Part shown: positions 1-64,000 of the stretch, one piece after another
How the letters are laid out: every line of letters starts with the position of its first letter
How positions within the stretch are numbered: the stretch's first letter is position 1
DNA from: Escherichia coli
GTDB taxonomy: Bacteria > Pseudomonadota > Gammaproteobacteria > Enterobacterales > Enterobacteriaceae
Length of the DNA: 64,000 nt
NCBI RefSeq assembly: GCF_044324875.1
Contig: NZ_CP172185.1
Reading direction: 5' to 3' (one strand)
Translations under genes and position numbers: made by a program
The notes under the pieces: generated by a model
Seen by the model: the letters and a program-made list of their open reading frames with translations, nothing else
Database searches by the model: none
Told to the model about the DNA's origin: nothing

Positions 1-713
1 TCTGGTCGTTGTCTGTTATCCCTGACCACCATTGTTTTTGGCATTGTGAGTCTGATTCCGGATGTATGGCACGGTCGTTTTTTGCCGTATGCCTGCGTGC
101 CTGTGTTCAGTTCAGAGCAATTAACTCATCCGGCATGGAGAATTCCTGTGTGTAATGCGGTAAGAAATGACTGACATGCATGTTATATGTGAAGGGGCGT
201 GAGACGACATAATCAGTATGGTTGTTCTTCTGGTTGTAAAACGCGTTCGTTTTCCGGGATAGATGACGACGAAGTTAACTGACGAATAGGATGTTCCTGA
301 TGGTCTTTTCAGGGAGCGCAGATATACGGAGTAAGAAAAATAATTCCAGAGTAAGGTTGTCTGTTTTTTAACCAGTAAAGTTCCATGCCAGATGTGAAAA
401 CGGGAAACCAACATTCAGTCTGCATGGATGTCTGAAGATGTTGAGAATGTCGGATATGGTACTATATACACATATTTTACTAAGTATTTTTACTAAGCAT
501 TTCAGTAAGTGTTATACACACATTCTCACAAACAATTCTACAAGTGTTTTCATTAAGCATTGCTGTACACATTGCTTTGTATGATACACATCCCGTTTAG
601 TAAATCTTTACGTTAACTAAAATCTGTTTAATGCTGCTGTAAAACTAACCTTCCTGTTTAAGCAATCCATCTGCTATTCGATTTTGCTAATGTGACGTTT
701 AACCTTTCCTGAG

Positions 714-757
714 CTTTTGAGTTTTGAGTTTTGTGGTTTGTGGTTTGTGGTTTGTGT
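714..757. repeat. short tandem repeats: TTTTGAG x2 followed by TTTGTGG x3-4
   Basis: direct reading of bases 711-760 in an AT-rich non-coding stretch. Confidence 0.8.
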
Positions 758-1349
758 TTCGACGTTAGCATGAGAAAAGTATTTTTACGCTAAATCAACC
801 CGAACTTTCCTGAAGTAATCTGACGTTCTTTTCGATGTGCTTACGACGATTCTGTTAAACGACTTTCTGGATGTTTTGATAACGATCAGCCTGAGGTGTG
901 CATTAACGATTCCTGACGTTTTGCTTTTTCATGTAAGGTCATTGTTTTCGTCATGATGTGATTCATCTTGCATTGCGAAAGTGTGATGATTGGTTTTGGT
1001 GTTTTGTCGTGGATGCGGTTTACGTTATCGGTGGTTAAGCGTTTATGGTGTGTTGAAAAGTAACATACTCAAGATAAGAAAATCGATTCTGATGGGGATG
1101 ATCTTGTTACGACGTTATCTGTAAACAGGTTTTCAGCGTGTCATTTCGCATCCGCGATTGAGCGATGTTGTTAAGCTGCAGGTTTGATTTGCATTGTCTG
1201 GATGCGTTTCTGGTGTTTTGTTGATTCGTTTCCCTTCTGACTTTGTCGTTTTTAAATCCATTCGCTGTTGTTGTGTGTTTTTACCCTGCGTGCAGTGAAC
1301 CGCCCCGGGAATCCTGGAGACTAAACTCCCTGAGAAAGAGGTAAACAGA

Positions 1350-1676
1350 ATGACTAAAAATACTCGTTTTTCCCCCGAAGTCCGTCAGAGGGCGATTCGT
1401 ATGGTTCTGGAAAGTCAGGGCGAATATGACTCACAGTGGGCGGCAATTTGTTCCATTGCCCCAAAGATTGGCTGTACACCGGAGACTCTGCGTGTCTGGG
1501 TACGCCAGCATGAGCGGGATACCGGAGGCGGTGATGGCGGGCTCACCACCGCTGAACGTCAGCGTCTGAAAGAGCTGGAACGTGAAAATCGTGAACTGCG
1601 CCGCAGTAACGATATCCTTCGCCAGGCTTCCGCTTATTTTGCGAAGGCGGAGTTCGACCGCCTCTGGAAAAAGTGA
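1350..1676 (+). CDS. IS3-family transposase OrfA (helix-turn-helix, leucine-zipper part)
   Basis: 108-aa [26 protein letters not shown]... typical of IS629/IS3411 OrfA; ends 4 bp into orfB in the -1 frame. Confidence 0.85.
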
Positions 1677-2563
1677 TGCCACTGCTGGATAAGCTGCGTA
1701 AGCTGTACGGGGTCGGACCGGTATGCAGTGAACTACATATTGCCCCGTCAACGTATTACCACTGTCAGCAACAGCGACATCATCCTGATAAACGCAGTGC
1801 CCGTGCGCAGCGCGATGACTGGCTGAAGAAAGAGATACTGCGCGTATACGATGGGAATCATCAGGTATACGGTGTGCGTAAAGTCTGGCGTCAGTTGTTA
1901 CGGGAAGGAATCAGGGTAGCCAGATGTACAGTGGCGCGCCTCATGGCGGTTATGGGACTTGCCGGTGTTCTCCGGGGTAAAAAGGTCCGCACTACCGTCA
2001 GCCGGAAAGCCGTTGCCGCAGGCGACCGCGTAAACCGTCAGTTTGTGGCAGAACGTCCTGACCAGTTGTGGGTGGCTGATTTTACTTACGTCAGCACATG
2101 GCAGGGGGTCGTCTATGTGGCGTTCATCATTGATGTGTTTGCCGGATACATCGTGGGGTGGCGGGTCTCATCGTCTATGGAAACGACATTCGTGCTGGAT
2201 GCTCTGGAGCAGGCGTTATGGGCCCGTCGACCGTCCGGCACAGTCCATCACAGTGATAAAGGTTCTCAGTATGTATCGCTGGCCTACACACAGCGGCTTA
2301 AGGAAGCCGGATTACTGGCATCAACAGGAAGTACTGGTGACTCGTATGACAACGCGATGGCGGAGAGCATCAATGGCCTTTACAAAGCGGAGGTAATACA
2401 CCGTAAGAGCTGGAAAAACCGGACAGAAGTGGAGCTGGCCACACTCACGTGGGTGGACTGGTATAACAATCGACGATTGCTGGAAAGGCTGGGCCATATC
2501 CCACCGGCAGAAGCAGAAAAAGCTTATTATGCTTCCATCGGAAACGATGATCTGGCAGCCTGA
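1673..2563 (+). CDS. IS3-family transposase OrfB (DDE integrase-like catalytic domain)
   Basis: 296-aa ORF with rve-type catalytic region (WVADFTYV..., HSDKGSQY..., DNAMAES); -1 frame relative to orfA. Confidence 0.85.
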
Positions 2564-2677
2564 GTTCACAGATAAAACACTCTCCAGGAAACCCGGGGCG
2601 GTTCACAGGTTTGTCTTTTCGTTCGTAGGGGATTCATTCGCGATTGGCGTTGCGCAATGGTGGGATACGGTAAAGTT

Positions 2678-2722
2678 TTACCGCAGTGATTAATGATGTG
2701 AAGTCAATCCAAATCAATGGAG
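2678..2722 (+). promoter_or_regulatory. conserved 5' leader motif TTACCGCA-TG-TTAATGATGTGAA...GTCAA upstream of a YagK-family gene (copy 1)
   Basis: near-identical motif recurs at 9602-9645 upstream of another YagK-like gene. Confidence 0.45.
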
Positions 2723-2732
2723 ATCTCTCATC

Positions 2733-3464
2733 ATGAACCAACCAATACACAATGCTTACTGGTTATCCCGTTTTGACAGCCTGCTCGACAGTGCCCTGGC
2801 GCAACACCGTGCCGTCTCGTTCATCCGGGTGGATTTACGGTTTCCTGAGTATATGCCTGCCACCATCATGGACTCCGGGCCGGATTCAGCGGTGATTTCC
2901 CGTTTTTTCGCCTCCCTGAAAGCCAAAATTCAGGCTTACCAGCAGCATAAGCGACGTACCAGTCAGCGTGTGCATGCAACCAGCCTGCGTTATTTCTGGT
3001 GCCGGGAGTTCGGAGAGGAAGAAAACAGGAAACATTATCACGTGATATTACTGCTCAACAAAGATACCTGGTGCTCGCTCGGGGATTTCAGCGAACCATC
3101 TTCGCTGGCGGCGATGATCCAGGAGGCATGGTGCAGCGCTCTGCATCTTGAGCCCTGGCAAGGCGATGGTCTGGTCCATTTTTCCAGGTGGAAGCCTTTT
3201 CGTAAACCAGCATCGTCTGATGCCCGTCCTTCTTCCGGTGACACCCCTTTGTCGGGTGGATGTTCTGATACCAGGAAGGCTGCAGACAAAAAGCCGGGTG
3301 AAGCCGCTGTTCTCTGGATCAAGCGTGGTGATGTGGCAGCGATGCAGAAAGCCCGGAAAAGAGCCCGTTATCTCGTGAAAAATCAAACGAAGCAGCATGA
3401 CGGTTCTGGTCAACGTAATTATGGTTGCAGCCGTGGGCCGGGGCGTCTGCTGGATGGCAGGTGA
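2733..3464 (+). CDS. YagK/YfjJ-family protein (inovirus Gp2-like, prophage-associated)
   Basis: 243-aa ORF with VSFIRVDLRFP and HYHVILLLNKD signature segments recalled from CP4 prophage YagK/YfjJ proteins. Confidence 0.6.
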   Translation: MNQPIHNAYWLSRFDSLLDSALAQHRAVSFIRVDLRFPEYMPATIMDSGPDSAVISRFFASLKAKIQAYQQHKRRTSQRVHATSLRYFWCREFGEEENRKHYHVILLLNKDTWCSLGDFSEPSSLAAMIQEAWCSALHLEPWQGDGLVHFSRWKPFRKPASSDARPSSGDTPLSGGCSDTRKAADKKPGEAAVLWIKRGDVAAMQKARKRARYLVKNQTKQHDGSGQRNYGCSRGPGRLLDGR

Positions 3465-3974
3465 AGTCTGTAAAACGGTATCCGGTGCCAGGGGGGGGAT
3501 ATCACGGTAAGGGCGTCAGCCAACGTCTTTCGCTCGTATTCTGATAACCCGTCCTGAAGTCATGTATCTGCTTCCATTCTCATGTTCATATTTCTCTGAC
3601 GCTTTCACTGTCTGTCATCGGAAGTACCGATTTATTTTGGTGCTGCGCACTTACGGCCATTCACGGAAGAGGATTGTGGTGAACAGTAGGAGTCTGGCTG
3701 CTGGCGAGGGAAGGTTCAGGACTGGTATGGGGTTTAGTGCTGGAGGATGACTTTGAATCCCGGATTGACCAGTGAGGGGGCAGTGAGAGGATGCTCTGGT
3801 GTAACAGGTCTGGATTACAAAATATAAAACCGGTTGTACACTCGTAACGGGTAAAAGGATACGGGCAATAACACGTGGTACCCGGTGAGACTGGCTCTTG
3901 TATCACATTACCGGGAATATTCTGGCAGGTGAAATGTTCTGATAAGAATCATCCTGAGGGAGGATACAACGGAT

Positions 3975-4427
3975 ATGAACGTTATTGACAGCCGCATTCG
4001 TGATGTGAAATTTGGTGAAAATGTGAAAGTCGTCATGCCAGTAAACCTCTATGAATGTGAACTGGGGGATGATGTTTTTATCGGTCCCTTTGTGGAAATA
4101 CAGAAGGGATGCATCATTGGCAACCGGAGCCGAATTCAGTCCCACAGTTTCATCTGTGAGAACGTCATTTTAGGTGATGCCTGTTTCATCGGTCATGGCG
4201 TAACTTTTCCTAATGATCTGTTTAAGTGTGGTGGTCCCGATACCTCTGCAGAAAGCTGGATACGCATCGTATTAGGTAACACTGTAACAGTGGGTAGTGG
4301 AGCGACCATTTTAACAACAGAAATTTGCAGTGGAGCTGTGATTGGTGCTGGTAGTGTGGTTACAAAGCCCGTGCTGGTAAAAGGCGTGTATGCGGGTAAT
4401 CCGGCCAGACTTTTGAGAACGCTTTAA
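3975..4427 (+). CDS. hexapeptide-repeat (left-handed beta-helix) acyl/acetyltransferase
   Basis: 150-aa ORF with repeated [LIV]G-x-x-x-x hexapeptide pattern (IGNRSRIQSHSFI, IGHGVTF, VGSGATI, IGAGSVV). Confidence 0.6.
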   Translation: MNVIDSRIRDVKFGENVKVVMPVNLYECELGDDVFIGPFVEIQKGCIIGNRSRIQSHSFICENVILGDACFIGHGVTFPNDLFKCGGPDTSAESWIRIVLGNTVTVGSGATILTTEICSGAVIGAGSVVTKPVLVKGVYAGNPARLLRTL

Positions 4428-4678
4428 TTATTGAATCCAATATTAAACCAGACAGACAGTAAACATAATACTGTTCCGGATATCGCTTGCCGCAGGAACC
4501 TCCTTAACATTCAGGAAAATAAAGCTTTTATTGCTGCTATGTACCATAAGAGACAGAAGTAATTGATTTACCAGTATTACACCTGTTGAAGCTATGGTTA
4601 TTCACCTTTTATTTTTTGAGCAGCGTATTTATACTTCCCGGAGCATTGTTTAAATATAATCGCCCGGGATTGATTCGT

Positions 4679-5584
4679 ATGGCTCTTGAACAGGAAATCG
4701 CAAACCTTGTAAACGAGTTTGTCGCGGCTGGTCGTCCATCCTGTCGTGACCAGACCTTTGATGAACGCCGTGCCGGATATATCGCAAGTACTGCTCTGGC
4801 CGGCGATACAGAAACCCGCGTAAACATCAGTGATGTGATTATTGACGATGTTTTATTGCGCATATTTTCGCCTTTAAACGATGATGGGGTGTTATCCGCA
4901 ATTGTCTATTATCATGGTGGCTGTTTTGTCAGTGGTGGTTTTGTAACCCATGATAATCAGTTGCGACAGCTTGCTTTCCTGAGCGGTTGTCGTGTCATTG
5001 CTGTACAATATCGATTAACGCCGGAACATATTTATCCTGCGGCACATGACGATGCTGAACATGCCGCTAATATTGTGTGGCAACACGCAGAAATGTTGAA
5101 AGTTGATCGCAACAGAATAACGTTAATGGGGGATAGCGCTGGGGGACATCTTGCACTGATAACAGCACTGCGGGTTAAAAACATCGGTCAGTGGTTACCG
5201 CGAAAATTAATACTTATTTACCCTATGCTGGATGCCACAGCATCATGTGATAGTTACAAATTAAACGGTAGTGACTATGTGCTGACAGCAGACACGTTTC
5301 TTAGTGGTTATGAGGCTTATTTTTCCGGTCAGGATTTAGAACATCCGGAAGTGAGTCCATTATTCAGGAATGATTTCAATGGGTTACCACCTGTTCATGT
5401 CATCACAGCGGAATATGACCCATTACGCGATGAAGGTGAGGAACTGTTTTCCCGTATGATTCAACAAGGAGTAAAGTGTACCGCCCAGCGTTATCTCGGT
5501 GTCATTCACGGTTTTTTCCAGCTTGGCGGCATTAGCCAGACAGCCCGTAATCTGATGCAGGATATTTGTGGGATTGTTAAATAA
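4679..5584 (+). CDS. alpha/beta-hydrolase esterase/lipase (Aes-like)
   Basis: HGGG-type oxyanion motif (YYHGGCF) and GDSAGG nucleophile elbow; start placed at first ATG after a TTG-initiated hydrophobic leader. Confidence 0.65.
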   Translation: MALEQEIANLVNEFVAAGRPSCRDQTFDERRAGYIASTALAGDTETRVNISDVIIDDVLLRIFSPLNDDGVLSAIVYYHGGCFVSGGFVTHDNQLRQLAFLSGCRVIAVQYRLTPEHIYPAAHDDAEHAANIVWQHAEMLKVDRNRITLMGDSAGGHLALITALRVKNIGQWLPRKLILIYPMLDATASCDSYKLNGSDYVLTADTFLSGYEAYFSGQDLEHPEVSPLFRNDFNGLPPVHVITAEYDPLRDEGEELFSRMIQQGVKCTAQRYLGVIHGFFQLGGISQTARNLMQDICGIVK

Positions 5585-5830
5585 TCACGTAACAAGCAGC
5601 TACAGGTAAATTAGCTGAGCATGCATCCATCATTTGTCGCTGCGATGCCAGACTTCCGGATGCTCATATGTTGTTTTACTTTTGTCAGCATAAATGCTGC
5701 GTCGGGACTGGTGAATGGAGATAAGCCATTTTATTATCGACGTCAGAGAACATACTCACAATGTCGGTATGTTTCTGAAATTAAGGGTAAGTTTTGCGCT
5801 GATTACAGTATGCGAAGGAGATCTGGCACA

Positions 5831-7423
5831 ATGAATCCCGCTTATATGCAATCCCCCCATTTCCCGGCAGATTTAACATACAGATTATTTCCTCGTAAGC
5901 TTGCGTATCTCATTGACGACTTATATGAAAGTACCCAACTTCCGCTGGATCTCATTTTTAATACTGTACTGGCAACGCTCTCACTCTCCTGTCAGTCATT
6001 GGTTGACGTTGTTCATCCTCACACCAACATGCCGGAACCCTGCTCACTTTATCTGTTGACAATCGCAGAGCCAGGCGCGGGAAAAACAACGATAAACAGA
6101 CTGGTGATGAACCCCTGTTACGACTTTGCCGATCGACTCATTCAACAATACGAAGAGAGAAACAAAGATTATAAAACTGAACTACAGATCTGGAATACCC
6201 GACAGAAAGCTCTTTCTGCCAGTTTAAGAAAGGCTATTAACCGGGGGTATCCGGGAGAACAGGAAGAAGAGGCGCTGCGTAATCACGAAAGAAATAAACC
6301 GACACGTCCGGTTCGACCGAATTTTATCTATGAAGATGTTTCACTTAAAGCGCTTGTGGAAGGACTCAACGAGCATCCGGAGGCGGGAGTTATTTCTGAT
6401 GAAGCGGTAACTTTTTTCAGAAGCTATCTGAAAAATAGTCCTGGTCTGTTGAATAAAGCATGGAGTGGACAACCGTTTGATTTTGGACGGGCTGACGAGA
6501 AATATCATATCACTCCACGCCTGACATTTTCGCTAATGTCCCAACCGGATGTTTTTACGGCTTATATAAATAAAAATGATGTACTGGCCAGGGGAAGCGG
6601 ATTTCTTTCCCGGTTTCTGTTCAGTCAGGTTGTAAGTTCTTCCTGGATACGTGATTATACGAGAGGTGAGTTCAGAACAATACCAACCCTGGAGAATTTT
6701 CATAAAAAGATTAACGGATTTCTGTTAAGCCATAACATTAATTCCCCCGGCATGAGCACCGAAAGGAAGACATTAAAACTTGCGAAGAAAGCGTTGGGGG
6801 AGTGGCAGGAAAACCAGAGTAAGATTGAAAGCAAAGCGCTTGCAGGAGGGGAGTGGGAACACATCAGAGATATTGTTCTGAAAGCAGGTTCTAATATACT
6901 GAGGATAGCGGGTTTATTCACCTTCTATGGCAATAAAGATGCTGAGGAAATTGAATCAATTGCGCTTTTTAACGCCATGCATCTCATGGACTGGTATCTG
7001 GAGGAGGCAAGCGCAATATTTTATCCCATGTCTGAGCGACGCCAGTTTGAGCAGGATGCCTGTGAACTGTATGCATGGATTATGACCCGAATCAGGCAGA
7101 ATAACTGGTGTGCTATCAGGAAAACAGATATTGAAAGATATGGTCCCAATCGACTGAGAAGAGCAGAAAAGCTTACACCTGTACTCAATCAGTTAATTGC
7201 TCAGAATTATTTCTGTATCATCAAAATGCGCTCGCATCAGGCACTTTATGTTTCTGTTCGTAACAATAATGGTTACCTCCTTCCTTTCGGCACAATGTCT
7301 TACGAACCGTTTGATGTTGTACCCTCCTTGTATAGTCATAATGCGAAAATATATCCCGTTAATATTCCACCGGAATTAATCCAGTCATTTGCGTTACCTT
7401 TTTCAGCCTATAACTTATTCTGA
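5831..7423 (+). CDS. P-loop NTPase, DUF3987/YfjI-like (P4 primase-associated helicase-like protein)
   Basis: Walker A AEPGAGKTT; RBS GGAG 10 nt upstream of ATG 5831; architecture recalls CP4-57 YfjI. Confidence 0.5.
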   Translation: MNPAYMQSPHFPADLTYRLFPRKLAYLIDDLYESTQLPLDLIFNTVLATLSLSCQSLVDVVHPHTNMPEPCSLYLLTIAEPGAGKTTINRLVMNPCYDFADRLIQQYEERNKDYKTELQIWNTRQKALSASLRKAINRGYPGEQEEEALRNHERNKPTRPVRPNFIYEDVSLKALVEGLNEHPEAGVISDEAVTFFRSYLKNSPGLLNKAWSGQPFDFGRADEKYHITPRLTFSLMSQPDVFTAYINKNDVLARGSGFLSRFLFSQVVSSSWIRDYTRGEFRTIPTLENFHKKINGFLLSHNINSPGMSTERKTLKLAKKALGEWQENQSKIESKALAGGEWEHIRDIVLKAGSNILRIAGLFTFYGNKDAEEIESIALFNAMHLMDWYLEEASAIFYPMSERRQFEQDACELYAWIMTRIRQNNWCAIRKTDIERYGPNRLRRAEKLTPVLNQLIAQNYFCIIKMRSHQALYVSVRNNNGYLLPFGTMSYEPFDVVPSLYSHNAKIYPVNIPPELIQSFALPFSAYNLF

Positions 7424-8202
7424 AATAAACCAACACAGATGAAACGAAAAAAAACAACATTCATTCGAAGGTTGGTGGTAAGGAGTTTGCATATCCTGCA
7501 TCTGTGCAAATATTCACCAGTTATGGGGCGCGAACGAAAATTTCTCTGAAAAAATCGCTACGGTAGCAACAGTAGCAGCACATGCACCATGTCTGTTATT
7601 TGATTTTGTTTTCATAATGACCTGTTGTCAAAGCTGATTGAATACAGGAGTGTGCGCACTGGTGGAAGAGTGGCTTTCGTTTTTGGTTATTCGAAAGAAA
7701 ATCGAAATATTGTTTTTAACATAGCTGAAGCTAATCATATAACCATATTTTTTGAGTTTTTATATATAACTTTGTTTGATTCTTGTCGTAATGAGTGCTG
7801 GCGTATATGACGATGTCGCTCTCTTTCTGAATAACGAAAGGTTATCAGTCTTTTACTGACAAGAGATGCTGTTCAGGTTTCAATGGGAGATTGAAGAAAA
7901 ACGATTTGATATTTTCCGTGAGAGAATGTCTTGTCAGGTTCATATTCATAACGGATAATTTCTTATTTTCACTCATCAGACATGGATAATTTTAATTTAG
8001 GTTTATTACTATAATTAGTATCTGTTCCTTTATTTTTATCCATCTATCCCTTTATTTTTCATCTATCTATCCTTTTATTATTAGTATCTGTATTTTTATT
8101 ATTGGCATCTGTCTATTTATTTTTATCATTCTCTCCTCTCTGTCTTTACTCTCATTGCTCTTACTCTCATTCTGTTATTTCTACTCGTGTTATCGTGTTC
8201 AC

Positions 8203-8234
8203 TCTATCACTCTATCACTCTATCACTCTATCAC
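8203..8234. repeat. 8-bp tandem repeat TCTATCAC x4 inside a ~300-bp low-complexity AT-rich tract
   Basis: direct reading of 7980-8260. Confidence 0.8.
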
Positions 8235-8985
8235 TCTATCCATCTCTCAATCATAACGATTGTCACTCATATGATACTCAGCCATGTTATTTTCTACTGC
8301 TCTGCTGAGCTTATCTGTCTGTTCTCATCTTCAGTGAAACAGCACCTGATTTTACTCTTATCCATCATGAACTGTCTTTGTTCAACGATGATGGTATGTC
8401 TGATATGTGTTAACCATTTTGATGGGTATCGTTGATTATCCGATGGTTAAGCTTCGATAAGGTTATCCATAGAACAGTGTGGGGTAAGCAACATGATCCC
8501 TGATGATATTTGTTCCGTGTTGTCTTGTTGTTTAAGCGACAGGAAATATGTCAATGGCATGTTTTATTCTGCTGCCGTGAGCCATGCATGTTCTGAAGAA
8601 CAGATTGAATGAGCGCATGTGAGTTTATTACGTTGGCCTTGTACACGTTTTTTTTAGAACCACTGAGAGCAAGTTTGTAGTTTATGATGCTATTGGTCGT
8701 AATATGTTTCTTGAACTTTTGATCGTGGGTTTTTATCTCGTATTTTTCAGCATTTCTCGGTGTTGTATTGCGTCGATATTTTCTTTATTCCCGTTAATAT
8801 CATCTCGTCAGTGTCCATTCCTTTCATCACAATGCGTATCGTTAATAATCTGTTGTATCCATCCGCCTACAGCATGCCTGATAAATACCGTCTGTCAGTT
8901 ATTACCGTTTTAGATCTGATTATGAGCGAAGGTATTCATTCGCTGACAGAACTTAAAACGTCATTAACTTACAGGAGTTATCAGC

Positions 8986-9552
8986 ATGCCTCAGTCTTAC
9001 ACACCAGACTGGTTTTTTACCGCCTTACTTGACCATCACATCGATCAAATGATGGCTCGCTATTCCTGTCTGCGGGCCTTACGGATGGATTTCTTCTACA
9101 GGAAAGAGACGCCTGATTTCTTACAACCTGATCACCGCTGGCTTGAATTGCAGTTGCGTATGCTGCTGGACCAGGTTGAACGGTTTGAAAATATGGTTGG
9201 TTTCTTCTGGGTGATTGAATGGACGGCTGATCATGGTTTTCATGCGCATGTGGTTTTCTGGATCGATCGTCAGAGGGTGAAAAAAATATATCCCTTTGCG
9301 GAGCGGATAACCGAATGCTGGCGGGCTATTACGTATAACTGTGGTTCGGCGCACCGCTGTACATACCAGCCGCATTATGCATACAACATCAACATTCCCG
9401 TGCGCCACAACGATCCTGAAAGCATCGATAATATTCGCGGTGCCCTGCATTATCTGGCGAAAGAAGAGCAAAAAGACGGACTGTGTGCATACGGCTGCAG
9501 CGAAGTGCCTGAACGTCCTGCTGCAGGGCGACCACGCAAGCTTCACGTCTGA
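8986..9552 (+). CDS. YagK/YfjJ-family protein (inovirus Gp2-like)
   Basis: 188-aa ORF, LRMDFFYRKE and FHAHVVFWIDR segments parallel to the 2733 ORF. Confidence 0.55.
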   Translation: MPQSYTPDWFFTALLDHHIDQMMARYSCLRALRMDFFYRKETPDFLQPDHRWLELQLRMLLDQVERFENMVGFFWVIEWTADHGFHAHVVFWIDRQRVKKIYPFAERITECWRAITYNCGSAHRCTYQPHYAYNINIPVRHNDPESIDNIRGALHYLAKEEQKDGLCAYGCSEVPERPAAGRPRKLHV

Positions 9553-9601
9553 AGCTTAAACCCTGAACCTCCGCACCTGGAAACAAGCCATCGGTAAAAA
9601 C

Positions 9602-9645
9602 TTACCGCATTGCTTAATGATGTGAACCGAAGTCAACGGAGTTCA
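9602..9645 (+). promoter_or_regulatory. conserved 5' leader motif (copy 2) upstream of YagK-like gene 9791
   Basis: TTACCGCATTGCTTAATGATGTGAACCGAAGTCAACGGAG matches the 2678-2722 motif. Confidence 0.45.
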
Positions 9646-9790
9646 TTCACCCTGAATGTTCTTTCCTGATATTCCCGCTCAGCGTCGGTTCTTCACCTGT
9701 TCCATCAACCTCATCCGCAGCCTGTAACCCGTCAGCCCATCCATCCCCGGGCAGGACGCGTTGTGGGCTGCGCATAACGGAGCATATCCT

Positions 9791-10366
9791 ATGAATGCTT
9801 TCCCTTATTTCGACGACAGCATGGCCCCCTTCTGGCCTTCGTATCAGAACAAAGTTATTGGCGTTCTTGACCGTGCGCTGCGTGAGCAGTCCGGCTCCCG
9901 GATACGTCGTATCCTGCTTCGTCTGCCGTGGGAACCCGATAACACCTTCAGCAGCCGCAGGACCTGGTTCGGTATGGCCTTTATTGAAACCGTCAGCGAC
10001 CTGATGAATGCAACCCCCGGACGTGACCTCTGCTGGCTCCTGACACGTCATCCTGAAAAGCCGGAATACCACGTGGTGCTGTGCGTCAGGCAGGAGTATT
10101 TCGACGGCCCTGAACTGGATCGGCTGATTCTGGATGCCTGGAGCAACGTGCTGGGCTTCGCCTCACCGGGGGAAGCGGCACCGTATCAGAAGCAGATTAC
10201 CCGGGATGTGCTGCTGGATCCCCGTTCACCGGACTGCGAGGAACTGTTCAGAGACCTGATCTGGGCGTTCAGTGATTTCGCACGTGATCGCCGGGGGGTA
10301 TACGATCCGGAAGCCCGTCACCTCGCCGGTAATCCCTGGTATCCCGGATCAGCAGGACGGCGCTGA
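9791..10366 (+). CDS. YagK/YfjJ-like protein (divergent paralog)
   Basis: RIRRILLRLPWEPD and EYHVVLCVRQEY segments analogous to YagK signature; ATG 9791 follows the conserved leader. Confidence 0.45.
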   Translation: MNAFPYFDDSMAPFWPSYQNKVIGVLDRALREQSGSRIRRILLRLPWEPDNTFSSRRTWFGMAFIETVSDLMNATPGRDLCWLLTRHPEKPEYHVVLCVRQEYFDGPELDRLILDAWSNVLGFASPGEAAPYQKQITRDVLLDPRSPDCEELFRDLIWAFSDFARDRRGVYDPEARHLAGNPWYPGSAGRR

Positions 10367-10430
10367 ACATCATGTTCAGCCGTTCCCCCGAACTTACACA
10401 TCCTTCCATTTCACCGAGGATATTCCGACC

Positions 10431-10664
10431 ATGTTGAGCACAACAACATCCCACGACAGCGTATGGTTGCGTGACGACGATCCCCTGATCGACATGATTT
10501 TCATCACCAGTTTCACCGGCATGACCGACAAATGGTTCTACCAGCTGATGAGCGAAGGCAGGTTCCCGAAGCCCATCAAACTGGGCCGCAGCAGCCGCTG
10601 GTACAGAAGCGAAGTGGAGCAGTGGATGCAGCAGCGCATCGAAGCATCACGGGGAGAAGCATGA
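10431..10664 (+). CDS. AlpA-family phage transcriptional regulator (small HTH protein)
   Basis: 78-aa ORF; FTGMTDKWFYQLMSEGRFPKPIKLGRSSRWYRSEVEQWM matches the AlpA pattern (FPKPxKLG...W...EV..W). Confidence 0.7.
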   Translation: MLSTTTSHDSVWLRDDDPLIDMIFITSFTGMTDKWFYQLMSEGRFPKPIKLGRSSRWYRSEVEQWMQQRIEASRGEA

Positions 10665-10845
10665 AAGGTATTGTGATACCGGTTCGCTGGCAATGTGCAA
10701 ACTGCCGGCGCTGGTATTGTGGTAATCCCCCCTGCCCCTGGTGCTGGCGACCTGCTGCACCGTCTGTCATTCCTCATCCTTCGCTGTAACAGGCATCGTA
10801 CCGGTGCCGGCGTGCTTTCCTGTGCACCGGCACCGGTTCAGAAAC

Positions 10846-11382
10846 ATGCAAAGAGAGCAAATCGTGCAGATAACCGAAACCGTACTTTCAGAGCCGGTGG
10901 AAATCCGGCGTTTTATTCAGCAGGCGGTGGATCACTGGCCGCGTCTGCTGGCCGTTCAGTTCACACTTCATTCAACAGGAGGAAATTGTGACGGGAGGCA
11001 GATTCATGCGTTTTACTGGGCATTTTACCGACAGCTGAATCAGCGAAGCCATACCGGATATCCGTTACTGCCGGTGGTGCTACGCTGGCTGCGGGAAACG
11101 ACAGAAAGCACAGACAGCACCGGGATACGCTGTCTGTTGCTGATCAGCCAGGATCTCATTTGCCCACCAGGATCCGGAATGACGTCTGATGACGCTGATT
11201 CGCACCTTGTGGCGTTACTGCAGCAGGCCGGCACCACACTCACGGCAGAAGGGCACTGTACGGTGGTATGCTGTTACAGGGTGGTGCGTGCAGCCACACC
11301 TGAAGGCGCTGAGTCACTCACGGCATTCAGAAACGCGTGCCTTTCGTTGGCCAGGCCCGTGATGGCCGGCATCATCCGCTAA
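10846..11382 (+). CDS. hypothetical protein, possibly another YagK/YfjJ-like paralog
   Basis: ORF immediately upstream of the helicase; weak resemblance (LAVQFTLH, IRCLLLISQD); start chosen at internal ATG 10846. Confidence 0.3.
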   Translation: MQREQIVQITETVLSEPVEIRRFIQQAVDHWPRLLAVQFTLHSTGGNCDGRQIHAFYWAFYRQLNQRSHTGYPLLPVVLRWLRETTESTDSTGIRCLLLISQDLICPPGSGMTSDDADSHLVALLQQAGTTLTAEGHCTVVCCYRVVRAATPEGAESLTAFRNACLSLARPVMAGIIR

Positions 11383-11508
11383 GCAACATGATGTATCCCG
11401 GTTCAGCCGCTGAAACCGGCTCCTTCAGCAGCAGACCGGTATGAGGTTGTTCCCCCGGACATTCCTTCGTAGAATCCGTGCTGTGTTCGTACTTCCGGAG
11501 CCGTCGCC

Positions 11509-14354
11509 ATGAAAATCTGTCTTTACCATACCCTGAATCCTGAAACGATCCCGGGCTATAAAAAGTTTGCGCAGGCCATTGAGGCAGATAATTTCGCGCA
11601 GGCGGATGTGCGTAAAATTGATACTAATCTCTACCGGGCACGCCTCAGTATCCGGGATCGGTTGTTGTTTTCACTTTACCGTTACCGTGGTGAGACGGTC
11701 TGCCTGGTACTGGAATATCTGCGTAACCATGCTTACCACACGTCACGTTTTCTGCGCAGGAATGTGGTGATCGACGAGGCGCGGCTGCAGCTGCAACCGG
11801 TGCCGGATCCGGCAGATGCAGACGCCGGTACACTGACGTATCTCAACCCCACTCACGGGCGTTTTCACTACCTGGATAAAATGCTCTCTTTTGATGATGA
11901 CCAGCAGGCGCTGTATGAACATCCGATGCCACTGGTGATTGTCGGCTCCGCCGGCAGCGGAAAGACGGCACTGTTACTGGAGAAAATGAAGCAGGCCGGG
12001 GGCGATATTCTGTATCTCAGCCTTTCGTCATTTCTGGTGGAAAAAGCCCGCACACTCTATCACGCATCTGGTGAAGAACATGACGGGCAGACCATTGATT
12101 TTCTGTCGCTGAGCGAGTTTCTGGAAACCCTGCGCATTCCGGAAGGGCGGGAGGTGACGTTCAGTGCGTTCAGCAACTGGCTGCCCCGCAACCGGACCAC
12201 CGCTGCACTGGGCTCTGGCCATACCCTGTATGAGGAATTTCGTGGTGTCATTGGTGCCGTTGCTTCTGACAACGGACCGCTGTCCCGGGAGGCGTATCTG
12301 TCGCTGGGAGTACGTCAGTCACTTTATGATATGGATGACCGTCCGGCGGTTTACGCCCTGTTTGAGCGTTATGTTGCATGGCTGAAACAGTCGCGTCAGT
12401 ATGACAGTAATCTTCTCAGCCACCAGTACCTGCCACTGGCCGGGCACCGTTATGATGTGGTTTTTGTGGATGAAGTGCAGGATATGACGCCTGTGCAGCT
12501 GCGGCTGGTTCTGAAAACCCTGCGTCATCCCGGTCAGTTTGTACTCTGCGGCGATGCCAATCAGATAGTTCATCCCAGCTTTTTTCCTGGAGTGCCCTCA
12601 AAAGCCTCTTTTTCCGGCAGCAACAGAACGAGGCTGCCGTGAATATTCTGCAGGCGAATTACCGTAACGGGCACCATGTCACCGCACTGGCTAACCGGCT
12701 GCTCAGACTTAAACTGGCCCGGTTCAGTGCCATTGACCGGGAAAGTCACCATTTTGTCAGAAGCTGCGGGCAGACGGAAGGCACCATCAGGCTGCTGGAA
12801 GACCGGGAAGCCACCCGCCATGAGCTGAACAGCAAAACCTCCCGCTCAAACCGTGTGGCGGTGATTGTGATGCAGCCGGAGCAGAAAGCACAGGCCCGGC
12901 GCTGGTTCAGTACACCGCTGGTTTTTTCGGTTCAGGAAGTGAAGGGGCTCGAGTACGAAACGGTGATCCTGTACAACATGGTCAGCAGTACCCGTAAGGC
13001 ATTTGATGATATCTGCGAAGGGATCAATCCGGCAGATCCTGAGGGTGAGGTGCGTTATGCCCACCCCCGGGACCGGCAGGATCGTTCAGCAGAAATCTAC
13101 AGGTTTTTCACCAACGCGCTGTATGTTGCGCTCACCCGTGCCACGCACAACGTGTACCTTGTTGAGCAGGAGGTGGCCCATCCGCTGTGGTCCCTGCTGG
13201 CCCTCACGCATCATGAAACGCAACTGGAGCTGCAGGAAGAGATTTCCAGCCGTGATGAGTGGCAGAAAACCGCTCACCTGCTGGAAAAACAGGGGAAGCA
13301 GGAGCAGGTGGACACCATCCGCAGTATGATCCTGCAGGAGTCAGAAGTACCGTGGCAGATCTTCAGCGCAGAGGATGCGCGGCAGTGGAAACAGCAGATC
13401 CTCAGCGGGACGGCGGACAAAGCCACGAAACTGCAGGCGCTGGAATACAGCCTGATTTATTCCCTGTTTCCGCTGTATAATGCGCTGTACCGGGAAGATT
13501 TTAAGCCCACAAGGCAGCCCCGGACCCGGAGCCAGCAGTTACTGGAGCAGAAGTATTTTCGTCCCTACTCAGTGAATAATCCGGTCGCCGTGCTGAGGGA
13601 TATTGAACGTTATGGTGTTGATCACCGCTCGCCGTTTAATCTTACGCCGCTGATGCTGGCAGCCCGGGCGGGGAACACGGCGCTGGTTCAGTTGCTGCTG
13701 GATCGTGGTGCCGATCCCACGCTGACGGCAAATGACGGGCTGGCGGCGTATCATCATGTTCTGTCAGCGGCGGTCAGCACGCCCCGTTATGCGCAGCAGA
13801 AGGGGGCACAACTCTATGCCTTGCCGGGACCGGAAAGCCTGTCACTGCAGGTGGAAGGGCGGCTTGTCAAACTGGACAACCGGCAGATGGCAATGTTTCT
13901 GGTGATCCTGATGCAGGCATTGTTTTACACGCATCTGGGGAATGCTCTGGTTTTTTCAGAAGCCTTCAGTGCGGCACGACTGGCAGAGTGTGTCGCCCAC
14001 TTTCCTGAAGCCCTGCTGCCGGAACGCCGCAGGCGGAGGAATTATATCAGCAGCCAGCTTTCTCAGCATGAAGTTAACAGCAAGAACCCTTATGGAAAAA
14101 AGCTGTTTCTGCGACTGAGGCATGGTCAGTATATTCTTAATCCGGGGCTGAAAATCAGGCAGAATGACGGGTGGTACCCGGTTTACGACTTGCAGTCACC
14201 GGAAGATCTCGGTCATGATTTACAGACGTATCTGCAGGACATGCCCCCGTACATTCTGGAGATTCTGGGGGGCAGGAAGGATGTTTACGAACAAAGTAAG
14301 GGGTCTGTCGGATACTGGGTGGCGATGATCCGCCGTCACAGTGGTGAGCCGTAA
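11509..14354 (+). pseudogene. UvrD/Rep-like SF1 helicase with C-terminal ankyrin repeats, split by a frameshift in a T6 tract (12580-12585)
   Basis: Walker A GSAGSGKT, motif II VFVDEVQD, motif III CGDANQ in frame 1; downstream NYRNG, ALTRATH motifs and ankyrin repeat (LTPLMLAARAGNTALVQLLLDRGADP) in frame 3; adding one T restores one ORF of about 947 aa. Confidence 0.7.
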
Positions 14355-14422
14355 TGTTCCGCACTGCGCGGATATCCTGAAACATGTTCTGTTAATGTTA
14401 CCTGGTTCAGAAGAGATAAACA

Positions 14423-15412
14423 GTGAGCAGCAGGAAAGAGAAAAATACGCCCACGCCGCATGATGCCGCCTTCAGGGCGTTTATGGCCTCAGCAGAGGTG
14501 GCCCGTGATTTTGTTGAACTGCATCTTCCGGCGGAATACCGGCAGTTGTGTGATCTGTCGACGCTGCGGCTGGAGCCCTGTACCTTTGTGGACCAGGATC
14601 TGAAACAGTATGCGTGCGATGCGCTGTTCAGCATGAAGACCGTCAGCGGTGAGGAGGGGTATATTTATTGCCTCGCGGAACACCAGAGTACGGAAAACGC
14701 GTTTATGGCGTTCAGGATGCTCAGATATGCGGTGGCGGCGATGCAGCGTCACTTTGAACAGCACCATGAGCTGCCGCTGGTGATCCCGCTGTTATTCTAC
14801 CACGGTGAGCGGAGCCCGTACCCGTACAGCATGAACTGGCTGGAGTGTTTCAGAAATCCGGAACTTGCTGCTAAAATCTACACCAGACCGTTCCACCTGG
14901 TGGACGTGACGGTACTGGATGACGATGAGATAATGCAACACCGCCGAATGGGGGCACTGACGCTGCTGATGAAACACAGCCGCAGCCGCGACATCATGCT
15001 GCAGATGGACAGGCTGGTTCAGCTGATACAGACTTCACTGAATGAAGAGCTGGCGAAGGCTCTGTTCCACTATCTGCTGAACGGCAGTGAACATGTGACG
15101 GTAAGGTTTTTGCAGACGCTGGCGGAGCGGCTGCCACAGCATGAGGGCAACATAATGACACTGGCTGAACAACTGAAGCAGGAAGGGGAAGTCAAGGGAT
15201 TTGAGCGCGGTATTGCCCAGGGTATGGAGCGCGGTAAGCTAGAAGGCAGAATGGAAGGCAGAATGGAAGGCCGTGCCGAAGGGCGACTCGAAGGACAACT
15301 GGAAGGCAAACTGGAAACGGCGCGTAATATGTTGGCTGAAGGAATGGGGCTTCAGACCATCATGAAAATCACGGGATTGAGTGAAGAACAGCTGAAAAAA
15401 ATCAGCCACTGA
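14423..15412 (+). CDS. Rpn-family recombination-promoting nuclease / putative transposase (YhgA-like, PD-(D/E)xK)
   Basis: 329-aa ORF; N-terminal PHDAAFRAFMASAEVARDF pattern and C-terminal EG(R/K) low-complexity repeats typical of E. coli Rpn proteins. Confidence 0.7.
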   Translation: MSSRKEKNTPTPHDAAFRAFMASAEVARDFVELHLPAEYRQLCDLSTLRLEPCTFVDQDLKQYACDALFSMKTVSGEEGYIYCLAEHQSTENAFMAFRMLRYAVAAMQRHFEQHHELPLVIPLLFYHGERSPYPYSMNWLECFRNPELAAKIYTRPFHLVDVTVLDDDEIMQHRRMGALTLLMKHSRSRDIMLQMDRLVQLIQTSLNEELAKALFHYLLNGSEHVTVRFLQTLAERLPQHEGNIMTLAEQLKQEGEVKGFERGIAQGMERGKLEGRMEGRMEGRAEGRLEGQLEGKLETARNMLAEGMGLQTIMKITGLSEEQLKKISH

Positions 15413-15885
15413 AGCATTGAGGCGTGATGTATAGCACGCCTCGTTCTGTCTGACAGTATTTTGTTTCCTGTGTATTTGGTCGTTTCAGGTCAACCTTTGT
15501 CGGGAGCCTGGCGTTGGTACCTGCTGAGGAAAGAGGGAACTGGACGCAGAGTGACAGTCTGCGAATTGCAGGAAGAGGATGCGAAAGTGTTCGCTTCTTC
15601 CATTGTGTCCCTGATTTAAATTCGGATACTCAAATCTGAAGCGGTGACTCGTATACGTGTGAGTCACCGGGACTACCGCTTGAGTGATGAAAAATAGTCG
15701 TGTTAACGCAAAGCTGAAGTGACACATCTTATTTCAGCGAATGCGTTTGACCGCCTTACTATACACTTTTGAGCATTCTCTTTTCCTGACGGAAACCACG
15801 AAGACGACAATCTTCTCGTCTATAACCTGATATACAAGGCAAAAAACCGTCAAGAGCAGGAGCAGGCGGTCCGCCAGACAGTCCA

Positions 15886-16206
15886 TTGCATAAGGCTATC
15901 AGCTATATCCTGAAACGACCTGATGAGCTGTGCCGTTTTCTGGATGATGGCTCTGTGCCACCGGACAACAATATCTGCGAACGAGCCATCCGCCCGGTCA
16001 CGCTGGGGCGAAAGGCATGGTTATTCGCAGGCTCGCTGATGGCCGGCAAACGCGCGGCACAGATAATGAGTCTTCTGGAAACAGCAAAGCGTAATGGTCT
16101 GGAGCCACATGCCTGGCTGACGGACGTACTGACGCGCCTGCCGGAGTGGCCTGAGGACCGACTGGCTGAGCTGCTGCCTCTTGAGGGATTTACCTTCTCC
16201 GGGTGA
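15886..16206 (+). pseudogene. IS66-family transposase TnpC, C-terminal fragment
   Basis: 106 aa with DNNICERAIRPVTLGRKAWLFAGS, parallel to the C-terminus of the intact TnpC at 23005-24543; no N-terminal part or companion orfs. Confidence 0.75.
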
Positions 16207-16324
16207 CACAACACCTGCCGTCAGGTCTTTGCACACCGGGCCATGGCCTGCTGTCGGGCGTTGAGCGCCTGACAGCGGGTTATTGAGAAAGTCAGTCACC
16301 ATGCGCCTGGCTGACAGTCAGGAC

Positions 16325-16545
16325 CTGCACGTCAGCGCCTCCCTTACCCTGGTCAGGACTTCACTGCCTGCCACAAACTCCCGTGTCAGTACTTCGCGGC
16401 CTGACGCGCTCACCCTACTCAGTCCTTCAGAGCCCGCCTCCGGTACCTGGCAAGGCAGACGCCGGGGCGCAATAAAATAAATCAACCATCGCAGGGCGGC
16501 GATCATTCGCAACAACCGCTGATGACGAGCCCAGAAACGTGTCAA
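16325..16545. repeat. copy A of a ~220-bp diverged non-coding repeat (second copy at 22395-22625)
   Basis: about 75 percent identity to 22395-22625, shared core AATAAAATAAATCA-CCATCGCAGGGCG-CGATCATTCGCA and paired internal direct repeats CCCTGGTCAGGACTTCAC / CCGTGTCAGTACTTCGC. Confidence 0.6.
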
Positions 16546-16554
16546 GACGATTTC

Positions 16555-16689
16555 ACCGGAACCGTTTACCCCAAGCAGAGCGGCAATAGATCCGCCTGGT
16601 ACTGTGAAGGATGCATCGCGCAGTGCTTTCTGCCCGTTTCGCCAGGTGACAGTAACGCCATTAACGACAATACCCGCAGATTGCATCAT
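16555..16689 (-). pseudogene. sitB: sitB 5' fragment (ABC transporter ATPase, truncated inside the Walker A motif)
   Basis: first ~45 codons resemble SitB-type ATPase (SFTVPGGSIAALLGVNGSG) then diverge into repeat A; start overlaps sitA stop. Confidence 0.6.
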
Positions 16690-17603
16690 TACTTCTCCCT
16701 TTTCCCGGCTTTAATTCCCTGCACCAGCGTACTGGTAGTAACCTTCAGAAGGTCGATATACGTAGGTACCGGGCCGTTTTCTGTGCTCAGGGAATCGACA
16801 TAGAGCACACCGCCGTAGTGTGCGCCGGTTTCACGCGCAACCTGACGCGCTGGTTTATCGGAAACCGTACTCTCACTAAATACCGCTGGGATATTATTTT
16901 TCTTCACTATATCAACCACTTTACGTACCTGCTGGGGTGTTCCTTGTTGATCGGCATTTATCGGCCACAGATAAAGCTCTTTTAGCCCCAAATCGCGTGC
17001 GAGATAAGAAAAAGCCCCTTCACTGGTGACCATCCATCTTTTATTCTCAGGGAGTTCAGCAATCTGCTTACGCAGGGGGGCAAGGGTTTGGGTAATCTTG
17101 GCTTTATAAGTATCGGCATTACGTTGGTATGTTTTTGCATTTGCCGGATCGTATTTTATCAACGCATCGCGAATATTATCGACGTAAATCAAAGCATTAT
17201 CTGGCGACATCCAGGCATGAGGGTTAGGTTTTCCCTCGTAGGGGCCTTCGGTGATCCCTACTGGCGTCACACCCGAAGAGACAATCACTTCTGGAACACC
17301 ACTGAGATGCTGGTAAAAGCGCTGGAACCACAATTCCAGATTCATACCGTTGGCGAGAATCAGTTGTGCCCCCTGCGCACGTTTAATATCGCCAGGGGTA
17401 GGCTGATACTCATGAATTTCTGCACCGGGCCTGGTTATGGATGAGACTTCTGCAGCATCTCCAGCCACGTTTTTGGCCATATCTGCGATGATGGTAAATG
17501 TTGTAATGACCTTGAATTTTTCAGTTGCACTCGCCTGAAATGCTATCGAGCAGGTGAGGGCGAGGCACCCCAGGAGCATGGTTACTTTTTTTATTGAGTG
17601 CAT
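16689..17603 (-). CDS. sitA: SitA, periplasmic Mn/Fe-binding protein of the SitABCD ABC transporter
   Basis: 304-aa ORF with signal peptide; recognised as the SitA/cluster A-I metal-binding protein family. Confidence 0.8.
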   Translation of the reverse strand: MHSIKKVTMLLGCLALTCSIAFQASATEKFKVITTFTIIADMAKNVAGDAAEVSSITRPGAEIHEYQPTPGDIKRAQGAQLILANGMNLELWFQRFYQHLSGVPEVIVSSGVTPVGITEGPYEGKPNPHAWMSPDNALIYVDNIRDALIKYDPANAKTYQRNADTYKAKITQTLAPLRKQIAELPENKRWMVTSEGAFSYLARDLGLKELYLWPINADQQGTPQQVRKVVDIVKKNNIPAVFSESTVSDKPARQVARETGAHYGGVLYVDSLSTENGPVPTYIDLLKVTTSTLVQGIKAGKREK

Positions 17604-17635
17604 AATTCAGTACCTATAGTGAGTAAAATTAGAAC

Positions 17636-17657
17636 AAACATAGCAACGGCTATGTTT
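17636..17657 (-). promoter_or_regulatory. MntR operator (palindrome AAACATAGC-AACG-GCTATGTTT) in the sitA promoter
   Basis: perfect inverted repeat matching the E. coli MntR box, 33 bp upstream of the sitA start. Confidence 0.7.
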
Positions 17658-17682
17658 TATAGCATAAGCTATACACAATGCA

Positions 17683-17697
17683 AATGATTATCATTAG
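17683..17697 (-). promoter_or_regulatory. Fur box-like site (AATGATTATCATTAG) in the sitA promoter
   Basis: 13 of 15 match to the core of the Fur consensus GATAATGATAATCATTATC. Confidence 0.55.
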
Positions 17698-18237
17698 TAA
17701 TTCAGACCCCAACACAGGCATTAGGTTGTTTCCTGCTGGCGATGTGGTATTGAGGAAAAGCGTAGGACAGATATCAGGCTTTGAAAGTAAGTGTTAAGTT
17801 AAGCGAACGCCGTATTGACGCTTATTTATTGGTGAGTACTACGTTCCATGGCAGGAGTTCGTCATATAGACGATTATCTCAGTAAACATATTTATCCCTC
17901 CTGATAATTGTCTTTAATGATATGTTTTTATTCTTTTTGAAATAACTCACAAAATGATAATCAGGTCTACACAGAAATGTGATACACATCTTGTTTTTTA
18001 AAGAAGAAAAATGACATTGCTCACATATTTATCTGGGTTTATATAAATAATGTAATTATTGTGAAAAGTAACTATTTGATTTTTAAGTATATATTCGCAA
18101 ATCAAATTAGTTAATATTTCAGAGAAATTAGAAGATCTTCACATTTATAAAATCAGAATGTGATTTTTATCTCGGTTTATTACTTGATGATAAAGTATTA
18201 AAGGTTTTAAATATTATGTTTGTATAGGAGTACAATT

Positions 18238-18696
18238 TTGGATATCTATTTTGACGACAGTTTGCTATCCCTGAATCAGAATTTTACATCTCCAGAAGAT
18301 GGTATTCGTTATGCAGGTGAATTATTGCAGAAATCAGGAGCCTGTACATCTGATTATATTGAAGAAATGATCCACACATATCACGAATTTGGCCCAGTTA
18401 TTGTTCTGGATAATGGTGTGGCGATGCCTCATGCTCGACCAGAAAAGGGAGGATTAAAAAGTGCTTTCTCTGTGGTAGTAACAGAATTTCCAGTGATATT
18501 TCATCATCAGGAGTTTGATCCGGTGAATGTCATTATTGCCATCTGTGCCATAGACTCAGATACACATATTCATCTTATTCAGATTGTAGCTGATTTAATT
18601 GAAAGAAATATTGCGTCTTATGTGAGAAATAGTAGCAAAGAGCAGGTCTTATATTTTATCCAGAAATCAATAGAGAGGACGTTATGCTTAAAATAA
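18238..18696 (+). CDS. PTS EIIA component, ascorbate/mannitol-type (PTS_EIIA_2)
   Basis: active-site region GVAMPHARPEKG; start uncertain (TTG 18220 or TTG 18238 after RBS TAGGAG). Confidence 0.65.
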   Translation: MDIYFDDSLLSLNQNFTSPEDGIRYAGELLQKSGACTSDYIEEMIHTYHEFGPVIVLDNGVAMPHARPEKGGLKSAFSVVVTEFPVIFHHQEFDPVNVIIAICAIDSDTHIHLIQIVADLIERNIASYVRNSSKEQVLYFIQKSIERTLCLK

Positions 18697-18965
18697 GAAC
18701 TGTATGCGGCAATGGGATTGGTAGTTCATTAATGGCAGCGAATAATGTTAAAAAAATTTGTGAGGAAATGGGCATAAAAGCAGATGTAGCCTCGGTCGAT
18801 TTTGCTAACGCAGTTGGGGAAAATGCTGATCTGTATATCACTGTTAAAGAGTTTGCCTCACAATTTCCATCTCAGTATAGAGTCGCTGTGATCCGTAGTT
18901 ATGTACATAAGGTGAAAATTGAAGAGGATGTTAAAGATACTTTACAGAAACTGAGTCAATTCTGA
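18684..18965 (+). CDS. PTS EIIB component (UlaB/SgaB-like)
   Basis: 93-aa ORF with N-terminal CGNGIGSS phospho-cysteine motif. Confidence 0.7.
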   Translation: MLKIRTVCGNGIGSSLMAANNVKKICEEMGIKADVASVDFANAVGENADLYITVKEFASQFPSQYRVAVIRSYVHKVKIEEDVKDTLQKLSQF

Positions 18966-18985
18966 TATTTTACAGGGGGTATATT

Positions 18986-20380
18986 ATGACATCAATTCTT
19001 TTAACTCTTACAGAAATCTTCAGTCAACCAGCCTTCCTTATGGGGATTATTTCTTTGGCTGGATTACTGTCATTACGTTCGCCACTTAATAAATTACTAA
19101 CTGGTACACTGAAACCAATCCTCGGTTATTTAATGTTGAGTGCAGGTGCCGGTGTGATTGTTTCAAATTTAAATCCTCTGGGTGGTATTATCGAAGCTGG
19201 ATTTAATATAAGAGGCGTTATACCTAATAATGAAGCGATCGTATCAGTAGCTCAGAAATTACTTGGTGTGGAAACCATGAGCATTTTATTGCTCGGATTT
19301 ATTTTTAATCTTGTCATTGCACGATTTACTAAATATAAGTACATATTTTTAACAGGACATCATTCATTCTTTTTAGCGTGCTTATTTTCTGCGGTATTAC
19401 AGGCTGCGCATTTTAGTAACGGGGAATTGGTCATTATAGGCGGTTTCCTGCTGGGAGCATGGTCTGCGATTTCTCCAGCAATCGGGCAACGTTATACCAG
19501 ACGAGTGACTGAGGATGGAGGGATTGCCATGGGACACTTTGGCTCCTTGGGTTATTATCTGTCAGCCTGGATTGCAGCGAAAGTTGGTAAAGCAGACACA
19601 TCATTTGCTGATACTGAAATTTCTGAAAAATGGGGCTTCCTGCGTGATACCACAGTGACTACCGGTATTGTAATGGTTGTTATTTATCTGGTATGCAGTA
19701 TTGTTGCTGGTTCCGCATATATCAGTACAATTACCGAGCAGAATCTGGTGACCTTCTCCATCCTGTCCGGTCTACAGTTTGCGGTAGGAGTTGCTATTGT
19801 CTACAGTGGTGTGCGTTTAATCCTAGGCGATCTTGTCCCCGCATTTCAGGGGATTAGCCAGAAACTGATACCGAACTCAATTCCGGCTGTTGACTGTGCG
19901 GTATTCTTCACTTTCAGTCCTACTGCAGTGGTGATTGGCTTTATCTGTTCTTTTTTAGGTGGCCTTGTTGGTATGTTGATACTGGGGGGGGTTGGTATGG
20001 CGCTGATTATCCCTGGCATGGTTCCGCACTTCTTCTGTGGTGGTACCTCTGGTGTATTTGCAGATAAGCTTGGAGGTAAAAAAGGTTGTATTATTGCGTC
20101 GTTTATTGGCGGTATTTTCCTCGCTTTTTTACCCGCAATGTTGTTACCTGCACTGGGAAATCTCGGTTTTGAAAACAGTACCTTTGCAGACTTTGACTTC
20201 GCTGTATGGGGGATTGTTATCGGTGAGGCCTTTACTCACTTCGGACAAATTGCTGTTTATATTATTTGTGCTGTTATGAGCCTGGTATTACTGATCCCGT
20301 TTGCTTTTAAATCCATAAAAGTTGTAGGAAATACAATGAGCTATGAAGAGTTAACGAAAAAAGATTATGCTGACAAGTAA
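18986..20380 (+). CDS. PTS EIIC permease (UlaA/SgaT family)
   Basis: 464-aa polytopic membrane protein directly after EIIB; RBS AGGGGG. Confidence 0.7.
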   Translation: MTSILLTLTEIFSQPAFLMGIISLAGLLSLRSPLNKLLTGTLKPILGYLMLSAGAGVIVSNLNPLGGIIEAGFNIRGVIPNNEAIVSVAQKLLGVETMSILLLGFIFNLVIARFTKYKYIFLTGHHSFFLACLFSAVLQAAHFSNGELVIIGGFLLGAWSAISPAIGQRYTRRVTEDGGIAMGHFGSLGYYLSAWIAAKVGKADTSFADTEISEKWGFLRDTTVTTGIVMVVIYLVCSIVAGSAYISTITEQNLVTFSILSGLQFAVGVAIVYSGVRLILGDLVPAFQGISQKLIPNSIPAVDCAVFFTFSPTAVVIGFICSFLGGLVGMLILGGVGMALIIPGMVPHFFCGGTSGVFADKLGGKKGCIIASFIGGIFLAFLPAMLLPALGNLGFENSTFADFDFAVWGIVIGEAFTHFGQIAVYIICAVMSLVLLIPFAFKSIKVVGNTMSYEELTKKDYADK

Positions 20381-20414
20381 ACACAATATTAGTGTAAAGT
20401 ATTAAGGAGTTGTT

Positions 20415-21386
20415 ATGGCTATAATTACTATAGGACTATCCTGTTTTGACCAGTTTTTTTATATAAACAGATGGCCAAAAGAGAATACTAAAAACTTTTC
20501 CTGTGATTTTATTGAAAGTGGTGGCGGCCCCTGTGCCAATGCAGCATGGTTGCTGGGTTTATGGGGCGAGTGTGTGTACTTCTCAGGCCATCTACAAAAC
20601 GATATCTATGGACAGAAAATTATAGATGAGTTTCATGATGTTGGAGTAAATACAGATTATGTGATTTTCAATAATCAAATGCTTACACCGCTGGCATCTA
20701 TACTAGTGAATCAATTAAATGGTTCAAGAACGATTATAACACGCAAACAGAATTATCCCCCACGAATGACATTTGAAGAAAAGCTGAAAATAGATGAATT
20801 GATTACACATCTGACATATGATGATAAAAAGGAAGTTATTACAATATTAATTGACGGCCATGAACCTGAGTTGAGTGAATATATTATACAGCGAATGCCA
20901 GATGCCCGAGTCGTGATGGACGCAGGCTCTCTTCGGGAGAGTAATTTAAATCTGGCTAAATACACAGACTATCTGGTTGCCAGTGAAAACTTTGCCTGTG
21001 AACTATCTGGAATTGAAAAATTTACATCTGATATACAGTTAAACGAAGCTTTAACAGAACTTAATAAATTGTCCCGAGGTCAGCCCTTTATTACTCTTGG
21101 TGAGAGAGGATGTGCATATCTGAAGAATGGAATACCTACAATATCACCAGCTTTTATTTGTAATGCAATCGATACAACAGGTGCCGGTGATGTTTTTCAT
21201 GGTGCTTTTACGTATGGTGTTCATTACAACTGGCATATTGATAATATTATTTTGTTTGCCAGTCTGGCTGCAGCTATTTCTGTTGAAAAAAAAGGTGTCC
21301 GCGAATCCATACCTGATTTAGCTGATGTCCATAATGCTATAAATCAATATGAAAGAAGTAGAGAAAAATACTTTACTTCATTTTAA
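20415..21386 (+). CDS. PfkB-family carbohydrate kinase
   Basis: 323-aa ORF with DTTGAGDVFHGAF motif. Confidence 0.7.
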   Translation: MAIITIGLSCFDQFFYINRWPKENTKNFSCDFIESGGGPCANAAWLLGLWGECVYFSGHLQNDIYGQKIIDEFHDVGVNTDYVIFNNQMLTPLASILVNQLNGSRTIITRKQNYPPRMTFEEKLKIDELITHLTYDDKKEVITILIDGHEPELSEYIIQRMPDARVVMDAGSLRESNLNLAKYTDYLVASENFACELSGIEKFTSDIQLNEALTELNKLSRGQPFITLGERGCAYLKNGIPTISPAFICNAIDTTGAGDVFHGAFTYGVHYNWHIDNIILFASLAAAISVEKKGVRESIPDLADVHNAINQYERSREKYFTSF

Positions 21387-21409
21387 GTTATACACAAGCA
21401 AGAGGAAAT

Positions 21410-22276
21410 ATGATGTTAGTTTCTATAGAGAATATGCTTAATCGTGCCCTTGTACATCAGTACGCAGTTGGTCAGTTTAATATCAATAACCTGGAGTGGA
21501 CAGGTACTGTGTTAAATGTTGCACAAAAATTACGTTCTCCGGTTATTTTAGGCGTCTCCGGTGGCACTATAAAACATATGCTTGGGCTGAAATGTATTCA
21601 CGATATTGTTGTTAACGCAATGGAATTCCTGGAAATAGATGTGCCGGTGGCTTTACATCTTGATCACGGTCAGTCTTATGAGGCTTGTGAGGCGGCAATT
21701 AAAGCAGGTTTCAGCTCAGTAATGTTTGACGGTTCACATATGCCTTTTGCCGAAAATCTGGCAATAACAAAACGTCTGGTGAAGTATGCCCATCGTCGGG
21801 GAGTATCTGTGGAAGCAGAGCTAGGCACGATTGCAGGAAGTGAAGATGGCATTGTTAATTCCCGAGTGATTTATGCAGATCCTACAGAATGTAAGCAACT
21901 TGTTGAGGAGACAGGAGTGGATTGTCTGGCTGCAGCACTTGGTTCCACACATGGATTATATAAAGGAAAAGCAAAACTCGGTTTTGCGGAAATGGAACAT
22001 ATATCACAGTTGGTAAAAGTACCCCTGGTACTTCATGGGGGCACAGGTATTTCAGATACGGATATGAAAAAAGCTATTTCACTTGGCACAGCAAAAATCA
22101 ATGTTAATACCGAAAATATGTATGCGTGGTGTTTGTCAGTGAAAGAACAGTTTGAACATAAGGGGGAACATGATATTAATGATCCCCGAAAAGTTATTAC
22201 GAAAGGATTGCAGCCAGTTGCAGAACGAGTGGCAGAACGAATGAGCCTGTTCGGCTCTGTTGGACAGTCCCTCTGA
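21410..22276 (+). CDS. class II ketose-bisphosphate aldolase (GatY/KbaY/Fba family)
   Basis: 288-aa ORF with N-terminal QYAVGQFNINNLE and metal-ligand region LHLDHG. Confidence 0.7.
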   Translation: MMLVSIENMLNRALVHQYAVGQFNINNLEWTGTVLNVAQKLRSPVILGVSGGTIKHMLGLKCIHDIVVNAMEFLEIDVPVALHLDHGQSYEACEAAIKAGFSSVMFDGSHMPFAENLAITKRLVKYAHRRGVSVEAELGTIAGSEDGIVNSRVIYADPTECKQLVEETGVDCLAAALGSTHGLYKGKAKLGFAEMEHISQLVKVPLVLHGGTGISDTDMKKAISLGTAKINVNTENMYAWCLSVKEQFEHKGEHDINDPRKVITKGLQPVAERVAERMSLFGSVGQSL

Positions 22277-22394
22277 ACTGTTACAGTTTCCTGCAGGTCG
22301 TCATTCATTCAGGCAATCTGCAGGATTGAACTATATTAGACATCCAGGAATAATTCCCTTCCACAGGGGGCACGGAGGATTGAAATTGCACTGA

Positions 22395-22625
22395 ATGGGG
22401 AATTTGTTAACGTCGCCCTTACCATGGTCAGGATTTCACGCCCTGTTACAAACACTCGTGTCAGTATTTCTTGGCCCTATTCAGTACTCCTCACTACCTG
22501 CCAACGACACCGCTAGGAAAAACGCCCGCGTGTAATAAAATAAATCAGCCATCGCAGGGCGCCGATCATTCGCATGCATCGCTGATGACGCGCCCAAACA
22601 AGCGTCAAGATGAGTTAACCTGAAC
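22395..22625. repeat. copy B of the ~220-bp diverged repeat
   Basis: aligned by eye to 16325-16545; lies between the convergent aldolase gene and the lsrK remnant. Confidence 0.6.
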
Positions 22626-22631
22626 AATTCG

Positions 22632-22968
22632 TTATAAGCCCGGTGCCTTCCACAAAGAAGTTGTCAACCCGTGATCGACCAAGCTCAACTGTTCCTGATA
22701 TACAGCCCGCCATTTTTCGAGCAATTCCTGATAAAGCTCATGTTTTCTTTTGTCCGGAACATGCTACCTTTCCCAGCTCACCAGGCATTCTCCCGTTTCG
22801 TCCATAGATGAGTAGATACCTGCCCCTACACCAGCAGCAATCGCACAGCCCAGTGCCGTTGCCTCTTTGACTACAGGAACATTAACTGGTAGCCCTGACA
22901 CATCAGCCAGAATCTGGCTCCAGAGTTCTCCTTTTGCACCACCTCCCGCAAATACCAGAGATGAAGGG
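22632..22968 (-). pseudogene. lsrK: lsrK (autoinducer-2 kinase, FGGY family) 3' end, distal piece, separated from the rest by the IS66 insertion
   Basis: reverse-strand translation ...[47 protein letters not shown]...[13 protein letters not shown]. Confidence 0.65.
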
Positions 22969-23004
22969 TAAGCGTACAGCGAGGGCCGTATTGACGGGGA
23001 TGTG

Positions 23005-24543
23005 TTATTCAGCTGGCAGTGCTATGCGCCACGGAAGCAGTTCGCTGACCCGGTTGACCGGCCAGTCTGCTATGACGCCAAGCACATGGCGAAGGTAGCT
23101 TTCTGGATCCACGTCATTCAGTTTGCACGTCCCTATCAGGCTGTACAGTAGCGCTCCCCGCTCACCACCATGGCCAGAGCCGAAGAACAGGAAGTTTTTA
23201 CGACCCAGACTTACCGCCCGCAGGGCATTTTCAGCGATGTTGTTGTCGATTTCCACCCAGCCATCGTTCGCATAGTACGTCAGTGCCGGCCACTGGTTAA
23301 GTGCGTACGCGAACGCCTTCGCCAACTCTGAGTGTCGCGACAGGGTCTTCATCTTTTCACGCAACCAGCTTTCCAGGGATTTCAACAGCGGTTTCGTTTT
23401 TCGCTGACGTTCAGCAAGCCGCTGCTCTGCCGGCATTCCCCTTATATCCGCCTCTATGGCGTACAACTGACCGATCTGCTCCAGGGCTTCTTCCGTCAGT
23501 GCTGACGGGATGCGGACGTGCACATCGTGGATCTTTCGGCGGGCATGAGCCCAGCAGGCAGCTTCCGTTATCCCACCATTGCGATACAGCTCGTTGAACC
23601 CGGCGTACGCATCCGCTTGCAGCACACCGCTGAAGCAAGCAAGATGAGTCTGCGGATGGATGCCTTTTCTGTCCGGGCTGTAAGCGAACCACACTGCAGG
23701 TGCCAACGCTGACCCGGCATTGCGGTCATCACGAACATACGCCCACAACCGCCCGGTCTTCGTCTTCTTATTACCCGGCATCAGTACCTGGACCGGGGTA
23801 TCATCGGCATGGAGTTTGCCGTCAGTCATGACATAGCCATGAAGCGCCTCTTCCAGCGGAGACAGCAGCCGGCAGCATGCATCCACCCAGCCCGACAGCA
23901 GTGAACGGCTCAGCTCCACACCTTGCCGGCCGTATATTTCTGACTGGCGATACAGCGGGGTGTGCTCTGCATACTTCGAGGTCAGCACGCGGGCCAGCAG
24001 CCCCGGTCCGGCGATACCCCGCTCGATGGGCCGCGAAGGTGCAGGTGCCTGCACGATGGCATCGCACTGAGTACAGGCATGTTTTTCCCGTACCGTCCGG
24101 ATAACCCGGAAGGCGCTACGCATCAACTCCAGCTGTTCGGCGGTATCCTCGCCCAGATAGCTCAGTGAACCGCCGCAGTTCGGGCAGCACGGCGCCGCAG
24201 GCAACAGTCGCTTTTCGTCACGGGGTAGTGATTCAGGGAACGGCTTACGGATGCGGGTCTGACGCAACGGACGCTGTACTGCCGGGTCATACACCCTACC
24301 AGTCAGCGTATCGCTCTCTTTCTGAAGCCGGTTCAGATCGGCTTCCATTTGTGCGATACGGCGGGAGACTTTTTCGGAACGACTGCCGAAGTTCATCCGG
24401 CGGAGTTTATCCAGCTGCGCCTGCAGATGGTCTATTTCGCGCTCCCGGTTGCTCAGCTTTTCCTGCAGGGCGTGGATCAGCGCTTCCTGTTCGGCCAGGC
24501 GCTGTTTCAGCAGGAAGATGTCGTCAGAAGAGATGTCGTTCAT
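23005..24543 (-). CDS. IS66-family transposase TnpC
   Basis: 512-aa ORF with zinc-finger-like CCPNCGG and C-terminal [12 protein letters not shown] segment. Confidence 0.85.
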
Positions 24544-24592
24544 AAGCCCGTATTTTACCGGGCTTATTCTGTGACAACCAGGATAAAGAGAT

Positions 24593-24940
24593 TTACAGCA
24601 TGGTCAGGGAGGTCAGCAGCCGCTTAGGCTGTCGCCAGTCGATACCTTCCAGCAGCATCGCCAGCTGCGCCTGTGTAAGGAACACTTTGCCATCACGGGC
24701 TGACGGCCAGGCGAAGCGCCCACGCTCCAGCCGTTTGGTCAGGAGGCACAGTCCGTCACCGGTGGACCACAGCAGTTTAACCTGACTGCCGCTGCGGCCC
24801 CGGAAAATGAAAACATGGCCGGACATGGGATCGTCTTTCAGCGCCGTCTGTACTTTCGCAGCCAGGCCGTTGAAGCCATTTCTCATATCGGTGATACCGG
24901 CAACCAGCCAAATTTTGGTCCCGGAAGGTAAAGGGATCAT
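24593..24940 (-). CDS. IS66 Orf2 (TnpB)
   Basis: 115-aa [33 protein letters not shown]... typical IS66 Orf2. Confidence 0.85.
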
Positions 24941-25338
24941 CGCTTCAGTTCCTGTATCAGCAGAGTCAGGAGCTTTTCGCTGACATTGCCATTGAAGCGG
25001 AGCGTCCCGTGCCGGAACGTTACCTCACAGCTGATACTGAGGGTTTCCGGGTCCTCTGCGAGCGATTCTGGCTGTTCGGCAGCTGCATCGAGAGTCACAG
25101 GAAGTAGCTGGGGGCTCTCTGAAGAAGGTAATAGCAGCTTTCCCTCGCGCCATTGTTGTCGCCATTTGAACAACAGATTGGCGTTAATGCCATTTTCAAG
25201 AGCAAGTTTTGAGATGGATATCCCGGGTTCACAGGAGGCAGCAACGAGCTGCTGTTTAAATTCGGGAGGATAATTAGGGCAGCCTTTTCGCCTGCCGGGA
25301 GTCACATTTTTCTGCATATCTGACACTTTGGTTCCCAC
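24937..25338 (-). CDS. IS66 Orf1 (TnpA)
   Basis: 133-aa ORF overlapping Orf2 start by 4 bp. Confidence 0.8.
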   Translation of the reverse strand: MGTKVSDMQKNVTPGRRKGCPNYPPEFKQQLVAASCEPGISISKLALENGINANLLFKWRQQWREGKLLLPSSESPQLLPVTLDAAAEQPESLAEDPETLSISCEVTFRHGTLRFNGNVSEKLLTLLIQELKR

Positions 25339-25409
25339 TACTTATTTGGTGGACACCACTTTGTCTAATTCGTCAGATTCTGACCAGACGGTTCAGGCTG
25401 TACGCTTAC

Positions 25410-25666
25410 GATGAAGGATGGATCCCTGTAAAATCAGCAATCTGCGACAAATTACATGTTGAAACAATGGCTGCATTCTCTTCCAAGGCGCGAAACAAAG
25501 TTGCCTTATTACATTTTTCCGGATCGATCGACAGGTTTAGAAATGAAGGAGCCGCGTGGTACCAACTTTTGAAACGCATCCTGTCAGAGAATATCGGCAT
25601 CACTCCCCATGCTCCTGCTGGTACACGGGAAGCCATTTCCTCCAGTAGTGTATAAGTATCGACTCC
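25410..25666 (-). pseudogene. lsrK: lsrK internal piece (5'-truncated); continues across the IS66 insertion
   Basis: [42 protein letters not shown]... matches the C-terminal third of LsrK; no N-terminal two-thirds present. Confidence 0.6.
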
Positions 25667-25670
25667 CAGA

Positions 25671-25714
25671 CTGCAAAATCGCATCGTGTTCGATCGCCGA
25701 TTCGCATCGCATCC
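25671..25714. mobile_element. solo terminal fragment of an IS21-family element
   Basis: CTGCAAAATCGCATCGTGTTCGATCGCCGATTCGCATC resembles the multi-repeat terminus of the IS21-family element at 33380-33431. Confidence 0.5.
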
Positions 25715-25821
25715 CCTTACCCACAAGTTGAAATAGTAGTATTGTATTGATAAATCATAAATTTTTATGGAGGGGTTATGGATAACTGGATTACTCAGGA
25801 ATTCAAATCGCTGGATACAGG

Positions 25822-26240
25822 GTAAGCGGCTCGCCAGAACCGTATTGATATTTACTGAGAGGTCAGATCAACTTTCCAGGGCAACAGATCGCGTACCCGG
25901 TTTGCCGGCCAGTCCTGGATATGCTCAATAACGTAACGCAGCCATTTTTCTGGCTCCACATTGTTCAGACGGCATGTGCCGATCAGTGAGTACAACACCG
26001 CCGCATGTTCGCCACCGCTGTCGGAACCCGCGAAGAGCCAGTTTTTCCGGCCTACGGCCACTCCCCGTAAGGCGTTCTCTGCGATGTTGTTGTCGATTTC
26101 CGCCTGACCATTATGCAGTACACGTTCAGCGCATCCCACTGTTTCGGCAGGCATGCGAACGCTTTTACTGTATCCGGGTGACGCGACAGTGTTTTCATCT
26201 GTTGCTGTATCCAGTCATACTACGCCAGCATCATTGGTAG
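25822..26240 (-). mobile_element. IS66-family remnant: terminal repeat plus frameshifted tnpC 3' fragment
   Basis: GTAAGCGGCTCGCC terminus at 25822; ORF 25852-26154 with [23 protein letters not shown]; upstream homology continues in another frame. Confidence 0.65.
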
Positions 26241-26306
26241 CACCTGGGCTTTTTTTGCCGCAGGCGCTGGTTCGCAGACTACTAAAATAATACGCGGTTT
26301 TTCATT

Positions 26307-27539
26307 TTACGGACGGGCAGCCAGAAGACACAGTTGAAATGCCACATTATACGATTCCTCAAAGGATTTTAGAGGTAGAAACTCAAATATGGAGTGAAAA
26401 TTATGTGCGCCAGTAAAAAAATTAGGCGTCAAAATTCCTCTGGCTGACAGAACTGCACCATCAGTTCCACCACGCATTGGTATCGGTTTTGGTGTAATTC
26501 CCAGCATATTCATGGACTCAAAGAGTAGATCTACAGCACGTCTGTCTTTGTTTAAAGCATTACTAATATTGCTGTAGATATCAGTGATCGTGAACTCAAC
26601 CCTGGCTGTCGGATATCGGGAAGATATTTTATGTGCAACAGCAGCAATCTGTTGTTTTCTGCGAGTAAAACTGGATTGATCAAAATCACGTATACTTGCC
26701 TGTAACACAGCATTACTTTGTCCGGCATTCATACCATTGAACCAGATATAACCTTCACGACCAGCGGTATTCTCCGGTGTTTCAAGGCGATCAAATTCAT
26801 TTATGTAATCACAGGCCATCAGTAATGGATTAACTAATACATTTTTTGCAGACATCGGATGTGCCGTTACACCAGTAAAACGGATCTCTGCAGATGCAGC
26901 GTTAAAGTTTTCATAAACAATCTCTCCTGACTCGCAACAGTCAATTGTCCAGGCAAAGTCAACAGAAAAACGTTGTAAATCAAGAGACTTAGCTCCACGC
27001 AAGCCTGTTTCCTCATCAGGGACAAATGCAACCACAATATCACCATGCTGATGTTCTGAGGTCAGATTCTCCAGCATAGTCATCACTACCGAAACAGCGG
27101 CTTTATTATCAGCCCCTAGTACACTTGTTCCGTCGCTGAAAATAATGTCTTCCCCCCGATATTTCAGAATTTCGGGATGCTCTTTGACCCGCAGCCAGAT
27201 ATCTTTTTCTGCATTGAGACACAAATCTTCACCTGTAAATTTCAAAATTTGTGGATGAATATCCGGAGATAAACCAACATCTACTGTATCAATATGAGTA
27301 ATGAAACCAATTCGAGGCGCACCCGGAATATTACCTTTTTTCACCGCGGTGACCGTTGCATGCTCATCAACAATAATATCGTCCATATCCAGCAACGCCA
27401 GTTCATCTGCAAGTGTCCGGGCCATCTCATACTGTCCTTGTGTGGACGGAAGGGATGCTGAATTTGGGTCACTCTGGCTACTGATTGAAAGGTAGCGAAA
27501 GAAACGTTGGATTAATTGACTGCTTAATGGGGAGTACAT
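26307..27539 (-). CDS. peptidase T-like tripeptidase (M20B family)
   Basis: motifs GADNKAAV, PDEETGLRGA, RGGTDGA parallel to PepT. Confidence 0.7.
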   Translation of the reverse strand: MYSPLSSQLIQRFFRYLSISSQSDPNSASLPSTQGQYEMARTLADELALLDMDDIIVDEHATVTAVKKGNIPGAPRIGFITHIDTVDVGLSPDIHPQILKFTGEDLCLNAEKDIWLRVKEHPEILKYRGEDIIFSDGTSVLGADNKAAVSVVMTMLENLTSEHQHGDIVVAFVPDEETGLRGAKSLDLQRFSVDFAWTIDCCESGEIVYENFNAASAEIRFTGVTAHPMSAKNVLVNPLLMACDYINEFDRLETPENTAGREGYIWFNGMNAGQSNAVLQASIRDFDQSSFTRRKQQIAAVAHKISSRYPTARVEFTITDIYSNISNALNKDRRAVDLLFESMNMLGITPKPIPMRGGTDGAVLSARGILTPNFFTGAHNFHSIFEFLPLKSFEESYNVAFQLCLLAARP

Positions 27540-27657
27540 AACTTTTCCTTCTTTTTTTGTGTTATGAGGTGAATGCAATACGCATTTAATGTTATTTATT
27601 AATCTGTAACCGATGCGGATTCATCACTCCATATTGTCAAAGAAAACAGGAAAAGTC

Positions 27658-29250
27658 ATGGTAAGAAGATTAGCGACTATTGCACCGTTACTGGTTGCGT
27701 TGGGTGTAAGCTCAACTGTTTATGCAAAGACACTGGTTTACTGCTCTGAAGGCTCACCTGAGAGTTTTAATCCTCAGCTTTATACTTCGGGGACCAGTGT
27801 TGATGCAAGTGCTGTTCCGGTGTATAACCGACTGGTTGATTTTAAGGTGGGCACTACTGTGCTGGTTCCCAGCCTGGCTGAACGATGGGAAATCAGTGGT
27901 GACGGGAAAGCATATACTTTTTATCTGCGTAAAGGCGTTAAATTTCACAGTAATAAATACTTTACTCCAACGCGAGAGTTTAATGCTGATGATGTTATTT
28001 TTTCATTTATGCGCCAGAAGGATCCTGGTCATCCATATCACCAGGTTTCTGGTGGAACGTATTCTAATTTTGAAAGTCTGGAATTCAGTTCACTCATAAC
28101 CAGTATCGACAGAGTTGATGATCATACAGTTCGCTTTAATCTTTCACATCCGGAGGCTCCCTTTATTGCTGATTTAGCCTGGTATTTTGCTTCTGTTTTA
28201 TCCGCTGAATATGCTGATGCTATGCTTAAAGCCGGAACACCTGAACGGGTTGATATGAATCCAATTGGGACAGGGCCATATCAACTCAAACAATATCAGA
28301 AAGATTCGCGTATTTTATTTACGGCTTTTGATGATTACTGGGAGGGGAAAGCAAAACTGGAACGCATTGTTTTCAGTATCACACCAGATTCCTCAGTGCG
28401 TCTGGCTAAACTGGAGAAAAATGAGTGTCAGGTGATGCCGTTTCCTAATCCATCAGATCTTTCCAGAATCAAAAAAAATCCGGCTCTTAAATTGATGAGT
28501 AAAGCCGGACTTAATACAGGTTTTCTTGCTTTCAATACGCAAAAAGCTCCTCTGGATAATGTAAAAGTTCGTCAGGCACTGGCAACAGCAATTAATAAAA
28601 ATGCCATTATAGATGCTGTATTTCAGGGGACTGGTAGTGCTGCTAAAAATCTGCTGCCACCAGGAGTATGGAGTGCAGACAGTGAATTGAAAGATTATGA
28701 ATATGATCCAGAAAAAGCCAGATCATTGCTAAAAGAAGCTGGTTTTGATAATGGAATGACTATTGATCTTTGGGCGATGCCAGTTCAACGCCCTTATAAC
28801 CCAAACGCTAAACGAATGGCCGAAATGATTCAGGCTGACTGGGCAAAAGTGGGAGTAAAAACAAACATTATCACTTTTGAATGGGGGGAATATCTTAATC
28901 GTATAAAGAACGGAGAGCATCAGGCTGCGTTGATGGGATGGACAACCGCAACAGGTGATCCTGATAATTTTTTTGGTCCACTCTTTACCTGCACTTCTGC
29001 TAACGGTGGTTCTAATTCCGCGAAGTGGTGCTACAAACCTTTCGATGAAATTATTTCTCAGGCTAAAGTAATAACTGATCAGGAAAAACGAGCAGTGCTC
29101 TATAAAAAAGCACAACAGATGATGCATGAACAAATACCAGCGGTGATGATTGCACATTCCACCATTTTTGAACCAATACGCAGTGAAGTCACAGGTTATG
29201 AAATAGATCCATTTGGTAAACATATTTTTTATCAGGTTGATATAAAATAA
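27658..29250 (+). CDS. ABC transporter periplasmic substrate-binding protein, family 5 (DppA/OppA-like peptide-binding)
   Basis: signal peptide plus SBP_bac_5-like length and composition; no permease or ATPase genes adjacent. Confidence 0.65.
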   Translation: MVRRLATIAPLLVALGVSSTVYAKTLVYCSEGSPESFNPQLYTSGTSVDASAVPVYNRLVDFKVGTTVLVPSLAERWEISGDGKAYTFYLRKGVKFHSNKYFTPTREFNADDVIFSFMRQKDPGHPYHQVSGGTYSNFESLEFSSLITSIDRVDDHTVRFNLSHPEAPFIADLAWYFASVLSAEYADAMLKAGTPERVDMNPIGTGPYQLKQYQKDSRILFTAFDDYWEGKAKLERIVFSITPDSSVRLAKLEKNECQVMPFPNPSDLSRIKKNPALKLMSKAGLNTGFLAFNTQKAPLDNVKVRQALATAINKNAIIDAVFQGTGSAAKNLLPPGVWSADSELKDYEYDPEKARSLLKEAGFDNGMTIDLWAMPVQRPYNPNAKRMAEMIQADWAKVGVKTNIITFEWGEYLNRIKNGEHQAALMGWTTATGDPDNFFGPLFTCTSANGGSNSAKWCYKPFDEIISQAKVITDQEKRAVLYKKAQQMMHEQIPAVMIAHSTIFEPIRSEVTGYEIDPFGKHIFYQVDIK

Positions 29251-30349
29251 CAGGTGTAAGCTCCGTCTGTGACGTCTGGTGATAGTTGTCCAGTCTGGTA
29301 ACAATAGCGTCCATCTATACAGATGGACGCGAATGATGAATTTTCAGACAACAAGATATTGATGGTTTTCGTTTTTATCTGCCCGACGCATTACGTCTAA
29401 TATTCGAAGAACAATTATCTGTCTGGTTAATCGCTCATCAGTCAGGGCTAAGTCATTTCACCATCACGATTTCTTTTAACGATTACCCGAATGAGCAAAG
29501 TGAGGATGATGCCATGACGCAGGTCAGAGCGACCAGCACCGCGACAATTAATAAAACAGGAAGGCTGCGCGTTTCAGACAGTGATGTCAACATAAACTAT
29601 CAGTAACGTTAACTGCATCAGAAGCACAAGTATGGATTTTGCCATTGTGCAGAACGACTTGTCCATGGGAAATAATAAATTTAATAAAAAAAGAAAGATA
29701 TGGTTGCAAATAGTATAATATCCCGGGCAACGATCCTGATTTTCTCAATACATGTTTTCCTCACGTATTTGTTCTTCAAAGAGCAATCAGCATCTGTTAC
29801 TGAATGGTTGTTATAAGCATTAAAAGAATAACGGGAAGTCGGTGACGTGGGGATATGTCGCGTGTTGAATTATACAAAGGGCCGACATCTTCATGGTGTC
29901 GGCCAGTCATAAGTGCCAGATATTAACCGTCAGTTACAGGGGGTAACCGCAGGAAACAGGCTACGCTCCGGGTAACGGGTTATCAATAGTTACTTATTTG
30001 CTTAATTTAATTAATTTTGTTCTGCGTCATTGCGTTTCCTTACTGGTATAAATAATGATCGATTGCTTTTCGCATGAGCATCAGAATTTGTCGTAATTTG
30101 AGGTACTGTCGCTGCACATGCAGGAATATGGTTCTGTCAGCGACAGATTGCCGTTGCTGACCGGAATGTTCAGGCTGGATGGTGATATTACAACTGATAT
30201 TGCTGTGCTGATGGCAGAATGGTAAACGTTAAGTGCGCGTTCCAGGCAATGAAGGCAAACACGTCATGACAGCAACGCAAAACAAACCAAGAACGCGCAG
30301 TATTTTTTATCCCGAATGAAAGCGATTGTCCATATCCGGTAATAAATAT

Positions 30350-30601
30350 TCAGCAGTATGTAAAGTGCGGTTTGCCCGGCTCTGGTGGAAGGGGCTCCAG
30401 ATACACATCATCAACAAACACACACGGGAAGTTATCCACCGGGCAGCCTGCACGGTCAGCCATATCCCGCAGCGTCACACTGTGCTTCGCGACATCAATA
30501 AACACAACATCCGGTTCCATTTCATCGGGGATTCGCGTTGCGTGATGCATGATGCGATGGACTGAAGGGCAGTGCCGGTAACCAAAAACACGTATACGCA
30601 T
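30350..30601 (-). CDS. glutaredoxin-like small protein (putative)
   Basis: 83-aa ORF MRIRVFGYRHCPS... with a glutaredoxin-like beta1-CPxx layout; weak. Confidence 0.3.
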   Translation of the reverse strand: MRIRVFGYRHCPSVHRIMHHATRIPDEMEPDVVFIDVAKHSVTLRDMADRAGCPVDNFPCVFVDDVYLEPLPPEPGKPHFTYC

Positions 30602-30891
30602 GATGTACCTCCTGGTTGCAGGGTGACTGTATCATCAGACCTTATCATGCGTTTAAAAAATGTCCGGCAACTCACACTTTTCGGTAAGGAGGTGGCTATT
30701 ACTGCAAATGATGATGTCTCGGTTTTTATTTTTTATTCAATATTTTCATCCTGTTATTGTTATTATGTTTGTCCATACCCTGTGTGGTTCCCTGCGTATT
30801 CCGCTCTATTCGATCACGGATTGGCATCGAAGTCCGATCAGCGATTCGCATCCATTCGATCAACCGGGAACTTAACTTTTTCTACCGCTTT

Positions 30892-31647
30892 TTAACGCGT
30901 TTTTTCGCTGCTTTCCACTACCGGGGGATTTTTCCTCAGTGACTCTCCCTGAAGGACCACTCGGTGTGAGTTATGTACCAGTCTGTCCAGGATGGCATCT
31001 GCTGTTGTTGGGTTCTCCATCAGACCATGCCATTTATCTACCGGGAACTGGCTTACCACTATCGTGCTGCTTTGTCCGTAACGATCCTCTATGAGCTCCA
31101 GAAGGTCATTACACTGGGCGTTACTTAACTGTTCCAGCCCCAGATCGTCCAGGATTAGAACCTGTATTTTTTGCAACTGTTTCAGATATTTCAGCCAGCT
31201 GCCATCAACACGTCCCTGAGCCAGTTGTTCCAGTAATCGCCCGGTTCTACAGTACCGGACGCTGTGTTTCTGTCGACATGCCTGTTCGCCCAGCGCATTG
31301 GCTATCCAGCTCTTGCCACATCCTGTCGGACCGGTTATCAGCAGGTTTTTCCTGTGGGTTATGTAGTGGCCGTTCAGCAGTTCTCTCATCTGTTCAGCCC
31401 GCAGACCTCTTGAGGCCGGATAGCGCAGCCCTTCCGGTGTTGCCTGGTATTTCAGGCCGGCATTTTTTCTCAACCGTGCCACACGGCTGTTTTCCCTGCT
31501 CAGAAGCTCGTCATCAACCAGCAGCGTCAGCCTTTCCTCGAACGACAGTTCGTCGTAGGTCTGAGGCGTTTCCCGCTGCCGTATCAGGCTCCCGGCCATC
31601 GCCGGGAGTTTCAGTTGGGTCAGTTTGTTTAACAGGTTATCACTCAT
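30892..31647 (-). CDS. IS21-family helper ATPase IstB
   Basis: Walker A GPTGCGKS, Walker B ILDDLG; start placed at MSDNLL inside the longer listed ORF. Confidence 0.8.
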   Translation of the reverse strand: MSDNLLNKLTQLKLPAMAGSLIRQRETPQTYDELSFEERLTLLVDDELLSRENSRVARLRKNAGLKYQATPEGLRYPASRGLRAEQMRELLNGHYITHRKNLLITGPTGCGKSWIANALGEQACRQKHSVRYCRTGRLLEQLAQGRVDGSWLKYLKQLQKIQVLILDDLGLEQLSNAQCNDLLELIEDRYGQSSTIVVSQFPVDKWHGLMENPTTADAILDRLVHNSHRVVLQGESLRKNPPVVESSEKTR

Positions 31648-31663
31648 ACTGTTGTTCCTTCTG

Positions 31664-41870: not shown

Positions 41871-43043
41871 AAAATTTCCTATTTAAAGGTCAGGTGTTAA
41901 TGCTGACATGCGATTTTGAGACGTATAAATAGTCCTTGTCTATTATATTCTTATCAATTTTATTTTCAATGTTTTTATCTTCTTTTTATACACTCTTAAA
42001 AAGAACCGATTTTATTACCTGAGCATGTAATGTAAAAGTATATGTGTGATGATTAAAGTTTTTATCCTTATTTTTCCTGTAAGGACGAGCTTTCCGTGGT
42101 TGCTGTTCTCGTATGTATGCGGGGTATTACTTTCACTAATGGTTAAAATTCTTTCCTTCCGGTTAAAGCATTCATGTGTTTGTATTTTTCTTTGCTATTT
42201 GTTTTTTAGTACAGAATTTAATTAGTGTGGTTGTGATTTTTGTTGATATCACCACGCGCATTTTATATGAAATAGCCACATAACTTTCAACAAAATATAA
42301 AAATAAAATTATGCTATAGTAAACAACAGATTTTTATGTTTATGAAAGATGACCACTTTTTTAATTTGACTGAATTTTTTAAGATGCTTTTGAGTTGTGA
42401 AATATATTTTTCTTTATTGCTTTTTGGAATGTTGACGGGGCGTAGTTATGATTAATATAACAGAAGTTTCAGGAACGCTTTTTTCTTTTAAATGCCTGCG
42501 CATGACTTGTTCAATAATGTGTTTTCATCATATTTTTTTGGCATCAATACAATAATTAAAGATATAACGTTAAAATATTATTTATTGGCTTTTCCTGATG
42601 GAGTAAAAACAAATGTAACAACTAACTGCATGATAAATAAGTAGAATGGTCAGTATCATGTATATTATTTGGGTATAAGTGGTATTTGTAAAGAATCAGT
42701 TGTGTTACTCCGGAATATATCTCTTTGAGAGAGCAGAAGTGAAACAGATATTCTCTTGAAAGTATTGCATTATCGTTACCGTTTTTATATCAGAGGCTGA
42801 AAATACGTATTTTTATAAACAGGGTGGAGGCATTTTTGTGTTATGTATGGATTTTCAAACCGGGTGAATCATCCAGACAGGTAATAATATAATAAGAAAT
42901 GTTGCTGCCAGGCTAAAACAGGAACGTGTACTTCTGTGAAAATGTTGATGCGAAGCTACCATTATTTGGGGTAGGGTATCTTCGCTCATCAGATGATATT
43001 GAATATGGTCGCCTGAAATCAGAAATTAAAAAATACAAATGGT

Positions 43044-43070
43044 AGTTAACTCCCCACCAACCGCTGTGGT
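43044..43070 (-). terminator. perfect 11-bp stem / 5-nt loop hairpin downstream of the integrase gene
   Basis: CCCCACCAACC-GCTGT-GGTTGGTGGGG; T-rich sequence follows on the minus strand after a ~20-nt gap. Confidence 0.45.
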
Positions 43071-43087
43071 TGGTGGGGGGGGATGGC

Positions 43088-44281
43088 TTATTTCGTTTGT
43101 ACGTTTTTCTCCATAAGTGAATCAATGTAATCAGCGTACCACTGCATCATTTCACGACGTCCATCGAGATACAGGGCATGATTATAGGTACCCCTGATGG
43201 AGTTTTTATCCACATGCGCTAACTGCATTTCAATCCAGGCAGAATTAAAGCCCTGTTCGTGCAGAATTGTGCTCATTGTGTGACGAAAACCATGGCCGGT
43301 TGCTCTGCCATCGTAACCGATGCGTTTTAGTACCATATTGATGCTGGCTTCACTCATCGGTTTGTTAACATCGCAACGTCCGGGGAATATAAGGCGATAC
43401 TGCCCGGTAAAACGATGCAATTCCTGCAGCAGTGAAATGGCCTGGCGTGACAGAGGAACAATATGATGCCTGCGCATTTTCATTCGCTCTTCAGGGATAT
43501 GCCAGAGTGCGTTGTCAGAATCAATTTCTGACCATTCGGCCAGCCGCAATTCAATCGTTCTGAGTCCGGTCAGCATCAGCAGGCTCGTCGCCATACGGGT
43601 GACAGGACTGCCATGATAGTCAGCGAGCTTCCGGAGAAAAACAGGAAGTTCATCCGCTCTCAGATGGGGAAAATGTGCGGTTTTTGGTGCCGCCAGCGTA
43701 CTGGTCAGTTCTGATGCAGGATTGACAGTGGCACGTCCTGTGGCAATGGCATAACGGAAAATCTGATTGCAGTATTGACGGACCTTGCGTAATTTTTCCA
43801 GAGAGCCACGTTTTTCAATACGACGCAAAATCTCCAGCATTTCCAGCGGGAGGATATCAGTCACGCTCCGGTTGCTCAGATACGGGAAAACGTCTTTATC
43901 CAGCGCTTCCAGTACGCTTCTGGCGTAACTGTCAGACCATGATAAAGATTTATGATGATGCCATTCCATTGCGAGAGCATGAAAGGTGTTGGTGACAGAG
44001 ATTTTCTGAGAGAGTTTTTCCCTTCGCTTCTTTTCACCGGGATCTCCACCCTCGGATATAATTTTTCGTGCATCGTCGCGTCTGGTTCTGGCTTCAGCAA
44101 GGGAGACGTCAGGATAGACGCCGAGGGACAGTTTTTTCTCCTTTCCTGCTGTTCTGTACTTAAGGCGCCAGTAGCGTGCTCCCGTGGTTTTTACCAGCAG
44201 ATATAAACCACGTTCATCAGAAAGTTTATAATCTTTGTCTTTAGGTCTTGCCGTTTCGACCTGTCTGGCTGTAAGTGCCAT
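43088..44281 (-). CDS. P4-type tyrosine integrase
   Basis: N-terminal LTARQVETARPKDKDYKLSDERGLYL arm-binding domain; catalytic R...HxxR...Y region (GHGFRHT, RGTYNHA). Confidence 0.85.
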   Translation of the reverse strand: MALTARQVETARPKDKDYKLSDERGLYLLVKTTGARYWRLKYRTAGKEKKLSLGVYPDVSLAEARTRRDDARKIISEGGDPGEKKRREKLSQKISVTNTFHALAMEWHHHKSLSWSDSYARSVLEALDKDVFPYLSNRSVTDILPLEMLEILRRIEKRGSLEKLRKVRQYCNQIFRYAIATGRATVNPASELTSTLAAPKTAHFPHLRADELPVFLRKLADYHGSPVTRMATSLLMLTGLRTIELRLAEWSEIDSDNALWHIPEERMKMRRHHIVPLSRQAISLLQELHRFTGQYRLIFPGRCDVNKPMSEASINMVLKRIGYDGRATGHGFRHTMSTILHEQGFNSAWIEMQLAHVDKNSIRGTYNHALYLDGRREMMQWYADYIDSLMEKNVQTK

Positions 44282-44457
44282 ATGGGGGCCCCTTAAACTG
44301 ACCGAACACAATGAGCCCCCAAATGTGCCCCCATTTAATGCTTGATTCAGGGGGTGTTCAATAGAATTCGGTGGAGTTCAAAATGTCCGGAACGATTATA
44401 AATCAGTGATTATACATGAATTTCGTGGAGTGCGGGGGATGTGTGTAGAAGTGAAGG

Positions 44458-44510
44458 TGGTGCCCTGACTCGGAATCGAACCAAGGAAACGGGGATTTTC
44501 AATCCCCGTG
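44458..44510 (-). tRNA. partial tRNA-Phe (3' 53 nt: anticodon stem-loop GAA through CCA); attachment-site repeat, not a complete gene
   Basis: minus strand CACGGGGATTGAAAATCCCCGTTTCCTTGGTTCGATTCCGAGTCAGGGCACCA; 3 mismatches to E. coli tRNA-Phe; no acceptor/D-arm 5' half upstream. Confidence 0.7.
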
Positions 44511-44558
44511 CCATAATTGGCTGTGTCAGTTGGTTACACACCATTGAGGTGTGTACTA

Positions 44559-45437
44559 ATGAAAATACTGCCCGTTGTCTCCACAAAAGGTGGCGAAGGT
44601 AAATCAACACAATCCGCAAACCTGGCTGGTTTTCTCGCCGATGCAGGTATCCGTACCCTGCTGATTGACGGAGATCATGCTCAGCCCACGGCAAGCAACA
44701 TCTTTCCGCTGACATATGAAGCGTCAGCCGGTCTTTTTGAGTTGCTGATGCGCACGGCTGACCTCAGTCATCCCGATAACATCATTTCCCGCACGGCTAT
44801 CGACGGACTCGATCTGATAGTCTCCAATGACCCTCATGAGCAGTTAAAAACTGCGATGCTTCACGCCCCGGATGGTCGTCTGCGCCTCCGGAATGTCCTG
44901 CAGCATCCGCTTTTTCTGAACAACTACGATGTCATTGTAGTTGATTCTCAGGGAGCACGTTCTGTCATGCTCGAAATGATTGTGCTGTCGGCCACTGATT
45001 CGGTTGTCGGGATGGTCAATCCGGTACTCCCTGATGTGCGCGAGTTTATTCGGGGCACTGTCAATGTTATGGAGAACCTGCTGCCTTACCGGGAGCTGGG
45101 GATACCCCTGCCGAAAGTACGCACGCTGGTTAACTGCATGGATTATACGGCACTGGCCAGGAAGACGCTGGATGAGCTGGCCGGAATTATTCAGACCGGT
45201 CGTTACAGCAGACAGTTACCTGAAGGTGCGGTTTCCCTTCTTTCCACACAGATTTACGACCTGAATATTTACAAGCAGGGGCATGCGGCTGGTCAACCCG
45301 TACATCGTCTCGAAAAAGAATCCACACGTCGCAGTGATTCCGCGCTTGTCACGATGCACAGCCTGGCCTGTGAACTCTTTCCTGAGTGGAAACAGGCGTT
45401 TGACGGGCTGCTGGCGAACGGGGGAATACGTCAGTGA
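44559..45437 (+). CDS. ParA/Soj-family partition ATPase (ICE left-end gene)
   Basis: deviant Walker A KGGEGKST at N-terminus. Confidence 0.8.
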   Translation: MKILPVVSTKGGEGKSTQSANLAGFLADAGIRTLLIDGDHAQPTASNIFPLTYEASAGLFELLMRTADLSHPDNIISRTAIDGLDLIVSNDPHEQLKTAMLHAPDGRLRLRNVLQHPLFLNNYDVIVVDSQGARSVMLEMIVLSATDSVVGMVNPVLPDVREFIRGTVNVMENLLPYRELGIPLPKVRTLVNCMDYTALARKTLDELAGIIQTGRYSRQLPEGAVSLLSTQIYDLNIYKQGHAAGQPVHRLEKESTRRSDSALVTMHSLACELFPEWKQAFDGLLANGGIRQ

Positions 45438-45504
45438 TTCAGGTTAAGCGAGAACCATGCAGCTCCGTTACCCTGGCTTATGGACGTTATCAATACCGGA
45501 CAAT

Positions 45505-46020
45505 ATGACGAGAAGGATTAACCCTATGAATAACAGCAGCAATACCACAACCCGTAATACGCTTTCACCCGTTGAGTCAGCCTGTCATGCCTTACTGGAT
45601 TTTATTGCCCGGGAAGTTTTTGAGAATAAAGCACCGGAAGAGGACGTCAGGGAACGTTGCAAAGTATTTACAGCGCTGCTTAACGAAGGATTTAAAGCCC
45701 TGCTTGATGAGGCAGGGCTGAATCTGTCAAACCTTCGTAAACAGTGTGAGGAACTGGAATCTCAGATAACCAGACTTGATTCTCAGTCCGATGCTATTTG
45801 TCGCAGAGGTGCTCAAATTGAACGCTTCATTGGTCACCATTTACCTTTTTTCGATTTGAACAAAGTTTTTGATACTGCCAGTCAGTCATGTGAACCAGCG
45901 CCTTCTCCGGCTCAGTCGGCTGTGTCCAGTAGTCAGCCCAGTAATCTGTCAGAGCAAGGGACATCTCAGCGGGTGTCATCTGTTCAACCGTTGCAGGGAG
46001 CCAGTGATGTTGATGAATAA
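45505..46020 (+). CDS. hypothetical ICE protein
   Basis: ORF with low-complexity Ser/Gln tail; start uncertain. Confidence 0.35.
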   Translation: MTRRINPMNNSSNTTTRNTLSPVESACHALLDFIAREVFENKAPEEDVRERCKVFTALLNEGFKALLDEAGLNLSNLRKQCEELESQITRLDSQSDAICRRGAQIERFIGHHLPFFDLNKVFDTASQSCEPAPSPAQSAVSSSQPSNLSEQGTSQRVSSVQPLQGASDVDE

Positions 46021-46378
46021 GAGCAAACTTAACGGCTTGTTGAACGCTGATACTGTTATCGTCCAGAAAAAACCAGCGGCGGCTGTTAATCAGCCAGTGT
46101 CCGAGCCAGCAAAGTCGGTAAGCGAGCTTCCGGTCAGCTCCGGGAAAGATTTCTGTTCCCTGGTCAAAGAAGGTTTTGCACCGTTCCACATCGTCGGTGC
46201 TCATACCTCCGACTTTCCAGTTTTCATAATATTTTGCCATGTTGCCATCCTCATCATGGTTGTTATCAATGCCGGACGGCAGTTGCTGATGATTTGTGTT
46301 CATAAGGTATTTCTCTTCGTAAACATGTTGATTATGAGCGCAAATATGCTGTACGTACCTTCTGACCGGGGTCGGCAA
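45827..46378 (-). CDS. hypothetical protein (antisense-overlapping candidate)
   Basis: 183-aa Trp-rich ORF overlapping the 3' end of 45505-46020; only one of the two is likely fully real. Confidence 0.3.
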   Translation of the reverse strand: MPTPVRRYVQHICAHNQHVYEEKYLMNTNHQQLPSGIDNNHDEDGNMAKYYENWKVGGMSTDDVERCKTFFDQGTEIFPGADRKLAYRLCWLGHWLINSRRWFFLDDNSISVQQAVKFALIHQHHWLPATVEQMTPAEMSLALTDYWADYWTQPTEPEKALVHMTDWQYQKLCSNRKKVNGDQ

Positions 46379-46511
46379 ACTTACCGGTCGGAAAATGTAC
46401 AGAAAGTTATGGGCCTTTTATGCCCTGCAACTGTTCGTCCGGCACCCGTTTTCGTTTTTTTGCATGGTGGGTTTGCTGTGAAACAGGCTCCGTTTGCCCG
46501 GGAGGTGGCGT

Positions 46512-47900
46512 ATGTCTGAACGCTATATTCCACGCTCCGTTGATGCAGAGCAGGCCGTGCTGGGCGGCCTGATGCTCGATAATGAACGCTGGGATGAGGT
46601 GGTACTGATGCTCCGGGGGGAGGATTTTTCTCTGGCCGCACACCGGGTGATATTCCGCACCATGTCAGAGCTGGCAACCAGCGGTCAGCCGTTCGACCTC
46701 ATCACGCTGAGTGAGCATATTGAGAAAACAAACAATATTGAGGCACTGGGTGGTTTCGCTTATCTGGCTGAACTCAGCAAAAATACGCCTTCTGCAGCCA
46801 ATATTATCGCTTATGCCCGTATTGTTGCTGAAAAGAGCATGCTGCGTCAGTTGCAGGAGACGGGGAATGCGCTGATTACGGATGTGGCCGCACCGGATGC
46901 GACACCACGCACTGTTCTTGAATCCGCTGAACGTCGGCTCTTTTCACTTTCACAGACTGGCATGTTGCATGAGCGATGTGAAGTCAGTCTCACCTCGGCT
47001 ATGGAGCTGGCGCTGCGTCAACTGGAAGAGGGACTGAACGCCGGCGGGATGACGGGCACGCCCACGGGATTTGATGAACTGGATGAGATGACCTGTGGTC
47101 TGCAGCCCGGCGACCTCATTCTTCTGGCTGCACGCCCGTCTATGGGGAAAACAGCGCTGGGCCTTACCTTCTGTCTTAATGCCCTGTGTAACCGGACCGA
47201 TGAAACGGTATTTCTTTTCAGTATCGAAATGTCCCGGGAGCAGCTGATTCTGCGTGTCCTGTCAATGCTCTCCAGGGTGGAGCTGACACGTCTTCGCAGC
47301 AGCATGATGGATGATGAAGAGTGGGCGAGAGTCACGGCAACCATGGGACGCTTCATGAATGAAGCGTCATTCATCGGAGATGGAAACCGCCTGATAATTG
47401 ATGACACCTCCTTCCAGACGCCGTCATCGCTGCGTGCCAGCGCCCGTCGTTATGTCCGTCTGTATGGCAGACCTTCCCTGATAATGGTTGATTACCTCCA
47501 GCTGATTCGTTCTCCGGACCAGGAGAACCGAACGCAGGAAATTGCGGAAATATCCCGCGCCCTTAAGGCGTTAGGTAAAGAGCTGGGATGCCCGGTACTG
47601 GCACTGTCTCAGCTTAACCGTCAGGTGGAGCAGCGGGCGGATAAGCGCCCCAATAACGGTGACCTGCGTGATTCCGGGGCGCTGGAGCAGGATGCTGACC
47701 TCATTATGTTTATTTACCGTGATGAGGTTTATAACTCTGGCACGCTGGATAAGGGCGTTGCTGAAATCATTGTGAGCAAACAGCGGCAGGGGCCAACCGG
47801 AACGATACGGGTGAACTTCGACGGCCGCTACACCCTGTTTTCACCGTTTGAACGTGGATGGAATTTTGACCGTGCCGGAGGAAATGCGTATGTCAATTAA
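46512..47900 (+). CDS. DnaB-like replicative helicase
   Basis: N-terminal DAEQAVLGGLMLDNERW, Walker A GKTALGLTF, RecA-like C-terminal domain. Confidence 0.8.
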   Translation: MSERYIPRSVDAEQAVLGGLMLDNERWDEVVLMLRGEDFSLAAHRVIFRTMSELATSGQPFDLITLSEHIEKTNNIEALGGFAYLAELSKNTPSAANIIAYARIVAEKSMLRQLQETGNALITDVAAPDATPRTVLESAERRLFSLSQTGMLHERCEVSLTSAMELALRQLEEGLNAGGMTGTPTGFDELDEMTCGLQPGDLILLAARPSMGKTALGLTFCLNALCNRTDETVFLFSIEMSREQLILRVLSMLSRVELTRLRSSMMDDEEWARVTATMGRFMNEASFIGDGNRLIIDDTSFQTPSSLRASARRYVRLYGRPSLIMVDYLQLIRSPDQENRTQEIAEISRALKALGKELGCPVLALSQLNRQVEQRADKRPNNGDLRDSGALEQDADLIMFIYRDEVYNSGTLDKGVAEIIVSKQRQGPTGTIRVNFDGRYTLFSPFERGWNFDRAGGNAYVN

Positions 47901-49539
47901 ACGAAATCATTCCGTTGATCTGGGAGCTGCCATCATGCAACCGGGCCGTCAGACCAGCACGACGGGTAACGTGGTGGCGCTGGGGGAAACACCGATGATT
48001 CTGACGCTGGATCAACTGCGCCCCAACCCGGATAACCCGAGGACCACGCGTAATCCCCGGTACGACGATATTAAAAGTTCAATTTTCTCCCGTGGACTGG
48101 ATACGGTGCCCAAAGTCACCCGGATACCTGAGAGTGAGCCGGATATCTATATTTTCAGCGATGGTGGTAACACGCGATATCAGATCCTGAAAGAGCTGTG
48201 GGAGGAGACCGGCGATCAGCGTTTCTATCGTATTCATGTGCTTTTCAAGCCATGGCCGGGACGGCTTCAGTGCGTCATTGGTCACCTGGCTGAGAATGAA
48301 GTCAGGGGCGAACTGACGTTTATTGAAAAGGCCCGGGGTATCCATAACGCCCGGATGATTTATGAGGAGTCGATGCAGCGAACCGTGACGATCAGGGAAC
48401 TGGCGTCACTGCTGACGGATGAAGGACTTCCGGTAAGCCACTCATCTGTCAGCAGGATGGAGCATACTCTGAAATATCTGTATCCGTGGATCCCCGATCT
48501 TCTGGAATCAGGATTAGGAAGACCGCAGATCAATTCACTGTTGTCTCTCCGGCAGGATGCGGAACGCATCTGGGGACAGTTTGCGGTGGCAACAGAGAAC
48601 GGGGCGGATTTTGACCGCGTGTTTGGTGAATGCTGCAGCAAATTCAATTCACCGGAGCTCTGGTCACTGGAGATGTTCCGGGATGAGCTGATTGGTGATC
48701 TGCTGAAAGCGTTACCACATCCGGTGCTGGATTATGACCGCTGGTTGCTTGAACTGGATCCGCGGGAGCGTAACCGACGTCACCATTTTGGCGAACCTGA
48801 GCCGGTGCTCATTCCCGCAGACAGTGATGCGATGCCAGAGCCTGCGACTGACGGTGTGTCGGCAGTGACGGCGGAGAAGAACAGCGGAAGGGAGCAGTCT
48901 GTGATTTCCGCACCGGCTGACCATGACACAGTCATGAATACGGAGCAATCCCCGGCTGGAAAGGCGGAGAGTTCAGTTATCGAACAACGCGAAGAACGCC
49001 GTAGAAAGGAAGTCCAGCCGGATATGTATGGTGGTGAAGAAACATACAGCGGCGATTACGAAGAGGATGGCGATACCCGTGATGCTGCGGATCTGCCGGT
49101 AACGTCACCGGAAGAGGGGGCTCAGCAGAGCAGCGGTGAAATATTCAGTGAGCCGGTATTCAGTGTTGGTGAACTGGATGATATCGAATATCTGCAGAAT
49201 GAGGCATTTCACCTGGCATGGGAGCTGGCGTCACACACAGGCTGTGTCGATGAGCTGGCTATGGACAGGGAAAGCGAACTGTCTGCGGGATTCGGCGCGG
49301 CAGAGGCGAATTGTTCTCCGGTCATGGCATTTCTTGTCAGGCTGACCGGTGAGGAGGTTCTGCGGGTTAATCCGGTTTCTCTTGATGCACTGATGATTGG
49401 TGGCAGTACTGAAGAAGAGCCACCACTGCTGGATGATGAGCATGCCGGGAAGTTACTCCGTCTGCTTGGGGTGTTGCGTCGTCTGCGGGGGCTGCAGCGC
49501 CAGGTGGAAGAAGAGAACGTGGAGGGGCGTGATGAATAA
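47884..49539 (+). CDS. ParB-like nuclease-domain protein (ICE ParB family)
   Basis: ParB N-terminal-domain-like region (LRPNPDNPR) then long acidic C-terminal half. Confidence 0.6.
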   Translation: MRMSIKRNHSVDLGAAIMQPGRQTSTTGNVVALGETPMILTLDQLRPNPDNPRTTRNPRYDDIKSSIFSRGLDTVPKVTRIPESEPDIYIFSDGGNTRYQILKELWEETGDQRFYRIHVLFKPWPGRLQCVIGHLAENEVRGELTFIEKARGIHNARMIYEESMQRTVTIRELASLLTDEGLPVSHSSVSRMEHTLKYLYPWIPDLLESGLGRPQINSLLSLRQDAERIWGQFAVATENGADFDRVFGECCSKFNSPELWSLEMFRDELIGDLLKALPHPVLDYDRWLLELDPRERNRRHHFGEPEPVLIPADSDAMPEPATDGVSAVTAEKNSGREQSVISAPADHDTVMNTEQSPAGKAESSVIEQREERRRKEVQPDMYGGEETYSGDYEEDGDTRDAADLPVTSPEEGAQQSSGEIFSEPVFSVGELDDIEYLQNEAFHLAWELASHTGCVDELAMDRESELSAGFGAAEANCSPVMAFLVRLTGEEVLRVNPVSLDALMIGGSTEEEPPLLDDEHAGKLLRLLGVLRRLRGLQRQVEEENVEGRDE

Positions 49540-50263
49540 TGATGCAGCACGTCAGGAGCAACTGATTAAACGGATAAGAAAACTGCTGGCGCTGAGCCGG
49601 AATAACAGTAATCCACATGAGGCAGGTCAGGCTCTTTCCCGCGCACAGGCGCTGATGCGGAAGCATGGTATCACCGAACTGGATGCTGATATTTCGGTGA
49701 TAAAAACCTCATCATCAAAGGGAGCACCGTCAGAAGCGGAAAAAGTTCCGGTATGGATGGGGCGTCTTATGAATGTTGTTGCAGGGGCATTCGGATGCCA
49801 TACATACCTGGACTGGCGTATCACAACCGGAGGATACTGGCGGCGGATTGTCACATTTTATGGTTTTGGGGAGCGTCCGGTTGTGGCTGCGTATGCCTTT
49901 GATGTTCTCTGCCGGCAGATGCAAAAGGCGACAAAAGAGTATCTCTCAACCCAGAGCCGGAAATTAAAACACTCAACCCGTCGTGCAAGAGCTGCGATGT
50001 TTCGTGACGGCTGGGTTTATGGGGTGCGTGATGTGGTGGATGCATTCCGGCTCACGGAAGATGAGACGCGTGTAATGAATACGTGGCTGCAGAACCAGCA
50101 ATTTGAGGGAATGGTCGTCTTCCGGGAGGTAAAGGACTGCCATGGCGGTGACCATGCACGCTGGCAGGGATACAACGAGGGGAAAAAGGCAACGCTGAAT
50201 CACGGTGTTGGTTCCCGGGATCTGAGACCGGAAAGCCTGATATCGGGCGGAGGTGAGGTATGA
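49532..50263 (+). CDS. hypothetical ICE protein
   Basis: start overlaps parB-like stop; conserved ICE backbone position. Confidence 0.45.
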   Translation: MNNDAARQEQLIKRIRKLLALSRNNSNPHEAGQALSRAQALMRKHGITELDADISVIKTSSSKGAPSEAEKVPVWMGRLMNVVAGAFGCHTYLDWRITTGGYWRRIVTFYGFGERPVVAAYAFDVLCRQMQKATKEYLSTQSRKLKHSTRRARAAMFRDGWVYGVRDVVDAFRLTEDETRVMNTWLQNQQFEGMVVFREVKDCHGGDHARWQGYNEGKKATLNHGVGSRDLRPESLISGGGEV

Positions 50264-50838
50264 GTAACAACTTATCACAGGCCACCAACGGGCTGTTGAT
50301 GCAACTGGTGATGGATCTCAAGAGTGGCTATCTGCGGCGATGTGAAGCGCTGGGGCTTTCCCGGGAAGAAATGCAGATGCTGCAGGGGCTGAGCATTGAA
50401 GAAATTCACTATCTGTCAAATTCAGAAGTGTCGGTGCTGCGGCTGGATATTAACCACAACAATCTTGTGCGCATGTTGCAGCAGGCGCGGACTGAACAGA
50501 AACGTCTGCAGCGAATCGATCGCGCTCTGGCGCTGGGTGGGTCTATCGAACTCATGGCGTTTTATTTTGGTCTTTCCAGCGTGGATGTGGCTGCGCGGCG
50601 TCGTATCTCCGGTATTGATGTTCGTCCCGGAAGGGGGATCACCCTGAGTGACGATGAGAATTCTGAACTCTGGCGGTTGTGGCAGAAAGCCGGGATCAAT
50701 GATGTGGAGAGTGTGGATGGGCTGGATGTCATGATGCTTTGTGCTGAACAGATGAACATTCCACTGACGGCCATCTGGCATGCCGTCAGAGGGTGGCATA
50801 CAACCGGAAATCCGGATCAGGTAAGGAGTGCGTCATGA
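50260..50838 (+). CDS. pathogenicity-island replication protein, STY4526/YPO1902-like (assignment by gene order and recollection)
   Basis: 192-aa ORF translationally coupled to neighbours. Confidence 0.4.
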   Translation: MSNNLSQATNGLLMQLVMDLKSGYLRRCEALGLSREEMQMLQGLSIEEIHYLSNSEVSVLRLDINHNNLVRMLQQARTEQKRLQRIDRALALGGSIELMAFYFGLSSVDVAARRRISGIDVRPGRGITLSDDENSELWRLWQKAGINDVESVDGLDVMMLCAEQMNIPLTAIWHAVRGWHTTGNPDQVRSAS

Positions 50839-51083
50839 AGATGACAGAACTGGTTCCCGGAGTGCTGACAAGTCCGGGCGTCCCTCCCACCAGTCAGCGT
50901 AAGGCGGTTGAACTGGTCAATCGCTTCCGTCGTGGAGAGCGGAATTATCATGAACTGAAGGAAAGAGGATTTGGTTATTTCAAGATTGATGTTGGTCCTG
51001 ACTGGCGGTTACTGAGCCGGAATAAAGGGCTGACCTGGGCCCTGTTGAGTCATGAACGATACAACAACATGAGACTGAAGTGA
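50835..51083 (+). CDS. small hypothetical protein
   Basis: ATG 50835 preceded by AAGGAG. Confidence 0.4.
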   Translation: MKMTELVPGVLTSPGVPPTSQRKAVELVNRFRRGERNYHELKERGFGYFKIDVGPDWRLLSRNKGLTWALLSHERYNNMRLK

Positions 51084-51092
51084 GGTGGAAAG

Positions 51093-51350
51093 ATGAGTAA
51101 TGCAGCAAGACTCCAGCTGGGTTTTTCTCCGTTTTCAAAAACTATCGTGCTGGCAAAAATGCGTAATCTTGACGACGGAACCAGTCTTCGTGTCGGTAAT
51201 GATCCCGGTCGCGATGTAACCAATGAGGCGGCTCAGCTTGTCTGGCATCTGGTCATGGCAGAAGGTGGTGAAATTATGTGGGAAATGGACGATGGCTCCC
51301 GCATGGTGCTGAAGGCTGAAAGTCAGGAGGCAACCAGTGAGCAAGATTAA
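51093..51350 (+). CDS. small hypothetical protein
   Basis: 85-aa ORF. Confidence 0.35.
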   Translation: MSNAARLQLGFSPFSKTIVLAKMRNLDDGTSLRVGNDPGRDVTNEAAQLVWHLVMAEGGEIMWEMDDGSRMVLKAESQEATSEQD

Positions 51351-51945
51351 CTACCAGGCACTGCGTGAGGCGGCAGAGCAGGCAATGCATGACGACTGGG
51401 GATTTGACACGGATCTTTTCCATGAGCTGGTAACACCATCGATTGTGCAGGCACTGCTGGATGAACGGGAAGCCCAAAGCAAACACGTAGCTGAACTGGA
51501 GGCTAATTTATCGGCGATGACCGAAGACCACCAGAAAGCGACTGAGTCAATTAAGCAGGCTGATTCGGCTGTTAAGTTGGCACACGAGACGTTTTCGGCG
51601 CTGGCGGCGGAGAATGCAAAGCTGAAGAAGTTCTGCAAAGACGCTGCATTCGATGCCGATTACGAAGCAGAGTCAGGTATGGAGCGTGGTGGATTCAGTG
51701 ATGCGCTTAACGAAATCAAAATCACAGCCACCGACGCTTTCCTGGCTGAAGTACGGGCGCAGGGGGTGGATGCTGCTATAGACGCTGCAAAAAATCTGGT
51801 GGCTCAGGAATATGAGTATAAGGATTTCAAAGCGGCGCAGAGTGATTGCTGTATGTTTCCTGGTTCAGACCTGGTAGGGAAGGTTGAAATGACCGAGTGG
51901 TTAGTTGACTTTGCCGCAGAGCTTCGCAAAGGAGGCAACCAGTGA
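51337..51945 (+). CDS. hypothetical protein (N-terminal KINYQALREAAE module)
   Basis: shares N-terminal module with the next ORF. Confidence 0.45.
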   Translation: MSKINYQALREAAEQAMHDDWGFDTDLFHELVTPSIVQALLDEREAQSKHVAELEANLSAMTEDHQKATESIKQADSAVKLAHETFSALAAENAKLKKFCKDAAFDADYEAESGMERGGFSDALNEIKITATDAFLAEVRAQGVDAAIDAAKNLVAQEYEYKDFKAAQSDCCMFPGSDLVGKVEMTEWLVDFAAELRKGGNQ

Positions 51946-52256
51946 ACAAGATTGACTATCAGGCACTGCGTGAGGCGGCAGAAGCAATAAAAATAGCAGC
52001 CACACCACAAAAATTGCTGGCATTTCGTATGAAAGTCACACCTCAGGTTGTGCTGGCGCTGCTGGATGAGCTGGAAACCAAAGAAGAACAGCGAGCTAAC
52101 TTGCAGGGACCAGAAGGATTGATTAAAGCAGTGCGCTTCTATGAACAGGTTAAGCGTGAAAATCCGCCAGTCGAAACCGGAGTATGGAAAGACGCTGTTG
52201 ACTGGGTGCTCAAAGAGGCTTGCCAGGCTGTAAACATTGGCATCAAAGGAGAGTGA
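51942..52256 (+). CDS. hypothetical protein (paralogous N-terminal module; C-terminal module duplicated at 53322-53513)
   Basis: MNKIDYQALREAAE... and ...PEGLIKAVRFYEQVKRENPPVETG. Confidence 0.45.
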   Translation: MNKIDYQALREAAEAIKIAATPQKLLAFRMKVTPQVVLALLDELETKEEQRANLQGPEGLIKAVRFYEQVKRENPPVETGVWKDAVDWVLKEACQAVNIGIKGE

Positions 52257-52258
52257 GA

Positions 52259-52750
52259 GTGCAGATTTCACCGGTTACTCTTCGTGTTGCGAAGGCGTTT
52301 ATATCCAGACATCACCGACACAATAAACCCCCGGTGGGGCATAAATTCAGCATTGGTCTGAGAAATGATGCCGGAGAATTGATAGGTGTGGCGACAGCCG
52401 GTCGACCTGTAGCACGACATTTGGATGATGGATTAACGCTTGAAGTAAATCGCACATGTACCACAGGAGAACGCAACGCTAACAGCGCGCTTTATGGTGC
52501 TGTCTGGCGGGCAGCAAAAGCTATGGGTTATCAACGTTGTATTACGTACACCCGGGCAGATGAATCAGGAGCATCTCTTCGCGCAACTGGTTTTGTTCGT
52601 GTGAAAGAGCTTCCTCCAAGAAAAAGCTGGGCGGAATCAAGCGTCGCCCTGCGGAGTAAACGCGATCCAGTCGGAAACGGTGGTGTTCCTCGTGTGCTCT
52701 GGGAAATCAGGAGAATGAGTACCACTGGTATTCGCATCAAAGGAGAGTGA
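52259..52750 (+). CDS. hypothetical protein
   Basis: GTG start just after previous stop; ends with GIRIKGE. Confidence 0.4.
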   Translation: MQISPVTLRVAKAFISRHHRHNKPPVGHKFSIGLRNDAGELIGVATAGRPVARHLDDGLTLEVNRTCTTGERNANSALYGAVWRAAKAMGYQRCITYTRADESGASLRATGFVRVKELPPRKSWAESSVALRSKRDPVGNGGVPRVLWEIRRMSTTGIRIKGE

Positions 52751-52751
52751 T

Positions 52752-53267
52752 ATGGCGTTAACACACCACGAACTCTGTCAGATTGCGTACAAGTTCCTTA
52801 AGCGCAACGGGTTCAAGGTTTGCTTTCATGACCGCTTTATAGCTGTAACCAGTACCGGAGAACAGCCAGATGCTATGGGATTCAGAAATTCAGCATCATG
52901 CCTGATAGAGGCGAAGTGTTCTCGTGCTGACTTGTTGGCAGATAGAAAAAAGCGTTTCCGTAAAAATCCCTCACTTGGCATGGGCGACTGGCGATTCTTT
53001 ATTAGTGAGCCGGAAATTATTTCAGTTGAGGATTTACCTCCCGGCTGGGGATTACTTCACGTTGTTAACGGAAGAGTACGGAAAGTACATGGATGGCCCA
53101 GGGGTAATTGCTGTTGGGGTAATCCTGACGATAAGCCATTTACTGGGAATAAGCAGGTTGAATGCGATTACATGTTATCTGCATTAAGGCGCATGGAGCT
53201 AAGAGGACACCTTAATGAAATATATGACGGTGTAATTGTTAATAAGAAAGAAGGAAACGCAGCATGA
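52752..53267 (+). CDS. hypothetical protein, possible PD-(D/E)xK nuclease-like
   Basis: D...E-x-K arrangement (QPDAMGF ... IEAKCS); inference only. Confidence 0.35.
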   Translation: MALTHHELCQIAYKFLKRNGFKVCFHDRFIAVTSTGEQPDAMGFRNSASCLIEAKCSRADLLADRKKRFRKNPSLGMGDWRFFISEPEIISVEDLPPGWGLLHVVNGRVRKVHGWPRGNCCWGNPDDKPFTGNKQVECDYMLSALRRMELRGHLNEIYDGVIVNKKEGNAA

Positions 53268-53321
53268 CCACTTTAACCGACAAAGAACTAATTAAAGAAA
53301 TCAGAGAGCGAATACCCCGCC

Positions 53322-53513
53322 TTGCCAGCGTCGGTAGTGCCTGAAGGACTGGTTAAAGCAGTGCGTTTCTATGAACAGGTAAAGCGTGAGAATCCGCCAG
53401 TCGAAACCGGAGCATGGAAATACGCTGTTGACTGGGTATTACAGGAAGCATGTCAGGCTGTTCATTGGTGCCGACAGATATCAGCCCTTCAGGAACAGGA
53501 GAATCATTCATGA
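53322..53513 (+). pseudogene. partial duplicate of the C-terminal module of ORF 51942-52256
   Basis: about 85 percent nucleotide identity to 52113-52240; lacks the N-terminal module. Confidence 0.4.
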
Positions 53514-53725
53514 GAAAAATCAGTGGAATGTTGAATCTGGAGAAGGCCAGGATGCAGTTGCGTGTTTTGTTATCTGGACCTGTTCCTGCAATCACTCCGA
53601 TGGCGCATGCCGTGGCAATAAAAGTTGTGCTTGATGCTCTGGATGCGAGTGAGCGGAGGGTGGCTGAACTGGAACAGGTCTGCACTGCCGCGGGTATTCG
53701 TATCAAAGGGGAACAAGTGAAATGA
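53510..53725 (+). CDS. small hypothetical protein
   Basis: RBS AGGAG before ATG 53510; ends GIRIKGE-like. Confidence 0.35.
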   Translation: MRKISGMLNLEKARMQLRVLLSGPVPAITPMAHAVAIKVVLDALDASERRVAELEQVCTAAGIRIKGEQVK

Positions 53726-53943
53726 AACGGAAAATGCAGACAATTTCGGGTCCTGTGATTATCGACAGTAATGAGGTGACACAGTTTTACCCGGACCATG
53801 AAAGTGGAGGGGAACTCACCGCTGTTGAGTACCTTGCTGACGGGGGAAGAATCACCGCGAGGGTGAGGCACTCTTTTTATCAGGTTGCTGCGGCACTTGC
53901 CGGGGCATGGCGTGCGGATGATGCATCAAAAAGCGGTGGGTGA
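53722..53943 (+). CDS. small hypothetical protein
   Basis: 73-aa ORF. Confidence 0.3.
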   Translation: MKRKMQTISGPVIIDSNEVTQFYPDHESGGELTAVEYLADGGRITARVRHSFYQVAAALAGAWRADDASKSGG

Positions 53944-54203
53944 GGACTGTGCCGGAATGATTGTCTGTTCCGAAGCTGCTGAGCCGCGACATAAATTTTT
54001 TATGTTGCGGTGAAGCAGCCGACAAACGAAGAGCGTCAGCGTATCAACAGTTAAGGAAAATATCTTCTGAAGCCGGACGCGACAGTCAGTCCGGTGGTGC
54101 TCGTGTGGTGAAGTGTTTAGCCTGCATCTTTGACAGGGTTCAGTTATAAGCATTTCGGAAACCGTTCCCCGGGGCAGTCTGCCGGGATTTAAGGAGTTTA
54201 TTT

Positions 54204-55469
54204 ATGGCGCTACCTGCAGAAAGCCTTATTGCGCATACGCTCAGAAAAATGAAGGCCAGCATGGCAGAGAAAGCCAGTCGTGAGGACGGGAGGATACGCA
54301 GTGGGCTGTTGTTTACCGGCAATGTTCACGATTCGTATCCCCGCAGGCTGTTGCTGGATACGCGCCTTTCTCCCCTTGATAAAACTGCGTGGATGATGAT
54401 TCGTCTGCATGCCCTGAATAATGAGGGCGCAGTATTTCCGACGTACGATGAACTGCAGTTACAACTGGCATCTCCCGGGCGCGGGAAGGCGTCCCGTGAA
54501 ACAGTGAGCCGGGTGCTGACAATGCTGCGGCTTACGGGCTGGCTGAGTCTGTGTAAGCGGGTCAGGGATGAAAAAGGGCGGGTCCGGGGGAATATTTACG
54601 CCCTGCATGATGAGCCACTGACCTGCTGTGATGCAGAAAAGTTTGACCCACGATACCTGGATATGGTTCTGGATACTGTGAGCAGGAGCCGGAACAAGAC
54701 AATCCGGCACACAGCCAGTGAAGTGCTCAGTGATATCAAAAATGAGCCCGGTATGCGGCATTACCACAGCCATATCACTCTGTTTGAATCGCGTATGGGG
54801 GCAGCACAGACACCTGGTCAGCTGGCGGCGCGTCAGCGGGTGAACCCGATGGTGAATGAAAACACAGGCAGAGAGAGTGGTTCGGATTCCGTACATACCC
54901 CTGCACCTGTCGTGCAGGTAAACGAACTCAGTGATCCATTAATCGAACTCAGTGAAAAACAGGAAATGAGCCCACTCAGTTCGGATTCCGTACTGCCTGA
55001 AAAATCAGCAACTTATTACTCGGTTCGGAAACCGAACAATTACGTACGTAATATCACACACAGTGTGATTAAAAATACGTACGTATTGCCTGAGTCGGTG
55101 AAATCGCAAATCAGCGCAGAAGACACGGACATGCTGACAAAACAACTGCAGGCGTTGCCGGAAGAACTGGCAGGTAGTGTGCTGAGCAGCCTGTTACAGA
55201 TGCTCAGCAAAAACACGCTCCAGAATCCGGTTGGCTGGATGCTGGCTGTGATGAAACTTGCGCGTGAGGGACGTTTTAATACGCCGGATATGTCCGTGCA
55301 TGAATCCCGGTCGCCAGCCCGTGCACCATATCAGCCTGTGTACAACCGTGATGAACGTGAACGTCGTCGCGGGAAAGTGGCGTCACCTGAAACGGTGAGC
55401 AACATTGTCGCAGAATTCCGGGCCAGCCTGAAACGTGCAAATGCTGCCCGTCTGGCGGCGCGTGTGTGA
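54204..55469 (+). CDS. ICE/pathogenicity-island replication initiator-like protein (STY4528-like)
   Basis: 421-aa ORF immediately followed by an iteron array. Confidence 0.5.
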   Translation: MALPAESLIAHTLRKMKASMAEKASREDGRIRSGLLFTGNVHDSYPRRLLLDTRLSPLDKTAWMMIRLHALNNEGAVFPTYDELQLQLASPGRGKASRETVSRVLTMLRLTGWLSLCKRVRDEKGRVRGNIYALHDEPLTCCDAEKFDPRYLDMVLDTVSRSRNKTIRHTASEVLSDIKNEPGMRHYHSHITLFESRMGAAQTPGQLAARQRVNPMVNENTGRESGSDSVHTPAPVVQVNELSDPLIELSEKQEMSPLSSDSVLPEKSATYYSVRKPNNYVRNITHSVIKNTYVLPESVKSQISAEDTDMLTKQLQALPEELAGSVLSSLLQMLSKNTLQNPVGWMLAVMKLAREGRFNTPDMSVHESRSPARAPYQPVYNRDERERRRGKVASPETVSNIVAEFRASLKRANAARLAARV

Positions 55470-55483
55470 TGGTTAAAAGTCAA

Positions 55484-55803
55484 TCTATGGCGCTACTGGC
55501 ACCATAGTACAAAAAATAAGCGATGGTGCCACTGGCACCATAGTACAAAAAATGAGCGATGGTGCCACTGGCACCACGGTATAAAAAATGAGCGATGGTG
55601 CCACTGGCACCACGGTATAAAAAATGAGCGATGGTGACGCTGGCACCATAGTACAAAAAATAAGCGATGGTGCCACTGGCACCACGGTACAAAAAATAAG
55701 CGATGGTGCCACTGGCACCATAGTACAAAAAATGAGCGATGGTGCCACTGGCACCATAGTACAAAAAATGAGCGATGGTGCCACTGGCACCATAGTATAA
55801 AAA
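55484..55803. repeat. iteron array: ~9 tandem 36-bp units each containing palindrome GGTGCC-ACT-GGCACC
   Basis: period 36 bp measured between successive GCGATGGTGCC starts (55520, 55556, 55592...). Confidence 0.85.
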
Positions 55804-55935
55804 CGAACGCAATTCATACGCTCAATCCCGTTAATTTTAAAAGGTTCAAATCTGTTTTCCTGTTGTTGTTAATCCGGTTCTTTCTGACGATCTCACACTC
55901 AACTGGTGTTATTTCTGGTACTGAGTGGAGGTCAT

Positions 55936-56616
55936 ATGACTGATGAGAAAAAGACTGAACCTGGCGTGTTAAAAAGCTCCCTGACAATTAATATTCACAC
56001 TTATTACGCTATTCGGTTGTGGAACGGTCGCAAGCCTGAGACTGGTGCTGATAAGTCGGAACGTCGGCGCAGGATCATTGGCATGCCCGGGGTTATTTCC
56101 CGTGCGGGTATCGCAACAAAAGATTCTGAGAACAATAATCCGTGGGCGGATGAATTTTTGTTCAGCCTTGAGGAAAAGCTGAATCACTCAAAGCAAAAGA
56201 TTAATGACCTGGTTGAGCAGTTAAATGATGTTTTACGGGATGTGCCAGGGGATATTTGTATTTCTGAAATATCATCAACCAGTCCAGTAAATATTGGTGT
56301 GCACAGTCGTTCACCTCTTGGTTACAAATGTGTATGGCTGCTTGTCGGGTACGATGAACTGGTGCTTAAAGCCTTTCAGGCTTTCCACTATGGACTGATT
56401 GCCCGATCACGTCGTGATGAAATACTTAATGCCGGAGGGCATGCTGTACGTCAGATTTGTGCTCTTGCCCAGGGATATAAAACTGTACCTGCAACGAGGG
56501 GTGATATTTCTTCTGGCTCACAAAAAGGAAAAGATGCGATCAGCCGCTATGGCATGCCTGATCCTGACATCCTTACCGGGAAGAAACGGTCCTCCTTTTC
56601 TGCACCGCTGAAATAA
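55936..56616 (+). CDS. conserved ICE protein (PFL_4669-like, putative)
   Basis: ORF immediately upstream of topB as in SPI-7/PFGI-1-type ICEs. Confidence 0.4.
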   Translation: MTDEKKTEPGVLKSSLTINIHTYYAIRLWNGRKPETGADKSERRRRIIGMPGVISRAGIATKDSENNNPWADEFLFSLEEKLNHSKQKINDLVEQLNDVLRDVPGDICISEISSTSPVNIGVHSRSPLGYKCVWLLVGYDELVLKAFQAFHYGLIARSRRDEILNAGGHAVRQICALAQGYKTVPATRGDISSGSQKGKDAISRYGMPDPDILTGKKRSSFSAPLK

Positions 56617-56628
56617 TCTGGTAACTCT

Positions 56629-58647
56629 ATGCGTCTCTATTTATGTGAAAAACCTTCACAGGCCGCTGATATAGCCAGAGTACTTGGGGCTGCCAGACGT
56701 GGTGATGGTGCGATTGAAGGTAAGGACTTTGTTGTGACCTGGGCCTTTGGTCACTTGCTGGAGCAGGCGCCACCGGAGGCGTATGGTGAACAGTTTGGCA
56801 GCCCCTGGAAAATTGACGTTTTGCCGGTCTTTCCTAAACAGTGGAAGATGGTGGTGAAGGATAATGTCGGGAAGCAGTTTAATGTGATCAGCCGCCTTCT
56901 CCGTAAGACTGATGAAGTGGTGATTGCCACTGACGCCGATCGTGAAGGCGAAATTATCGCAAGGGAACTGCTGGATTATTGTGGTTATACCGGCGTTGTG
57001 CGCCGTCTCTGGCTGTCCGCACTGGATGAGAGCAGTATCAGGGAGGCGCTGGACAGAATACTGCCCGGAGAGGAGACCGAGAAGTTATATGAAGCCGGTA
57101 AGGGACGCAGCCGGGCTGACTGGCTGACGGGGATCAACCTGACGCGTCTGTATACCCTGAAAGCCAGGGGGTGTGGTGTGTCCGGCGTCCTCTCTGTTGG
57201 CAGGGTGCAGACGCCCACGCTTGCGATGGTGGTCAGACGGGACGCGGAAATAAAAAATTTTATTCCGGTACCTTACTGGCAACTGTATCTCTGGCTGGAG
57301 AAGGATAATGTGCGTTTTCGTACCACCTGGATTGCGGCAGCGCAGTACTGCGATACTGAAAAACGGTGTGTGAATGTGCAGGCGGCAACAGCCGTCCTGT
57401 CACAGTGTCGTCAGGCAGGTGTTGCTGTTGTCAGGGATGTCAGCAGCAGACGGGAGAAAAAGCAGCCTCCGCTGTGTTTTTCGCTCGGAACGTTGCAGGA
57501 GGTCTGTTCGCGCAAATTTGGCCTCGGAGCGCAGGCTGTTCTTGATATAGCCCAGTCGCTGTACGAAAAGCATAAGGCGACAACATATCCGCGTACAGAT
57601 TGCGGTTATCTGCCGGTATCAATGCACAAAGAAGTGCCTGACGTACTGGCGGCGCTGGAAAAAACCGATCCGGATATTGCCACGGAGCTGGCAAAACTCA
57701 GTCCTGATATTGTGTCGGGGATCTGGAACGACAGGAAGATCACCGCGCATCATGCGATAATCCCCACCCGTCAGCCGTTTAATATTGTGGCGCTGAGTGA
57801 TAATGAGCTTAAGGTGTACCGGTTAATTCGTCAGCATTATCTGGCTCAGTTTTTACCCATGCAGGAGTCGGATGTCACAGAGGCCACATTTCTTGTTGCG
57901 GGGCAGTTGTTCGGAACGCGGGGACGGGTGGAGGTTGTCAGGGGATGGCGTGCGCTTTTTGTGTCAGATTCGGCGGGAGAGGAAGAGGATGTTGCAGACG
58001 ATGAGCAGGCGATGCCCCTTCCCGTACTGGCAAAAGGTGATGAATGTCGTCCTGCTGAAGCTGAACTCAAAGAGATGCAGACCACGCCACCACGTCATTA
58101 TACGGAAGGCACGCTGATTGCGGCGATGAAAAATGCTGCGGGTATGGTGAGTGATCCGGCACTGAAAAAAGTGTTACGCGAAAATGCGGGGCTGGGTACT
58201 GAAGCGACCCGCGCAGAAATACTGGAAACGTTGTTCACCCGCAAATATATCGAGAAGCAGGGTAAGCATATCCGTGCCACGCAACTGGGGGCGGAGCTGA
58301 TAGCGGGATTGCCGGAGGCGCTGACCAGTCCGGGAACAACGGCGCTGTGGGAACAGGCTCTGGATGATATTGCACAGGGTAAACTGTCACTGTCGTCATT
58401 TATGGAGAAGCAGAAACAGTGGCTTAACCACCTGGTGGCCGGTGCAAGGCAGCAGCCACTGCAGATCACGGCACCGGTTACGCCTGCATGCCCTCTTTGC
58501 AGGGGAAGAATGCGGAAGGTGAAGATGAAAAGCGGGAAAGGGGAATTCTGGAGTTGTCAGCGTTATCCGGAGTGTAAGGGAGTGATTTCAGAGCAGAAAC
58601 CGACATCCGGGAAACGGGGCGGCAGAAAAATTAAAAAGCGTGGATGA
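56629..58647 (+). CDS. topB: DNA topoisomerase III
   Basis: Toprim N-terminus (LYLCEKPSQA), catalytic Tyr region, C-terminal zinc ribbon CPLCRG...CQRYPEC. Confidence 0.85.
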   Translation: MRLYLCEKPSQAADIARVLGAARRGDGAIEGKDFVVTWAFGHLLEQAPPEAYGEQFGSPWKIDVLPVFPKQWKMVVKDNVGKQFNVISRLLRKTDEVVIATDADREGEIIARELLDYCGYTGVVRRLWLSALDESSIREALDRILPGEETEKLYEAGKGRSRADWLTGINLTRLYTLKARGCGVSGVLSVGRVQTPTLAMVVRRDAEIKNFIPVPYWQLYLWLEKDNVRFRTTWIAAAQYCDTEKRCVNVQAATAVLSQCRQAGVAVVRDVSSRREKKQPPLCFSLGTLQEVCSRKFGLGAQAVLDIAQSLYEKHKATTYPRTDCGYLPVSMHKEVPDVLAALEKTDPDIATELAKLSPDIVSGIWNDRKITAHHAIIPTRQPFNIVALSDNELKVYRLIRQHYLAQFLPMQESDVTEATFLVAGQLFGTRGRVEVVRGWRALFVSDSAGEEEDVADDEQAMPLPVLAKGDECRPAEAELKEMQTTPPRHYTEGTLIAAMKNAAGMVSDPALKKVLRENAGLGTEATRAEILETLFTRKYIEKQGKHIRATQLGAELIAGLPEALTSPGTTALWEQALDDIAQGKLSLSSFMEKQKQWLNHLVAGARQQPLQITAPVTPACPLCRGRMRKVKMKSGKGEFWSCQRYPECKGVISEQKPTSGKRGGRKIKKRG

Positions 58648-58847
58648 TGATTACATGCTTTTTTTTATTTGTTAAAGTGCATACGCTTTGATGCGTACCC
58701 TGCTGACCACAGTAAAGAGCGGGCAGCTCTTCGGTCCGGTGATCGGCTCTACACACCAGCTGGATCACAAGGCGCATAAACTCCGTGAAAACCGCGCCGG
58801 GAGAAATCCCCGGAGACTGATGAGATAAACTACAGGGCTGGTAACCC

Positions 58848-58880
58848 CGGGCACCGTTTTTACGGTGCCCTTTTTATTTT
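58848..58880 (+). terminator. Rho-independent terminator
   Basis: CGGGCACCG-TTTTTA-CGGTGCCC followed by TTTTTATTTT. Confidence 0.7.
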
Positions 58881-58927
58881 GGTATTGACTTTCTTTGTGT
58901 GAGCTTTAAATATGGCAGGGCTAACTT

Positions 58928-59110
58928 GTCGCTCCGGCGACCACCAATGTTCCATAGTGGCCTGTGAGGAACGCCTTCGGGTGGCCCATGTCGCTTCAGC
59001 GACCACCAATGTTCCATGTGGCCTGTGAGGAACGCCTTCGGGTGGCCCACGTCGCTCCGGCGACCACCAATGCTTCATCTGACCTGTGAGGAGCGCCTTC
59101 GGGTGGTCAG
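58928..59110. repeat. three tandem ~61-bp repeats
   Basis: GTCGCTCCGGCGACCACCAATGTTCCAT-GTGGCCTGTGAGGAACGCCTTCGGGTGGCCCA x3 with a few substitutions. Confidence 0.8.
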
Positions 59111-59357
59111 TTTTACACCTCCTGAGCCTGAAAGGAGCTGTGCGTACTGAAGGGATATATTCCCGGAAGTACGGGCAAATCTGCACACCTTTGAGAGCAG
59201 ATGTCACTGCGGTTTTCCGTGATGATGAAGGCTTTTTTTACTGCACAGACAGCCGGAAATTCAGCTGATTCCGGCATCCCCGACGGGAACTATCACTCCC
59301 GTCAGGGCTGGTGATGTTCTCCGTCATATCTTTTTTTCACTCCATGGAGAAATCATC

Positions 59358-59822
59358 ATGTCTGCAACTAACTCTACTTCTGCAAAAACTGAATACTTCA
59401 ACCTGACCATGAAAGGTCTTGGGTATCTCAGCAATGTACGTCAGGTTAACCATCAGAACGGTTCGTTCCTCAGCTGTGTGATTAACGCACTGAGTGGACC
59501 AACGGACAATCCGTCCTATACGCGTTTTGATGTTACGGTTGCCGGTAAAGAGGCGACCACCCTGATCTCCCGCTGCCAGAAAGCAGTGGATGAGGACCGC
59601 AAGGTACTGCTTGGTTTTACGTTAAGCAACCTTGCCACCGACATTTTCACCCTGAACAAGGGGGAGCATGCCGGTGAGCAACGCGTCAGCCTGAAAGCCC
59701 GCCTGATCAAGGTGGACTGGATAAAAATAGGCCAGGAGCAGGTCTATAAGGCTGAAAAAGCGGAGTCCCAGCCACCGAGCCATGGCACCACAAAACGTGA
59801 ATACGCAGAAGACTCCTTCTGA
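59358..59822 (+). CDS. conserved ICE protein (STY4534-like, putative)
   Basis: 154-aa ORF downstream of the 61-bp repeats. Confidence 0.4.
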   Translation: MSATNSTSAKTEYFNLTMKGLGYLSNVRQVNHQNGSFLSCVINALSGPTDNPSYTRFDVTVAGKEATTLISRCQKAVDEDRKVLLGFTLSNLATDIFTLNKGEHAGEQRVSLKARLIKVDWIKIGQEQVYKAEKAESQPPSHGTTKREYAEDSF

Positions 59823-59921
59823 TCGCGTATTTTTCTCACTGCCTCCCTGATAAAGAAAACAGACCACCATCAGGGAGGTCTGTTTTCTTATTGTGTTTAC
59901 TGAACTTTAAGGAAACAAATT

Positions 59922-60125
59922 ATGACTTCTACAAACGGTATTCTCGCAGCTGCGGCAGGTTATACATTACCTCTGGAAATACTCAAAAGTGGGCGCGGAT
60001 ATTATATTGGCACTCAGTGTTGTGAGGGGCCGGTATCCCGTGAATCAGAAGAGTATTTCAAAAAATATGAGCAGGCTGAGCGGGCGCTGAAAAATGGCAC
60101 CTGGACACAACGTCATGCCTGGTAA
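59922..60125 (+). CDS. small hypothetical protein
   Basis: 67-aa ORF with good spacing to ssb. Confidence 0.35.
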   Translation: MTSTNGILAAAAGYTLPLEILKSGRGYYIGTQCCEGPVSRESEEYFKKYEQAERALKNGTWTQRHAW

Positions 60126-60137
60126 TGAGGAGGTGCT

Positions 60138-60695
60138 ATGGCTTCACGTGGCGTAAACAAAGTTATCCTGATAGGACATCTGGGGCAGGATCCGGATATC
60201 CGGTATTTCCCCAATGGCGGTGGCGTTGTGGCGAATCTGTCACTGGCGACCAGCGACACCTGGCGGGATAAACAGAGCGGTGAAATGAAGGAAGTCACTG
60301 AATGGCACCGCGTTGTTCTCTATGGAAAACTGGCTGAAGTTGCCTGCGAGTACCTGCATAAGGGGTCGCAGGTGTATATAGAAGGCCAGCTTAAAACCCG
60401 TAAATGGTTTGACCAGCAGAATGGTGTGGACCGTTATTCAACTGAGGTTGTTGTGGGCGTGAATGGTGTCATGCAGATGCTGGGTTCATCGCGTCAGCAG
60501 GGCGCTTCCGGTAATGGTGCTTCAGCACCGGCACAAGGGGGCCAGGGACAGCCGCCGAAGACGACCGGACAGACTGGTCGTGCTACCCGGACAACTTCAA
60601 CAGGTAATGGTGCTCCACCTGTGGACTTTGACGATGATATCCCCTTTATGGGGATCGGGTATGGCATGGAACGGCGAATTATTCATGCCATGTAA
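60138..60695 (+). CDS. ssb: single-stranded DNA-binding protein with 15-aa extension past the canonical DDDIPF tail
   Basis: OB-fold N-terminus, Gly/Gln-rich linker, DFDDDIPF followed by [15 protein letters not shown]. Confidence 0.8.
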
Positions 60696-60741
60696 TATTA
60701 ACCATGGGGCGATACGCCCCACTTTTTTATCCGGAGGTTAC

Positions 60742-61734
60742 GTGAGTGAAAAAGTTAACAAAATCACTATGATTCATGACGGGGCGTTAAAGAAGACGCT
60801 TGAAGATCCCGCAGCAGTAAGGGACTTTCTTGAACAGGTCTTGACACACGATCAGATATCCCGCTGTAATCTTGATACAATAGAAGTTGAAAAGAATTCG
60901 TTCGTGACGGAAAGTTTGCGTCAGCATGCCTGTGATGTTTTGATCAGCATGAAGACAAACGACGGCAGGGACGGATACATTTATACCTTAATCGAGCACC
61001 AGAGTTCGCCGGATAAATTCATCCCGCTGCGTATGATGCGATATATCCTGGCTGTAATGGAGCAACATGTTGAAAAGCATAAGTGTGCACCTGTGGTGAT
61101 CCCCGTGCTGTTTTATCATGGTGCAGTGCGGCCATATCCGTATCCGCTGAACTGGGTGGATTGTCTGGATGACCCGGAGTACGGACGTGAGATTTATGGC
61201 GAGTCAAAGCCATTCAGTCTGGTGGATGTCAGTACGCTTGATGATGATGAAATTGAGCAGTATCGCCGGATGGCGGCGCTGATGTACACCATGAAGTCCG
61301 GAACTCAGGGTGATTTGATTGAGCTGATTGGTAAATCGATCACACTGACGGATAAGTATGGCAGCAGCGTTCACCTGAATACGGTGCTTACTTATCTGAT
61401 GGAACTTTACCAGATGGATGTTGCTGAACTTTTTGAAGCAATATCCACACACTATCCCAGCCACAAGGGGGTGATTATGACGATAGCGGAACAACTGGAA
61501 GAGAAAGGCCTTGAGAAAGGCCGTGCTGAAGGTCTTGCTGAAGGCCGTGCTGAAGGCCGTGCTGAAGGTCTTGCTGAAGGTCTTGCTGAAGGCCGTGCTG
61601 AAGAGCGTCAAAAAGCGCTTGCAGAAACCTATGCATCTGTCCGTCGCATGAGTGATATGGGGATGTCAACAGAAGTTATTAAGCAAGCTCTTCAGCTTTC
61701 TGATGAACAGATTCAGGAAGCGCTTAATAATTAA
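60742..61734 (+). CDS. Rpn-family recombination-promoting nuclease / putative transposase (second paralog)
   Basis: GTG start after GGAGG; parallel to 14423-15412 incl. C-terminal (AEG[RL])n repeats. Confidence 0.7.
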   Translation: MSEKVNKITMIHDGALKKTLEDPAAVRDFLEQVLTHDQISRCNLDTIEVEKNSFVTESLRQHACDVLISMKTNDGRDGYIYTLIEHQSSPDKFIPLRMMRYILAVMEQHVEKHKCAPVVIPVLFYHGAVRPYPYPLNWVDCLDDPEYGREIYGESKPFSLVDVSTLDDDEIEQYRRMAALMYTMKSGTQGDLIELIGKSITLTDKYGSSVHLNTVLTYLMELYQMDVAELFEAISTHYPSHKGVIMTIAEQLEEKGLEKGRAEGLAEGRAEGRAEGLAEGLAEGRAEERQKALAETYASVRRMSDMGMSTEVIKQALQLSDEQIQEALNN

Positions 61735-61924
61735 CCTCACATCGTAATGATGTGGCAGAGCGCGACTGATGCGTCAGAATGCGTGATGCCCTGTGAACAC
61801 AGCGCCTGCCATTGTGCAGGCGTTTTTTTTGTCAACCGGAAATCAGTTGTTCATTGAGCCTCCCCTCACTTCTTCTGCAAATTGACCTCTGACTTTATCA
61901 CTTCACTGCAGAGGTAATTCCCTG

Positions 61925-64000: not shown

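Follow-up and report, generated by a model that had tools for sequence, protein, structure and literature searches.

The cassette lies on the plus strand at positions 18238–22276 of the window, the 64,000-nucleotide stretch of Escherichia coli DNA analysed here, and consists of five intact, co-directional genes for EIIA, EIIB, EIIC, a PfkB-family kinase and a class II aldolase, with exactly the positions, families and order of the original prediction. The EIIA gene (18238–18696, 152 aa, PF00359) starts with TTG, with AGGAG 7 nt upstream, and its product carries the phosphorylatable His65 in the motif AMPHARPEKG. It overlaps by 13 nt with the EIIB gene (18684–18965, 93 aa, PF02302), whose product has Cys8 in MLKIRTVCGNGIGSS. 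The remaining gaps are 20–34 nt, and these genes encode EIIC (18986–20380, 464 aa, PF03611 EIIC-GAT, Asc/Gat superfamily), a kinase of the YihV/ribokinase branch (20415–21386, 323 aa, PF00294), which is predicted to be a ketose-phosphate 1-kinase, and a metal-dependent ketose-bisphosphate aldolase of the Bacillus FBA type (21410–22276, 288 aa, PF01116). NCBIfam and precomputed Pfam matches for the E. coli copies agree with these assignments, the gene lengths are the same as in other E. coli copies, and no internal terminator of note was seen within the five genes.

The calculated GC content of the cassette is 39.6% (0.396), against 48.5% (0.485) for the rest of the window, which bears out the proposed AT-richness; the upstream spacer lies at 0.25–0.31, and the IS66 and sit flanks at 0.51–0.61. 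The divergent upstream neighbour is sitA (16689–17603, minus strand), for the substrate-binding protein of an iron/manganese ABC system. The remainder of its operon has been lost, and an ORF at 16318–16689 begins like sitB and then diverges. A solo IS66-family terminal-repeat-like remnant (17802–17820, no strand assigned) is present upstream of the cassette. It belongs to direct-repeat family D2 and is an 89% match to positions 22978–22996, in the inner part of the left end of the IS66 element, and in other E. coli a complete ISEc23 is found on this side. Downstream lies a 3' fragment of lsrK (22634–22967, minus strand; aa 419–530, one internal stop, 98% identity to the LsrK of L001 in tblastn), followed by a complete IS66-family element inserted into this gene (22968–25409, minus strand; TnpA, TnpB and TnpC by NCBIfam, from tnpA, tnpB and tnpC), with inverted repeats at 22968–22989 and 25388–25409. 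The upstream part of lsrK resumes beyond the element, at 25406–25726. In other E. coli the complete lsrRK-lsrACDBFGE operon follows the cassette, lsrK being its usual neighbour. The island of the E. coli cassette is of virulence type, with a SPATE protease, sit and lsr adjoining.

The cassette occurs in just 8 of 5426 complete E. coli genomes, always inside IS66-rich islands. This patchy spread, together with the low GC content, upholds the horizontal acquisition that had been suggested, and we conclude that the cassette is a real, intact, horizontally acquired operon for sugar uptake and breakdown, of a fairly ordinary catabolic type. Morganella, Yersinia, Orbus, Pasteurella (P. mairii), Vibrio, Cetobacterium and Clostridia (a Eubacteriales MAG) carry the five-gene module as well, with unrelated flanks, and the E. 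coli copy has its closest kin among Morganella-like sequences (EIIC 91%) rather than in Klebsiella. Across the related loci examined, a hydrolase, isomerase or dehydrogenase is never linked to the module, which indicates that two phosphorylations and one cleavage suffice.

An AT-rich promoter/leader region (17928–18237, plus strand) travels with the cassette, since homology to eight other E. coli copies begins at window position 17928. It contains no Rfam family and no strong sigma-70 consensus. Two CRP-like boxes were identified on its plus strand, each matching 8 of 10 consensus positions: a distal one at 18128–18143 (TTAGAAGATCTTCACA), about 102 nt before the start codon, and a proximal one at 18159–18174 (TGTGATTTTTATCTCG), centred about 71 nt before it. 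The window holds 37 CRP-like matches, four of them within 240 bp upstream of the cassette. The distal box keeps its position in E. coli, two Morganella species and Yersinia, both boxes are 25 nt nearer the start codon in Orbus, and the spacing between them is 31 bp in all five taxa compared. The proximal box is also found in Morganella, Yersinia and Orbus (10/10 in the latter) and partly in Klebsiella, where the distal box is degenerate. The original prediction of a cassette with no linked regulator holds in that none is adjacent (the neighbours being the divergent sitA and the IS66-broken lsrK), but control is probably global rather than absent: from these conserved motifs, transcription of the cassette in Enterobacterales probably depends on the tandem CRP-like boxes and not on a dedicated regulator. 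A simple CRP activation is a poor fit to the Klebsiella crr deletion, which lowers cAMP yet raised etcABC mRNA (PMC7914778).

Sequence comparison identifies the cassette as orthologous to the etc operon of Klebsiella pneumoniae, KPN00353–KPN00349 (etcABC-pfkB-fba), which comprises etcA (KPN00353), etcB (KPN00352), etcC (KPN00351), a PfkB gene (KPN00350) and a class II fba gene (KPN00349). Both have the same five families in the same order on one strand, with no linked regulator, and the Klebsiella locus used in the comparison matches the published flanks and spacings (PMC5770620). The identities obtained with tblastn are 48% for EIIA, which is the weakest orthology link, 77% for EIIB, 85% for EIIC, about 60% (59–72%) for the kinase and 77% for the aldolase. 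EtcA shares His65 in the same motif, the active-site residue that was mutated in the GlpK-binding study, and RT-PCR showed the five Klebsiella genes to be co-transcribed as one transcript (PMC5770620). The etc operon is a resident chromosomal locus between peroxiredoxin and amidohydrolase genes in most isolates, and its GC content is 54% (PMC5770620), whereas the E. coli copy (40%) is confined to IS66-bounded islands of few genomes. The cassette is not uncharacterized, as its orthologue etcABC-KPN00350-KPN00349 is named and partly studied. The Klebsiella authors call the sugar of that operon unknown (PMC7914778), so that the original prediction is not overturned by kinship with a system whose substrate has been established. 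Growth tests of the operon on candidate sugars are not reported in the available portions of its published studies.

The kinase falls below every NCBIfam equivalog cut-off, and its best solved relative is the sulfofructose kinase YihV (7ag6, E = 4e-32), which phosphorylates C1 of a ketose with a distal anionic group (PMC8006165). The catalytic Asp259 of GAGD, the sugar-binding Asp12, Asn42 and Glu150, and Lys26, equivalent to the anion-binding Lys27 of YihV, are invariant, and the family has additional conserved basic residues at Arg105, Arg110 and Lys111. The aldolase is assigned to the Bacillus-type class II FBAs, and by family is predicted to cleave FBP. It scores 360.8 bits against TIGR01859 (cut-off 343.05), whereas the narrower PRK07709 is not reached (374 versus 545), and it is 56% identical to the B. 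anthracis FBA 3q94. The motifs HLDHG, EAELG, STHG, LHGGTG, NVNTEN and DPRK are conserved, and the alignment with 3q94, 4to8 and 7nc7 reveals that the metal and catalytic residues are kept (Asp-His of HLDHG, Glu of EAELG, two more His and Asn of NVNTEN), while GLQ stands where the Bacillus enzymes have their PGR/PAR arginine. In the Cetobacterium and Eubacteriales cassettes the aldolase slot is occupied by another class II subfamily (33–38% identity), which argues for a generic bisphosphate cleavage.

The gene content and order support the succession of uptake, second phosphorylation and aldol cleavage that had been read from the genes. We propose, with a probability of about 0.6, that the cassette is an etc-orthologous catabolic operon that takes a neutral D-threo ketose via its omega-phosphate and 1,omega-bisphosphate to DHAP and an aldose phosphate. 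Phosphoryl groups would be relayed from PEP through the host EI and HPr to His65 of EIIA and Cys8 of EIIB, as inferred for the E. coli copy. EIIC would bind the neutral ketose, rather than ascorbate, and the sugar would enter phosphorylated on its distal primary hydroxyl, leaving the C1–C3 dihydroxyacetone end free; this site of phosphorylation is deduced solely from the partner enzymes. The YihV/ribokinase-like kinase would then phosphorylate C1 of the omega-phosphate, and the aldolase would split the resulting 1,omega-bisphosphate.

The EII proteins could instead be mainly regulators and not transporters, as proposed for Klebsiella EtcABC, with the catabolic genes of minor importance; EIIA would then titrate or bind GlpK and adenylate cyclase partners, and so alter cAMP, fimbriae, biofilm and capsule. 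All published orthologue phenotypes are regulatory, EII overexpression perturbing GlpK, cAMP, fimbriae and capsule (PMC5770620, PMC6629953, PMC7914778, PMC10406186), no sugar is named by the Klebsiella authors, and the E. coli copy stands in a virulence-type island beside the SPATE protease, sit and lsr. However, these phenotypes arise on overexpression, and etcABC deletion mutants equal the wild type for capsule and type 3 fimbriae. In addition, three phyla share a strictly conserved EIIC pocket, EIIC is linked to a ketose-phosphate-metabolizing enzyme in all contexts examined, and EIIA, which would be the effector, shows the lowest conservation of the proteins (48% identity to Klebsiella), so that we regard a mainly regulatory role as unlikely. 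A paralogue of the L-ascorbate (Ula) uptake system is far less credible still. The RefSeq/NCBIfam model NF006919, matched by EIIC at 514 bits, bears the name "PTS ascorbate transporter subunit IIC", and the cassette resembles UlaABC (SgaTBA) in the EIIC fold family PF03611, in the layout of three separate proteins and in the mechanistic residues Gly58, Gly286, Arg288, His135, His194 and Asp314. Nevertheless, EIIC is only 28% identical to ecUlaA, the only solved relative, and scores 421 bits against the UlaA equivalog NF009549, whose cut-off is 890. At the ten mapped ascorbate contacts of UlaA (T86, Y87, H135, I136, Q139, H194, Q195, D314, I358 and F362) the cassette protein has N, E, H, H, F, H, F, D, V and F, with five of them counted as changed (T86N, Y87E, I136H, Q139F and Q195F). 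The pocket signature A-N-E-H-H-F-H-F-R/K-D-V-F, which differs from that of UlaA, recurs unchanged in nearly every one of the best 120 EIIC homologues, and this near-constancy argues that the substrate is not ascorbate. Downstream, the Ula system has a lactonase, a decarboxylase and epimerases where the cassette has a kinase and an aldolase, and neither the window nor any of the related loci examined contains ulaG, ulaD, ulaE or ulaF. Judged from its pocket, EIIC is not an ascorbate transporter; the "ascorbate family" of the original prediction stands at the superfamily level and fails for any closer kinship, and of the "sugar or sugar acid" proposed, the acid becomes unlikely.

The kinase and aldolase bear on two further alternatives. 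One is a sulfo-EMP2-like sulfoglycolysis module, with a sulfofructose kinase and a class II sulfofructose-1-phosphate aldolase, which we consider as improbable as ascorbate uptake. The kinship with YihV, the label "sulfofructose kinase" given by JGI to several kinase homologues, and the sharing of a Pfam family with class II SFP aldolases (PMC10665668) speak for it, and the YihV/SqiK and SqiA pair likewise joins a C1 ketose kinase to a PF01116 aldolase giving DHAP. The anion-binding residues nevertheless differ in both enzymes: in the YihV sulfonate triad K27-R138-N109, K27 is kept as K26, but R138 corresponds to an invariant Asp (D147) and N109 to a variable N113, and the distal-phosphate-binding Arg, which is Ala257 in SFP aldolases (PMC10665668), is retained in DPRK in all gammaproteobacterial copies, as mapped by motif rather than by structural superposition. 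Uptake in the cassette is by a PTS, whose phosphate has no place in sulfoglycolysis, and no sulfonate-handling genes are included; sulfoquinovose isomerase, sulfolactaldehyde reductase and an exporter are all unlinked. Against chains 8q57 and 8q58, taken here to be SqiA structures, the aldolase reaches no more than about 194 bits. A tagatose- or galactitol-type route, from tagatose phosphate via tagatose-1,6-bisphosphate to a GatY/KbaY-like aldolase, is better founded than these two, though improbable, and slightly more so than the regulatory role. The known D-tagatose and galactitol pathways (a PTS, then TagK/FruK/PfkA, then GatYZ/KbaYZ) follow the identical three-step logic to DHAP and glyceraldehyde-3-phosphate (PMC10101011), EIIC belongs to the Asc/Gat superfamily, and the aldolase also matches the GatY and KbaY models at 215–270 bits. 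However, all tagatose-aldolase models remain below cut-off (TIGR01858, 251 versus 443; PRK12737, 270 versus 383), whereas the FBA model is exceeded, and AgaY gives 196 bits against 337 for Bacillus FBA. No GatZ/KbaZ partner gene was found in any context examined, and the FBA-type aldolase needs no such subunit. The tagatose EIIC is of the fructose family and the kinases of those pathways belong to the 1-PFK/LacC branch, unlike their cassette counterparts, and the transaldolase that accompanies EIIC in Firmicutes requires a 3S,4R substrate, whereas tagatose is 3S,4S.

For the neutral ketose, a D-threo (3S,4R) configuration is suggested by the enzymes that accompany EIIC. D-threo ketose phosphates are substrates of transaldolase as well as of FBA, and in S. 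porcinus and Caproiciproducens EIICs with the same signature have a TIGR02134 transaldolase as their partner. In Veillonella and Tissierella they are paired with a kinase and no aldolase, but the Veillonella parallel is weak, the kinase there sharing just 23% identity with that of the cassette. The regulator linked to the module in P. mairii reaches the score of an AlsR/RpiR equivalog, which hints at an allose- or psicose-type ligand, at odds with the 3S stereochemistry. On the stereochemistry of the partner enzymes, the intermediate is probably fructose-6-phosphate-like, giving DHAP and glyceraldehyde-3-phosphate, or sedoheptulose-7-phosphate-like, giving DHAP and erythrose-4-phosphate. Were the PTS product plain fructose-6-phosphate, the kinase and aldolase would duplicate the functions of PfkA and FbaA in all enterobacterial hosts. 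In the sedoheptulose-bisphosphate bypass of E. coli tal mutants and cellulolytic clostridia, PFK and FBA act on sedoheptulose-7-phosphate, so that a kinase and a class II FBA can take a heptulose 7-phosphate to DHAP and erythrose-4-phosphate. That bypass relies on promiscuous housekeeping enzymes, whereas the cassette would hypothetically encode a dedicated, PTS-linked version, of which we know no described example; the bypass also fits the transaldolase found as the alternative beside same-signature EIICs.

The cassette consists of five genes, all co-directional on the + strand as originally predicted: EIIA (18238-18696, PF00359), which starts with TTG and has an AGGAG 7 nt 5' of the start codon, EIIB (18684-18965, PF02302), EIIC (18986-20380, PF03611), a PfkB-family kinase (20415-21386, PF00294) and a class II aldolase (21410-22276, PF01116). 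Domains were assigned from NCBIfam and from the precomputed Pfam annotation of the E. coli copies. The GC content is 39.6% in the cassette and 48.5% in the remainder of the window, with 25-31% in the spacer 5' of the cassette and 51-61% in the flanks, confirming the AT-rich character claimed for this block, and a regulator gene beside the cassette was indeed not found within the window. The proposed logic of PTS uptake, a second phosphorylation and cleavage by a class II aldolase was also essentially right. A close orthologue does exist, the etc operon of Klebsiella pneumoniae (etcABC-pfkB-fba, KPN00353-KPN00349), but it does not bring a known substrate with it, as the papers on it state its sugar to be unknown. 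Rather than an unknown kind of system, the cassette is an E. coli representative of the etc operon family that was gained horizontally and follows the known PTS, kinase and class II aldolase scheme; it is otherwise an ordinary accessory catabolic operon.

A tblastn search picked up an EIIC of 86% identity in a K. pneumoniae chromosome, and the identities of the window proteins to this Klebsiella locus are 48% for EIIA, 77% for EIIB, 85% for EIIC, ~60% for the kinase and 77% for the aldolase. In that locus a peroxiredoxin gene lies 346 nt upstream, EIIA (147 aa) and EIIB (95 aa) are separated by 5 nt and followed by EIIC, the PfkB gene and fba, and a convergent amidohydrolase gene closes the 3' side. 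This fits the KPN00354-KPN00348 layout published in PMC5770620, which reports the five genes as one transcript by RT-PCR. According to the papers on this operon (PMC5770620, PMC6629953, PMC7914778, PMC10406186), EtcA binds and inhibits glycerol kinase, and etcABC overexpression leads to higher cAMP and to increased type 3 fimbriae, biofilm and capsule. These papers call the system unique to K. pneumoniae, which is contradicted by the presence of the module in other genera. The published claim is thereby corrected, and a cassette of an E. coli island is tied to a Klebsiella operon for which a part in cAMP signalling, in type 3 fimbriae and in biofilm and capsule has been proposed.

The five-gene module is found, with other flanks, in Morganella, Yersinia and Orbus (kinase identity to the window of 83%, 68% and 60%, respectively), and also in Vibrio, Cetobacterium and a Eubacteriales MAG, the last with a PRD-type activator. 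In [Pasteurella] mairii the module starts with the aldolase gene and has a linked regulator of RpiR/AlsR-like type. The etc-type module is mobile and spread over at least three phyla. Among the matches listed in the genome-contig scan, most are homologues of the kinase only (33-41% identical); they come from Bacilli, Mollicutes and other MAGs, and their neighbourhoods are uninformative. Dozens of these lone kinase genes (loci L019-L094) lack PTS or aldolase genes, and two of the loci adjoin pyruvate phosphate dikinase; they may encode housekeeping phosphofructokinase-like enzymes of reduced genomes.

The assignment to the ascorbate PTS family holds as far as ancestry is concerned, since EIIC is related to E. 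coli UlaA (28% identity), but the substrate pocket argues against ascorbate itself. When the ten published ascorbate contacts (PMC6048161) were mapped onto EIIC, His135, His194, Asp314 and Phe362 were found to be kept and Ile358 to be replaced by Val, whereas five contacts are changed (T86N, Y87E, I136H, Q139F and Q195F). Of the 131 aligned sequences, 120 share the changed pocket, an Arg/Lys alternation aside, and the remaining variants are mostly alignment gaps or single substitutions. We conclude that the EIIC family has one conserved substrate, other than ascorbate.

The closest solved relative of the kinase is the sulfofructose kinase YihV (E = 4e-32), well before the ribokinases. YihV phosphorylates C1 of a ketose carrying an anion at C6, and holds the sulfonate with the triad K27-R138-N109 (PMC8006165). 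Only the lysine of this triad is kept in the cassette kinase, as the invariant K26; the place of R138 is taken by an invariant Asp within a DGHE motif, and the residue opposite N109 is variable. The conserved basic residues particular to this kinase family are instead Arg105 and those of an insertion, Thr109-Arg110-Lys111. We read the enzyme as one that would phosphorylate C1 of a ketose whose distal group is a phosphate rather than a sulfonate.

The aldolase is 56% identical to the FBA of Bacillus anthracis and passes the TIGR01859 cut-off, while all NCBIfam tagatose-aldolase models score below theirs. Its catalytic and metal residues are conserved, as is the arginine of the DPRK motif, which by motif mapping is the distal-phosphate-binding Arg contributed by the partner subunit; sulfofructose-phosphate aldolases have Ala257 in place of this arginine (PMC10665668). 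In the Cetobacterium and Eubacteriales modules the aldolase slot contains an enzyme of another class II subfamily (33-38% identity), which indicates that the step is a generic bisphosphate cleavage. PDB entries 7nc7 and 7ncc were considered as sulfofructose-phosphate aldolases and rejected: at residues 51-52 they differ from the published Gln51/Lys52, which makes them ordinary FBA-type entries. The SqiA structures, which we take to be 8q57 and 8q58, score much lower than 7nc7 and 7ncc against the cassette aldolase.

No hydrolase, isomerase or dehydrogenase gene is attached to the module in any context examined, so that two phosphorylations and one aldol cleavage suffice to reach central metabolism, which points to a ketose as the substrate. 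EIIC proteins with the identical pocket occur in other combinations: with a TIGR02134 transaldolase, and neither kinase nor aldolase, in Streptococcus porcinus and Caproiciproducens, with an unrelated PfkB kinase alone in Veillonella, and with the orthologous kinase alone in Tissierella. The transaldolase genes, of the short Staphylococcus type, lie inside the same-pocket PTS operons (L095, 9392-10111; L098 and L099, ~4497-5213), a gene combination that appears to be uncharacterised. By established enzymology, transaldolase requires a ketose phosphate whose C1-C3 unit is free and whose configuration is D-threo (3S,4R), and FBA-type aldolases require the same configuration after phosphorylation at C1. 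The simplest common denominator of these contexts would be a PTS product like fructose-6-P or sedoheptulose-7-P, and the comparison suggests D-threo ketoses, for example fructose and sedoheptulose, as the likeliest candidate sugars, a list short enough for the question to be tested directly on a few substrates.

Neither tagatose nor psicose agrees with this stereochemistry. A hint in the direction of psicose, which we cannot explain, comes from the [Pasteurella] mairii regulator (L006, 3954-4805), directly 5' of the module, which scores 442 against a cut-off of 400 with the NCBIfam model of the AlsR/RpiR allose repressor and is a possible clue to the effector. If the PTS product were fructose-6-P, the additional enzymes would be redundant. 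If the cassette and its relatives encoded a dedicated, PTS-dependent heptulose route, this would account for the duplication of F6P-type enzymes in hosts with a PfkA and FbaA of their own: EIIC would deliver sedoheptulose-7-P, a specific 1-kinase would phosphorylate it, and a sedoheptulose-1,7-bisphosphate aldolase would yield DHAP and erythrose-4-P. Firmicutes would reach the same end through the transaldolase encoded beside the same EIIC. We consider this route improbable, at roughly one chance in seven; if true, it would provide the first substrate for an orphan but widespread branch within the Asc-family PTS. Literature searches on a sedoheptulose PTS, on fructose uptake in Veillonella and on orphan Asc-family systems with an aldolase or sugar kinase returned nothing specific.

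An Rfam scan of 17500-23000 gave no relevant riboswitch or leader RNA, and a sigma-70 consensus scan of the spacer no convincing promoter, as expected if an activator drives transcription. Over the whole window, matches to the CRP consensus at 8 or more of 10 positions are as frequent as chance predicts (37 against an expected 37.5), but four of them lie within 17936-18174. The 31-bp spacing of the two proximal boxes (18128-18143 and 18159-18174) is kept in E. coli, two Morganella species, Yersinia and Orbus, and so is the distance to the start codon, except that the Orbus boxes are 25 nt closer. This conserved spacing and position suggests that the cassette is under tandem CRP control, although the pair can alternatively be taken as a single inverted repeat, TCACATT-N11-AATGTGA. 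In Klebsiella the distal box is degenerate, and deletion of crr raised etcABC mRNA (PMC7914778), a result that simple CRP activation does not predict.

Among 5426 complete E. coli genomes, no more than 8 carry the cassette (99.1% identity), mostly from isolates of chickens and wild birds. In them it has an IS66-family element on one side and the complete lsrRK-lsrACDBFGE operon on the other, with a SPATE protease gene nearby. A plasmid search including PLSDB found no plasmid-borne copy. Its one strong match, L100 (CP125156.1, K. pneumoniae strain 176, "plasmid unnamed2"), is a chromosome of 5.37 Mb with secD, tgt, queA and malZ; its etc EIIC and kinase genes appear frameshifted, the tblastn matches being split over two frames.

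The window is a mosaic chromosomal island of a type met mostly in poultry isolates. On the 5' side of the cassette are a solo IS66-type end remnant (17802-17820) and the divergent, intact sitA (within 16318-17603, - strand); the sit operon stops ~45 codons into sitB, leaving a stub, so the iron/manganese transporter is non-functional here. On the 3' side, the 3' end of lsrK (22634-22967, - strand), which has one internal stop, directly adjoins a complete IS66 element (22968-25409), beyond which lsrK resumes (25406-25726, - strand), indicating that the element inserted into this AI-2 kinase gene; the remainder of the lsr operon, present in other E. coli islands, is missing. A functional tie of the cassette to AI-2 was rejected, because genera other than Escherichia do not share the lsr adjacency seen in E. 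coli. The sitA-cassette block is bracketed by two direct copies of a 104-nt repeat (16459-16562 and 22522-22625, 82% identical), one beside the sitB stub and the other just 3' of lsrK; the repeat may represent a small mobile element or a scar left by recombination. Elsewhere in the window, a 571-aa ORF (12639-14354) is annotated as "UvrD-helicase" or "ankyrin-repeat protein" in related E. coli and has no NCBIfam match, and 25852-26154 holds another fragment of an IS66 TnpC. A second low-GC block (~41%, 26307-30000) carries genes for a PepT peptidase and for a DppA-like binding protein, and leoA separates it from a region beginning at ~43 kb (about 43000-64000) that matches an integrative element of the SPI-7/PAPI type, with ParA, ParB, a DnaB-like helicase and an integrase.

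Follow-up and report, generated by a model that had tools for sequence, protein, structure and literature searches.

The region that starts at position 22632 of the 64-kb stretch of E. coli DNA analysed here (the window) is very probably a non-functional scar that a series of mobile-element events produced in an accessory lsr locus, itself part of an E. coli-type genomic island. Within this scar, the lsrK fragments are a pseudogene remnant without function, and an ISEc8 element is the sole active unit of the interval. The gene was truncated exactly at the terminus of an IS4/Tn5-family insertion sequence (IS), of which 150 bp are left, and this relic is in turn broken by a fragment of a second IS66-family element.

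The lsrK remnant

Codons 336-530 of LsrK, the autoinducer-2 (AI-2) kinase, are found on the minus strand at 22632-22967 and 25410-25671, as follows:

22632..22967, minus strand: 3′ piece of the lsrK remnant, approximately codons 419-530 and the stop codon; its right-hand 8 nt are a target-site copy
22764..22766, minus strand: in-frame nonsense codon within the lsrK remnant, E487, GAG to TAG
25410..25671, minus strand: middle piece of the lsrK remnant, 2 nt of codon 335 and codons 336-422

Searches by tblastn recovered LsrK residues 419-530 from the 3′ piece and residues 336-422 from the middle piece, the latter with 100% amino-acid identity. Once ISEc8 and one repeat copy were taken out, one continuous frame ran across both pieces, confirming the first-pass annotation of a minus-strand lsrK divided by an IS66-family element. 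The joined pieces matched the NCBIfam autoinducer-2 kinase equivalog NF008187 with 349 bits (E = 3.4e-104; profile positions 321-521 of 521), whereas the next best FGGY model, xylulokinase, reached 64 bits only, and the E. coli LsrK structure 5YA0 was matched with E = 3.4e-114. These results uphold the proposal that the fragments belong to LsrK and to no other FGGY kinase. The NF008187 score lies below the full-length cut-off of 528 because only 37% of the protein is present.

Of the limits first proposed for the region, the start at 22632 is exact, being the end of the stop codon, but the end at 25714 is too far to the right, since lsrK homology ends at 25671. In a codon-by-codon comparison with the lsrK of E. 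coli AR_0085, the remnant differed by four synonymous changes and the TAG at E487, which is also present in the loci L007 and L009. A complete ORF with both FGGY_N and FGGY_C is absent: codons 1-335 are gone, ISEc8 occupies approximately codons 419-421 and TAG stands at codon 487. No lsr genes besides the lsrK remnant were found in the 64-kb window by tblastn, and the reported absence of the lsrK 5′ two-thirds, lsrR and lsrACDBFG therefore stands.

An intact ISEc8 copy within lsrK

The two lsrK pieces are separated by a complete element with a target-site duplication:

22960..22967: target-site duplication GATGAAGG, copy 1, 8 bp
22968..25409, minus strand: ISEc8, IS66 family, intact, 2442 bp, 100% identity to plasmid copies
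22968-22989 and 25388-25409: ISEc8 inverted repeats, 22 nt, beginning GTAAGCG
23005-24543, minus strand: ISEc8 tnpC (NCBIfam IS66 transposase model)
24593-24940, minus strand: ISEc8 tnpB (NCBIfam IS66 TnpB model)
24937-25338 (or 25317), minus strand: ISEc8 tnpA (NCBIfam IS66 TnpA model)
25410..25417: target-site duplication GATGAAGG, copy 2, 8 bp

The element was 100% identical over all 2442 bp to copies annotated as ISEc8 on E. coli plasmids, and it has the features of IS66/ISEc8, namely intact tnpA, tnpB and tnpC, terminal inverted repeats and an 8-bp duplication. The intact IS66-family element recognised earlier is thus ISEc8, with three intact ORFs. The duplication reported with it is genuine: GATGAAGG lies on both flanks, and the empty site in the AR_0085 lsrK has it only once, at L001 14401-14408, which is the 8-nt overlap of the two BLAST segments.

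An island-borne origin of the remnant

At the nucleotide level, core E. coli lsrK matched the remnant at only 81.6% identity, against 99.2% for a second lsrK that 7 complete E. coli genomes carry beside the core gene. This second gene belongs to an accessory lsr locus that is rare and lies on a genomic island. In AR_0085 and many other assemblies the locus is intact: genes for PTS IIA/IIB/IIC, a PfkB kinase, a class II aldolase and lsrK-lsrR run one way and lsrACDBFG and an epimerase run the opposite way. The left-hand synteny of the window (PTS-PfkB-aldolase) matches the island locus in AR_0085 and further assemblies. A 5-kb block that includes the lsrK 3′ piece (window 17931-22967) was 99.1% identical to L001 9371-14408 of AR_0085, and the middle piece was 98.5% identical to L001 14401-14662. 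The linkage of lsrK to lsrR and lsrACDBFG was seen in the uninterrupted locus, 99% identical, that AR_0085 and other assemblies carry. By these alignments the remnant comes from this second, island-borne lsr locus, gained by horizontal transfer, and not from the core locus. The literature searched had nothing specific on a second or island-borne lsr locus, and a general paper on lsr decay alone was useful (Brito et al. 2013, PMC3595036).

The lsrK break and the IS4/Tn5-family relic

The remnant departs from intact lsrK exactly after 25671, which places the truncation point at 25671|25672; positions 25672-25714 are already part of the adjoining IS end:

25672..25821, plus strand: IS4/Tn5-family left-end fragment, with terminus TGCAAAATCGCATC..., ribosome-binding site, ATG at 25778 and 14 codons

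This fragment contains the left terminus, the promoter region and the first 14 codons of an IS4/Tn5-family transposase gene. It was 79% identical to DNA of E. coli 55989 and O104:H4 that comprises the first part of an IS4/Tn5 transposase gene and the region upstream of it. The protein of this homologue matched NCBIfam IS4_FS_Nterm (E = 1.3e-13) and transpos_IS4_3 (E = 4.1e-40), and the IS4/Tn5 assignment is made through this 79%-DNA-identical homologue, as the window itself keeps 14 codons only. By eye, 10/14 residues of these codons match the N-terminus of the homologue. Homology begins at the same nucleotide in three contexts (beside lsrK, beside colicin Ib and in the 55989 island), and the colicin Ib gene is cut exactly at the same IS terminal nucleotide as lsrK. 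The alignments thus lend good support to the view that the break falls on a true IS terminus and that an IS took part in the truncation; in agreement, the solo IS end described earlier abuts lsrK to the base.

A motif at 25715-25728, CCTTACCCACAAGT, which we take to be Tn5 outside-end-like, was considered as the real IS tip and rejected, since in the three independent contexts homology extends 43 nt beyond it, to 25672. The window has no further IS4 parts, and the right end of the IS4-like element is absent from the window and from every copy examined. In the plasmid collection, tblastn and blastn gave relics only and no intact reference copy; in a two-ORF copy from E. marmotae, ISEc16 cuts the left end.

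Two earlier readings have to be weighed against these data. The remnant had been attributed to the AI-2 uptake locus of the species, and as a leftover of the core lsr locus it would mark a strain without AI-2 import and processing. The fragments are indeed true LsrK, and truncated core lsr loci with insertion sequences nearby are common (PMC3595036). However, a core origin disagrees with both the lsrK identities and the left-hand neighbours, which belong to the island locus, and the island lsr proteins resemble those of the Citrobacter amalonaticus group (85-95%) more closely than those of core Escherichia (77-87%). In addition, core and intact island copies coexist in complete genomes, namely the 7 mentioned above. 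We therefore regard a core origin as very unlikely, and since the decaying locus is an accessory second one, loss of AI-2 uptake by the cell does not follow. The IS end at the break had been called IS21-type. Its segment does open with TG and carries repeated TCGCATC motifs; these, we assume, superficially resemble the multiple terminal repeats of IS21-type ends. Yet the 150 bp align, right from base 1, with the beginning of annotated IS4/Tn5-family transposase genes and the DNA preceding it; these are what 25672-25821 pairs with among the matches listed, and no IS21-annotated feature appears under these matches. Given also the fit of the homologous protein to the IS4_FS_Nterm and IS4 transposase models and the shared N-terminal residues, it is exceedingly improbable that lsrK adjoins an IS21-family end.

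The ISCro1-like fragment and its pepT border

After 150 bp the IS4/Tn5-family end gives way to an ISCro1-like fragment of the IS66 family, beyond which lies pepT:

25822..26269, minus strand: ISCro1-like IS66-family right-end fragment, with inverted repeat GTAAGCGGCTCG... and TnpC residues ~388-523, frameshifted
26270..27578, minus strand: pepT (peptidase T-like) and 3′ flank, joined to the truncated ISCro1-like fragment

The ISCro1-like fragment was absent from the first-pass annotation. It was 92.9% identical to the ISCro1 end in AR_0085 and 90-93% identical to plasmid copies. Its terminus at 25822 is common to ISCro1 copies in two other contexts, giving three different flanks in total. TnpC residues ~388-523 were recovered by tblastn with a frameshift, and the fragment matched the NCBIfam IS66 transposase profile at positions 321-386. 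The element is internally truncated, with an IS66-type terminal repeat and the TnpC C-terminus present. The 26269|26270 junction was also found in E. coli ECCNB12-2 (L005), there without an adjoining lsrK or IS4 piece. A 32-bp likeness of the ISCro1 flank here to a flank in pSTEC388_3 is probably due to chance. An Rfam scan of window positions 15000-31000 gave nothing.

Proposed history of the scar

We propose that the left terminus of an IS4/Tn5-family element was first joined to lsrK between codons 335 and 336, at the junction observed here, either by simple insertion or by intramolecular 'adjacent deletion' transposition. An ISCro1-like IS66 element would then have inserted 150 bp inside the IS4 element, at the second observed junction. 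Reconstructed from junctions only, a later deletion or recombination at the ISCro1-like copy may have taken the rest of both elements, the 335 5′ codons of lsrK, lsrR and lsrACDBFG, and may have fused the remainder to another island module, at a 'truncated ISCro1 / pepT' border that already existed there. ISEc8 transposed into the remaining lsrK at approximately codons 419-421, as the 8-bp duplication GATGAAGG shows. The change of GAG to TAG at codon 487 arose at some point along this path.

The 100% identity of ISEc8 to other copies suggests that its insertion was the latest event. Identity to the nearest relative is 79% for the IS4 relic and 93% for the ISCro1 relic, and because of this difference from ISEc8 an order of deletion followed by IS66 insertion is plausible. 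The first-pass annotation had proposed IS-mediated deletion and then IS66 insertion; the IS at the lsrK break and the IS66 duplication bear out its components, but no intermediate fixes their order, as complete E. coli genomes, GTDB representatives and JGI contigs yielded neither a truncated lsrK free of ISEc8 nor an otherwise intact island lsrK that contains ISEc8.

This history presupposes that the arrangement is real, and three IS-derived segments within 3.6 kb are a typical spot for repeat-induced mis-joins at IS copies. However, all five junctions recur in two further, independent NCBI assemblies, on contigs 5.36 and 5.49 Mb long, which were 99.95% and 99.88% identical to the window over 12.9 kb with 6 mismatches each, and the target duplication corresponds exactly to the empty site. 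Because two independent assemblies have all five junctions, the arrangement is not an assembly artefact, an explanation that we regard as barely conceivable. The whole arrangement is in none of 5426 complete E. coli genomes (megablast, window 21000-27500), where IS matches alone ranked, and an exact 31-nt scan for the lsrK′/IS4′ junction gave 0 matches in GTDB species representatives and JGI metagenome contigs. A sub-variant of the preferred history is that an IS4-family element to the right of the locus, its left end turned towards lsr, attacked lsrK intramolecularly and, in one step, deleted the lsrK 5′ part, lsrR and lsrACDBFG up to its own end, the ISCro1-like events being later and unrelated to the lsr loss. 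The lsrK break and the IS terminus coincide to the nucleotide, and the geometry fits, as the missing lsr genes would be on the side now occupied by IS. On the other hand, simple insertion with later loss of the other side yields an identical left junction, and an intact island lsr locus with an IS4-like element on its downstream side was seen in no relative examined. We therefore consider a one-step IS4 deletion possible but rather unlikely.

Meaning and comparison with known systems

The scar is composed of known elements and is an ordinary mobile-element scar with little significance by itself. Its value is chiefly practical: annotators should mark the fragments as an accessory-lsrK pseudogene, which is no proof of a strain without AI-2 uptake, and the 150 bp beside lsrK as an IS4/Tn5-family relic and not IS21. 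A second, Citrobacter-like lsr locus may be of interest to researchers of AI-2 signalling. This locus, carried by a genomic island of E. coli, seems to decay separately from one lineage to another, and two routes were seen: the IS4/ISCro1/ISEc8 scar with its nonsense codon in the window, and, in CP023142, replacement of lsrK-lsrC by an IS256-family element. A mobile island Lsr system of Citrobacter-like origin might circulate in E. coli beside a PTS-kinase-aldolase cassette and be inactivated independently in different lineages, a suggestion that we make tentatively. If true, the 'labile signal reception' pattern of the core operon would apply also to a copy gained by horizontal transfer, which would be a hint of selection against redundancy in AI-2 uptake.

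Decay of the core lsr operon in E. coli and Shigella usually follows the route of IS-flanked truncation: 26/34 pseudogenes were large truncations, with 10 IS occurrences at the flanks (Brito et al. 2013, PMC3595036). The window shows lesions of like classes, i.e. a large truncation with a flanking IS and a premature stop; however, that study concerned the core chromosomal operon, whereas the locus decaying here is an accessory island copy. Compared with LsrK of the E. coli/Salmonella lsr regulon (FGGY family; PDB 5YA0), the C-terminal 195 residues kept in the remnant align end to end with E. coli LsrK at ~90% identity, but the window copy keeps 37% of the gene (590/1593 nt), is interrupted and has a nonsense codon. 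It derives from an island-borne xenologous copy, whose amino-acid identity is 83% with core Escherichia LsrK and 89% with the Citrobacter amalonaticus group. The ISEc8 of the window differs in nothing from known copies of this IS66-family element and is simply another copy at a new site. With the IS4/Tn5 relics in 55989/O104:H4 near the aerobactin region and on colicin Ib plasmids of E. fergusonii and Salmonella, the 150-bp fragment has in common the terminus TGCA[A/T]AAT.., the upstream region and the transposase start, at 70-79% nucleotide identity, making it a divergent member; the relics on the plasmids likewise truncate a gene, colicin Ib, exactly at the element tip.

The lsrK remnant derives from an accessory lsr locus

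The two remnant pieces form a single reading frame once ISEc8 and one 8-bp repeat are taken out:

22632-22967 and 25410-25671, minus strand: lsrK remnant
22764-22766, minus strand: nonsense codon in the remnant, E487 GAG -> TAG

The 195-residue product matched the autoinducer-2 kinase equivalog model NCBIfam NF008187 (E=3.4e-104, profile positions 321-521/521), with xylulokinase the second-best FGGY model at only 64 bits, and aligned over its entire length with the E. coli LsrK C-terminus (PDB 5YA0; E=3.4e-114). The pieces are LsrK (codons 336-530 of 530) and not a different FGGY kinase, in line with the first-pass annotation.

In a search of 5426 complete E. coli genomes, the remnant without ISEc8 was 99.2% identical to an lsrK present as a second copy in seven of these, versus only 81.6% to the ordinary core lsrK of most E. 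coli genomes. The second lsrK of E. coli AR_0085 is part of a complete genomic-island locus (PTS IIA/IIB/IIC, PfkB-type kinase, class II aldolase, lsrK, lsrR, lsrACDBFG, epimerase), the left part of which is 99.1% identical to window 17931-22967; the remnant departs from this lsrK by four synonymous substitutions and a single nonsense change. The island Lsr proteins (AR_0085 locus, 9679-23616) share 85-95% identity with the Citrobacter amalonaticus group versus 77-87% with core Escherichia, and the best species-representative identity for island LsrK is ≤89%. The remnant accordingly derives from an accessory lsr locus that was acquired horizontally, and this locus is a xenologue. An exact-protein look-up with the aldolase returned many further assemblies with the island arrangement, their lsr genes mostly intact. 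Three Citrobacter lsr loci (L017, L021 and L022) lack the adjoining PTS-PfkB-aldolase cassette, which makes the island a mosaic in its own right.

No other lsr gene was found across the 64-kb window, in agreement with the reported absence of lsrR and lsrACDBFG. The window consists wholly of mosaic island and integrative-conjugative-element (ICE) DNA and is therefore uninformative on the core lsr operon of this strain. The earlier description of a deleted AI-2 uptake locus holds for the loss of lsr genes but overstates the functional consequence, because the locus is an accessory copy.

Other features of the window

The aldolase-lsrK spacer (22417-22626) holds a ∼210-bp relic with 72-76% identity to the beginning of a gene for a sitB-like ABC ATPase (window counterpart, 16341-16562). 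The relic is also in the intact island (AR_0085 locus, 13857-14066), so it is older than the lsrK events. The sit operon of the window itself is truncated within sitB. Positions 44000-64000 are 96-97% identical to an SPI-7/PAPI-1-type ICE of avian and human E. coli (ParA, ParB, DnaB-PI, STY4528-family protein, topoisomerase III), and about 35000-40100 matches annotated leoA and leoB (dynamin-like GTPases, ETEC LeoABC system).

15886-16206, plus strand: IS66-family transposase C-terminal fragment, adjoining the sitB cut
16318-16689, minus strand: sitB'
16689-17603, minus strand: sitA
35984-36652, 36607-38373 and 38345-40078: three consecutive large ORFs under the leoA/leoB matches
43088-44311, minus strand: integrase-like ORF

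ISEc8 interrupts the remnant

22968-25409: ISEc8, 2442 bp
22960-22967 and 25410-25417: GATGAAGG, 8-bp repeat immediately outside both ISEc8 ends

Along its entire length the interrupting element shows 100% identity to ISEc8-annotated copies on E. coli plasmids. TnpA, TnpB and the 512-aa TnpC are all intact, each with an IS66 model match, and the ends are 22-nt inverted repeats beginning GTAAGCG. Uninterrupted AR_0085 lsrK has GATGAAGG once, and the window segments overlap on just those 8 nt (14401-14408 of that locus). Because this empty site holds a single copy, the repeat is a real target-site duplication and no coincidence, bearing out the annotation of an intact IS66-family element with an 8-bp duplication.

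lsrK is cut at the tip of a probable IS4/Tn5-family element

The window follows intact lsrK up to ...CGACTCCCAGAC (25671), 43 nt left of the previously annotated remnant end, and diverges completely beyond.

25672-25821: IS4/Tn5-family left-end fragment, 150 bp (start and upstream region of the transposase gene)
from 25822: ISCro1-like IS66-type terminal repeat, GTAAGCGGCTCG...
after the terminal repeat, minus strand: TnpC C-terminal part, ∼136 codons, 93% identical to ISCro1, with a frameshift

The 150-bp fragment is 79% identical to the starts and upstream regions of IS4/Tn5-family-annotated transposase genes in E. coli 55989, O104:H4 and others, and 70% identical to E. fergusonii and Salmonella plasmids, where alignment begins at its first base. 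The 55989 homologue matches NCBIfam IS4_FS_Nterm and an IS4 transposase model; the fragment retains the ribosome-binding site, an ATG (25778) and 14 codons (corresponding 55989 residues, MENWVIQELKSLDI). No IS21-related feature was among the matches listed. The solo end, first read as IS21-type, is instead probably IS4/Tn5-type, judging by transposase-gene homology.

Homology among the copies starts at one nucleotide (TGCAAAAT...) in three unrelated contexts. The E. fergusonii plasmid neighbour is colicin Ib, whose match to the solved structure of colicin Ib ends precisely one base short of the IS tip. This common start and the colicin Ib cut place the true tip of a transposable element at 25672, and lsrK was cut precisely there, so the proposed adjacency of break and solo insertion-sequence end is exact.

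On pEF03 (E. fergusonii; 2066-2446 of the locus) and similar Salmonella plasmids, the colicin Ib gene is truncated exactly at the IS4-like tip; the pEF03 ORF annotated 'colicin-like pore-forming protein' begins within the IS end, 12 codons in, which means that the element provides its start codon. All copies of this end carry TCGCATC three or four times within the terminal 45-70 bp, which may be a transposase-binding repeat, and the 55989 end (about 3471-3536 of its locus) has an extra ∼23-bp internal duplication of the TCGCATC-bearing unit.

The ISCro1-like fragment ends internally at 26269, joined there to the pepT 3′ flank. E. coli ECCNB12-2 has the same junction, with the fragment's other side cut by an IS3 element and neither lsrK nor the IS4 piece present, which makes the truncated ISCro1/pepT border a pre-existing module edge. 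Just outside the ISCro1-like end, 32 bp (25790-25821) bear a loose resemblance (∼70%) to the sequence flanking a complete ISCro1 on the unrelated plasmid pSTEC388_3 (about 3000-3032 of the locus), which could be chance or target preference.

Inheritance and proposed history of the scar

All five junctions recur in GCA_045610205.1 and GCA_974490495.1, two independent NCBI assemblies whose contigs here measure 5.36 and 5.49 Mb. Over 12.9 kb they match the window at 99.95% and 99.88% identity, with 6 mismatches each, and both also carry the E487 nonsense codon. The shared junctions rule out an assembly artefact and show a scar inherited within a lineage.

From the observed junctions we infer the following order and mechanism; no intermediates fixing the order were found. 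An IS4/Tn5-family left tip would have joined lsrK at codon 335/336, by insertion or else by intramolecular adjacent deletion. An ISCro1-like element would then have entered the IS4-type element, 150 bp inside, before deletion or recombination involving ISCro1-like copies removed the remainder, lsrK codons 1-335, lsrR and lsrACDBFG included, and joined what was left to the pepT module. ISEc8 would have entered the remaining lsrK fragment last, since it is intact and 100% identical to other copies, whereas the IS4 and ISCro1 relics share 79% and 93% identity with the closest relatives of each.

In CP023142.1 (GCA_002278115.2; 7004-9135 of the locus), the same island has lost lsrK, lsrR, lsrA, lsrC and the sitB-like relic, their place taken by an IS256-family (Transposase_mut) element, while lsrD, lsrB, lsrF, lsrG and the epimerase are kept. 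With this different loss, the accessory locus has decayed on at least two independent occasions.

Comparison with known lsr decay

All components of the scar are of known kinds, and it is an ordinary mobile-element scar. No paper on the island-borne lsr locus itself turned up in a non-exhaustive literature search. Brito et al. (PMC3595036) showed at least eight inactivations of the core lsr operon in E. coli and Shigella, mostly large truncations, with insertion sequences at the flanks of decaying operons. The decay described here is that process at work in an accessory copy.

Follow-up and report, generated by a model that had tools for sequence, protein, structure and literature searches.

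How a periplasmic peptide-binding protein could serve a cell in which no permease or ATPase gene accompanies it is the question raised by a divergent gene pair in the 64,000-nucleotide stretch of Escherichia coli DNA analyzed here, hereafter called the window. One gene, pepT2 (26307..27539, minus strand), encodes a 410-aa cytoplasmic M20B peptidase that is a paralogue of PepT. The other (27658..29250, plus strand) encodes an orphan DppA-derived periplasmic solute-binding protein of 530 aa, referred to below as the binding protein. As initially annotated, the two genes diverge from a 118-bp spacer (27540..27657, no strand assigned), and both promoters are presumed to lie inside it. The open reading frames span 26307-27578 on the minus strand and 27613-29250 on the plus strand, and the likeliest starts are the ATG codons at 27539 and 27658, since homologues of PepT2 (409-410 aa) and of the binding protein (530-531 aa) align from residue 1. 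The earlier remark that no permease or ATPase gene is found nearby was borne out by tblastn searches with E. coli DppB, DppC, DppD and DppF, which were empty across the whole window, the best E value (0.013) falling inside the ATPase of an IS21 element. Pseudogene remnants of neighboring genes flanking the pair were also searched for in the window, and none was found. A hairpin with a perfect 10-bp stem and a 4-nt loop (29307..29330, plus strand) lies 57 nt past the binding-protein stop codon, with a fold energy of -18.1 kcal/mol (z = -4.7 versus shuffles). It was flagged by a terminator scan on the minus strand only, and the plus strand lacks a good U-tract; judging from its form and position, the hairpin is probably the 3' end of a monocistronic binding-protein transcript and would act as its terminator. 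No credible Rfam match to a riboswitch or known RNA was obtained in the 1.1-kb gap downstream.

The arrangement is not particular to the window. Homologues of the binding protein (71-84% identity) were found at 80 species-representative loci, with the divergent pair present at 74, and no DppB, DppC, DppD or DppF homologue was found within 7 kb at any of the 80. The genera checked cover the Enterobacteriaceae, Erwiniaceae, Yersiniaceae and Pectobacteriaceae, and the clade ranges over plant-, soil- and gut-associated Enterobacter, Klebsiella oxytoca, Raoultella, Kosakonia, Pantoea, Erwinia, Dickeya and Serratia. Only two gene families were common across the loci, the binding protein (79 loci) and PepT2 (72 loci), the next family being present at 37. 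No conserved third gene, whether regulator or transporter, was found at these loci; the commonest other neighbor (37/80) is lineage-specific. LysR, M20 and MFS genes adjoin the pair only in the Erwiniaceae, and in Kosakonia and Raoultella the pair resides in the core chromosome with a tehB-like gene on one side and a DUF3313 gene on the other. Three loci (L049, L084 and L086) carry the binding protein without PepT2. Recurrence of the divergent pair at 74 of 80 loci indicates that the adjacency is more than chance, and the two genes make up a long-standing, broadly conserved unit, no local oddity of the island on which the E. coli copy is found. Searches with the binding protein and with PepT2 each gave thousands of related proteins. 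No prior characterization of the clade was found in the literature by accession numbers and descriptive terms, and the clade is annotated only generically.

The binding protein matched Pfam SBP_bac_5 (PF00496; E = 4.1e-109, 365 bits, profile positions 2-367 of 368) over its central domain and belongs to the cluster C peptide-nickel-opine group. The nearest characterized relative is DppA (64-69% identity; 64% over 519 residues for E. coli DppA), and the top PDB matches were the DppA structures 5f1q, 8z1y and 1dpp. Outside the protein's own cluster, the next 50%-identity cluster representative was 54% identical. A near-identical protein is labeled by PGAP only as 'ABC transporter substrate-binding protein'. 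The initial annotation had called the product a lipoprotein-type receptor, a description that the N-terminus contradicts. The signal peptide (MVRRLATIAPLLVALGVSSTVYA, 27658..27726, plus strand) is of the Sec/signal-peptidase-I type and is followed directly by KTL, with no lipobox. In the translation, set against the N-terminal region of DppA (its signal peptide and the mature start KTLVYC), it ends in TVYA before KTLVYC; cleavage at this point is predicted by homology to mature DppA, the 1dpp structure beginning at the aligned Lys. The first Cys is found at mature position 6, the same as in DppA, and a regular-expression search for the lipobox [LVI][ASTVI][GAS]C gave no match in the binding protein or in any of 54 full-length homologues.

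Two residues anchor the termini of the ligand in DppA, and the clade has kept one of them. Arg383 of DppA (mature Arg355) forms a salt bridge with the ligand carboxylate (PMC12136057), and its counterpart, the putative C-terminal carboxylate anchor Arg378 (28789..28791, plus strand), is retained, with Arg aligned at this position in 81 of 81 clade members. Asp436 of DppA (mature Asp408) forms a salt bridge with the ligand alpha-amino group (PMC12136057, PMC3295651 and PMC12728205). This N-terminal amine anchor is lost: DppA Gly435-Asp436-Asn437 is replaced by Thr430-Ala431-Thr432 (28945..28953, plus strand), the G435T and D436A changes being invariant in the window protein and all 80 homologues and the third residue being Thr in 75 and Asn in 6. 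Among 250 clade-invariant columns, 215 are identical to DppA and 35 hold clade-specific substitutions. In the wider family, about one quarter of the 50%-identity cluster representatives have no acidic residue at the Asp436 position. DppA D436 also forms a salt bridge with DppB Arg42 (PMC12136057). A DppB E41A/R42A mutant nevertheless retains transport (PMC12136057), so docking does not necessarily depend on the D436-R42 contact. The protein is no DppA equivalent: it scored 882.3 bits against the NCBIfam DppA_dipep model (NF043070), under the equivalog cut-off of 1005, and has lost Asp436 throughout the clade. Given the loss of the amine anchor, a role as an ordinary dipeptide scavenger is improbable.

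PepT2 matched Pfam Peptidase_M20 and M20_dimer and scored above the NCBIfam/PRK cut-offs of PRK13381 (667.2 bits, cut-off 293), PRK05469 (467.5, cut-off 255) and TIGR01882 (322.3, cut-off 285.75). Its PDB matches were the PepT structures 3ife and 1fno, equidistant at approximately E = 1e-77, and PepT-like M20.018 proteins, 3rza among them, are more distant from it than these true PepT enzymes. It shares 36% identity with the PepT of E. coli itself. From the 1FNO structure, we take the di-zinc ligands of PepT to be H78, D140, E174, D196 and H379 and the catalytic residues to be D80 and E173. All of these (E. coli PepT numbering) are present in PepT2 and in each of 73 clade members, and the enzyme keeps a complete di-zinc M20 active site, with every catalytic and metal-binding residue. 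A D141N change adjoining a metal ligand is also invariant in the clade. PGAP names a 99.8%-identical copy 'peptidase T', and PepT2 itself, with no residue changed, occurs on 382 recorded contigs. Classical PepT has been reported to be active on tripeptides only, which makes it a poor fit with a binding protein that has no amine anchor.

Spacer length was mostly 105-127 bp among 73 loci measured. The window spacer (27540-27657) had been singled out for promoter analysis, and a simple scan of it and of two homologous spacers returned no consensus sigma-70 promoter; the spacer matched no riboswitch or other known RNA in Rfam. A conserved AT-rich element (TTAATGTTATTTATTA, 27586..27601, no strand assigned) occupies the middle of the spacer and is a candidate regulator-binding site. 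Apart from the pepT2 ribosome-binding site by the start codon, it is the best-conserved block of a 38-sequence spacer alignment, with the consensus tT.aTGtTAT.tAT and with TGTTAT in 34 of the 38 spacers. By eye, the TTAATGTTATTTAT element bore only a partial, non-conserved resemblance to the FNR, CRP, ArcA, PhoB, NagC, Lrp and ArgR consensus sequences, and it was assigned to none of them. Control by the GcvB sRNA, as for dppA, was likewise rejected: RNAduplex comparison of the GcvB R1 region with the leaders gave no significant pairing (z = -0.5 to +1.9 for the binding-protein leader of the window and those of nine homologues, versus -2.5 for the dppA control). The candidate pepT2 -10 hexamer, GATAAT in other Enterobacteriaceae, reads CATAAC in the window (by eye). 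The conserved AT-rich element, together with the lack of a consensus sigma-70 promoter, suggests that both genes are co-regulated by an activator from the short shared spacer.

The analysis shows which genes are present, that their pairing is conserved, which residues have changed and that no permease is encoded in cis; from this we infer a transport partner, a ligand class, cytoplasmic cleavage and co-regulation as follows. The two genes would constitute a self-contained 'bind and cleave' module requiring a translocator encoded elsewhere, a reading to which we assign a probability of roughly 0.55. Duplication of an enterobacterial DppA would have produced the secreted binding protein, which would capture in the periplasm a small ligand resembling a peptide and grip its C-terminal carboxylate with the retained Arg (DppA Arg383). 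With Gly-Asp-Asn changed to Thr-Ala-Thr, the Asp-ammonium salt bridge is gone, and its loss implies a ligand that is either tripeptide-sized, being longer N-terminally, or without a free amine at that point. The loaded binding protein would dock on a shared peptide ABC translocator, of which DppBCDF is the likeliest and OppBCDF a possible one, and the cytoplasmic PepT paralogue would hydrolyze the ligand after import. Both genes would be driven from the short shared control region with its conserved AT-rich element. A search for dppBCDF, proposed with the initial annotation, located it in 5421 of 5426 complete E. coli genomes; since it is found in nearly all Enterobacterales, its presence is uninformative about a partnership with the binding protein. 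The original idea of a peptide-scavenging module dependent on a remote transporter agrees with the conserved orphan pair and with the prevalence of dppBCDF, but the Asp436 to Ala change in 81 of 81 members renders generic 'peptide scavenging' doubtful. Of the explanations available, reliance on a translocator whose genes lie elsewhere accounts best for the data. The simple 'tripeptide' reading of the ligand is weakened by the tripeptide-preferring DppA2 and DppA4 of Pseudomonas aeruginosa, which retain Gly-Asp-Asn (PMC12728205), so tripeptide binding needs no loss of the Asp. The three loci with the binding protein but no PepT2, and the damage seen in some E. coli copies (described below), also count against the bind-and-cleave reading.

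Several known systems offer points of comparison for such a module. E. coli DppA (1DPP, 8Z1Y) shares the PF00496 fold family, the signal-peptide type, the mature N-terminus KTLVYC and Arg383 with the binding protein. It is, however, encoded by the first gene of the dppABCDF operon, whereas the binding protein has no dppBCDF in cis, carries Thr-Ala-Thr and 35 clade-specific substitutions, and shows no significant GcvB pairing. GbpA/HbpA of the Pasteurellaceae is likewise a lineage-specific DppA duplicate with re-tuned specificity, and GbpA, a glutathione-binding DppA paralogue, feeds DppBCDF (PMC3295651); the GbpA/HbpA structure 3m8u matched the binding protein with E = 2e-175. GbpA differs in that it retains the acidic anchor Asp432, is often a lipoprotein and has no conserved peptidase partner, whereas the binding-protein clade is limited to the Enterobacterales, has no Asp and is not lipidated. 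MppA, the murein tripeptide binding protein, is an orphan cluster-C binding protein that borrows OppBCDF, and YgiS also uses Opp (PMC3173086). With proteins of the MppA, YgiS and GbpA type, the clade shares the absence of a cognate permease and ATPase in cis across species. In E. coli K-12, mppA is presumably close to mpaA, encoding a cytoplasmic peptidase that degrades the imported peptide. By analogy, MppA/MpaA would be the closest functional counterpart of a binder-plus-hydrolase module; MppA is an OppA rather than a DppA paralogue, though, MpaA is an M14 amidase rather than an M20B enzyme, and the two do not form a strict divergent pair. In P. aeruginosa, the paralogues DppA1-A5 have distinct ligand profiles and feed one DppBCDF, and DppA5, encoded at a separate genomic site, binds neither di- nor tripeptides; in contrast to the binding protein, all five retain Gly-Asp-Asn, and the available text of this study reports no PepT partner for them (PMC12728205). 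For PepT2, the comparison is with PepT (M20.003, 1FNO), which it resembles in length, domain organization and metal and catalytic residues, passing TIGR01882 and PRK13381. It differs in its 36% identity, its invariant D141N and its constant pairing with a binding-protein gene, canonical pepT being unpaired.

The strongest competing explanation also borrows Dpp or Opp and differs in the ligand, which would be no normal peptide but an N-acylated or N-blocked dipeptide or a carboxylate-bearing pseudo-peptide, with PepT2 acting as a deacylase or amidase. The M20 enzymes include many N-acyl-amino-acid hydrolases, and the distance of PepT2 from PepT and its altered residue beside a metal ligand speak for such a role. 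The loss of the amine anchor in every clade member while the carboxylate anchor is kept favors this reading, as does the fraction of the wider family without an acidic residue at this position. In addition, every characterized di- or tripeptide-binding DppA retains Gly-Asp-Asn (PMC12728205), and HbpA2, likewise without the Asp, binds no peptides (PMC3295651). Against this, PepT2 passes the peptidase T equivalog model and is closer to 1fno and 3ife than to the M20.018 protein 3rza, and the gene neighborhood yields no ligand candidate; we regard a blocked ligand as a tentative possibility. Slightly more speculative is the proposal that the clade is a new specificity class of the DppA family, which would have given up the universal Asp-ammonium clamp to recognize an N-blocked or non-canonical peptide. 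PepT2, as its obligate partner, would then be the first M20B enzyme with a natural substrate other than a plain tripeptide, and the two would make up a dedicated import-and-unmask pathway that exploits the housekeeping DppBCDF translocator across the Enterobacterales. Candidates for the ligand would include peptides that are acylated or cyclised, conjugates of peptides from the cell wall or from plants, and peptide antibiotics.

Whatever the role of the pair in its native hosts, the E. coli copy might be non-functional, decaying cargo that has hitch-hiked into its present context. The pair occurs in only one of 5426 complete E. coli genomes, and its GC3 is 0.30-0.34 versus 0.49-0.73 in homologues. 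It is rare, low-GC, horizontally acquired cargo on a pathogenicity-island mosaic, for which the donor is taken to be an unsampled low-GC enterobacterium; a plasmid origin was rejected, with no match in PLSDB. The left edge of the acquired block carries an IS66-family transposase remnant (25852..26154, minus strand; C-terminal fragments of Pfam DDE_Tnp_IS66), and the block common to other E. coli islands begins at 26044. An IS21-family element with IstA-/IstB-like ORFs (30793..33431, minus strand; Pfam IstB_IS21, rve and Mu-transpos_C_2) is inserted in the acquired block, and none of the eight other E. coli copies used for comparison has it (alignment breakpoints 30792 and 33432 versus L088-L095). 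No dppB, dppC, dppD or dppF was found in these eight island contexts. Elsewhere in the window, sitA (16689-17603) encodes another binding protein, orphaned by truncation and followed by only a short downstream fragment. Decay is favored by the rarity and foreign codon usage of the pair, by the CATAAC hexamer upstream of pepT2 and by damage in two strains, one with IS1 in the spacer (L092) and one with a frameshifted binding-protein gene (L095). Both ORFs are, however, full length and intact in the window and identical or nearly so in six of the eight other contexts, and the recurrence of the exact PepT2 protein on hundreds of contigs also argues against decay, which we consider improbable. The E. 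coli copies are nearly identical, which leaves a dN/dS comparison without power.

It is a little more improbable that the binding protein is a sensor for a chemoreceptor or sensor kinase, its adjacency to PepT2 reflecting shared regulation only. DppA itself doubles as the dipeptide chemoreceptor partner of Tap, and no genome examined has a transporter in cis; on the other hand, no chemoreceptor, kinase or regulator is conserved beside the pair, and tight family-wide coupling to a cytoplasmic hydrolase suggests that the ligand reaches the cytoplasm. Very improbable, and effectively refuted, is the view that IS activity in the mosaic island removed the permease and ATPase genes of a dppABCDF-like operon and left the binding-protein gene behind as a stump. 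In its favor, IS66 remnants to the left and IS21 to the right bracket the pair, and the truncated sitA lies in the same window. Against it, 74 of 80 species have the orphan arrangement, several of them in stretches of core chromosome free of IS elements; the stop codon is followed by a strong hairpin; no dppB-like remnant is found downstream or elsewhere in the window; and the IS21 element is window-specific and 1.5 kb away.

Orphan peptide-binding proteins determine which compounds enter through the shared Dpp and Opp translocators, among them nutrients, signaling peptides and peptide-mimetic antibiotics. Because the amine anchor is missing throughout the clade, a sharp hypothesis can be tested at low cost. 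Once identified, the ligand would extend a textbook family by one specificity class, help to explain the second PepT and permit proper annotation of the clade.

Two intact open reading frames in opposite orientation were found where the initial annotation had placed a divergent pair. The minus-strand gene, pepT2 (26307-27539), encodes a PepT-type M20 peptidase of 410 amino acids, and the plus-strand gene (27658-29250) encodes a DppA-like periplasmic binding protein of 530 amino acids. The ATGs at 27539 and 27658 were taken as the best start codons because homologues are 409-410 and 530-531 amino acids long, respectively, and their alignments begin at residue 1. These starts therefore define a spacer of 118 bp (27540-27657), exactly the figure originally given. 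The absence of permease and ATPase genes nearby was confirmed as well: tblastn searches with the E. coli DppB, DppC, DppD and DppF sequences returned no homologue in the 64-kb window.

PepT2 matches the Pfam families Peptidase_M20 and M20_dimer, and scores above the NCBIfam cut-offs for PRK13381 (667 bits, cut-off 293), PRK05469 (467, cut-off 255) and TIGR01882 (322, cut-off 285.75). Its identity to E. coli's own PepT is only 36%. The PepT structures 3ife and 1fno are about equally distant from it (roughly E = 1e-77 each), and the PepT-like M20.018 protein 3rza is much more distant. Residues H78, D80, D140, E173, E174, D196 and H379 are invariant in all 73 members of the PepT2 clade. Asn142 (27116-27118) is likewise Asn in 73 of 73; it aligns with Asp141 of E. 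coli PepT, which follows the metal-bridging Asp140, and D141N is thus a fixed difference adjacent to the active site. With these key residues invariant and no signal peptide recognized in the translation by eye, PepT2 is expected to work in the cytoplasm as a catalytically competent M20B enzyme. The substrates of classical PepT are free tripeptides only (PMC10394242).

The binding protein matches PF00496 (E = 4e-109), shares 64% identity with E. coli DppA across 519 residues and has an identical mature N-terminus. The nearest solved structures are those of DppA, and the next representative outside its own 50%-identity cluster is 54% identical. Together these comparisons mark it as an Enterobacterales-specific paralogue derived from DppA. 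Its score on the NCBIfam DppA equivalog model, 882 against a cut-off of 1005, nevertheless sets it apart from ordinary DppA. Nor does the original description as a lipoprotein-type receptor hold, since the leader is of the signal-peptidase-I type and a lipobox is absent both here and in 54 homologues. In DppA the dipeptide is clamped by Arg383, which holds the carboxylate, and Asp436, which holds the alpha-ammonium group, and an R383D/D436R double mutant does not bind (PMC12136057). Asp436 lies in a Gly-Asp-Asn motif that E. coli DppA shares with all five DppA paralogues of P. aeruginosa, among them DppA2 and DppA4, which prefer tripeptides (PMC12728205). Strict conservation of this Asp extends across the DppA and GbpA clades, and the Pasteurellaceae paralogue HbpA2, with Arg in its place, binds no peptides (PMC3295651). 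The window's binding protein shares Arg383 with DppA but lacks Asp436, having Thr-Ala-Thr in place of Gly-Asp-Asn. G435T, D436A and Arg383 are invariant in all 81 members of its clade. The D436 column holds Asp in 85 of 136 wider-family representatives, among which the Thr-Ala-Thr triplet is confined to this clade. At 33 further positions the whole clade carries a substitution that sets it apart from E. coli DppA, including Y25V, D95M, N99D, Y114N, D153Y and R197L (mature numbering).

Conservation of the pair was examined with one genome per species, giving 80 loci whose binding-protein relative is 71-84% identical. At 74 of these the gene directly upstream, on the other strand, encodes a PepT2 homologue (68-83% identity), mostly across a spacer of 105-127 bp. 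No DppB, DppC, DppD or DppF homologue was found within 7 kb at any of the 80 loci, the sole matches in this search being of ~31% to unrelated ABC ATPases at four Rahnella/Rouxiella loci. Of the six exceptions to pairing, one is cut off where the locus ends; in two, from Raoultella, an insertion of foreign DNA lies at the 5' end of the binding-protein gene, where a sister Raoultella locus carries a prophage; and three (L049, L084 and L086) truly lack PepT2. When flanking open reading frames were clustered, only the binding protein (79 loci) and PepT2 (72 loci) were common throughout; the third commonest family (37 loci) is lineage-specific. The checked genera of pair carriers span Enterobacteriaceae, Erwiniaceae, Yersiniaceae and Pectobacteriaceae, and in Kosakonia and Raoultella the pair sits in the core chromosome between a tehB-like gene and a DUF3313 gene. 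Conservation across species and in such core-chromosome settings argues that the orphan state is ancestral and selected, and it rules out a by-product of the window's IS elements.

Some neighbourhoods vary. In Edaphovirga cremea (L049, 4180-11128) a binding protein with the Thr-Ala-Thr motif but no PepT2 is flanked on one side by MurQ-like (SIS) and PTS EIIBC genes and on the other by genes for an MFS transporter and a different M20 peptidase. At 13-14 loci, for example in Erwinia persicina (L053, 8613-12390), the pair is followed closely downstream by genes for a LysR regulator, an M20 peptidase of 474 aa and an MFS transporter. The repeated association with an M20 peptidase and an MFS transporter might hint at the ligand class.

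In E. coli the pair is rare island cargo, found in only one of 5426 complete RefSeq genomes and on no PLSDB plasmid; an identical PepT2 protein is on record for 382 contigs. Within the window, itself a mosaic of E. coli genomic islands, the pair belongs to a low-GC block of ~7 kb (26044-30792 plus 33432-35755). At least eight further E. coli assemblies carry this block at 98-100% identity, placed in several different island settings and never accompanied by a permease. The two genes have a GC3 of 0.30-0.34, compared with 0.49-0.73 in ten sampled homologues, and their closest species-representative relatives reach only 84% protein identity; this combination points to an unsampled, lower-GC enterobacterium as the donor. 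An IS66 remnant and a complete IS66 lie to the left of the pair. To the right, an IS21-family element (30793-33431; minus-strand IstA-like 31664-33310 and IstB-like 30892-31890) sits within the block and is specific to the window. None of eight other E. coli assemblies compared carries it; all read continuously across 30792/33432 with an overlap of a few bases, which suggests a target-site duplication. Four small envelope-related genes always accompany the pair in E. coli islands. One is a glutaredoxin-like ORF of 83 aa (30350-30601, minus strand), which has no Pfam match and is named 'glutaredoxin domain-containing protein' by PGAP. The other three encode a lipoprotein paralogue of the BON/DolP-like type (33555-34142), a YebF-like protein (34189-34542, minus strand) and a small beta-barrel outer-membrane protein of the Ail/Opacity type (34858-35601). 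All four look like additional housekeeping envelope genes that came from the same foreign donor as the pair. Two sister assemblies carry damaged copies, one with IS1 inside the 118-bp spacer (L092, 9184-9880) and one with frameshifts splitting the binding-protein gene into three ORFs beside an intact pepT2 (L095, 8288-9882).

The rest of the window holds other island material, and no tRNA gene was found anywhere in it. Further left of the pair, PTS, kinase and aldolase genes accompany a truncated sit locus. The sugar-utilisation cluster (18220-22276; PTS EIIA, (EIIB), galactitol-type EIIC, PfkB-family kinase and class II aldolase) has a GC content of ~0.38 and matches its counterparts in other E. 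coli islands at 99.9% identity. A sitA-like gene for a metal-binding protein of the ZnuA family (16689-17603) stands alone, followed in sister assemblies L089 and L091 by only a 123-aa product. It is a second orphan binding-protein gene, orphaned by decay, in contrast to the conserved DppA-like orphan. A UvrD-like helicase, apparently split over two ORFs (11509-14354) of which the second bears ankyrin repeats, gives only weak PADLOC matches to GajB-like helicases and may represent either a disrupted gene or a defence candidate not yet characterised. The three dynamin-like or AAA GTPase genes leoC-leoB-leoA (35984-40078), with very strong PADLOC matches (237, 725 and 928 bits, respectively), are the LeoA locus known from ETEC pathogenicity islands, which also figures among candidate anti-phage 'dynamin' systems. 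In the region 43088-64000, a P4-type tyrosine integrase (43088-44311, minus strand) precedes an SPI-7/ICE-type backbone with ParA/ParB, an island DnaB helicase and topoisomerase III, 95-97% identical to islands of avian and human E. coli.

The spacer had been proposed as a shared promoter region. A simple sigma-70 scan recovered no consensus promoter in it or in two homologous spacers; an alignment of 38 spacers did reveal a conserved AT-rich element, TTAATGTTATTTAT (27586-27601). This is the best-conserved block apart from the pepT2 ribosome-binding site, which adjoins the pepT2 start codon, and TGTTAT is present in 34 of the 38. Read by eye, Enterobacteriaceae have GATAAT ~25 nt upstream of the pepT2 start, where the window has CATAAC. 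GATAAT would put the AT-rich element near -40 of pepT2, where class II activators bind. No known regulator consensus fitted the element convincingly, and the spacer had no Rfam match. The dppA gene is repressed by GcvB; similar control of the binding-protein gene was rejected, as no significant pairing with the leaders was found. A perfect 10-bp hairpin lies 57 nt 3' of the binding-protein stop codon (-18.1 kcal/mol, z = -4.7). Rfam gave no credible match in the 1.1 kb downstream of the gene, which contains no ORF longer than 53 aa and no remnant of the genes flanking the pair in other species. This ORF-poor stretch (29251-30349) is kept along with the low-GC block in all E. coli copies.

The most economical model, to which we assign a probability of roughly 55%, is a two-gene bind-and-cleave module that borrows its translocator. 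The binding protein would capture a small ligand with a free carboxylate and an N-terminal side unlike that of a dipeptide, the loaded protein would dock on DppBCDF, with OppBCDF a possible alternative, and PepT2 would hydrolyse the imported ligand in the cytoplasm. DppBCDF is about an even bet as the partner; a genome search located dppBCDF in 5421 of 5426 complete E. coli genomes. Loss of D436 also removes a salt bridge to Arg42 of DppB, but a DppB E41A/R42A mutant still transports (PMC12136057), so this loss need not block docking. Precedents for borrowing include GbpA, which uses DppBCDF (PMC3295651), MppA and YgiS, which use OppBCDF (PMC3173086), and DppA1-5, all five of which use one DppBCDF (PMC12728205). 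As for the ligand, a plain tripeptide whose N-terminal side reaches into the space freed by D436A would suit a tripeptidase partner, though at less than even odds; the known tripeptide-binding DppAs, however, retain the Asp. Their retention of it therefore makes an N-blocked or otherwise unusual peptide, with PepT2 as an unmasking hydrolase, a serious alternative of similar probability.

The initial interpretation survives in part. Reliance of the orphan binding protein on a remote transporter is probable. Given D436A throughout the clade, the binding protein may not be a general peptide scavenger. No publication describing the pair was found in the literature searched; the module is an uncharacterised, widely conserved version of a known kind of system.

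Follow-up and report, generated by a model that had tools for sequence, protein, structure and literature searches.

In the 64,000-nucleotide stretch of the Escherichia coli contig NZ_CP172185.1 analysed here (the window), pepT and a lone gene for an ABC-type substrate-binding protein lie back to back at 26307-29250. This segment was found in only 1 of 5,426 complete E. coli genomes, and permease and ATPase genes are not annotated beside the pair in the sister genome described below. Five bases past the stop codon of the binding-protein gene (29248-29250) stands the hexamer GTAAGC (29256), and beyond it, on the plus strand, come a hairpin and an open frame that has no start codon at its head. 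The features of this locus, and the mobile-element pieces that share the window with it, are collected in Table 1.

Table 1. Features at the locus and other mobile-element pieces in the window
Feature	Coordinates	Strand	Basis or remark
Left terminal inverted repeat (IRL), GTAAGCTCCGTCTGTGACG	29256-29274	+	DNA homology to intact IS66-like elements starts here
Stem-loop GCGTCCATCT-ATAC-AGATGGACGC	29307-29330	+	10-bp stem, 4-nt loop; fold and inverted repeat I1
tnpA start codon and first six codons (MNFQTT + A)	29336-29354	+	Alignment with intact relatives
tnpA codons ~8-50 (helix-turn-helix region)	29355-29484	+	Now +1 frame relative to start codon
Read-through into unrelated island backbone DNA, 41 codons and stop	29485-29607	+	Coding evidence absent
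Apparently intact IS66-family element	22968-25409 (window 22960-25417)	-	tnpA-tnpB-tnpC by tblastn
Right-end fragment of another IS66-family element	25822-26265	-	Right repeat and TnpC residues ~399-527
IS66-family TnpC C-terminal fragment	15886-16179	+	49% identical to C11-type TnpC residues 429-526
IS21-family element (istA 31664-33310, istB 30892-31890)	30793-33431	-	Inserted relative to E. coli ECCNB12-2

A first-pass annotation had described a start-less frame of about 85 codons, ending at 29597, that begins right after a hairpin near 29306-29330. A mechanical list of open reading frames agrees that ATG, GTG and TTG are absent before codon 59, the first being the ATG at 29514. The peptide quoted in the earlier description is exactly that of frame 2, and its extent is corrected to 88 codons (29340-29604); translation of all three plus-strand frames places TGA TGA at 29334-29339 before it and TAA at 29605-29607 after it. 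The hairpin, too, is present, with a folding energy of -17.5 kcal/mol and a z-score of -5.2 against 200 shuffles. Mononucleotide shuffles of the window are expected to hold about 74 frames that run for 88 codons or more without a stop, so that by length alone the frame is within chance. Only homology, and that for the first 48 codons alone, raises it above chance.

By BLASTP, 28 of 38 residues (74%) of the frame are identical to residues 7-44 of an intact 224-residue TnpA (E 2e-15). The frame also covers positions 1-37 of the 190 in the NCBIfam profile NF038385 (IS66_access_TnpA; E 4.9e-6), its 26 bits lying far under the cut-off of 150, as is expected where just 37 positions are present. Over the surviving portion the match is clear; the gene itself is frameshifted and truncated. 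Translated searches of plasmids returned 346 records that match frame residues 5-49 at 64-74% identity, in unannotated DNA. At two of these loci the match is the N terminus of a 191-193-residue open reading frame starting MNSQTAKDITGFRSYLPDALRLRFDEQLSV, which in L004 is followed by an annotated IS66 tnpB. The closest records to that N terminus are annotated as “IS66-like element accessory protein TnpA,” and at three loci (L004, L005, and L007) the annotation places tnpB and tnpC after the matched TnpA features. Searched as DNA (blastn), 29251-29480 has matches in 432 of the 5,426 complete E. coli genomes; in 305 of the 432, one location alone accounts for 80% or more of the query (~81% identity for the top matches), and the matches always lie at the left end of IS66-like elements. 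Pfam gave just CBM39 on the raw frame, below its cut-off (E 0.031), and no match on the repaired 51-residue N terminus. An Rfam search of 29000-30900 (E ≤ 1) gave SNORD52, which we reject as a chance match (20 bits against the 45 needed, E 0.35).

IS66-family elements carry tnpA, tnpB, and a DDE transposase gene within repeats that start GTAAGCG or GTAACCG (PMC12888890), and an 8-bp target duplication is reported for IS66 (PMC6778807); the family features used here were drawn from these two papers and from evidence within the window. The feature following the binding-protein gene has a GTAAGC(G)-type repeat at its left side only. By these features it is classed as a remnant derived from an IS66-family element and not as a member element.

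The likeness extends over the whole of 29256-29484, which aligns with IS66-family left ends at ~81-82% DNA identity over 230-237 bp (E ~1e-60). It is collinear with four independent left ends through the GTAAGC tip, the hairpin, the ATG at 29336, and tnpA up to AACGATT (~29484, codon ~50). Homology to tnpA ends at 29482-29484, so that ~50 of about 224 codons are kept. The repeat sequence GTAAGCTCCGTCTGTGACG is unique in the window, where a second repeat copy is absent, and compared with its counterparts it is 1-2 nt short within the conserved GTAAGCGC tip. For the intact relative L007, 14 of 21 positions agree between the left repeat, GTAAG(G/CG)CTCCGTCTGT.ACG, and the reverse complement of the right repeat (GTAAGCGCCCCGAGAAGTACG), and both carry the GTAAGCGC tip.

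The hairpin lies between the left repeat and the start of tnpA, and because it occupies the same place in the relatives (L003, L004, L005, and L009), it is part of the left end of the insertion sequence. It does not mark the point at which a gene was truncated, the same structure being internal to the left end in intact elements. Its 3' arm contains the purine-rich GATGGA, 8-10 nt 5' of the start codon. IS10 shows fold-back inhibition, and by analogy the hairpin of the live relatives probably hides the tnpA ribosome-binding site in transcripts that read in from outside. A T-run is absent after the hairpin on the plus strand, and a terminator scan flags it on the minus strand only.

The start codon itself is still present at 29336, and its frame (frame 1) reads MMNFQTTRY and then stops at 29360-29362, after nine codons. 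Directly after 29354 (codon 6), two bases that every intact relative has are missing from the window, ACAACAAAAGAT having become ACAACAAGAT; in the alignment, the relatives read ATGAATTCTCAGACAACAAAAGAT and the window reads ATGAATTTTCAGACAACA--AGAT. The frame appears start-less because this 2-nt deletion shifts the reading away from the ATG.

The remainder of the element is missing. With the TnpB and TnpC of a relative as queries, tblastn located neither tnpB nor tnpC downstream of 29484. The sole TnpB match in the window, at 24620-24940, belongs to another element, and TnpC matches elsewhere in it are two fragments (25876-26261, minus strand; 15886-16179, plus strand) and one intact gene (23029-24543, minus strand). 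A right repeat matching the relic is absent from the whole window. About 230 bp of roughly 2,750 bp survive, or ~8% of an element whose length was estimated from L007 and L009. With the right end and the target duplication gone, the insertion is not provable by comparison with an empty site.

We conclude that 29256-29484 is very probably the orphaned left end of an IS66-family insertion sequence, with a frame that reads through into unrelated DNA. Homology, polarity, frameshift, truncation, and the sister strain's decay follow directly from comparison; the order of events we infer as follows. An IS66-family element of ~2.7 kb would have inserted five bases downstream of the substrate-binding-protein gene, with tnpA pointing rightwards. 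Two lesions inactivated it: a 2-nt deletion after codon 6 takes the frame off its ATG, and a breakpoint at ~29484 cost the element the rest of tnpA, all of tnpB and of the DDE transposase gene tnpC, and its right repeat. Once shifted, the reading frame of tnpA is by chance open for 41 further codons in the adjoining non-coding island DNA, which gives the frame of 88 codons. With one end only, no transposase, and no translatable product, the relic cannot move or act.

Between 29482 and ~30274 the window shows 82-85% identity to DNA that is unannotated in other E. coli chromosomes and has different surroundings there; the loci homologous to this backbone are an L002 type in eight genomes and L006. 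In both, indels and stops interrupt the frame and the ATG at 29514 is not conserved, and no Pfam family matched the ten longest stop-free segments of 29470-30360 on both strands, so that by this search the spacer holds no recognisable relic of a gene. The last 41 codons are on these grounds a chance read-through into non-coding island DNA. A minus-strand open reading frame (MDKSFCT..., 29574-29666) recurs in L002 and L006 and was rejected, as its C terminus and length vary (30, 61, and 54 residues); we judge its recurrence to be a by-product of the 82-85% DNA identity. A Hok-like toxin was also considered for the minus-strand peptide at 29483-29593 and was rejected, with no Rfam hok/sok match and an open reading frame that is not conserved. 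In the same backbone, ~95 bp at 29881-29976 with a hairpin, GGCCGACATCTTCATGGTGTCGGCC, occurs twice in L006 (4001-4095 and 4697-4794, ~80% identity) and may represent a small repeat unit.

Three different left-hand sequences adjoin the backbone stretch at an identical first base in different E. coli genomes, one shared by the window and L001, one of the L002 type, and one in L006, with junctions at 29482-29484 in the window, ~6055 in L002, and 4269 in L006. In L006 the backbone homology begins at exactly the base that closes the tnpA homology of both the window and L002. A plain deletion fails to explain this shared boundary base, and the adjoining backbone stretch may have a defined boundary. 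A bolder proposal is that an unrecognised mobile or recombining module, running from 29482 to at least 30274 and inserted into tnpA, has its defined end at 29482-29484, and, separately, that the hairpin is the present 3' end of the binding-protein transcript; we regard this proposal as improbable.

An orphaned left end has a polarity opposite to the one first assigned. The frame had been described as a probable 3' gene remnant, which would put the loss of its 5' part at the hairpin, and the 58 codons without a start and the opening of the frame just past a strong hairpin do fit that description. A remnant it is, with no live gene, but the match is to the N-terminal residues of TnpA (7-44) and to the first positions of NF038385, with no C terminus; the start codon and the upstream insertion-sequence DNA, hairpin included, are present and collinear with intact relatives; and the C-terminal 41 codons are without a homolog and are not open in the related loci. 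A C-terminal remnant is therefore very unlikely, and the alignments show that the 88-codon frame holds the 5' end of tnpA, not its 3' end.

Another alternative is a pure chance frame with no biological origin. The number of such frames expected in shuffles favors this explanation, and the 3' 41 codons do behave like chance read-through. Homology to IS66-family left ends is, however, highly significant at both the DNA and the protein level over the first 48 codons and the 84 bases that precede them. The absence of any homolog, which the first-pass annotation had named as the sign of a chance frame, applies to the last 41 codons only, homologs having been found for 29340-29484. A chance origin is refuted for 29340-29484 and still holds for 29485-29607, and for the frame as a whole it has very little probability.

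The helix-turn-helix at the N terminus of TnpA resembles that of IstA, and the relic might on that account be taken for a 5' remnant of istA from the IS21 family. There is an IS21-family element at a distance of 1.3 kb, tblastn with a related N terminus also matches istA (34-49% identity), an intact TnpA weakly matches the IS21 model NF033546 (E 0.0048), and the IstA encoded in the window matches TnpA at 36% over TnpA residues 20-83. Against this, IS66 tnpA with IS66 tnpB and tnpC behind it accounts for all of the best matches (74-100%), the DNA homology takes in the IS66-type GTAAGC terminus, and the intact relative scores 289 bits on NF038385 versus 16 bits on the IS21 model. An IS21 origin is thus highly improbable; IstA differs in its terminal sequences and gene set and is a far weaker match than IS66 tnpA.

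Megablast of complete E. coli genomes returned a single near-identical genome, that of E. coli ECCNB12-2 (97-99% identical), in which PGAP leaves the region unannotated. ECCNB12-2 has the same 2-nt deletion and, inside the frame, a TGG-to-TAG stop and a further 1-nt deletion; the frame, carrying an extra stop and frameshift there, is under no constraint and drifts freely. Compared with the nearest intact (C11-type) tnpA over 43 comparable codons, the relic has a dS of 0.67 and a dN of 0.14 (dN/dS 0.21). This mostly synonymous divergence indicates descent from a distinct, once-functional IS66-family lineage; judged by the substitutions, it does not look like the slow decay of the common E. coli element.

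No intact parent lineage was found in complete E. coli genomes, PLSDB plasmids, and 100,044 species-representative genomes. Searches of PLSDB plasmids by blastn gave no full-length match above ~81%, and in the 100,044 species genomes a codon-degenerate pattern for DALRLIFEEQLSV had 0 matches and a pattern of the hairpin and start had 1, the already known C11-type element, with nothing closer. The nearest intact relatives being just ~81-82% identical, the parent of the relic was a different insertion sequence within the family.

That the frame is a live small gene, expressing a truncated N-terminal TnpA DNA-binding peptide by programmed frameshifting and acting, for example, as a transposition inhibitor, is scarcely credible. 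The helix-turn-helix region is still open and the divergence is mostly synonymous, but the shift comes from the loss of 2 nt that all intact relatives have, and CAG ACA ACA AGA (in the ATG frame) is not recognised, judged by eye, as a known slippery-site motif. In the sister genome the frame is interrupted by a stop and shifted once more, descent from another, formerly functional IS lineage accounts for the low dN/dS, and a promoter-like site was not found on the plus strand.

The closest known systems are the NF038385-type IS66 elements, represented by the copy in E. coli C11 (NZ_CP010133, 3329919-3334114), which is interrupted by ISEc11, by copies on pAA-type and IncF plasmids, and by an uninterrupted copy on contig JAEWEI010000021.1. 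The named E. coli members of the family are IS679 and ISEc8. The relic shares with these elements the GTAAGC... repeat, a sub-terminal hairpin directly 5' of the tnpA start, the N-terminal helix-turn-helix of tnpA (28 of 38 residues identical), and an equal order and spacing over 230 bp. Unlike them, it has a frameshift after codon 6, has lost 1-2 nt in the repeat tip, and retains only the ~8% noted above, without tnpB, tnpC, a right repeat, or a target duplication.

The window also holds an apparently intact IS66-family element (22968-25409), with the same architecture and the GTAAGC hexamer (GTAAGCGTACAG, against GTAAGCTCCG... in the relic). Unlike the relic it is complete: its two ends carry the identical 12-nt terminus GTAAGCGTACAG, and it is flanked by an 8-bp direct duplication, CCTTCATC; its TnpC is 55% identical to the C11 type. 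The relic is not a copy of this element, since the left end of the latter is without DNA similarity to 29256-29484.

The fragment of another IS66-family element at 25822-26265 has a right repeat, ...GGCGAGCCGCTTAC (reverse complement GTAAGCGGCTCGCC...), and a broken inner side that faces pepT. This fragment and the relic bracket pepT and the binding-protein gene, a layout for which we offer the conjecture that an inversion had one of its breakpoints within a single IS66 copy and that a deletion came later. At the IS21-family element, the flanking alignments overlap by 6 bp, which suggests a target duplication. Elsewhere in the window, a sequence of ~90-100 bp is present at 16477-16562 and 22540-22641, and also in L006 (3832-3933; 80-90% identity). 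Rfam matches at gathering level were an ALIL pseudoknot at 1631-1747 (116 bits) and two adjacent STAXI RNAs at 58927-59233 (62 and 66 bits).

We recommend annotating 29256-29484 as a partial, frameshifted IS66-family tnpA plus left repeat and calling no gene for the 88-codon frame. The relic is an ordinary, non-functional feature of an already known kind and carries little biological weight, being another dead insertion-sequence fragment in a mosaic E. coli island that holds several IS66, IS21, and IS3 pieces. It is also a rearrangement scar directly downstream of the orphan pepT and binding-protein pair, and as such it may help to reconstruct how the island was assembled.

Follow-up and report, generated by a model that had tools for sequence, protein, structure and literature searches.

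P4-like satellites carry variable, defence-rich cargo regions beside P4-type integrases. AT-rich DNA that has been acquired is coated by H-NS, which is well established to suppress spurious promoters (PMC3923964, PMC7229825, PMC8894471). The Juk system protects against jumbo phages and uses JukA, formerly named YaaW, as its sensor; the study describing this system reported that Xre-jukA pairs occur and that JukA alone sufficed for immunity; its criterion for a partner gene is a location on the same strand and within ~50 bp of jukA (bioRxiv 10.1101/2022.09.17.508391). Other structures relevant here are Rho-independent and bidirectional terminators, and the stem-loops that stabilise 3' ends.

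We analysed a stretch of 64,000 nt of Escherichia coli DNA, hereafter the window, and in particular the 1217 nt between jukA and the integrase gene int, which we refer to as the spacer and which, based on the gene boundaries, corresponds to positions 41871-43087. The features of the locus are the following:

41106..41870, minus strand: jukA (DUF3944/YaaW family), 254 aa, with Pfam domains PF13099 (DUF3944) and PF03981 (Ubiq_cyt_C_chap)
41871..41941, minus strand: predicted jukA leader, with the RBS AGGA 8 nt before the ATG, read from sequence
41893..42023, minus strand: weak HMM match (i-E 0.04) to the 3' end of an Xre gene, a possible relic
41942..41969, minus strand: best promoter-like site, TTGAAA-16-TATAAT, a consensus match at 11/12 positions, ~70 nt upstream of the jukA ATG
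42030..42831, no strand assigned: AT-rich non-coding core, G+C about 0.29, confined to this island lineage and two diverged copies
42832..43087, no strand assigned: integrase-3' flank module, common to sister islands with 77-80% identity, and 95% over the last 83 nt
43052..43078, no strand assigned: perfect 11-bp G+C hairpin, CCCCACCAACC-GCTGT-GGTTGGTGGGG, with a 5-nt loop, -21.8 kcal/mol
43088..44281, minus strand: P4-type tyrosine integrase (int), 397 aa from the annotated ATG, with the frame open to 44311
44282..44457, minus strand: int upstream region, with the putative int promoter and att arm sites, placed between int and the tRNA fragment
44458..44507, minus strand: tRNA-Phe 3' fragment (att core), 50 nt from the anticodon stem to CCA, with 2 substitutions

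The int product contains the domains Arm-DNA-bind_3, Phage_int_M and Phage_integrase, and the jukA product is recognised by the JukA models of PADLOC (E 7e-69). LeoC, LeoB and LeoA are located to the left of jukA (PADLOC, E down to 5e-280), so that two defence modules make up the cargo closest to the integrase. ARAGORN detected no tRNA in the 64-kb window; the tRNA-Phe fragment was found by eye and by a pattern search. Beyond this fragment lies the backbone of an SPI-7-type ICE, with parA, which starts at 44517, then dnaB-PI and the remainder. We surveyed the context of the locus in ten assemblies encoding an identical JukA. The int-spacer-jukA block is present in all ten of them. Its location is either pheV, intact and on the yqgA/speC side, or pheU, likewise intact and on the cutA/dsbD side, or the junction with the parA of the ICE, which identifies the element as a tRNA-Phe island that is present here in tandem with the ICE at the tRNA-Phe fragment. 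The region 44282-44457 does not differ between copies from these three kinds of location. The locus resembles the cargo regions of P4-type integrases in that its cargo is swappable, with Eleos LeoABC and JukA here and EcsC/TPR genes in sister islands, but the likeness of the island in the window to P4-like satellites is positional only.

An earlier note on this DNA, made from the sequence alone, had placed the spacer in a tRNA-Phe island and had proposed a comparison with other such islands. The island context is supported: the tRNA-Phe fragment is located just upstream of int, and the same island with the same spacer occurs at intact pheV or pheU. The suggestion that the spacer could hold the integrase-side regulatory region has to be abandoned, because the two genes that border the spacer are both encoded by the minus strand, and the spacer is consequently downstream of int and precedes the jukA/DUF3944 gene. 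Since the spacer is 3' of int and the att core is on the other side, the promoter and arm region of int must lie in 44282-44457. The earlier reading is further corrected in that the YaaW-like gene encodes a JukA sensor without its usual Xre partner, and in that island and ICE form a tandem.

The G+C content of the spacer is 0.317 (31.7%), versus 0.479 for the 64-kb window; of all stretches of 1217 nt in the 64 kb, it belongs to the 1% with the lowest values. The left 961 nt have a G+C content of 0.293, and the 500-nt window with the lowest G+C content of the entire 64 kb starts at 42201. The AT-content window calculation that had been suggested as a check confirms the extreme AT content. The 1.2-kb stretch noted earlier at 41880-43087 is real, but its true start is 41871, the start noted being 9 nt inside the spacer. 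The AT content had also been described as far above that of the flanks; this applies to the right flank, where the G+C content is 0.48 for int and 0.52 for the ICE backbone, whereas the difference is only moderate on the left, with 0.371 for the DUF3944 gene and 0.351 for positions 40079-41105. Because the left flank itself is AT-rich (0.35-0.37), the spacer forms the lowest point, in G+C content, of an AT-rich tract of ~3 kb.

The spacer shares several characteristics with the H-NS-bound island DNA described in the literature cited above (PMC3923964, PMC7229825, PMC8894471). It has a low G+C content, ~17 points below the window mean, in acquired DNA at tRNA-Phe, it is located in integrase-adjacent cargo, and it is enriched in A/T tracts (2.7-fold above the window average) and TpA steps (2-fold). 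Promoter-like sites are also in excess: the spacer contains 14 of them, 9 on the jukA strand, versus 6.8 ± 2.4 in composition-matched shuffles. The spacer does not contain the high-affinity H-NS nucleation motif, which would support silencing but is not required for it: allowing for up to 2 mismatches, TCGATAAATT has 0 matches in the spacer versus 0.94 per kb in the window. Silencing here would thus be predicted from the composition only. Binding of the spacer by H-NS is plausible in view of its composition and its density of promoter-like sites.

Among 5426 complete E. coli genomes, that of strain CM2 (NZ_CP158308) is the only one with the entire spacer, and a blastn search against plasmids and phages gave no match. 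Among the ten assemblies that carry the island, the spacer is at least 99.7% identical in all, and gene calls inside it number 0 in 10/10. The earlier claim that it contains no credible ORF is well founded. The longest stop-free stretch is 64 aa, compared with 71 ± 15 aa in shuffles, so that no ORF is above chance; if a start codon is required and the ORF may not leave the spacer, the maximum is 59 aa. We compared the stop-free segments of at least 20 aa in the three minus-strand frames with a library of 1.84 billion representative proteins and obtained only two matches, both of them spurious ORF calls on homologous non-coding DNA. The plus-strand frames gave nothing at E <= 0.001 in the protein library, and the six frames gave no match in Pfam and PADLOC. 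Tested as a pseudogene, therefore, the spacer has no significant translated similarity to a protein or family, apart from ORF calls on homologous non-coding DNA. One of the two, a 169-aa "protein" (P0140) matching the core, was rejected because it requires TGA to be read as Trp; it is an ORF call on a 1.2-kb contig of homologous AT-rich DNA.

Two diverged copies of the core were recovered, which are 80-82% identical to the spacer of the window. The first, L022, is a 1.2-kb Logan contig (SRR31487608). The second, L024 (OLHG01000709.1), is a new diverged copy and one of four contigs obtained in a second metagenome scan, which used a hairpin-flank pattern; a scan of metagenomes with a 27-mer from a 98%-conserved block gave no match. 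L024 is a metagenome contig at pheU, whose host flank has a G+C content of 61.5% and is 74% identical to E. coli dsbD-yjdC; its spacer has a G+C content of 34% within this 61% flank, and the copy comes from another genus. The contigs of L022 and L024 themselves stop near 42000-42040. Compared with the window they contain at least 17 indels, nearly all of which are not multiples of 3. Between 41990 and 43110, where the sequences align, we checked 12 window ORFs of at least 25 aa, and not one of them has remained intact in both L022 and L024. The frameshifting indels and the absence of an ORF surviving in L022 and L024 demonstrate that the core is non-coding in three lineages. Except for a 98% stretch resembling recent recombination, the core contains no block of outstanding conservation.

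On its left side, the spacer borders jukA. The leader predicted here and the best promoter-like site would serve jukA; a second promoter-like site, TTGAAA-17-TATAAA, is located near 42262-42290 on the minus strand, and its -35 box is not conserved in L024. Those promoter-like sites that can be checked in the diverged copies are poorly conserved. The locus agrees with the known Xre-JukA operons (bioRxiv 10.1101/2022.09.17.508391) in that the flanking gene encodes JukA and in that its closest relatives have an Xre gene immediately upstream: in Leclercia and Cronobacter, whose JukA proteins are 80-83% identical at the amino acid level, jukA is preceded, after a gap of 13 nt, by an Xre gene of 153 aa. 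The locus differs from them in that Xre is missing here and AT-rich non-coding DNA is found instead, with a relic of at most ~130 nt. The partner-gene layout of a Juk two-gene operon is not found: 1217 ORF-free nt precede jukA, and the gene that follows it has the opposite orientation.

This raises the question of whether most of the spacer might be a gene that decayed in place. This could have been an effector like JukB, now lost, or the Xre regulator found ahead of jukA in relatives. That homologous islands carry a gene which has decayed in this strain was the outcome that the earlier note had set against its own reading, and part of it is borne out, since relatives do have the Xre gene, of which a weak trace of the last ~40 codons is seen here, but the rest of the spacer shows no sign of a gene. 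Decay of this gene has a precedent in Serratia liquefaciens, where the Xre gene before jukA is reduced to 59 aa. An HMM built from 16 Xre partners aligns with positions 106-145 of 152 beside jukA (i-E 0.04 among 6 frames); this match is weak, collinear and in register with the 13-nt gap of the relatives. An anchored nucleotide alignment with Xre gave z 1.6-3.3 versus shuffles over the first 60-200 nt, and nothing beyond. There is a second weak match in the same frame, of positions 43-63 at ~42715-42777 (i-E 0.16). However, the two weak matches are 564 nt farther apart than in the Xre gene. Moreover, the anchored alignment over the full 475 nt (z 0.1-1.9) is no better than shuffles, local nucleotide alignment of the spacer with the Xre gene remains at shuffle level, and tblastn of Xre against the spacer gave E >= 0.057 in a tiny search space. 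In addition, Pfam, PADLOC (which has JukA models) and the library of 1.84 billion proteins gave no family trace, and an Xre gene would account for just ~475 of the 1217 nt. We therefore regard a gene decayed in place as unlikely. The matches suggest that xre was lost or truncated and replaced by unrelated AT-rich DNA rather than having decayed in place, although the trace is too weak to be sure.

At the other end of the spacer, the module common to sister islands, which carry EcsC and TPR genes instead of Leo/JukA, extends ~215 nt into int, up to 43302. Outside this common 3' block, the integrases of the sister islands have only ~56% protein identity to the integrase of the window, which indicates that integrase bodies have been exchanged on a shared 3' module. 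The hairpin within this module had been reported as a perfect 11-bp hairpin just past the int stop, and this is correct: it lies 9 nt from the stop codon (43088-43090, minus strand), and it is the sole perfect stem of at least 11 bp in the 64-kb window. All seven variants have retained its stem, which has a single mismatch in L003, and its 5-nt loop is reverse-complemented in three of the seven (L003, L005 and L022). Such loop flips are the expected behaviour of a DNA palindrome. When the genomes of 100,044 species were scanned for the pattern of the hairpin, one chance match only was obtained, in an Actinophytocola genome.

Like Rho-independent or bidirectional terminators and 3'-stabilising stem-loops, the hairpin is G+C-rich, conserved and located after a stop codon, and it has a U-rich tail on the plus strand. 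It differs from terminators in two respects. First, on the minus (int) strand the first U-run starts only ~13-16 nt past the stem, and the hairpin is therefore not a canonical intrinsic terminator for int. Second, the loop inversion in three of the seven variants is a DNA-level property of a palindrome for which a terminator has no need. What the terminator scan flagged on the minus strand was no more than an alternative, weaker stem. Read on the plus strand, the hairpin has a longer stem of 13 + 5 pairs with UAUUUCGUUU immediately after it, which makes it a reasonable candidate terminator for transcripts arising in the AT-rich DNA. We take the hairpin to be a probable terminator or 3'-end structure that separates int from the spacer.

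The spacer is thus a three-part mosaic, composed of a left leader/promoter part, the AT-rich core and the integrase-3' module. We consider it likely that it is non-coding junction DNA in the variable, defence-carrying region beside the integrase of a tRNA-Phe island. The 256 nt beside int, together with the last ~215 nt of int, would then be a module that has spread by descent and recombination among sister islands. The most likely role of its hairpin is to define where the int mRNA ends and to protect this 3' end, and in the plus-strand direction it would probably stop transcripts from the AT-rich DNA that run antisense into int. The ~800-nt core encodes nothing detectable, and coating by H-NS would silence its many promoter-like sites. 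The left ~100-150 nt would constitute the promoter and leader of jukA, in the place where relatives hold the Xre gene, which may have been lost or truncated here. The spacer is an undescribed yet ordinary case of the AT-rich DNA found between genes of acquired islands, and it includes a likely promoter besides the terminator-type hairpin; of little consequence in itself, it is a clean example of such DNA.

It could be argued that the AT-rich core is more than junction DNA, namely a selected cis-acting element. This could be an H-NS nucleation or insulator tract, which would keep int and the defence genes silent, or a long regulatory leader that replaced the control of jukA by Xre. A non-coding stretch of ~1.1 kb has been kept near full length, with only small indels, in three lineages and across a genus boundary, at a G+C content of 34% in a 61% flank in the case of L024. 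Bacterial genomes carry a deletion bias, and retention of the stretch in spite of this bias hints at a function beyond passive filler. The density of promoter-like sites above the composition-based expectation and the position of the core, exactly between the recombinase gene and the defence genes, are also consistent with a selected element. Against it, the core lacks an outstandingly conserved block besides the recently recombined-looking 98% stretch, and there are sister islands without the core. The divergence of the spacer (K 0.22) is lower than that at synonymous sites of int (dS 0.60), but this rate test is uninterpretable because int alleles have been swapped between lineages: the spacers of the window and of L001/L009 are 99.8% identical while their int genes are 87% identical, and the int gene of L024 is 96% identical to that of L001, yet their spacers differ by 19%. 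Altogether, we judge selection on the core to be improbable. If its retention across genera does reflect selection, the spacer would be a natural case for studying how silencing tracts persist beside recombinase and defence genes.

A further-reaching version, which we hold to be quite unlikely, is that the spacer is a maintained cis-acting module, in which a silencer or insulator kilobase is combined with a hairpin that doubles as a DNA-level recombination site. The outer arms of the hairpin, CTCCCC...GGGGAG, resemble the CCTCCCC-NNN-GGGGAGG palindromes present at the attachment sites of sister islands, and its loop has been inverted repeatedly. If true, a recombination site at the hairpin could explain the swapping of integrase modules and of the insertion site between islands.

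It is highly unlikely that a small RNA or protein is the product of the spacer. Folding z-scores of -2.4 to -4.2 at 42880-43160 would be compatible with a structured RNA; elsewhere in the spacer they are ordinary, and those of the core (-1.8 to +1.5) give no RNA-structure signal. However, the signal at 42880-43160 consists of the hairpin and one stem that is disrupted in L022, there are no compensatory changes among the seven variants, and an Rfam search at the gathering threshold and at E <= 1 gave no match in or near the spacer. As for a small protein, a 44-aa ORF at 42855-42989 on the minus strand has a hydrophobic tail and is partly kept in the L002-type copy. This ORF was rejected: its ATG is lost in L022, and it is frameshifted in L002, L022 and L024.

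Finally, it is extremely improbable that the hairpin and the AT-rich DNA form a transfer or replication origin by which the island is mobilised by the neighbouring SPI-7-type ICE: a G+C palindrome beside AT-rich DNA, as found here, is a common origin layout, and the island shares its tRNA-Phe att site with a conjugative ICE that lies next to it in tandem, but searches of the spacer for direct, inverted and tandem repeats revealed no iterons and no arrays, the spacer has no similarity to the 19.5 kb of ICE inside the window (with nothing at E < 0.79 in the rest of the 64 kb, no mimicry of an oriT of the window's ICE part was detected), and most copies of the island are at pheV or pheU with no ICE beside int in the DNA read.

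The sister islands, rather than the spacer, are the more interesting lead. They carry a near-identical P4-type integrase that looks like a multi-site enzyme that uses dispersed G+C palindromes as attachment sites, as judged from the DNA around the insertions.

Several observations were made on these islands. Those with the integrase-3' hairpin module adjoin glnH (3 genomes), yhfS, ycjD and gcvP, and they also occur in the gap between ulaD and ulaE, in both orientations. An identical integrase protein is found at ycjD and gcvP, and another identical integrase protein is shared by both orientations in the ula gap. Every junction of a sister island reads ...GATATCAATAGAT followed by CCTCCCC-NNN-GGGG(A/C/T)G. 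At the empty glnP-glnH site of K-12, the palindrome is CCTCTCCCC-ATA-GGGGAGAGG.

The integrase of the window's tRNA-Phe island (int, 43088-44281, minus strand) was compared with the integrases of its sister islands, which share the hairpin module at the 3' end of int and carry EcsC/TPR genes instead of Leo and JukA. The window protein is only ~56% identical to the palindrome-site integrases of four such loci (L002-L005), and the last ~215 nt of int (43088-43302) together with the 256 nt downstream (42832-43087) show 78-85% nucleotide identity to the same loci. Integrase bodies thus appear to have been exchanged between them and the window on a shared 3' module, taking the insertion specificity along; the breakpoint of this exchange would lie near 43302. 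Alleles of int have also been exchanged within the tRNA-Phe lineage, where the window gene is 87% identical to those of L001 and L009 and the adjoining spacer is 99.8% identical.

Five or more different chromosomal sites carry sister islands whose P4-type integrases are nearly identical:
glnH: L002, L028 and L029
yhfS: L030
ycjD: L003
gcvP: L031
ulaD/ulaE gap: L004 on the ulaD side, L032 and L033 on the ulaE side

The integrase of L002 is 98.5% identical to that of L003, one identical integrase protein (WP_072648864.1) is found at both ycjD and gcvP, and the ulaD/ulaE gap contains sister islands in both orientations. In each locus the junction is located ~150-210 nt upstream of the int start, and at every site its sequence is GATATCAATAGAT, then CCTCCCC-NNN-GGGG(A/C/T)G. 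The empty glnP-glnH site of K-12 contains the palindrome CCTCTCCCC-ATA-GGGGAGAGG. The variety of insertion sites, combined with a common junction palindrome, suggests that the sister-island integrase targets dispersed G+C palindromes rather than a tRNA gene. These palindromes may be a repeat of the 'Box C' type.

The hairpin just past the int stop (43052-43078) has a 5-nt loop (43063-43067) whose plus-strand sequence is GCTGT in the window, L002, L004 and the diverged metagenome copy L024, and ACAGC in L003, L005 and the diverged Logan copy L022, with an unaltered stem. The presence of both loop orientations on the same stem indicates that the centre of this palindrome has been inverted repeatedly. 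The outer arms, CTCCCC...GGGGAG (CCTCCCC/GGGGAGG in L003, L022 and L024), look like the sister integrase's att palindrome, a likeness that may be coincidental or may reflect a pseudo-att site.

The integrase-proximal cargo to the left of the spacer (35984-41870) is a defence cluster. It contains the Eleos genes LeoC, LeoB and LeoA (PADLOC, E down to 5e-280) and a JukA (E 7e-69) that stands alone, with neither the Xre nor the effector gene that usually accompanies it. About 71 complete E. coli genomes match this region at ~91% (90-95% identity band of the search), and among the matches listed the similarity stops at ~40389. Particular to the window's island are a 161-aa secreted-looking ORF (40486-40971), jukA and the spacer. 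In the sister islands the same position is taken by a gene of the EcsC family; this family is given as a JukA partner in the Juk paper (bioRxiv 10.1101/2022.09.17.508391).

At L024 6925-6958, which corresponds to window ~42000-42020, the L024 spacer copy ends in tandem (ACTCAGAT)n repeats; the window's own sequence there is unique. The L022 copy also ends at most ~40 nt from this point, which may mark the boundary of a module or a variable microsatellite at which the assembly broke off.

On its other side, the island adjoins an SPI-7-type ICE backbone at a 50-nt tRNA-Phe fragment; because the two abut there, they are elements in tandem sharing one att site. Other features of the window lie outside the spacer:
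44458-64000: tRNA-Phe fragment and ICE backbone, with parA, dnaB-PI, parB, DUF2786, DUF2857 and a STY4528-family replication protein
58927-59233: two adjacent STAXI RNA matches (Rfam), in the ICE part
1631-1747: ALIL pseudoknot, an IS3-type frameshift element (Rfam match)
17750-18400: second AT-rich trough, in which G+C falls to the level of the spacer (0.27-0.28 in 500-nt windows)

Follow-up and report, generated by a model that had tools for sequence, protein, structure and literature searches.

A tRNA-Phe 3' fragment at the junction of a P4-integrase island and an ICEEc2-like element in Escherichia coli

Organization of the locus

The 64-kb stretch of E. coli DNA analysed here (referred to below as the window) contains the junction of two mobile-element regions: (i) a mosaic resident island, on the left, that ends in a P4-type integrase gene, and (ii) the ParA-proximal 19.5 kb of an ICE, on the right. 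A piece of a tRNA-Phe gene lies between them. The features at and around the junction are as follows.

1..43087, no strand assigned: mosaic resident island left of the integrase (NCBIfam)
43052..43078, minus strand: perfect 11-bp inverted repeat, CCCCACCAACC/GGTTGGTGGGG, just beyond the integrase stop codon (repeat search)
43088..44281, minus strand: P4/IntS-type tyrosine integrase of 397 aa, "intP4" of GI-pheV/pheU (Pfam, NCBIfam, neighbours)
44282..44457, minus strand: island-side spacer from the tRNA 3' end to the int start codon
44458..44507, minus strand: displaced 3' part of tRNA-Phe, nt 27-76 (alignment to E. coli K-12 pheV)
44486..44507, minus strand: interval with the ICE strand-exchange point, the physical end of the ICE (tRNA nt 27-48)
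44508..44558, plus strand: terminal ICE DNA, parA-side arm of attP, with the D-arm-like AGCCAATTATGGCA (genome comparison)
44559..45437, plus strand: ParA/Soj-type ATPase, the first ICE gene (NCBIfam ParA/MinD-type)
46494-47900, plus strand: SPI-7-type DnaB helicase (NF040583, 684.6 bits, cut-off 655)
47848-49539, plus strand: PFGI-1-class ParB (TIGR03764, 378 bits, cut-off 143.75)
54204..62503, plus strand: ICE maintenance/replication block, from the STY4528-family protein to PilL
54204-55469, plus strand: STY4528-family protein (NCBIfam, 387.3 bits, cut-off 130)
55906-56616, plus strand: PFL_4669-family protein (NCBIfam, 234.3 bits, cut-off 110.7)
56629-58647, plus strand: TopB (NCBIfam, above the curated cut-off)
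59358-59822, plus strand: STY4534-family protein (NCBIfam, 197.9 bits, cut-off 160)
60138-60695, plus strand: SSB (NCBIfam, above the curated cut-off)
61925-62503, plus strand: PilL (NCBIfam, 130.5 bits, cut-off 64.15)

The initial annotation of this region had placed a P4-type integrase on the left, and the gene there is indeed an intact ORF of 397 aa (43088-44281, minus strand). It contains the three Pfam domains Arm-DNA-bind_3 (PF13356, 1e-26), Phage_int_M (PF22022, 9e-29) and Phage_integrase (PF00589, 8e-25), scores 303 bits against NCBIfam PRK09692, and is 44–46% identical to the IntS-type integrases of phages Sf6/HK620 over 97–98% of its length. Both its three-domain structure and its site, immediately 3' of the target tRNA and in the same orientation, are those of P4/IntS-type integrases. 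The island-side spacer presumably carries the int promoter and arm region. The inverted repeat at 43052..43078 is a candidate int transcription terminator, judged from its sequence and position, and a smaller hairpin overlapping it was also picked up by a terminator-like scan.

Further to the left, the island carries IS3, IS66 and IS21 elements, genes for a lipase, Rpn and a SitA-like protein, PTS/kinase/aldolase genes, and genes for PepT-like and DppA-like proteins, an outer-membrane protein, the dynamin-like GTPases LeoC/B/A and a DUF3944 protein. No second (distal) tRNA-Phe 3' repeat of the island occurs in the window at up to three mismatches; the far end of the island lies beyond the window or has been lost.

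On the right, the series parA-dnaB-parB-topB-ssb-pilL, as first read from the open reading frames, was borne out in full by profile matches or by identity to E. coli CM2, in which the gene annotated "ParA family protein" is 100% identical to parA of the window. Two characteristics of the SPI-7/pKLC102-PAGI-2/PFGI-1 ICEs are present, namely family maintenance genes, with six NCBIfam models above their curated cut-offs, and tRNA-Phe repeats of about 49–52 bp with parA at the int-distal end, here a 50-nt repeat located 51 nt upstream of parA. The maintenance block (54204..62503) also includes a 36-bp tandem repeat array, two STAXI motifs (Rfam) and Rpn. An 8-bp inverted repeat (44535-44542 / 44548-44555), read from the sequence, overlaps the parA ribosome-binding site.

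Alignment to K-12 pheV establishes that 44458-44507 (minus strand) equals nt 27-76 of the tRNA gene with two mismatches, G46T (window position 44488) and C68A (44466). Thus only the 3' segment of tRNA-Phe is present, as previously stated, whereas the length of 53 nt with three mismatches given at that time has to be corrected to 50 nt with two, because the earlier alignment ran three bases further, to 44510, into ICE DNA. The 50-nt stretch occurs once in the window (expected number, zero in 100 shuffles) and does not match the tRNA by chance. The bases 5' of nt 27 at the junction are unrelated to pheV, and the 5' half of tRNA-Phe is missing.

The locus with and without the ICE

Public assemblies contain the same island locus in ICE-free and ICE-bearing versions, which supports the original interpretation of the tRNA segment as a displaced repeat. 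In six ICE-free E. coli assemblies (L008-L011, L015, L016), the identical integrase gene and the DUF3944-leoA island directly follow an intact tRNA-Phe of canonical sequence, at pheV (yqgA-speC side) in five and at pheU (dsbD-yjdC side) in one. The island side of these loci is 99.92–99.96% identical to the window, and the integrase gene begins 176 nt past the intact tRNA-Phe, the same spacing as that to the displaced fragment in the window. In four other assemblies (L012-L014, L017), the same integrase and island stand next to the ICE parA, and the 50-nt fragment is all that the junction contains of the tRNA; over 13.2 kb, L014 matches the window at 100% identity. The spacer 44282..44457 is identical in all of these ICE-free and ICE-bearing loci, in which both the empty and the occupied state of the site are demonstrated.

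The integrase of the ICE, with the other att copy, had been predicted to lie outside the window, and this is where both are found in the near-identical genome of CM2, both flanks of which are ~100% identical to those of the window. The gene order in CM2 is yqgA, pheV, XerC/D-like integrase, TraI (PFGI-1/MobH class), UvrD, pil and T4SS genes and parA, followed by the 50-nt fragment, the P4 integrase and the leoA island. Its ICE is ~86 kb long, ends in TraI and a 366-aa XerC/D-like integrase beside the intact pheV, next to yqgA, and carries the transfer genes (TIGR03760 TraI, TraD and TIGR0374x-5x T4SS genes). At all of 10 further loci the ICE integrase adjoins tRNA-Phe next to yqgA-speC. Judging from CM2 and these other assemblies, the ICE is probably complete in the source genome of the window, with the same far end. 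Many of the best matches to the ICE part of the window are chicken isolates. Equivalent fragments elsewhere are labelled "tRNA-Ser" or "tRNA-OTHER" by PGAP, both of which are mislabels.

The left flank is ~100% identical to CM2 over window positions 33432-43200, and a patch at 43200-44500, with ~100% identity on both sides, is only ~85% identical. This patch reflects the different integrase alleles of the CM2 and window lineages. A gene-conversion tract that imported the two tRNA mismatches from a diverged donor was rejected, because the same allele is found beside a canonical intact tRNA-Phe and beside a canonical fragment (L013); the mismatches are later point mutations. The window allele of the integrase is common among draft assemblies. 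None of the complete E. coli genomes in the collection has it at >91% DNA identity, and the nearest allele among them (90.7%) adjoins ynjA, without a tRNA.

The fragment is the attR of the ICE; within it, the last 19–23 nt constitute the attL core of the island with the P4 integrase. Taken as a whole, the locus is very probably the attR of an ICEEc2-like ICE inserted in a tRNA-Phe gene (pheV or pheU) that already held a P4-integrase leoCBA island. The attP of the ICE would bring a copy of tRNA-Phe nt 27-76, and the XerC/D-like tyrosine recombinase, which is encoded beyond the window at the other end of the ICE and which we presume to be the catalyst of integration, would exchange attP and tRNA strands within nt 27-48. 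The ICE-borne 3' half would then rebuild a complete tRNA gene at attL, beside the ICE integrase, and the chromosomal 3' half, joined to the island int, would be shifted ~80–86 kb away, to the end of the ICE that carries parA. This displaced half, which no longer belongs to any gene, has gained G46T and C68A in this lineage.

The arrangement proposed at the outset, an ICE in an already occupied tRNA-Phe, is supported, and the island probably arrived before the ICE, an order that is more parsimonious although not strictly proven. If the ICE had come first and the P4-integrase island had then entered the displaced 50-nt attR fragment, the final arrangement would be the same. The fragment does keep the attachment core of the island, the last 19–23 nt of tRNA-Phe (PMC11537424), and the presence of the same island at pheU and pheV with 99.9% identity suggests that it may itself have moved recently. 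We nevertheless regard this reverse order as unlikely. The same island and integrase allele are joined to two ICE variants (that of L012 versus that of L013, L014, L017 and the window), and the island would twice have picked the fragment over intact tRNA-Phe genes. Furthermore, the evolution of GI-pheV reportedly follows that of the core genome for the most part (PMC11537424), and the ICE family is demonstrably transferable (PMC13127887); the index of the public assembly collection lists its integrase in 3,181 blocks.

The order parA, tRNA 3' fragment, int is also that of a circularised tRNA-targeting element, and at least 11 complete E. coli genomes share this junction. Our first suspicion was that the locus is the attP of a circular or tandem ICE, so that the P4-type integrase would be the ICE's own and the left 43 kb its cargo. 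The idea was dropped because the ICE has its own integrase, beside pheV in CM2 and by TraI at the opposite end of the element in complete chromosomes, and because the P4-type integrase and its island are found without the ICE beside an intact tRNA-Phe. In addition, no conjugation or ICE backbone genes are located left of int in the window, and the T-stem of the fragment is chromosomal, not of the ICE type (see below). An attP is thus a very unlikely identity for the locus. The P4-type integrase is an island gene, not an ICE gene, since it occurs in the absence of the ICE and since the same ICE end elsewhere adjoins a different island (the raf island) or none.

Strand exchange and the displaced tRNA half

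The T-stem of the fragment has the canonical E. coli form (CTTGG/CCGAG), which identifies the fragment as the original chromosomal half. In CM2 and Br_112_kylling, attL has an ICE-type T-stem (GGTGG/CCGCC) and attR the canonical one. The ICE-borne T-stem in the intact pheV of CM2 demonstrates that the exchange took place within tRNA nt 27-48, an interval (44486..44507) that covers the anticodon stem-loop and the variable loop; identity of the fragment with attB begins at nt 27. This delimitation rests on the genomes with the variant T-stem, because the base-pair-compensated ICE-type form was found at attL in CM2 and three of the 10 loci, the attL of the other seven being canonical. The ICE-type tRNA 3' half is native to many other Gammaproteobacteria, and nearly all E. 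coli genomes show the canonical form.

ARAGORN detected no tRNA gene in the entire 64-kb window, and Rfam gave no tRNA match in the window at the gathering threshold. A more sensitive scan of the kind called for by the initial annotation, which had named a tRNA-Phe 5' half at this site as evidence against its interpretation, revealed no such half. The permissive Rfam scan returned no more than a local tRNA match that lacks the acceptor stem (21.1 bits; gathering score, 29). The match, at model positions 9-63, covers a pseudo-D-arm, the anticodon arm and the T-arm. The full cloverleaf, acceptor stem, D-arm and detectability by tRNA finders that characterize a functional tRNA-Phe are lacking at 44458-44507.

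This local match, and the fact that PGAP calls a tRNA at equivalent sites, could be taken to mean that the fragment and the D-arm-like ICE sequence together form a functional tRNA-like or regulatory RNA, and not an inert scar. Such a function is highly improbable. The score is below the Rfam gathering threshold, the acceptor stem is missing, and ARAGORN finds nothing at L002, L004, L012-L014 and L017 either. The adjoining ICE sequence, although identical at 44508..44558 in CM2, L013, L014 and L017, is unrelated to the tRNA 5' half and is entirely different from one ICE variant to another. Furthermore, the sublineage tolerates both substitutions, including C68A, which would disrupt the acceptor strand; such tolerance is expected of unconstrained DNA.

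G46T and C68A are present in L014 and L017 but not in L013. This distribution marks both as decay within one sublineage that postdates the displacement, and not as a difference imported by the ICE. The mutated fragment had no exact match when one genome per species was searched. G46T falls within the 22 nt of the exchange interval and might influence excision.

An unspecific truncation, by IS-mediated deletion or illegitimate recombination in this IS-rich region and with ICE genes adjacent by chance, is extremely improbable, considering that independent junctions, formed with different ICE variants, share a precise breakpoint at tRNA nt 27 (nt 28 in E24377A), that the repeat length fits the 49–52-bp repeats of the family (PMC4814525, PMC11278526) and that no IS end lies at the junction.

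Comparison with known elements

The observation is confirmed: the arrangement exists, but it is an ordinary one that is well understood already; the structure is of a known kind, an ICEEc2-like element in tandem with GI-pheV. The ICEEc2 of strain BEN374 was reportedly described by Roche et al. in 2010 (J Bacteriol 192:5026). According to the descriptions given in papers that cite it, ICEEc2 inserts at pheU/pheV (PMC11537424, PMC13127887) and, like the ICE in the window, is a pKLC102/PAGI-2-family ICE downstream of tRNA-Phe, in avian pathogenic E. coli BEN374 (PMC11537424, PMC13127887, PMC4458695). It has a type IV pilus and an E. coli host, and the window ICE is likened to it from those descriptions.

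In HAI2 of Pectobacterium atrosepticum, soj and int occupy opposite ends, and the tRNA-Phe direct repeats measure 49 bp (PMC4814525). The layout of SPI-7 (S. Typhi) and HAI2, with a soj/parA end, an int end opposite to it and internal topB and pilL, is that of the window ICE, and both insert in either of two tRNA-Phe genes, one of which lies by speC (PMC4814525). The window ICE also passes the dnaB_SPI-7_type, STY4528 and STY4534 family models. In contrast, its host and cargo differ from those of SPI-7 and HAI2, its repeat is 50 nt long, and its attR contains two substitutions and adjoins the integrase of another island.

GI-pheV is mosaic and IS-rich, and its only conserved gene is the P4-type integrase immediately 3' of tRNA-Phe; its att repeats of 19–23 bp derive from the tRNA 3' end (PMC11537424). 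The island in the window differs in that it adjoins a displaced fragment that is no longer a tRNA gene.

Tandem elements at a single site are known from several organisms. The repeats of ICEPm1 are 52 bp long, and tRNA-Phe can hold ICEs in tandem (PMC11278526): ICEPm1 and ICEPm3 at tRNA-PheU of P. mirabilis AR379 share an att site and have an internal att repeat, like the elements in the window (PMC11278526). ICESt1/CIME of S. thermophilus and the SXT/R391 arrays are likewise cases of tandem accretion at one att site (references in PMC5812530). In contrast to those arrays, the partners in the window have unrelated integrases (XerC/D-like versus P4-type) and nested cores of 50 nt versus 19–23 nt, and the entry site of the ICE was the intact tRNA, not the distal repeat.

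Biological implications

The structure being already known, this locus leaves current understanding unchanged. It provides a worked example of E. coli tRNA-Phe genes as stacking sites, in which a transmissible ICE lies ahead of an island that is older and looks immobile. The exact island boundary can be read from the internal tRNA fragment, which is useful for delimiting islands in annotation. Moreover, ICE insertion can rewrite the T-stem of the host tRNA-Phe to a foreign, base-pair-compensated version.

An ICE known for driving Hfr-like chromosome transfer is now located beside virulence-associated cargo (leoCBA). It is conceivable, if rather doubtful, that the ICE and the leoCBA island form a working composite in which the non-conjugative island is moved in cis. 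Movement could occur by recombination between the intact tRNA-Phe at the ICE integrase end and the distal att repeat of the island, or by Hfr-like transfer initiated from the ICE. Such a composite, if real, might account for the identical island at pheU and pheV, and the two substitutions in the internal att would favour movement of the whole array over separate excision.

tRNA-Phe fragment at the island–ICE junction

The minus strand of the window carries, at 44458–44507, the sequence GGGGATTGAAAATCCCCGTTTCCTTGGTTCGATTCCGAGTCAGGGCACCA, which matches nucleotides 27–76 of E. coli K-12 pheV except for two substitutions, G46T (window 44488) and C68A (window 44466). This 50-mer is present once in the window, with zero copies expected (100 shuffles), and the tRNA-Phe 3' piece placed by the initial annotation between a P4-type integrase and genes of the ICE (an ICEEc2/SPI-7-type element starting at parA) is thus real. 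Its reported size did not hold: 53 nucleotides with three mismatches was a three-base over-extension of a true block of 50 nucleotides with two. The sequence upstream (5') of nucleotide 27, …CACAGCCAATTATGGCAC, bears no relation to a tRNA 5' half. ARAGORN, run on the whole window, and Rfam at its gathering threshold found no tRNA there, and a permissive Rfam scan gave a local tRNA match of 21.1 bits, short of the gathering score (29), with no acceptor stem and with a D-arm-like hairpin taken from adjoining DNA. Sensitive scanning therefore revealed no intact tRNA-Phe at this position, and the same results contradict a functional tRNA-like RNA.

Equivalent fragments with ICE-side sequence are labelled 'tRNA-Ser' or 'tRNA-OTHER' by RefSeq/PGAP in APEC 102026 (locus L002, 13344–13421) and E24377A (L004, 9344–9422). 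ARAGORN found no tRNA at these sites, and the labels look like annotation artefacts of att scars.

Empty and occupied sites

A lookup of the exact integrase protein of the window returned ten places (L008–L017).

Sequence upstream of the integrase gene in the ten loci
L009, L010, L011, L015, L016 (ICE-free, pheV): intact canonical tRNA-Phe (ARAGORN)
L008 (ICE-free, pheU): intact canonical tRNA-Phe (ARAGORN)
L012, L013, L014, L017 (ICE-bearing): 50-nt fragment and ICE parA, no tRNA

In the ICE-free loci the integrase, DUF3944 and leoA genes come straight after the tRNA. The island side is 99.92–100% identical to the window in all ten loci, and L014 shows 100% identity over 13.2 kb, junction included; a sequence identical to the window junction is thus already public. 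Together these loci form the empty/occupied pair that interpretation as a displaced repeat requires. With the same integrase beside an intact tRNA (six loci) or beside the fragment and parA (four loci), the earlier proposal that the ICE inserted into an island-occupied tRNA-Phe is supported. The ICE-free loci also show that the P4-type integrase is part of the island rather than of the ICE. A raffinose island with another integrase allele adjoins this ICE end in APEC 102026 and E24377A, and no island adjoins it in Br_112_kylling.

In the latter (L003, ~7760–8060), the parA-end fragment has a 1-nt deletion (CCGG-CACCA), which the literature gives for the distal repeat of GI-pheV, and runs straight into the native pheV terminator, with an IS110 remnant and kps genes beyond; it seems that this array lost the island or never had it.

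Arrival of the island first and the ICE second is favoured, because the same island and integrase allele are joined to two ICE variants (L012 versus the rest), because GI-pheV evolution reportedly follows that of the core genome (PMC11537424), and because the ICE type is transferable (PMC13127887). The reverse order, with the ICE in place before the island, is unlikely, but it would suit the att core of the island still being present in the fragment and the occurrence of the island at both tRNA-Phe loci. A circular-attP reading is contradicted, the integrase and island occurring ICE-free and the ICE integrase lying at the opposite end, and unspecific tRNA truncation is contradicted by the junction data.

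The integrase–leoCBA island, 99.9% identical, is located at pheU in L008 and at pheV in L009–L011, L015 and L016, and has probably moved between the two or been acquired twice.

P4-type integrase and resident island

The integrase shares 44–46% identity with the IntS-type enzymes of Sf6 and HK620, and its class is named intP4 at pheV in the E. coli literature (PMC11537424). To its left lie 43 kb of IS elements and mixed cargo, with a DUF3944 gene and leoCBA, which encode dynamin-like GTPases, at the end.

Island features in the window
1631–1747: ALIL pseudoknot (116 bits), which serves an IS3-family element as frameshift signal
1673–2563: IS3-family transposase ORF following the pseudoknot
41871–43087: 1.2 kb separating the DUF3944 gene from the integrase stop codon, without annotation in the CM2 equivalent
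42913–43125, minus: 70-aa ORF, the sole ORF of at least 60 aa in that stretch, overlapping its end and the integrase stop codon
43052–43078: perfect 11-bp hairpin
43088–44281, minus: intact integrase ORF, 397 aa (Arm-DNA-bind_3, Phage_int_M, Phage_integrase)

The 41871–43087 stretch is rich in promoter-like matches (16 versus 8.2 expected in the scanned 41800–44700). From 43200 to 44500, the integrase body and upstream spacer are ~85% identical to E. coli CM2 (L001 20200–21500; 66–94% per 100 nt), with the island and ICE on either side ~100% identical, suggesting that the integrase allele was replaced in one lineage, the window's or CM2's. No allele exceeding 91% DNA identity to the window's was found among complete E. 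coli genomes; the allele is common in draft assemblies.

ICE genes and the far end of the element

All of the ICE genes named previously to the right of the fragment are present, each above its NCBIfam curated cut-off.

ICE features in the window
Right of fragment: ParA, SPI-7-type DnaB (684.6 bits, cut-off 655), PFGI-1-class ParB, STY4528-family, PFL_4669-family, TopB, STY4534-family, SSB and PilL (NCBIfam family-specific models)
55487–55803: 36-bp unit, 8.8 copies, 92% matches, palindromic core ATGGTGCCACTGGCACCAT, flanked by the STY4528-family replication gene and the PFL_4669-family gene
58927–59233: two adjacent STAXI RNA motifs (61.6 and 66.3 bits against an Rfam gathering score of 40.5), flanked by topB and the STY4534-family gene
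61517–61603: 12-nt unit AAGGCCGTGCTG, ~7 copies, near the 3' end of the ICE Rpn-family gene

The 36-bp array, with ~25 copies at the same place in CM2, has the appearance of an ICE iteron or centromere-like array.

CM2 (NZ_CP158308.1) matches the window at ~100% identity over 33432 to ~43200 and ~44500 to 51378. Its element extends ~86 kb from parA, through T4SS, traD and type IVB pilus genes, and ends with UvrD, a PFGI-1/MobH-class TraI and a 366-aa XerC/D-like tyrosine recombinase adjoining an intact tRNA-Phe beside yqgA–speC, namely pheV. The index of the assembly collection lists the ICE integrase protein in 3,181 blocks, and all ten further loci (L138–L147) show the order UvrD–TraI–int–tRNA-Phe–yqgA–speC. 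In CM2 and these ten loci the integrase and intact tRNA-Phe predicted for the far end are thus present, so that the ICE carries an integrase of its own and a separate end with an intact tRNA.

Structures of this kind are already known, the window being a further instance of the HAI2/ICEPm1/ICEEc2-type arrangement. In HAI2, which inserts in one or the other of two tRNA-Phe genes, soj and int lie at opposite ends and the repeats are 49 bp long (PMC4814525); the repeats of ICEPm1 measure 52 bp, and this element lies in tandem with ICEPm3 at tRNA-PheU (PMC11278526); and the E. coli insertion site of ICEEc2 is pheU or pheV (PMC11537424, PMC13127887, PMC4458695).

Strand exchange and tRNA-Phe sequence

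At the ICE-integrase end (attL), the rebuilt pheV of CM2 (L006 31850–31925) has the T-stem GGTGG/CCGCC instead of the E. coli CTTGG/CCGAG, four changes that keep pairing, whereas the parA-end fragment (attR) retains the E. coli version; Br_112_kylling shows the same pair. The canonical tRNA-Phe, 94.9% identical to the CM2 version over 78 nt, is present in 5,425 of 5,426 complete E. coli genomes, and Marinobacter, Alcanivorax, Xenorhabdus, Salinivibrio, Pantoea stewartii and others have the variant 3' half as their native tRNA-Phe end. A variant T-stem at attL and a canonical one at attR thus show that the ICE carries its own tRNA 3' half. On these sequences, exchange must have occurred 5' of nucleotide 49 and 3' of nucleotide 26, placing it in nucleotides 27–48 (window 44486–44507), the anticodon arm and variable loop. 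Among the ten further loci, attL is canonical in seven and variant in three, and their ICE-side flank is the same; the ICE therefore occurs in two attP versions, and the exchange interval rests on the variant-bearing genomes.

G46T and C68A are common to L014, L017 and the window. L013, with the same ICE and integrase allele, has an unmutated fragment, and the ICE-free genomes have the canonical sequence inside a working gene; the substitutions are therefore later than displacement, in DNA that has ceased to code for anything. C68A lies within the island's 19–23-nt att core and G46T within the ICE exchange interval, and an effect on excision is possible. The ICE can alter the tRNA-Phe sequence of its host.
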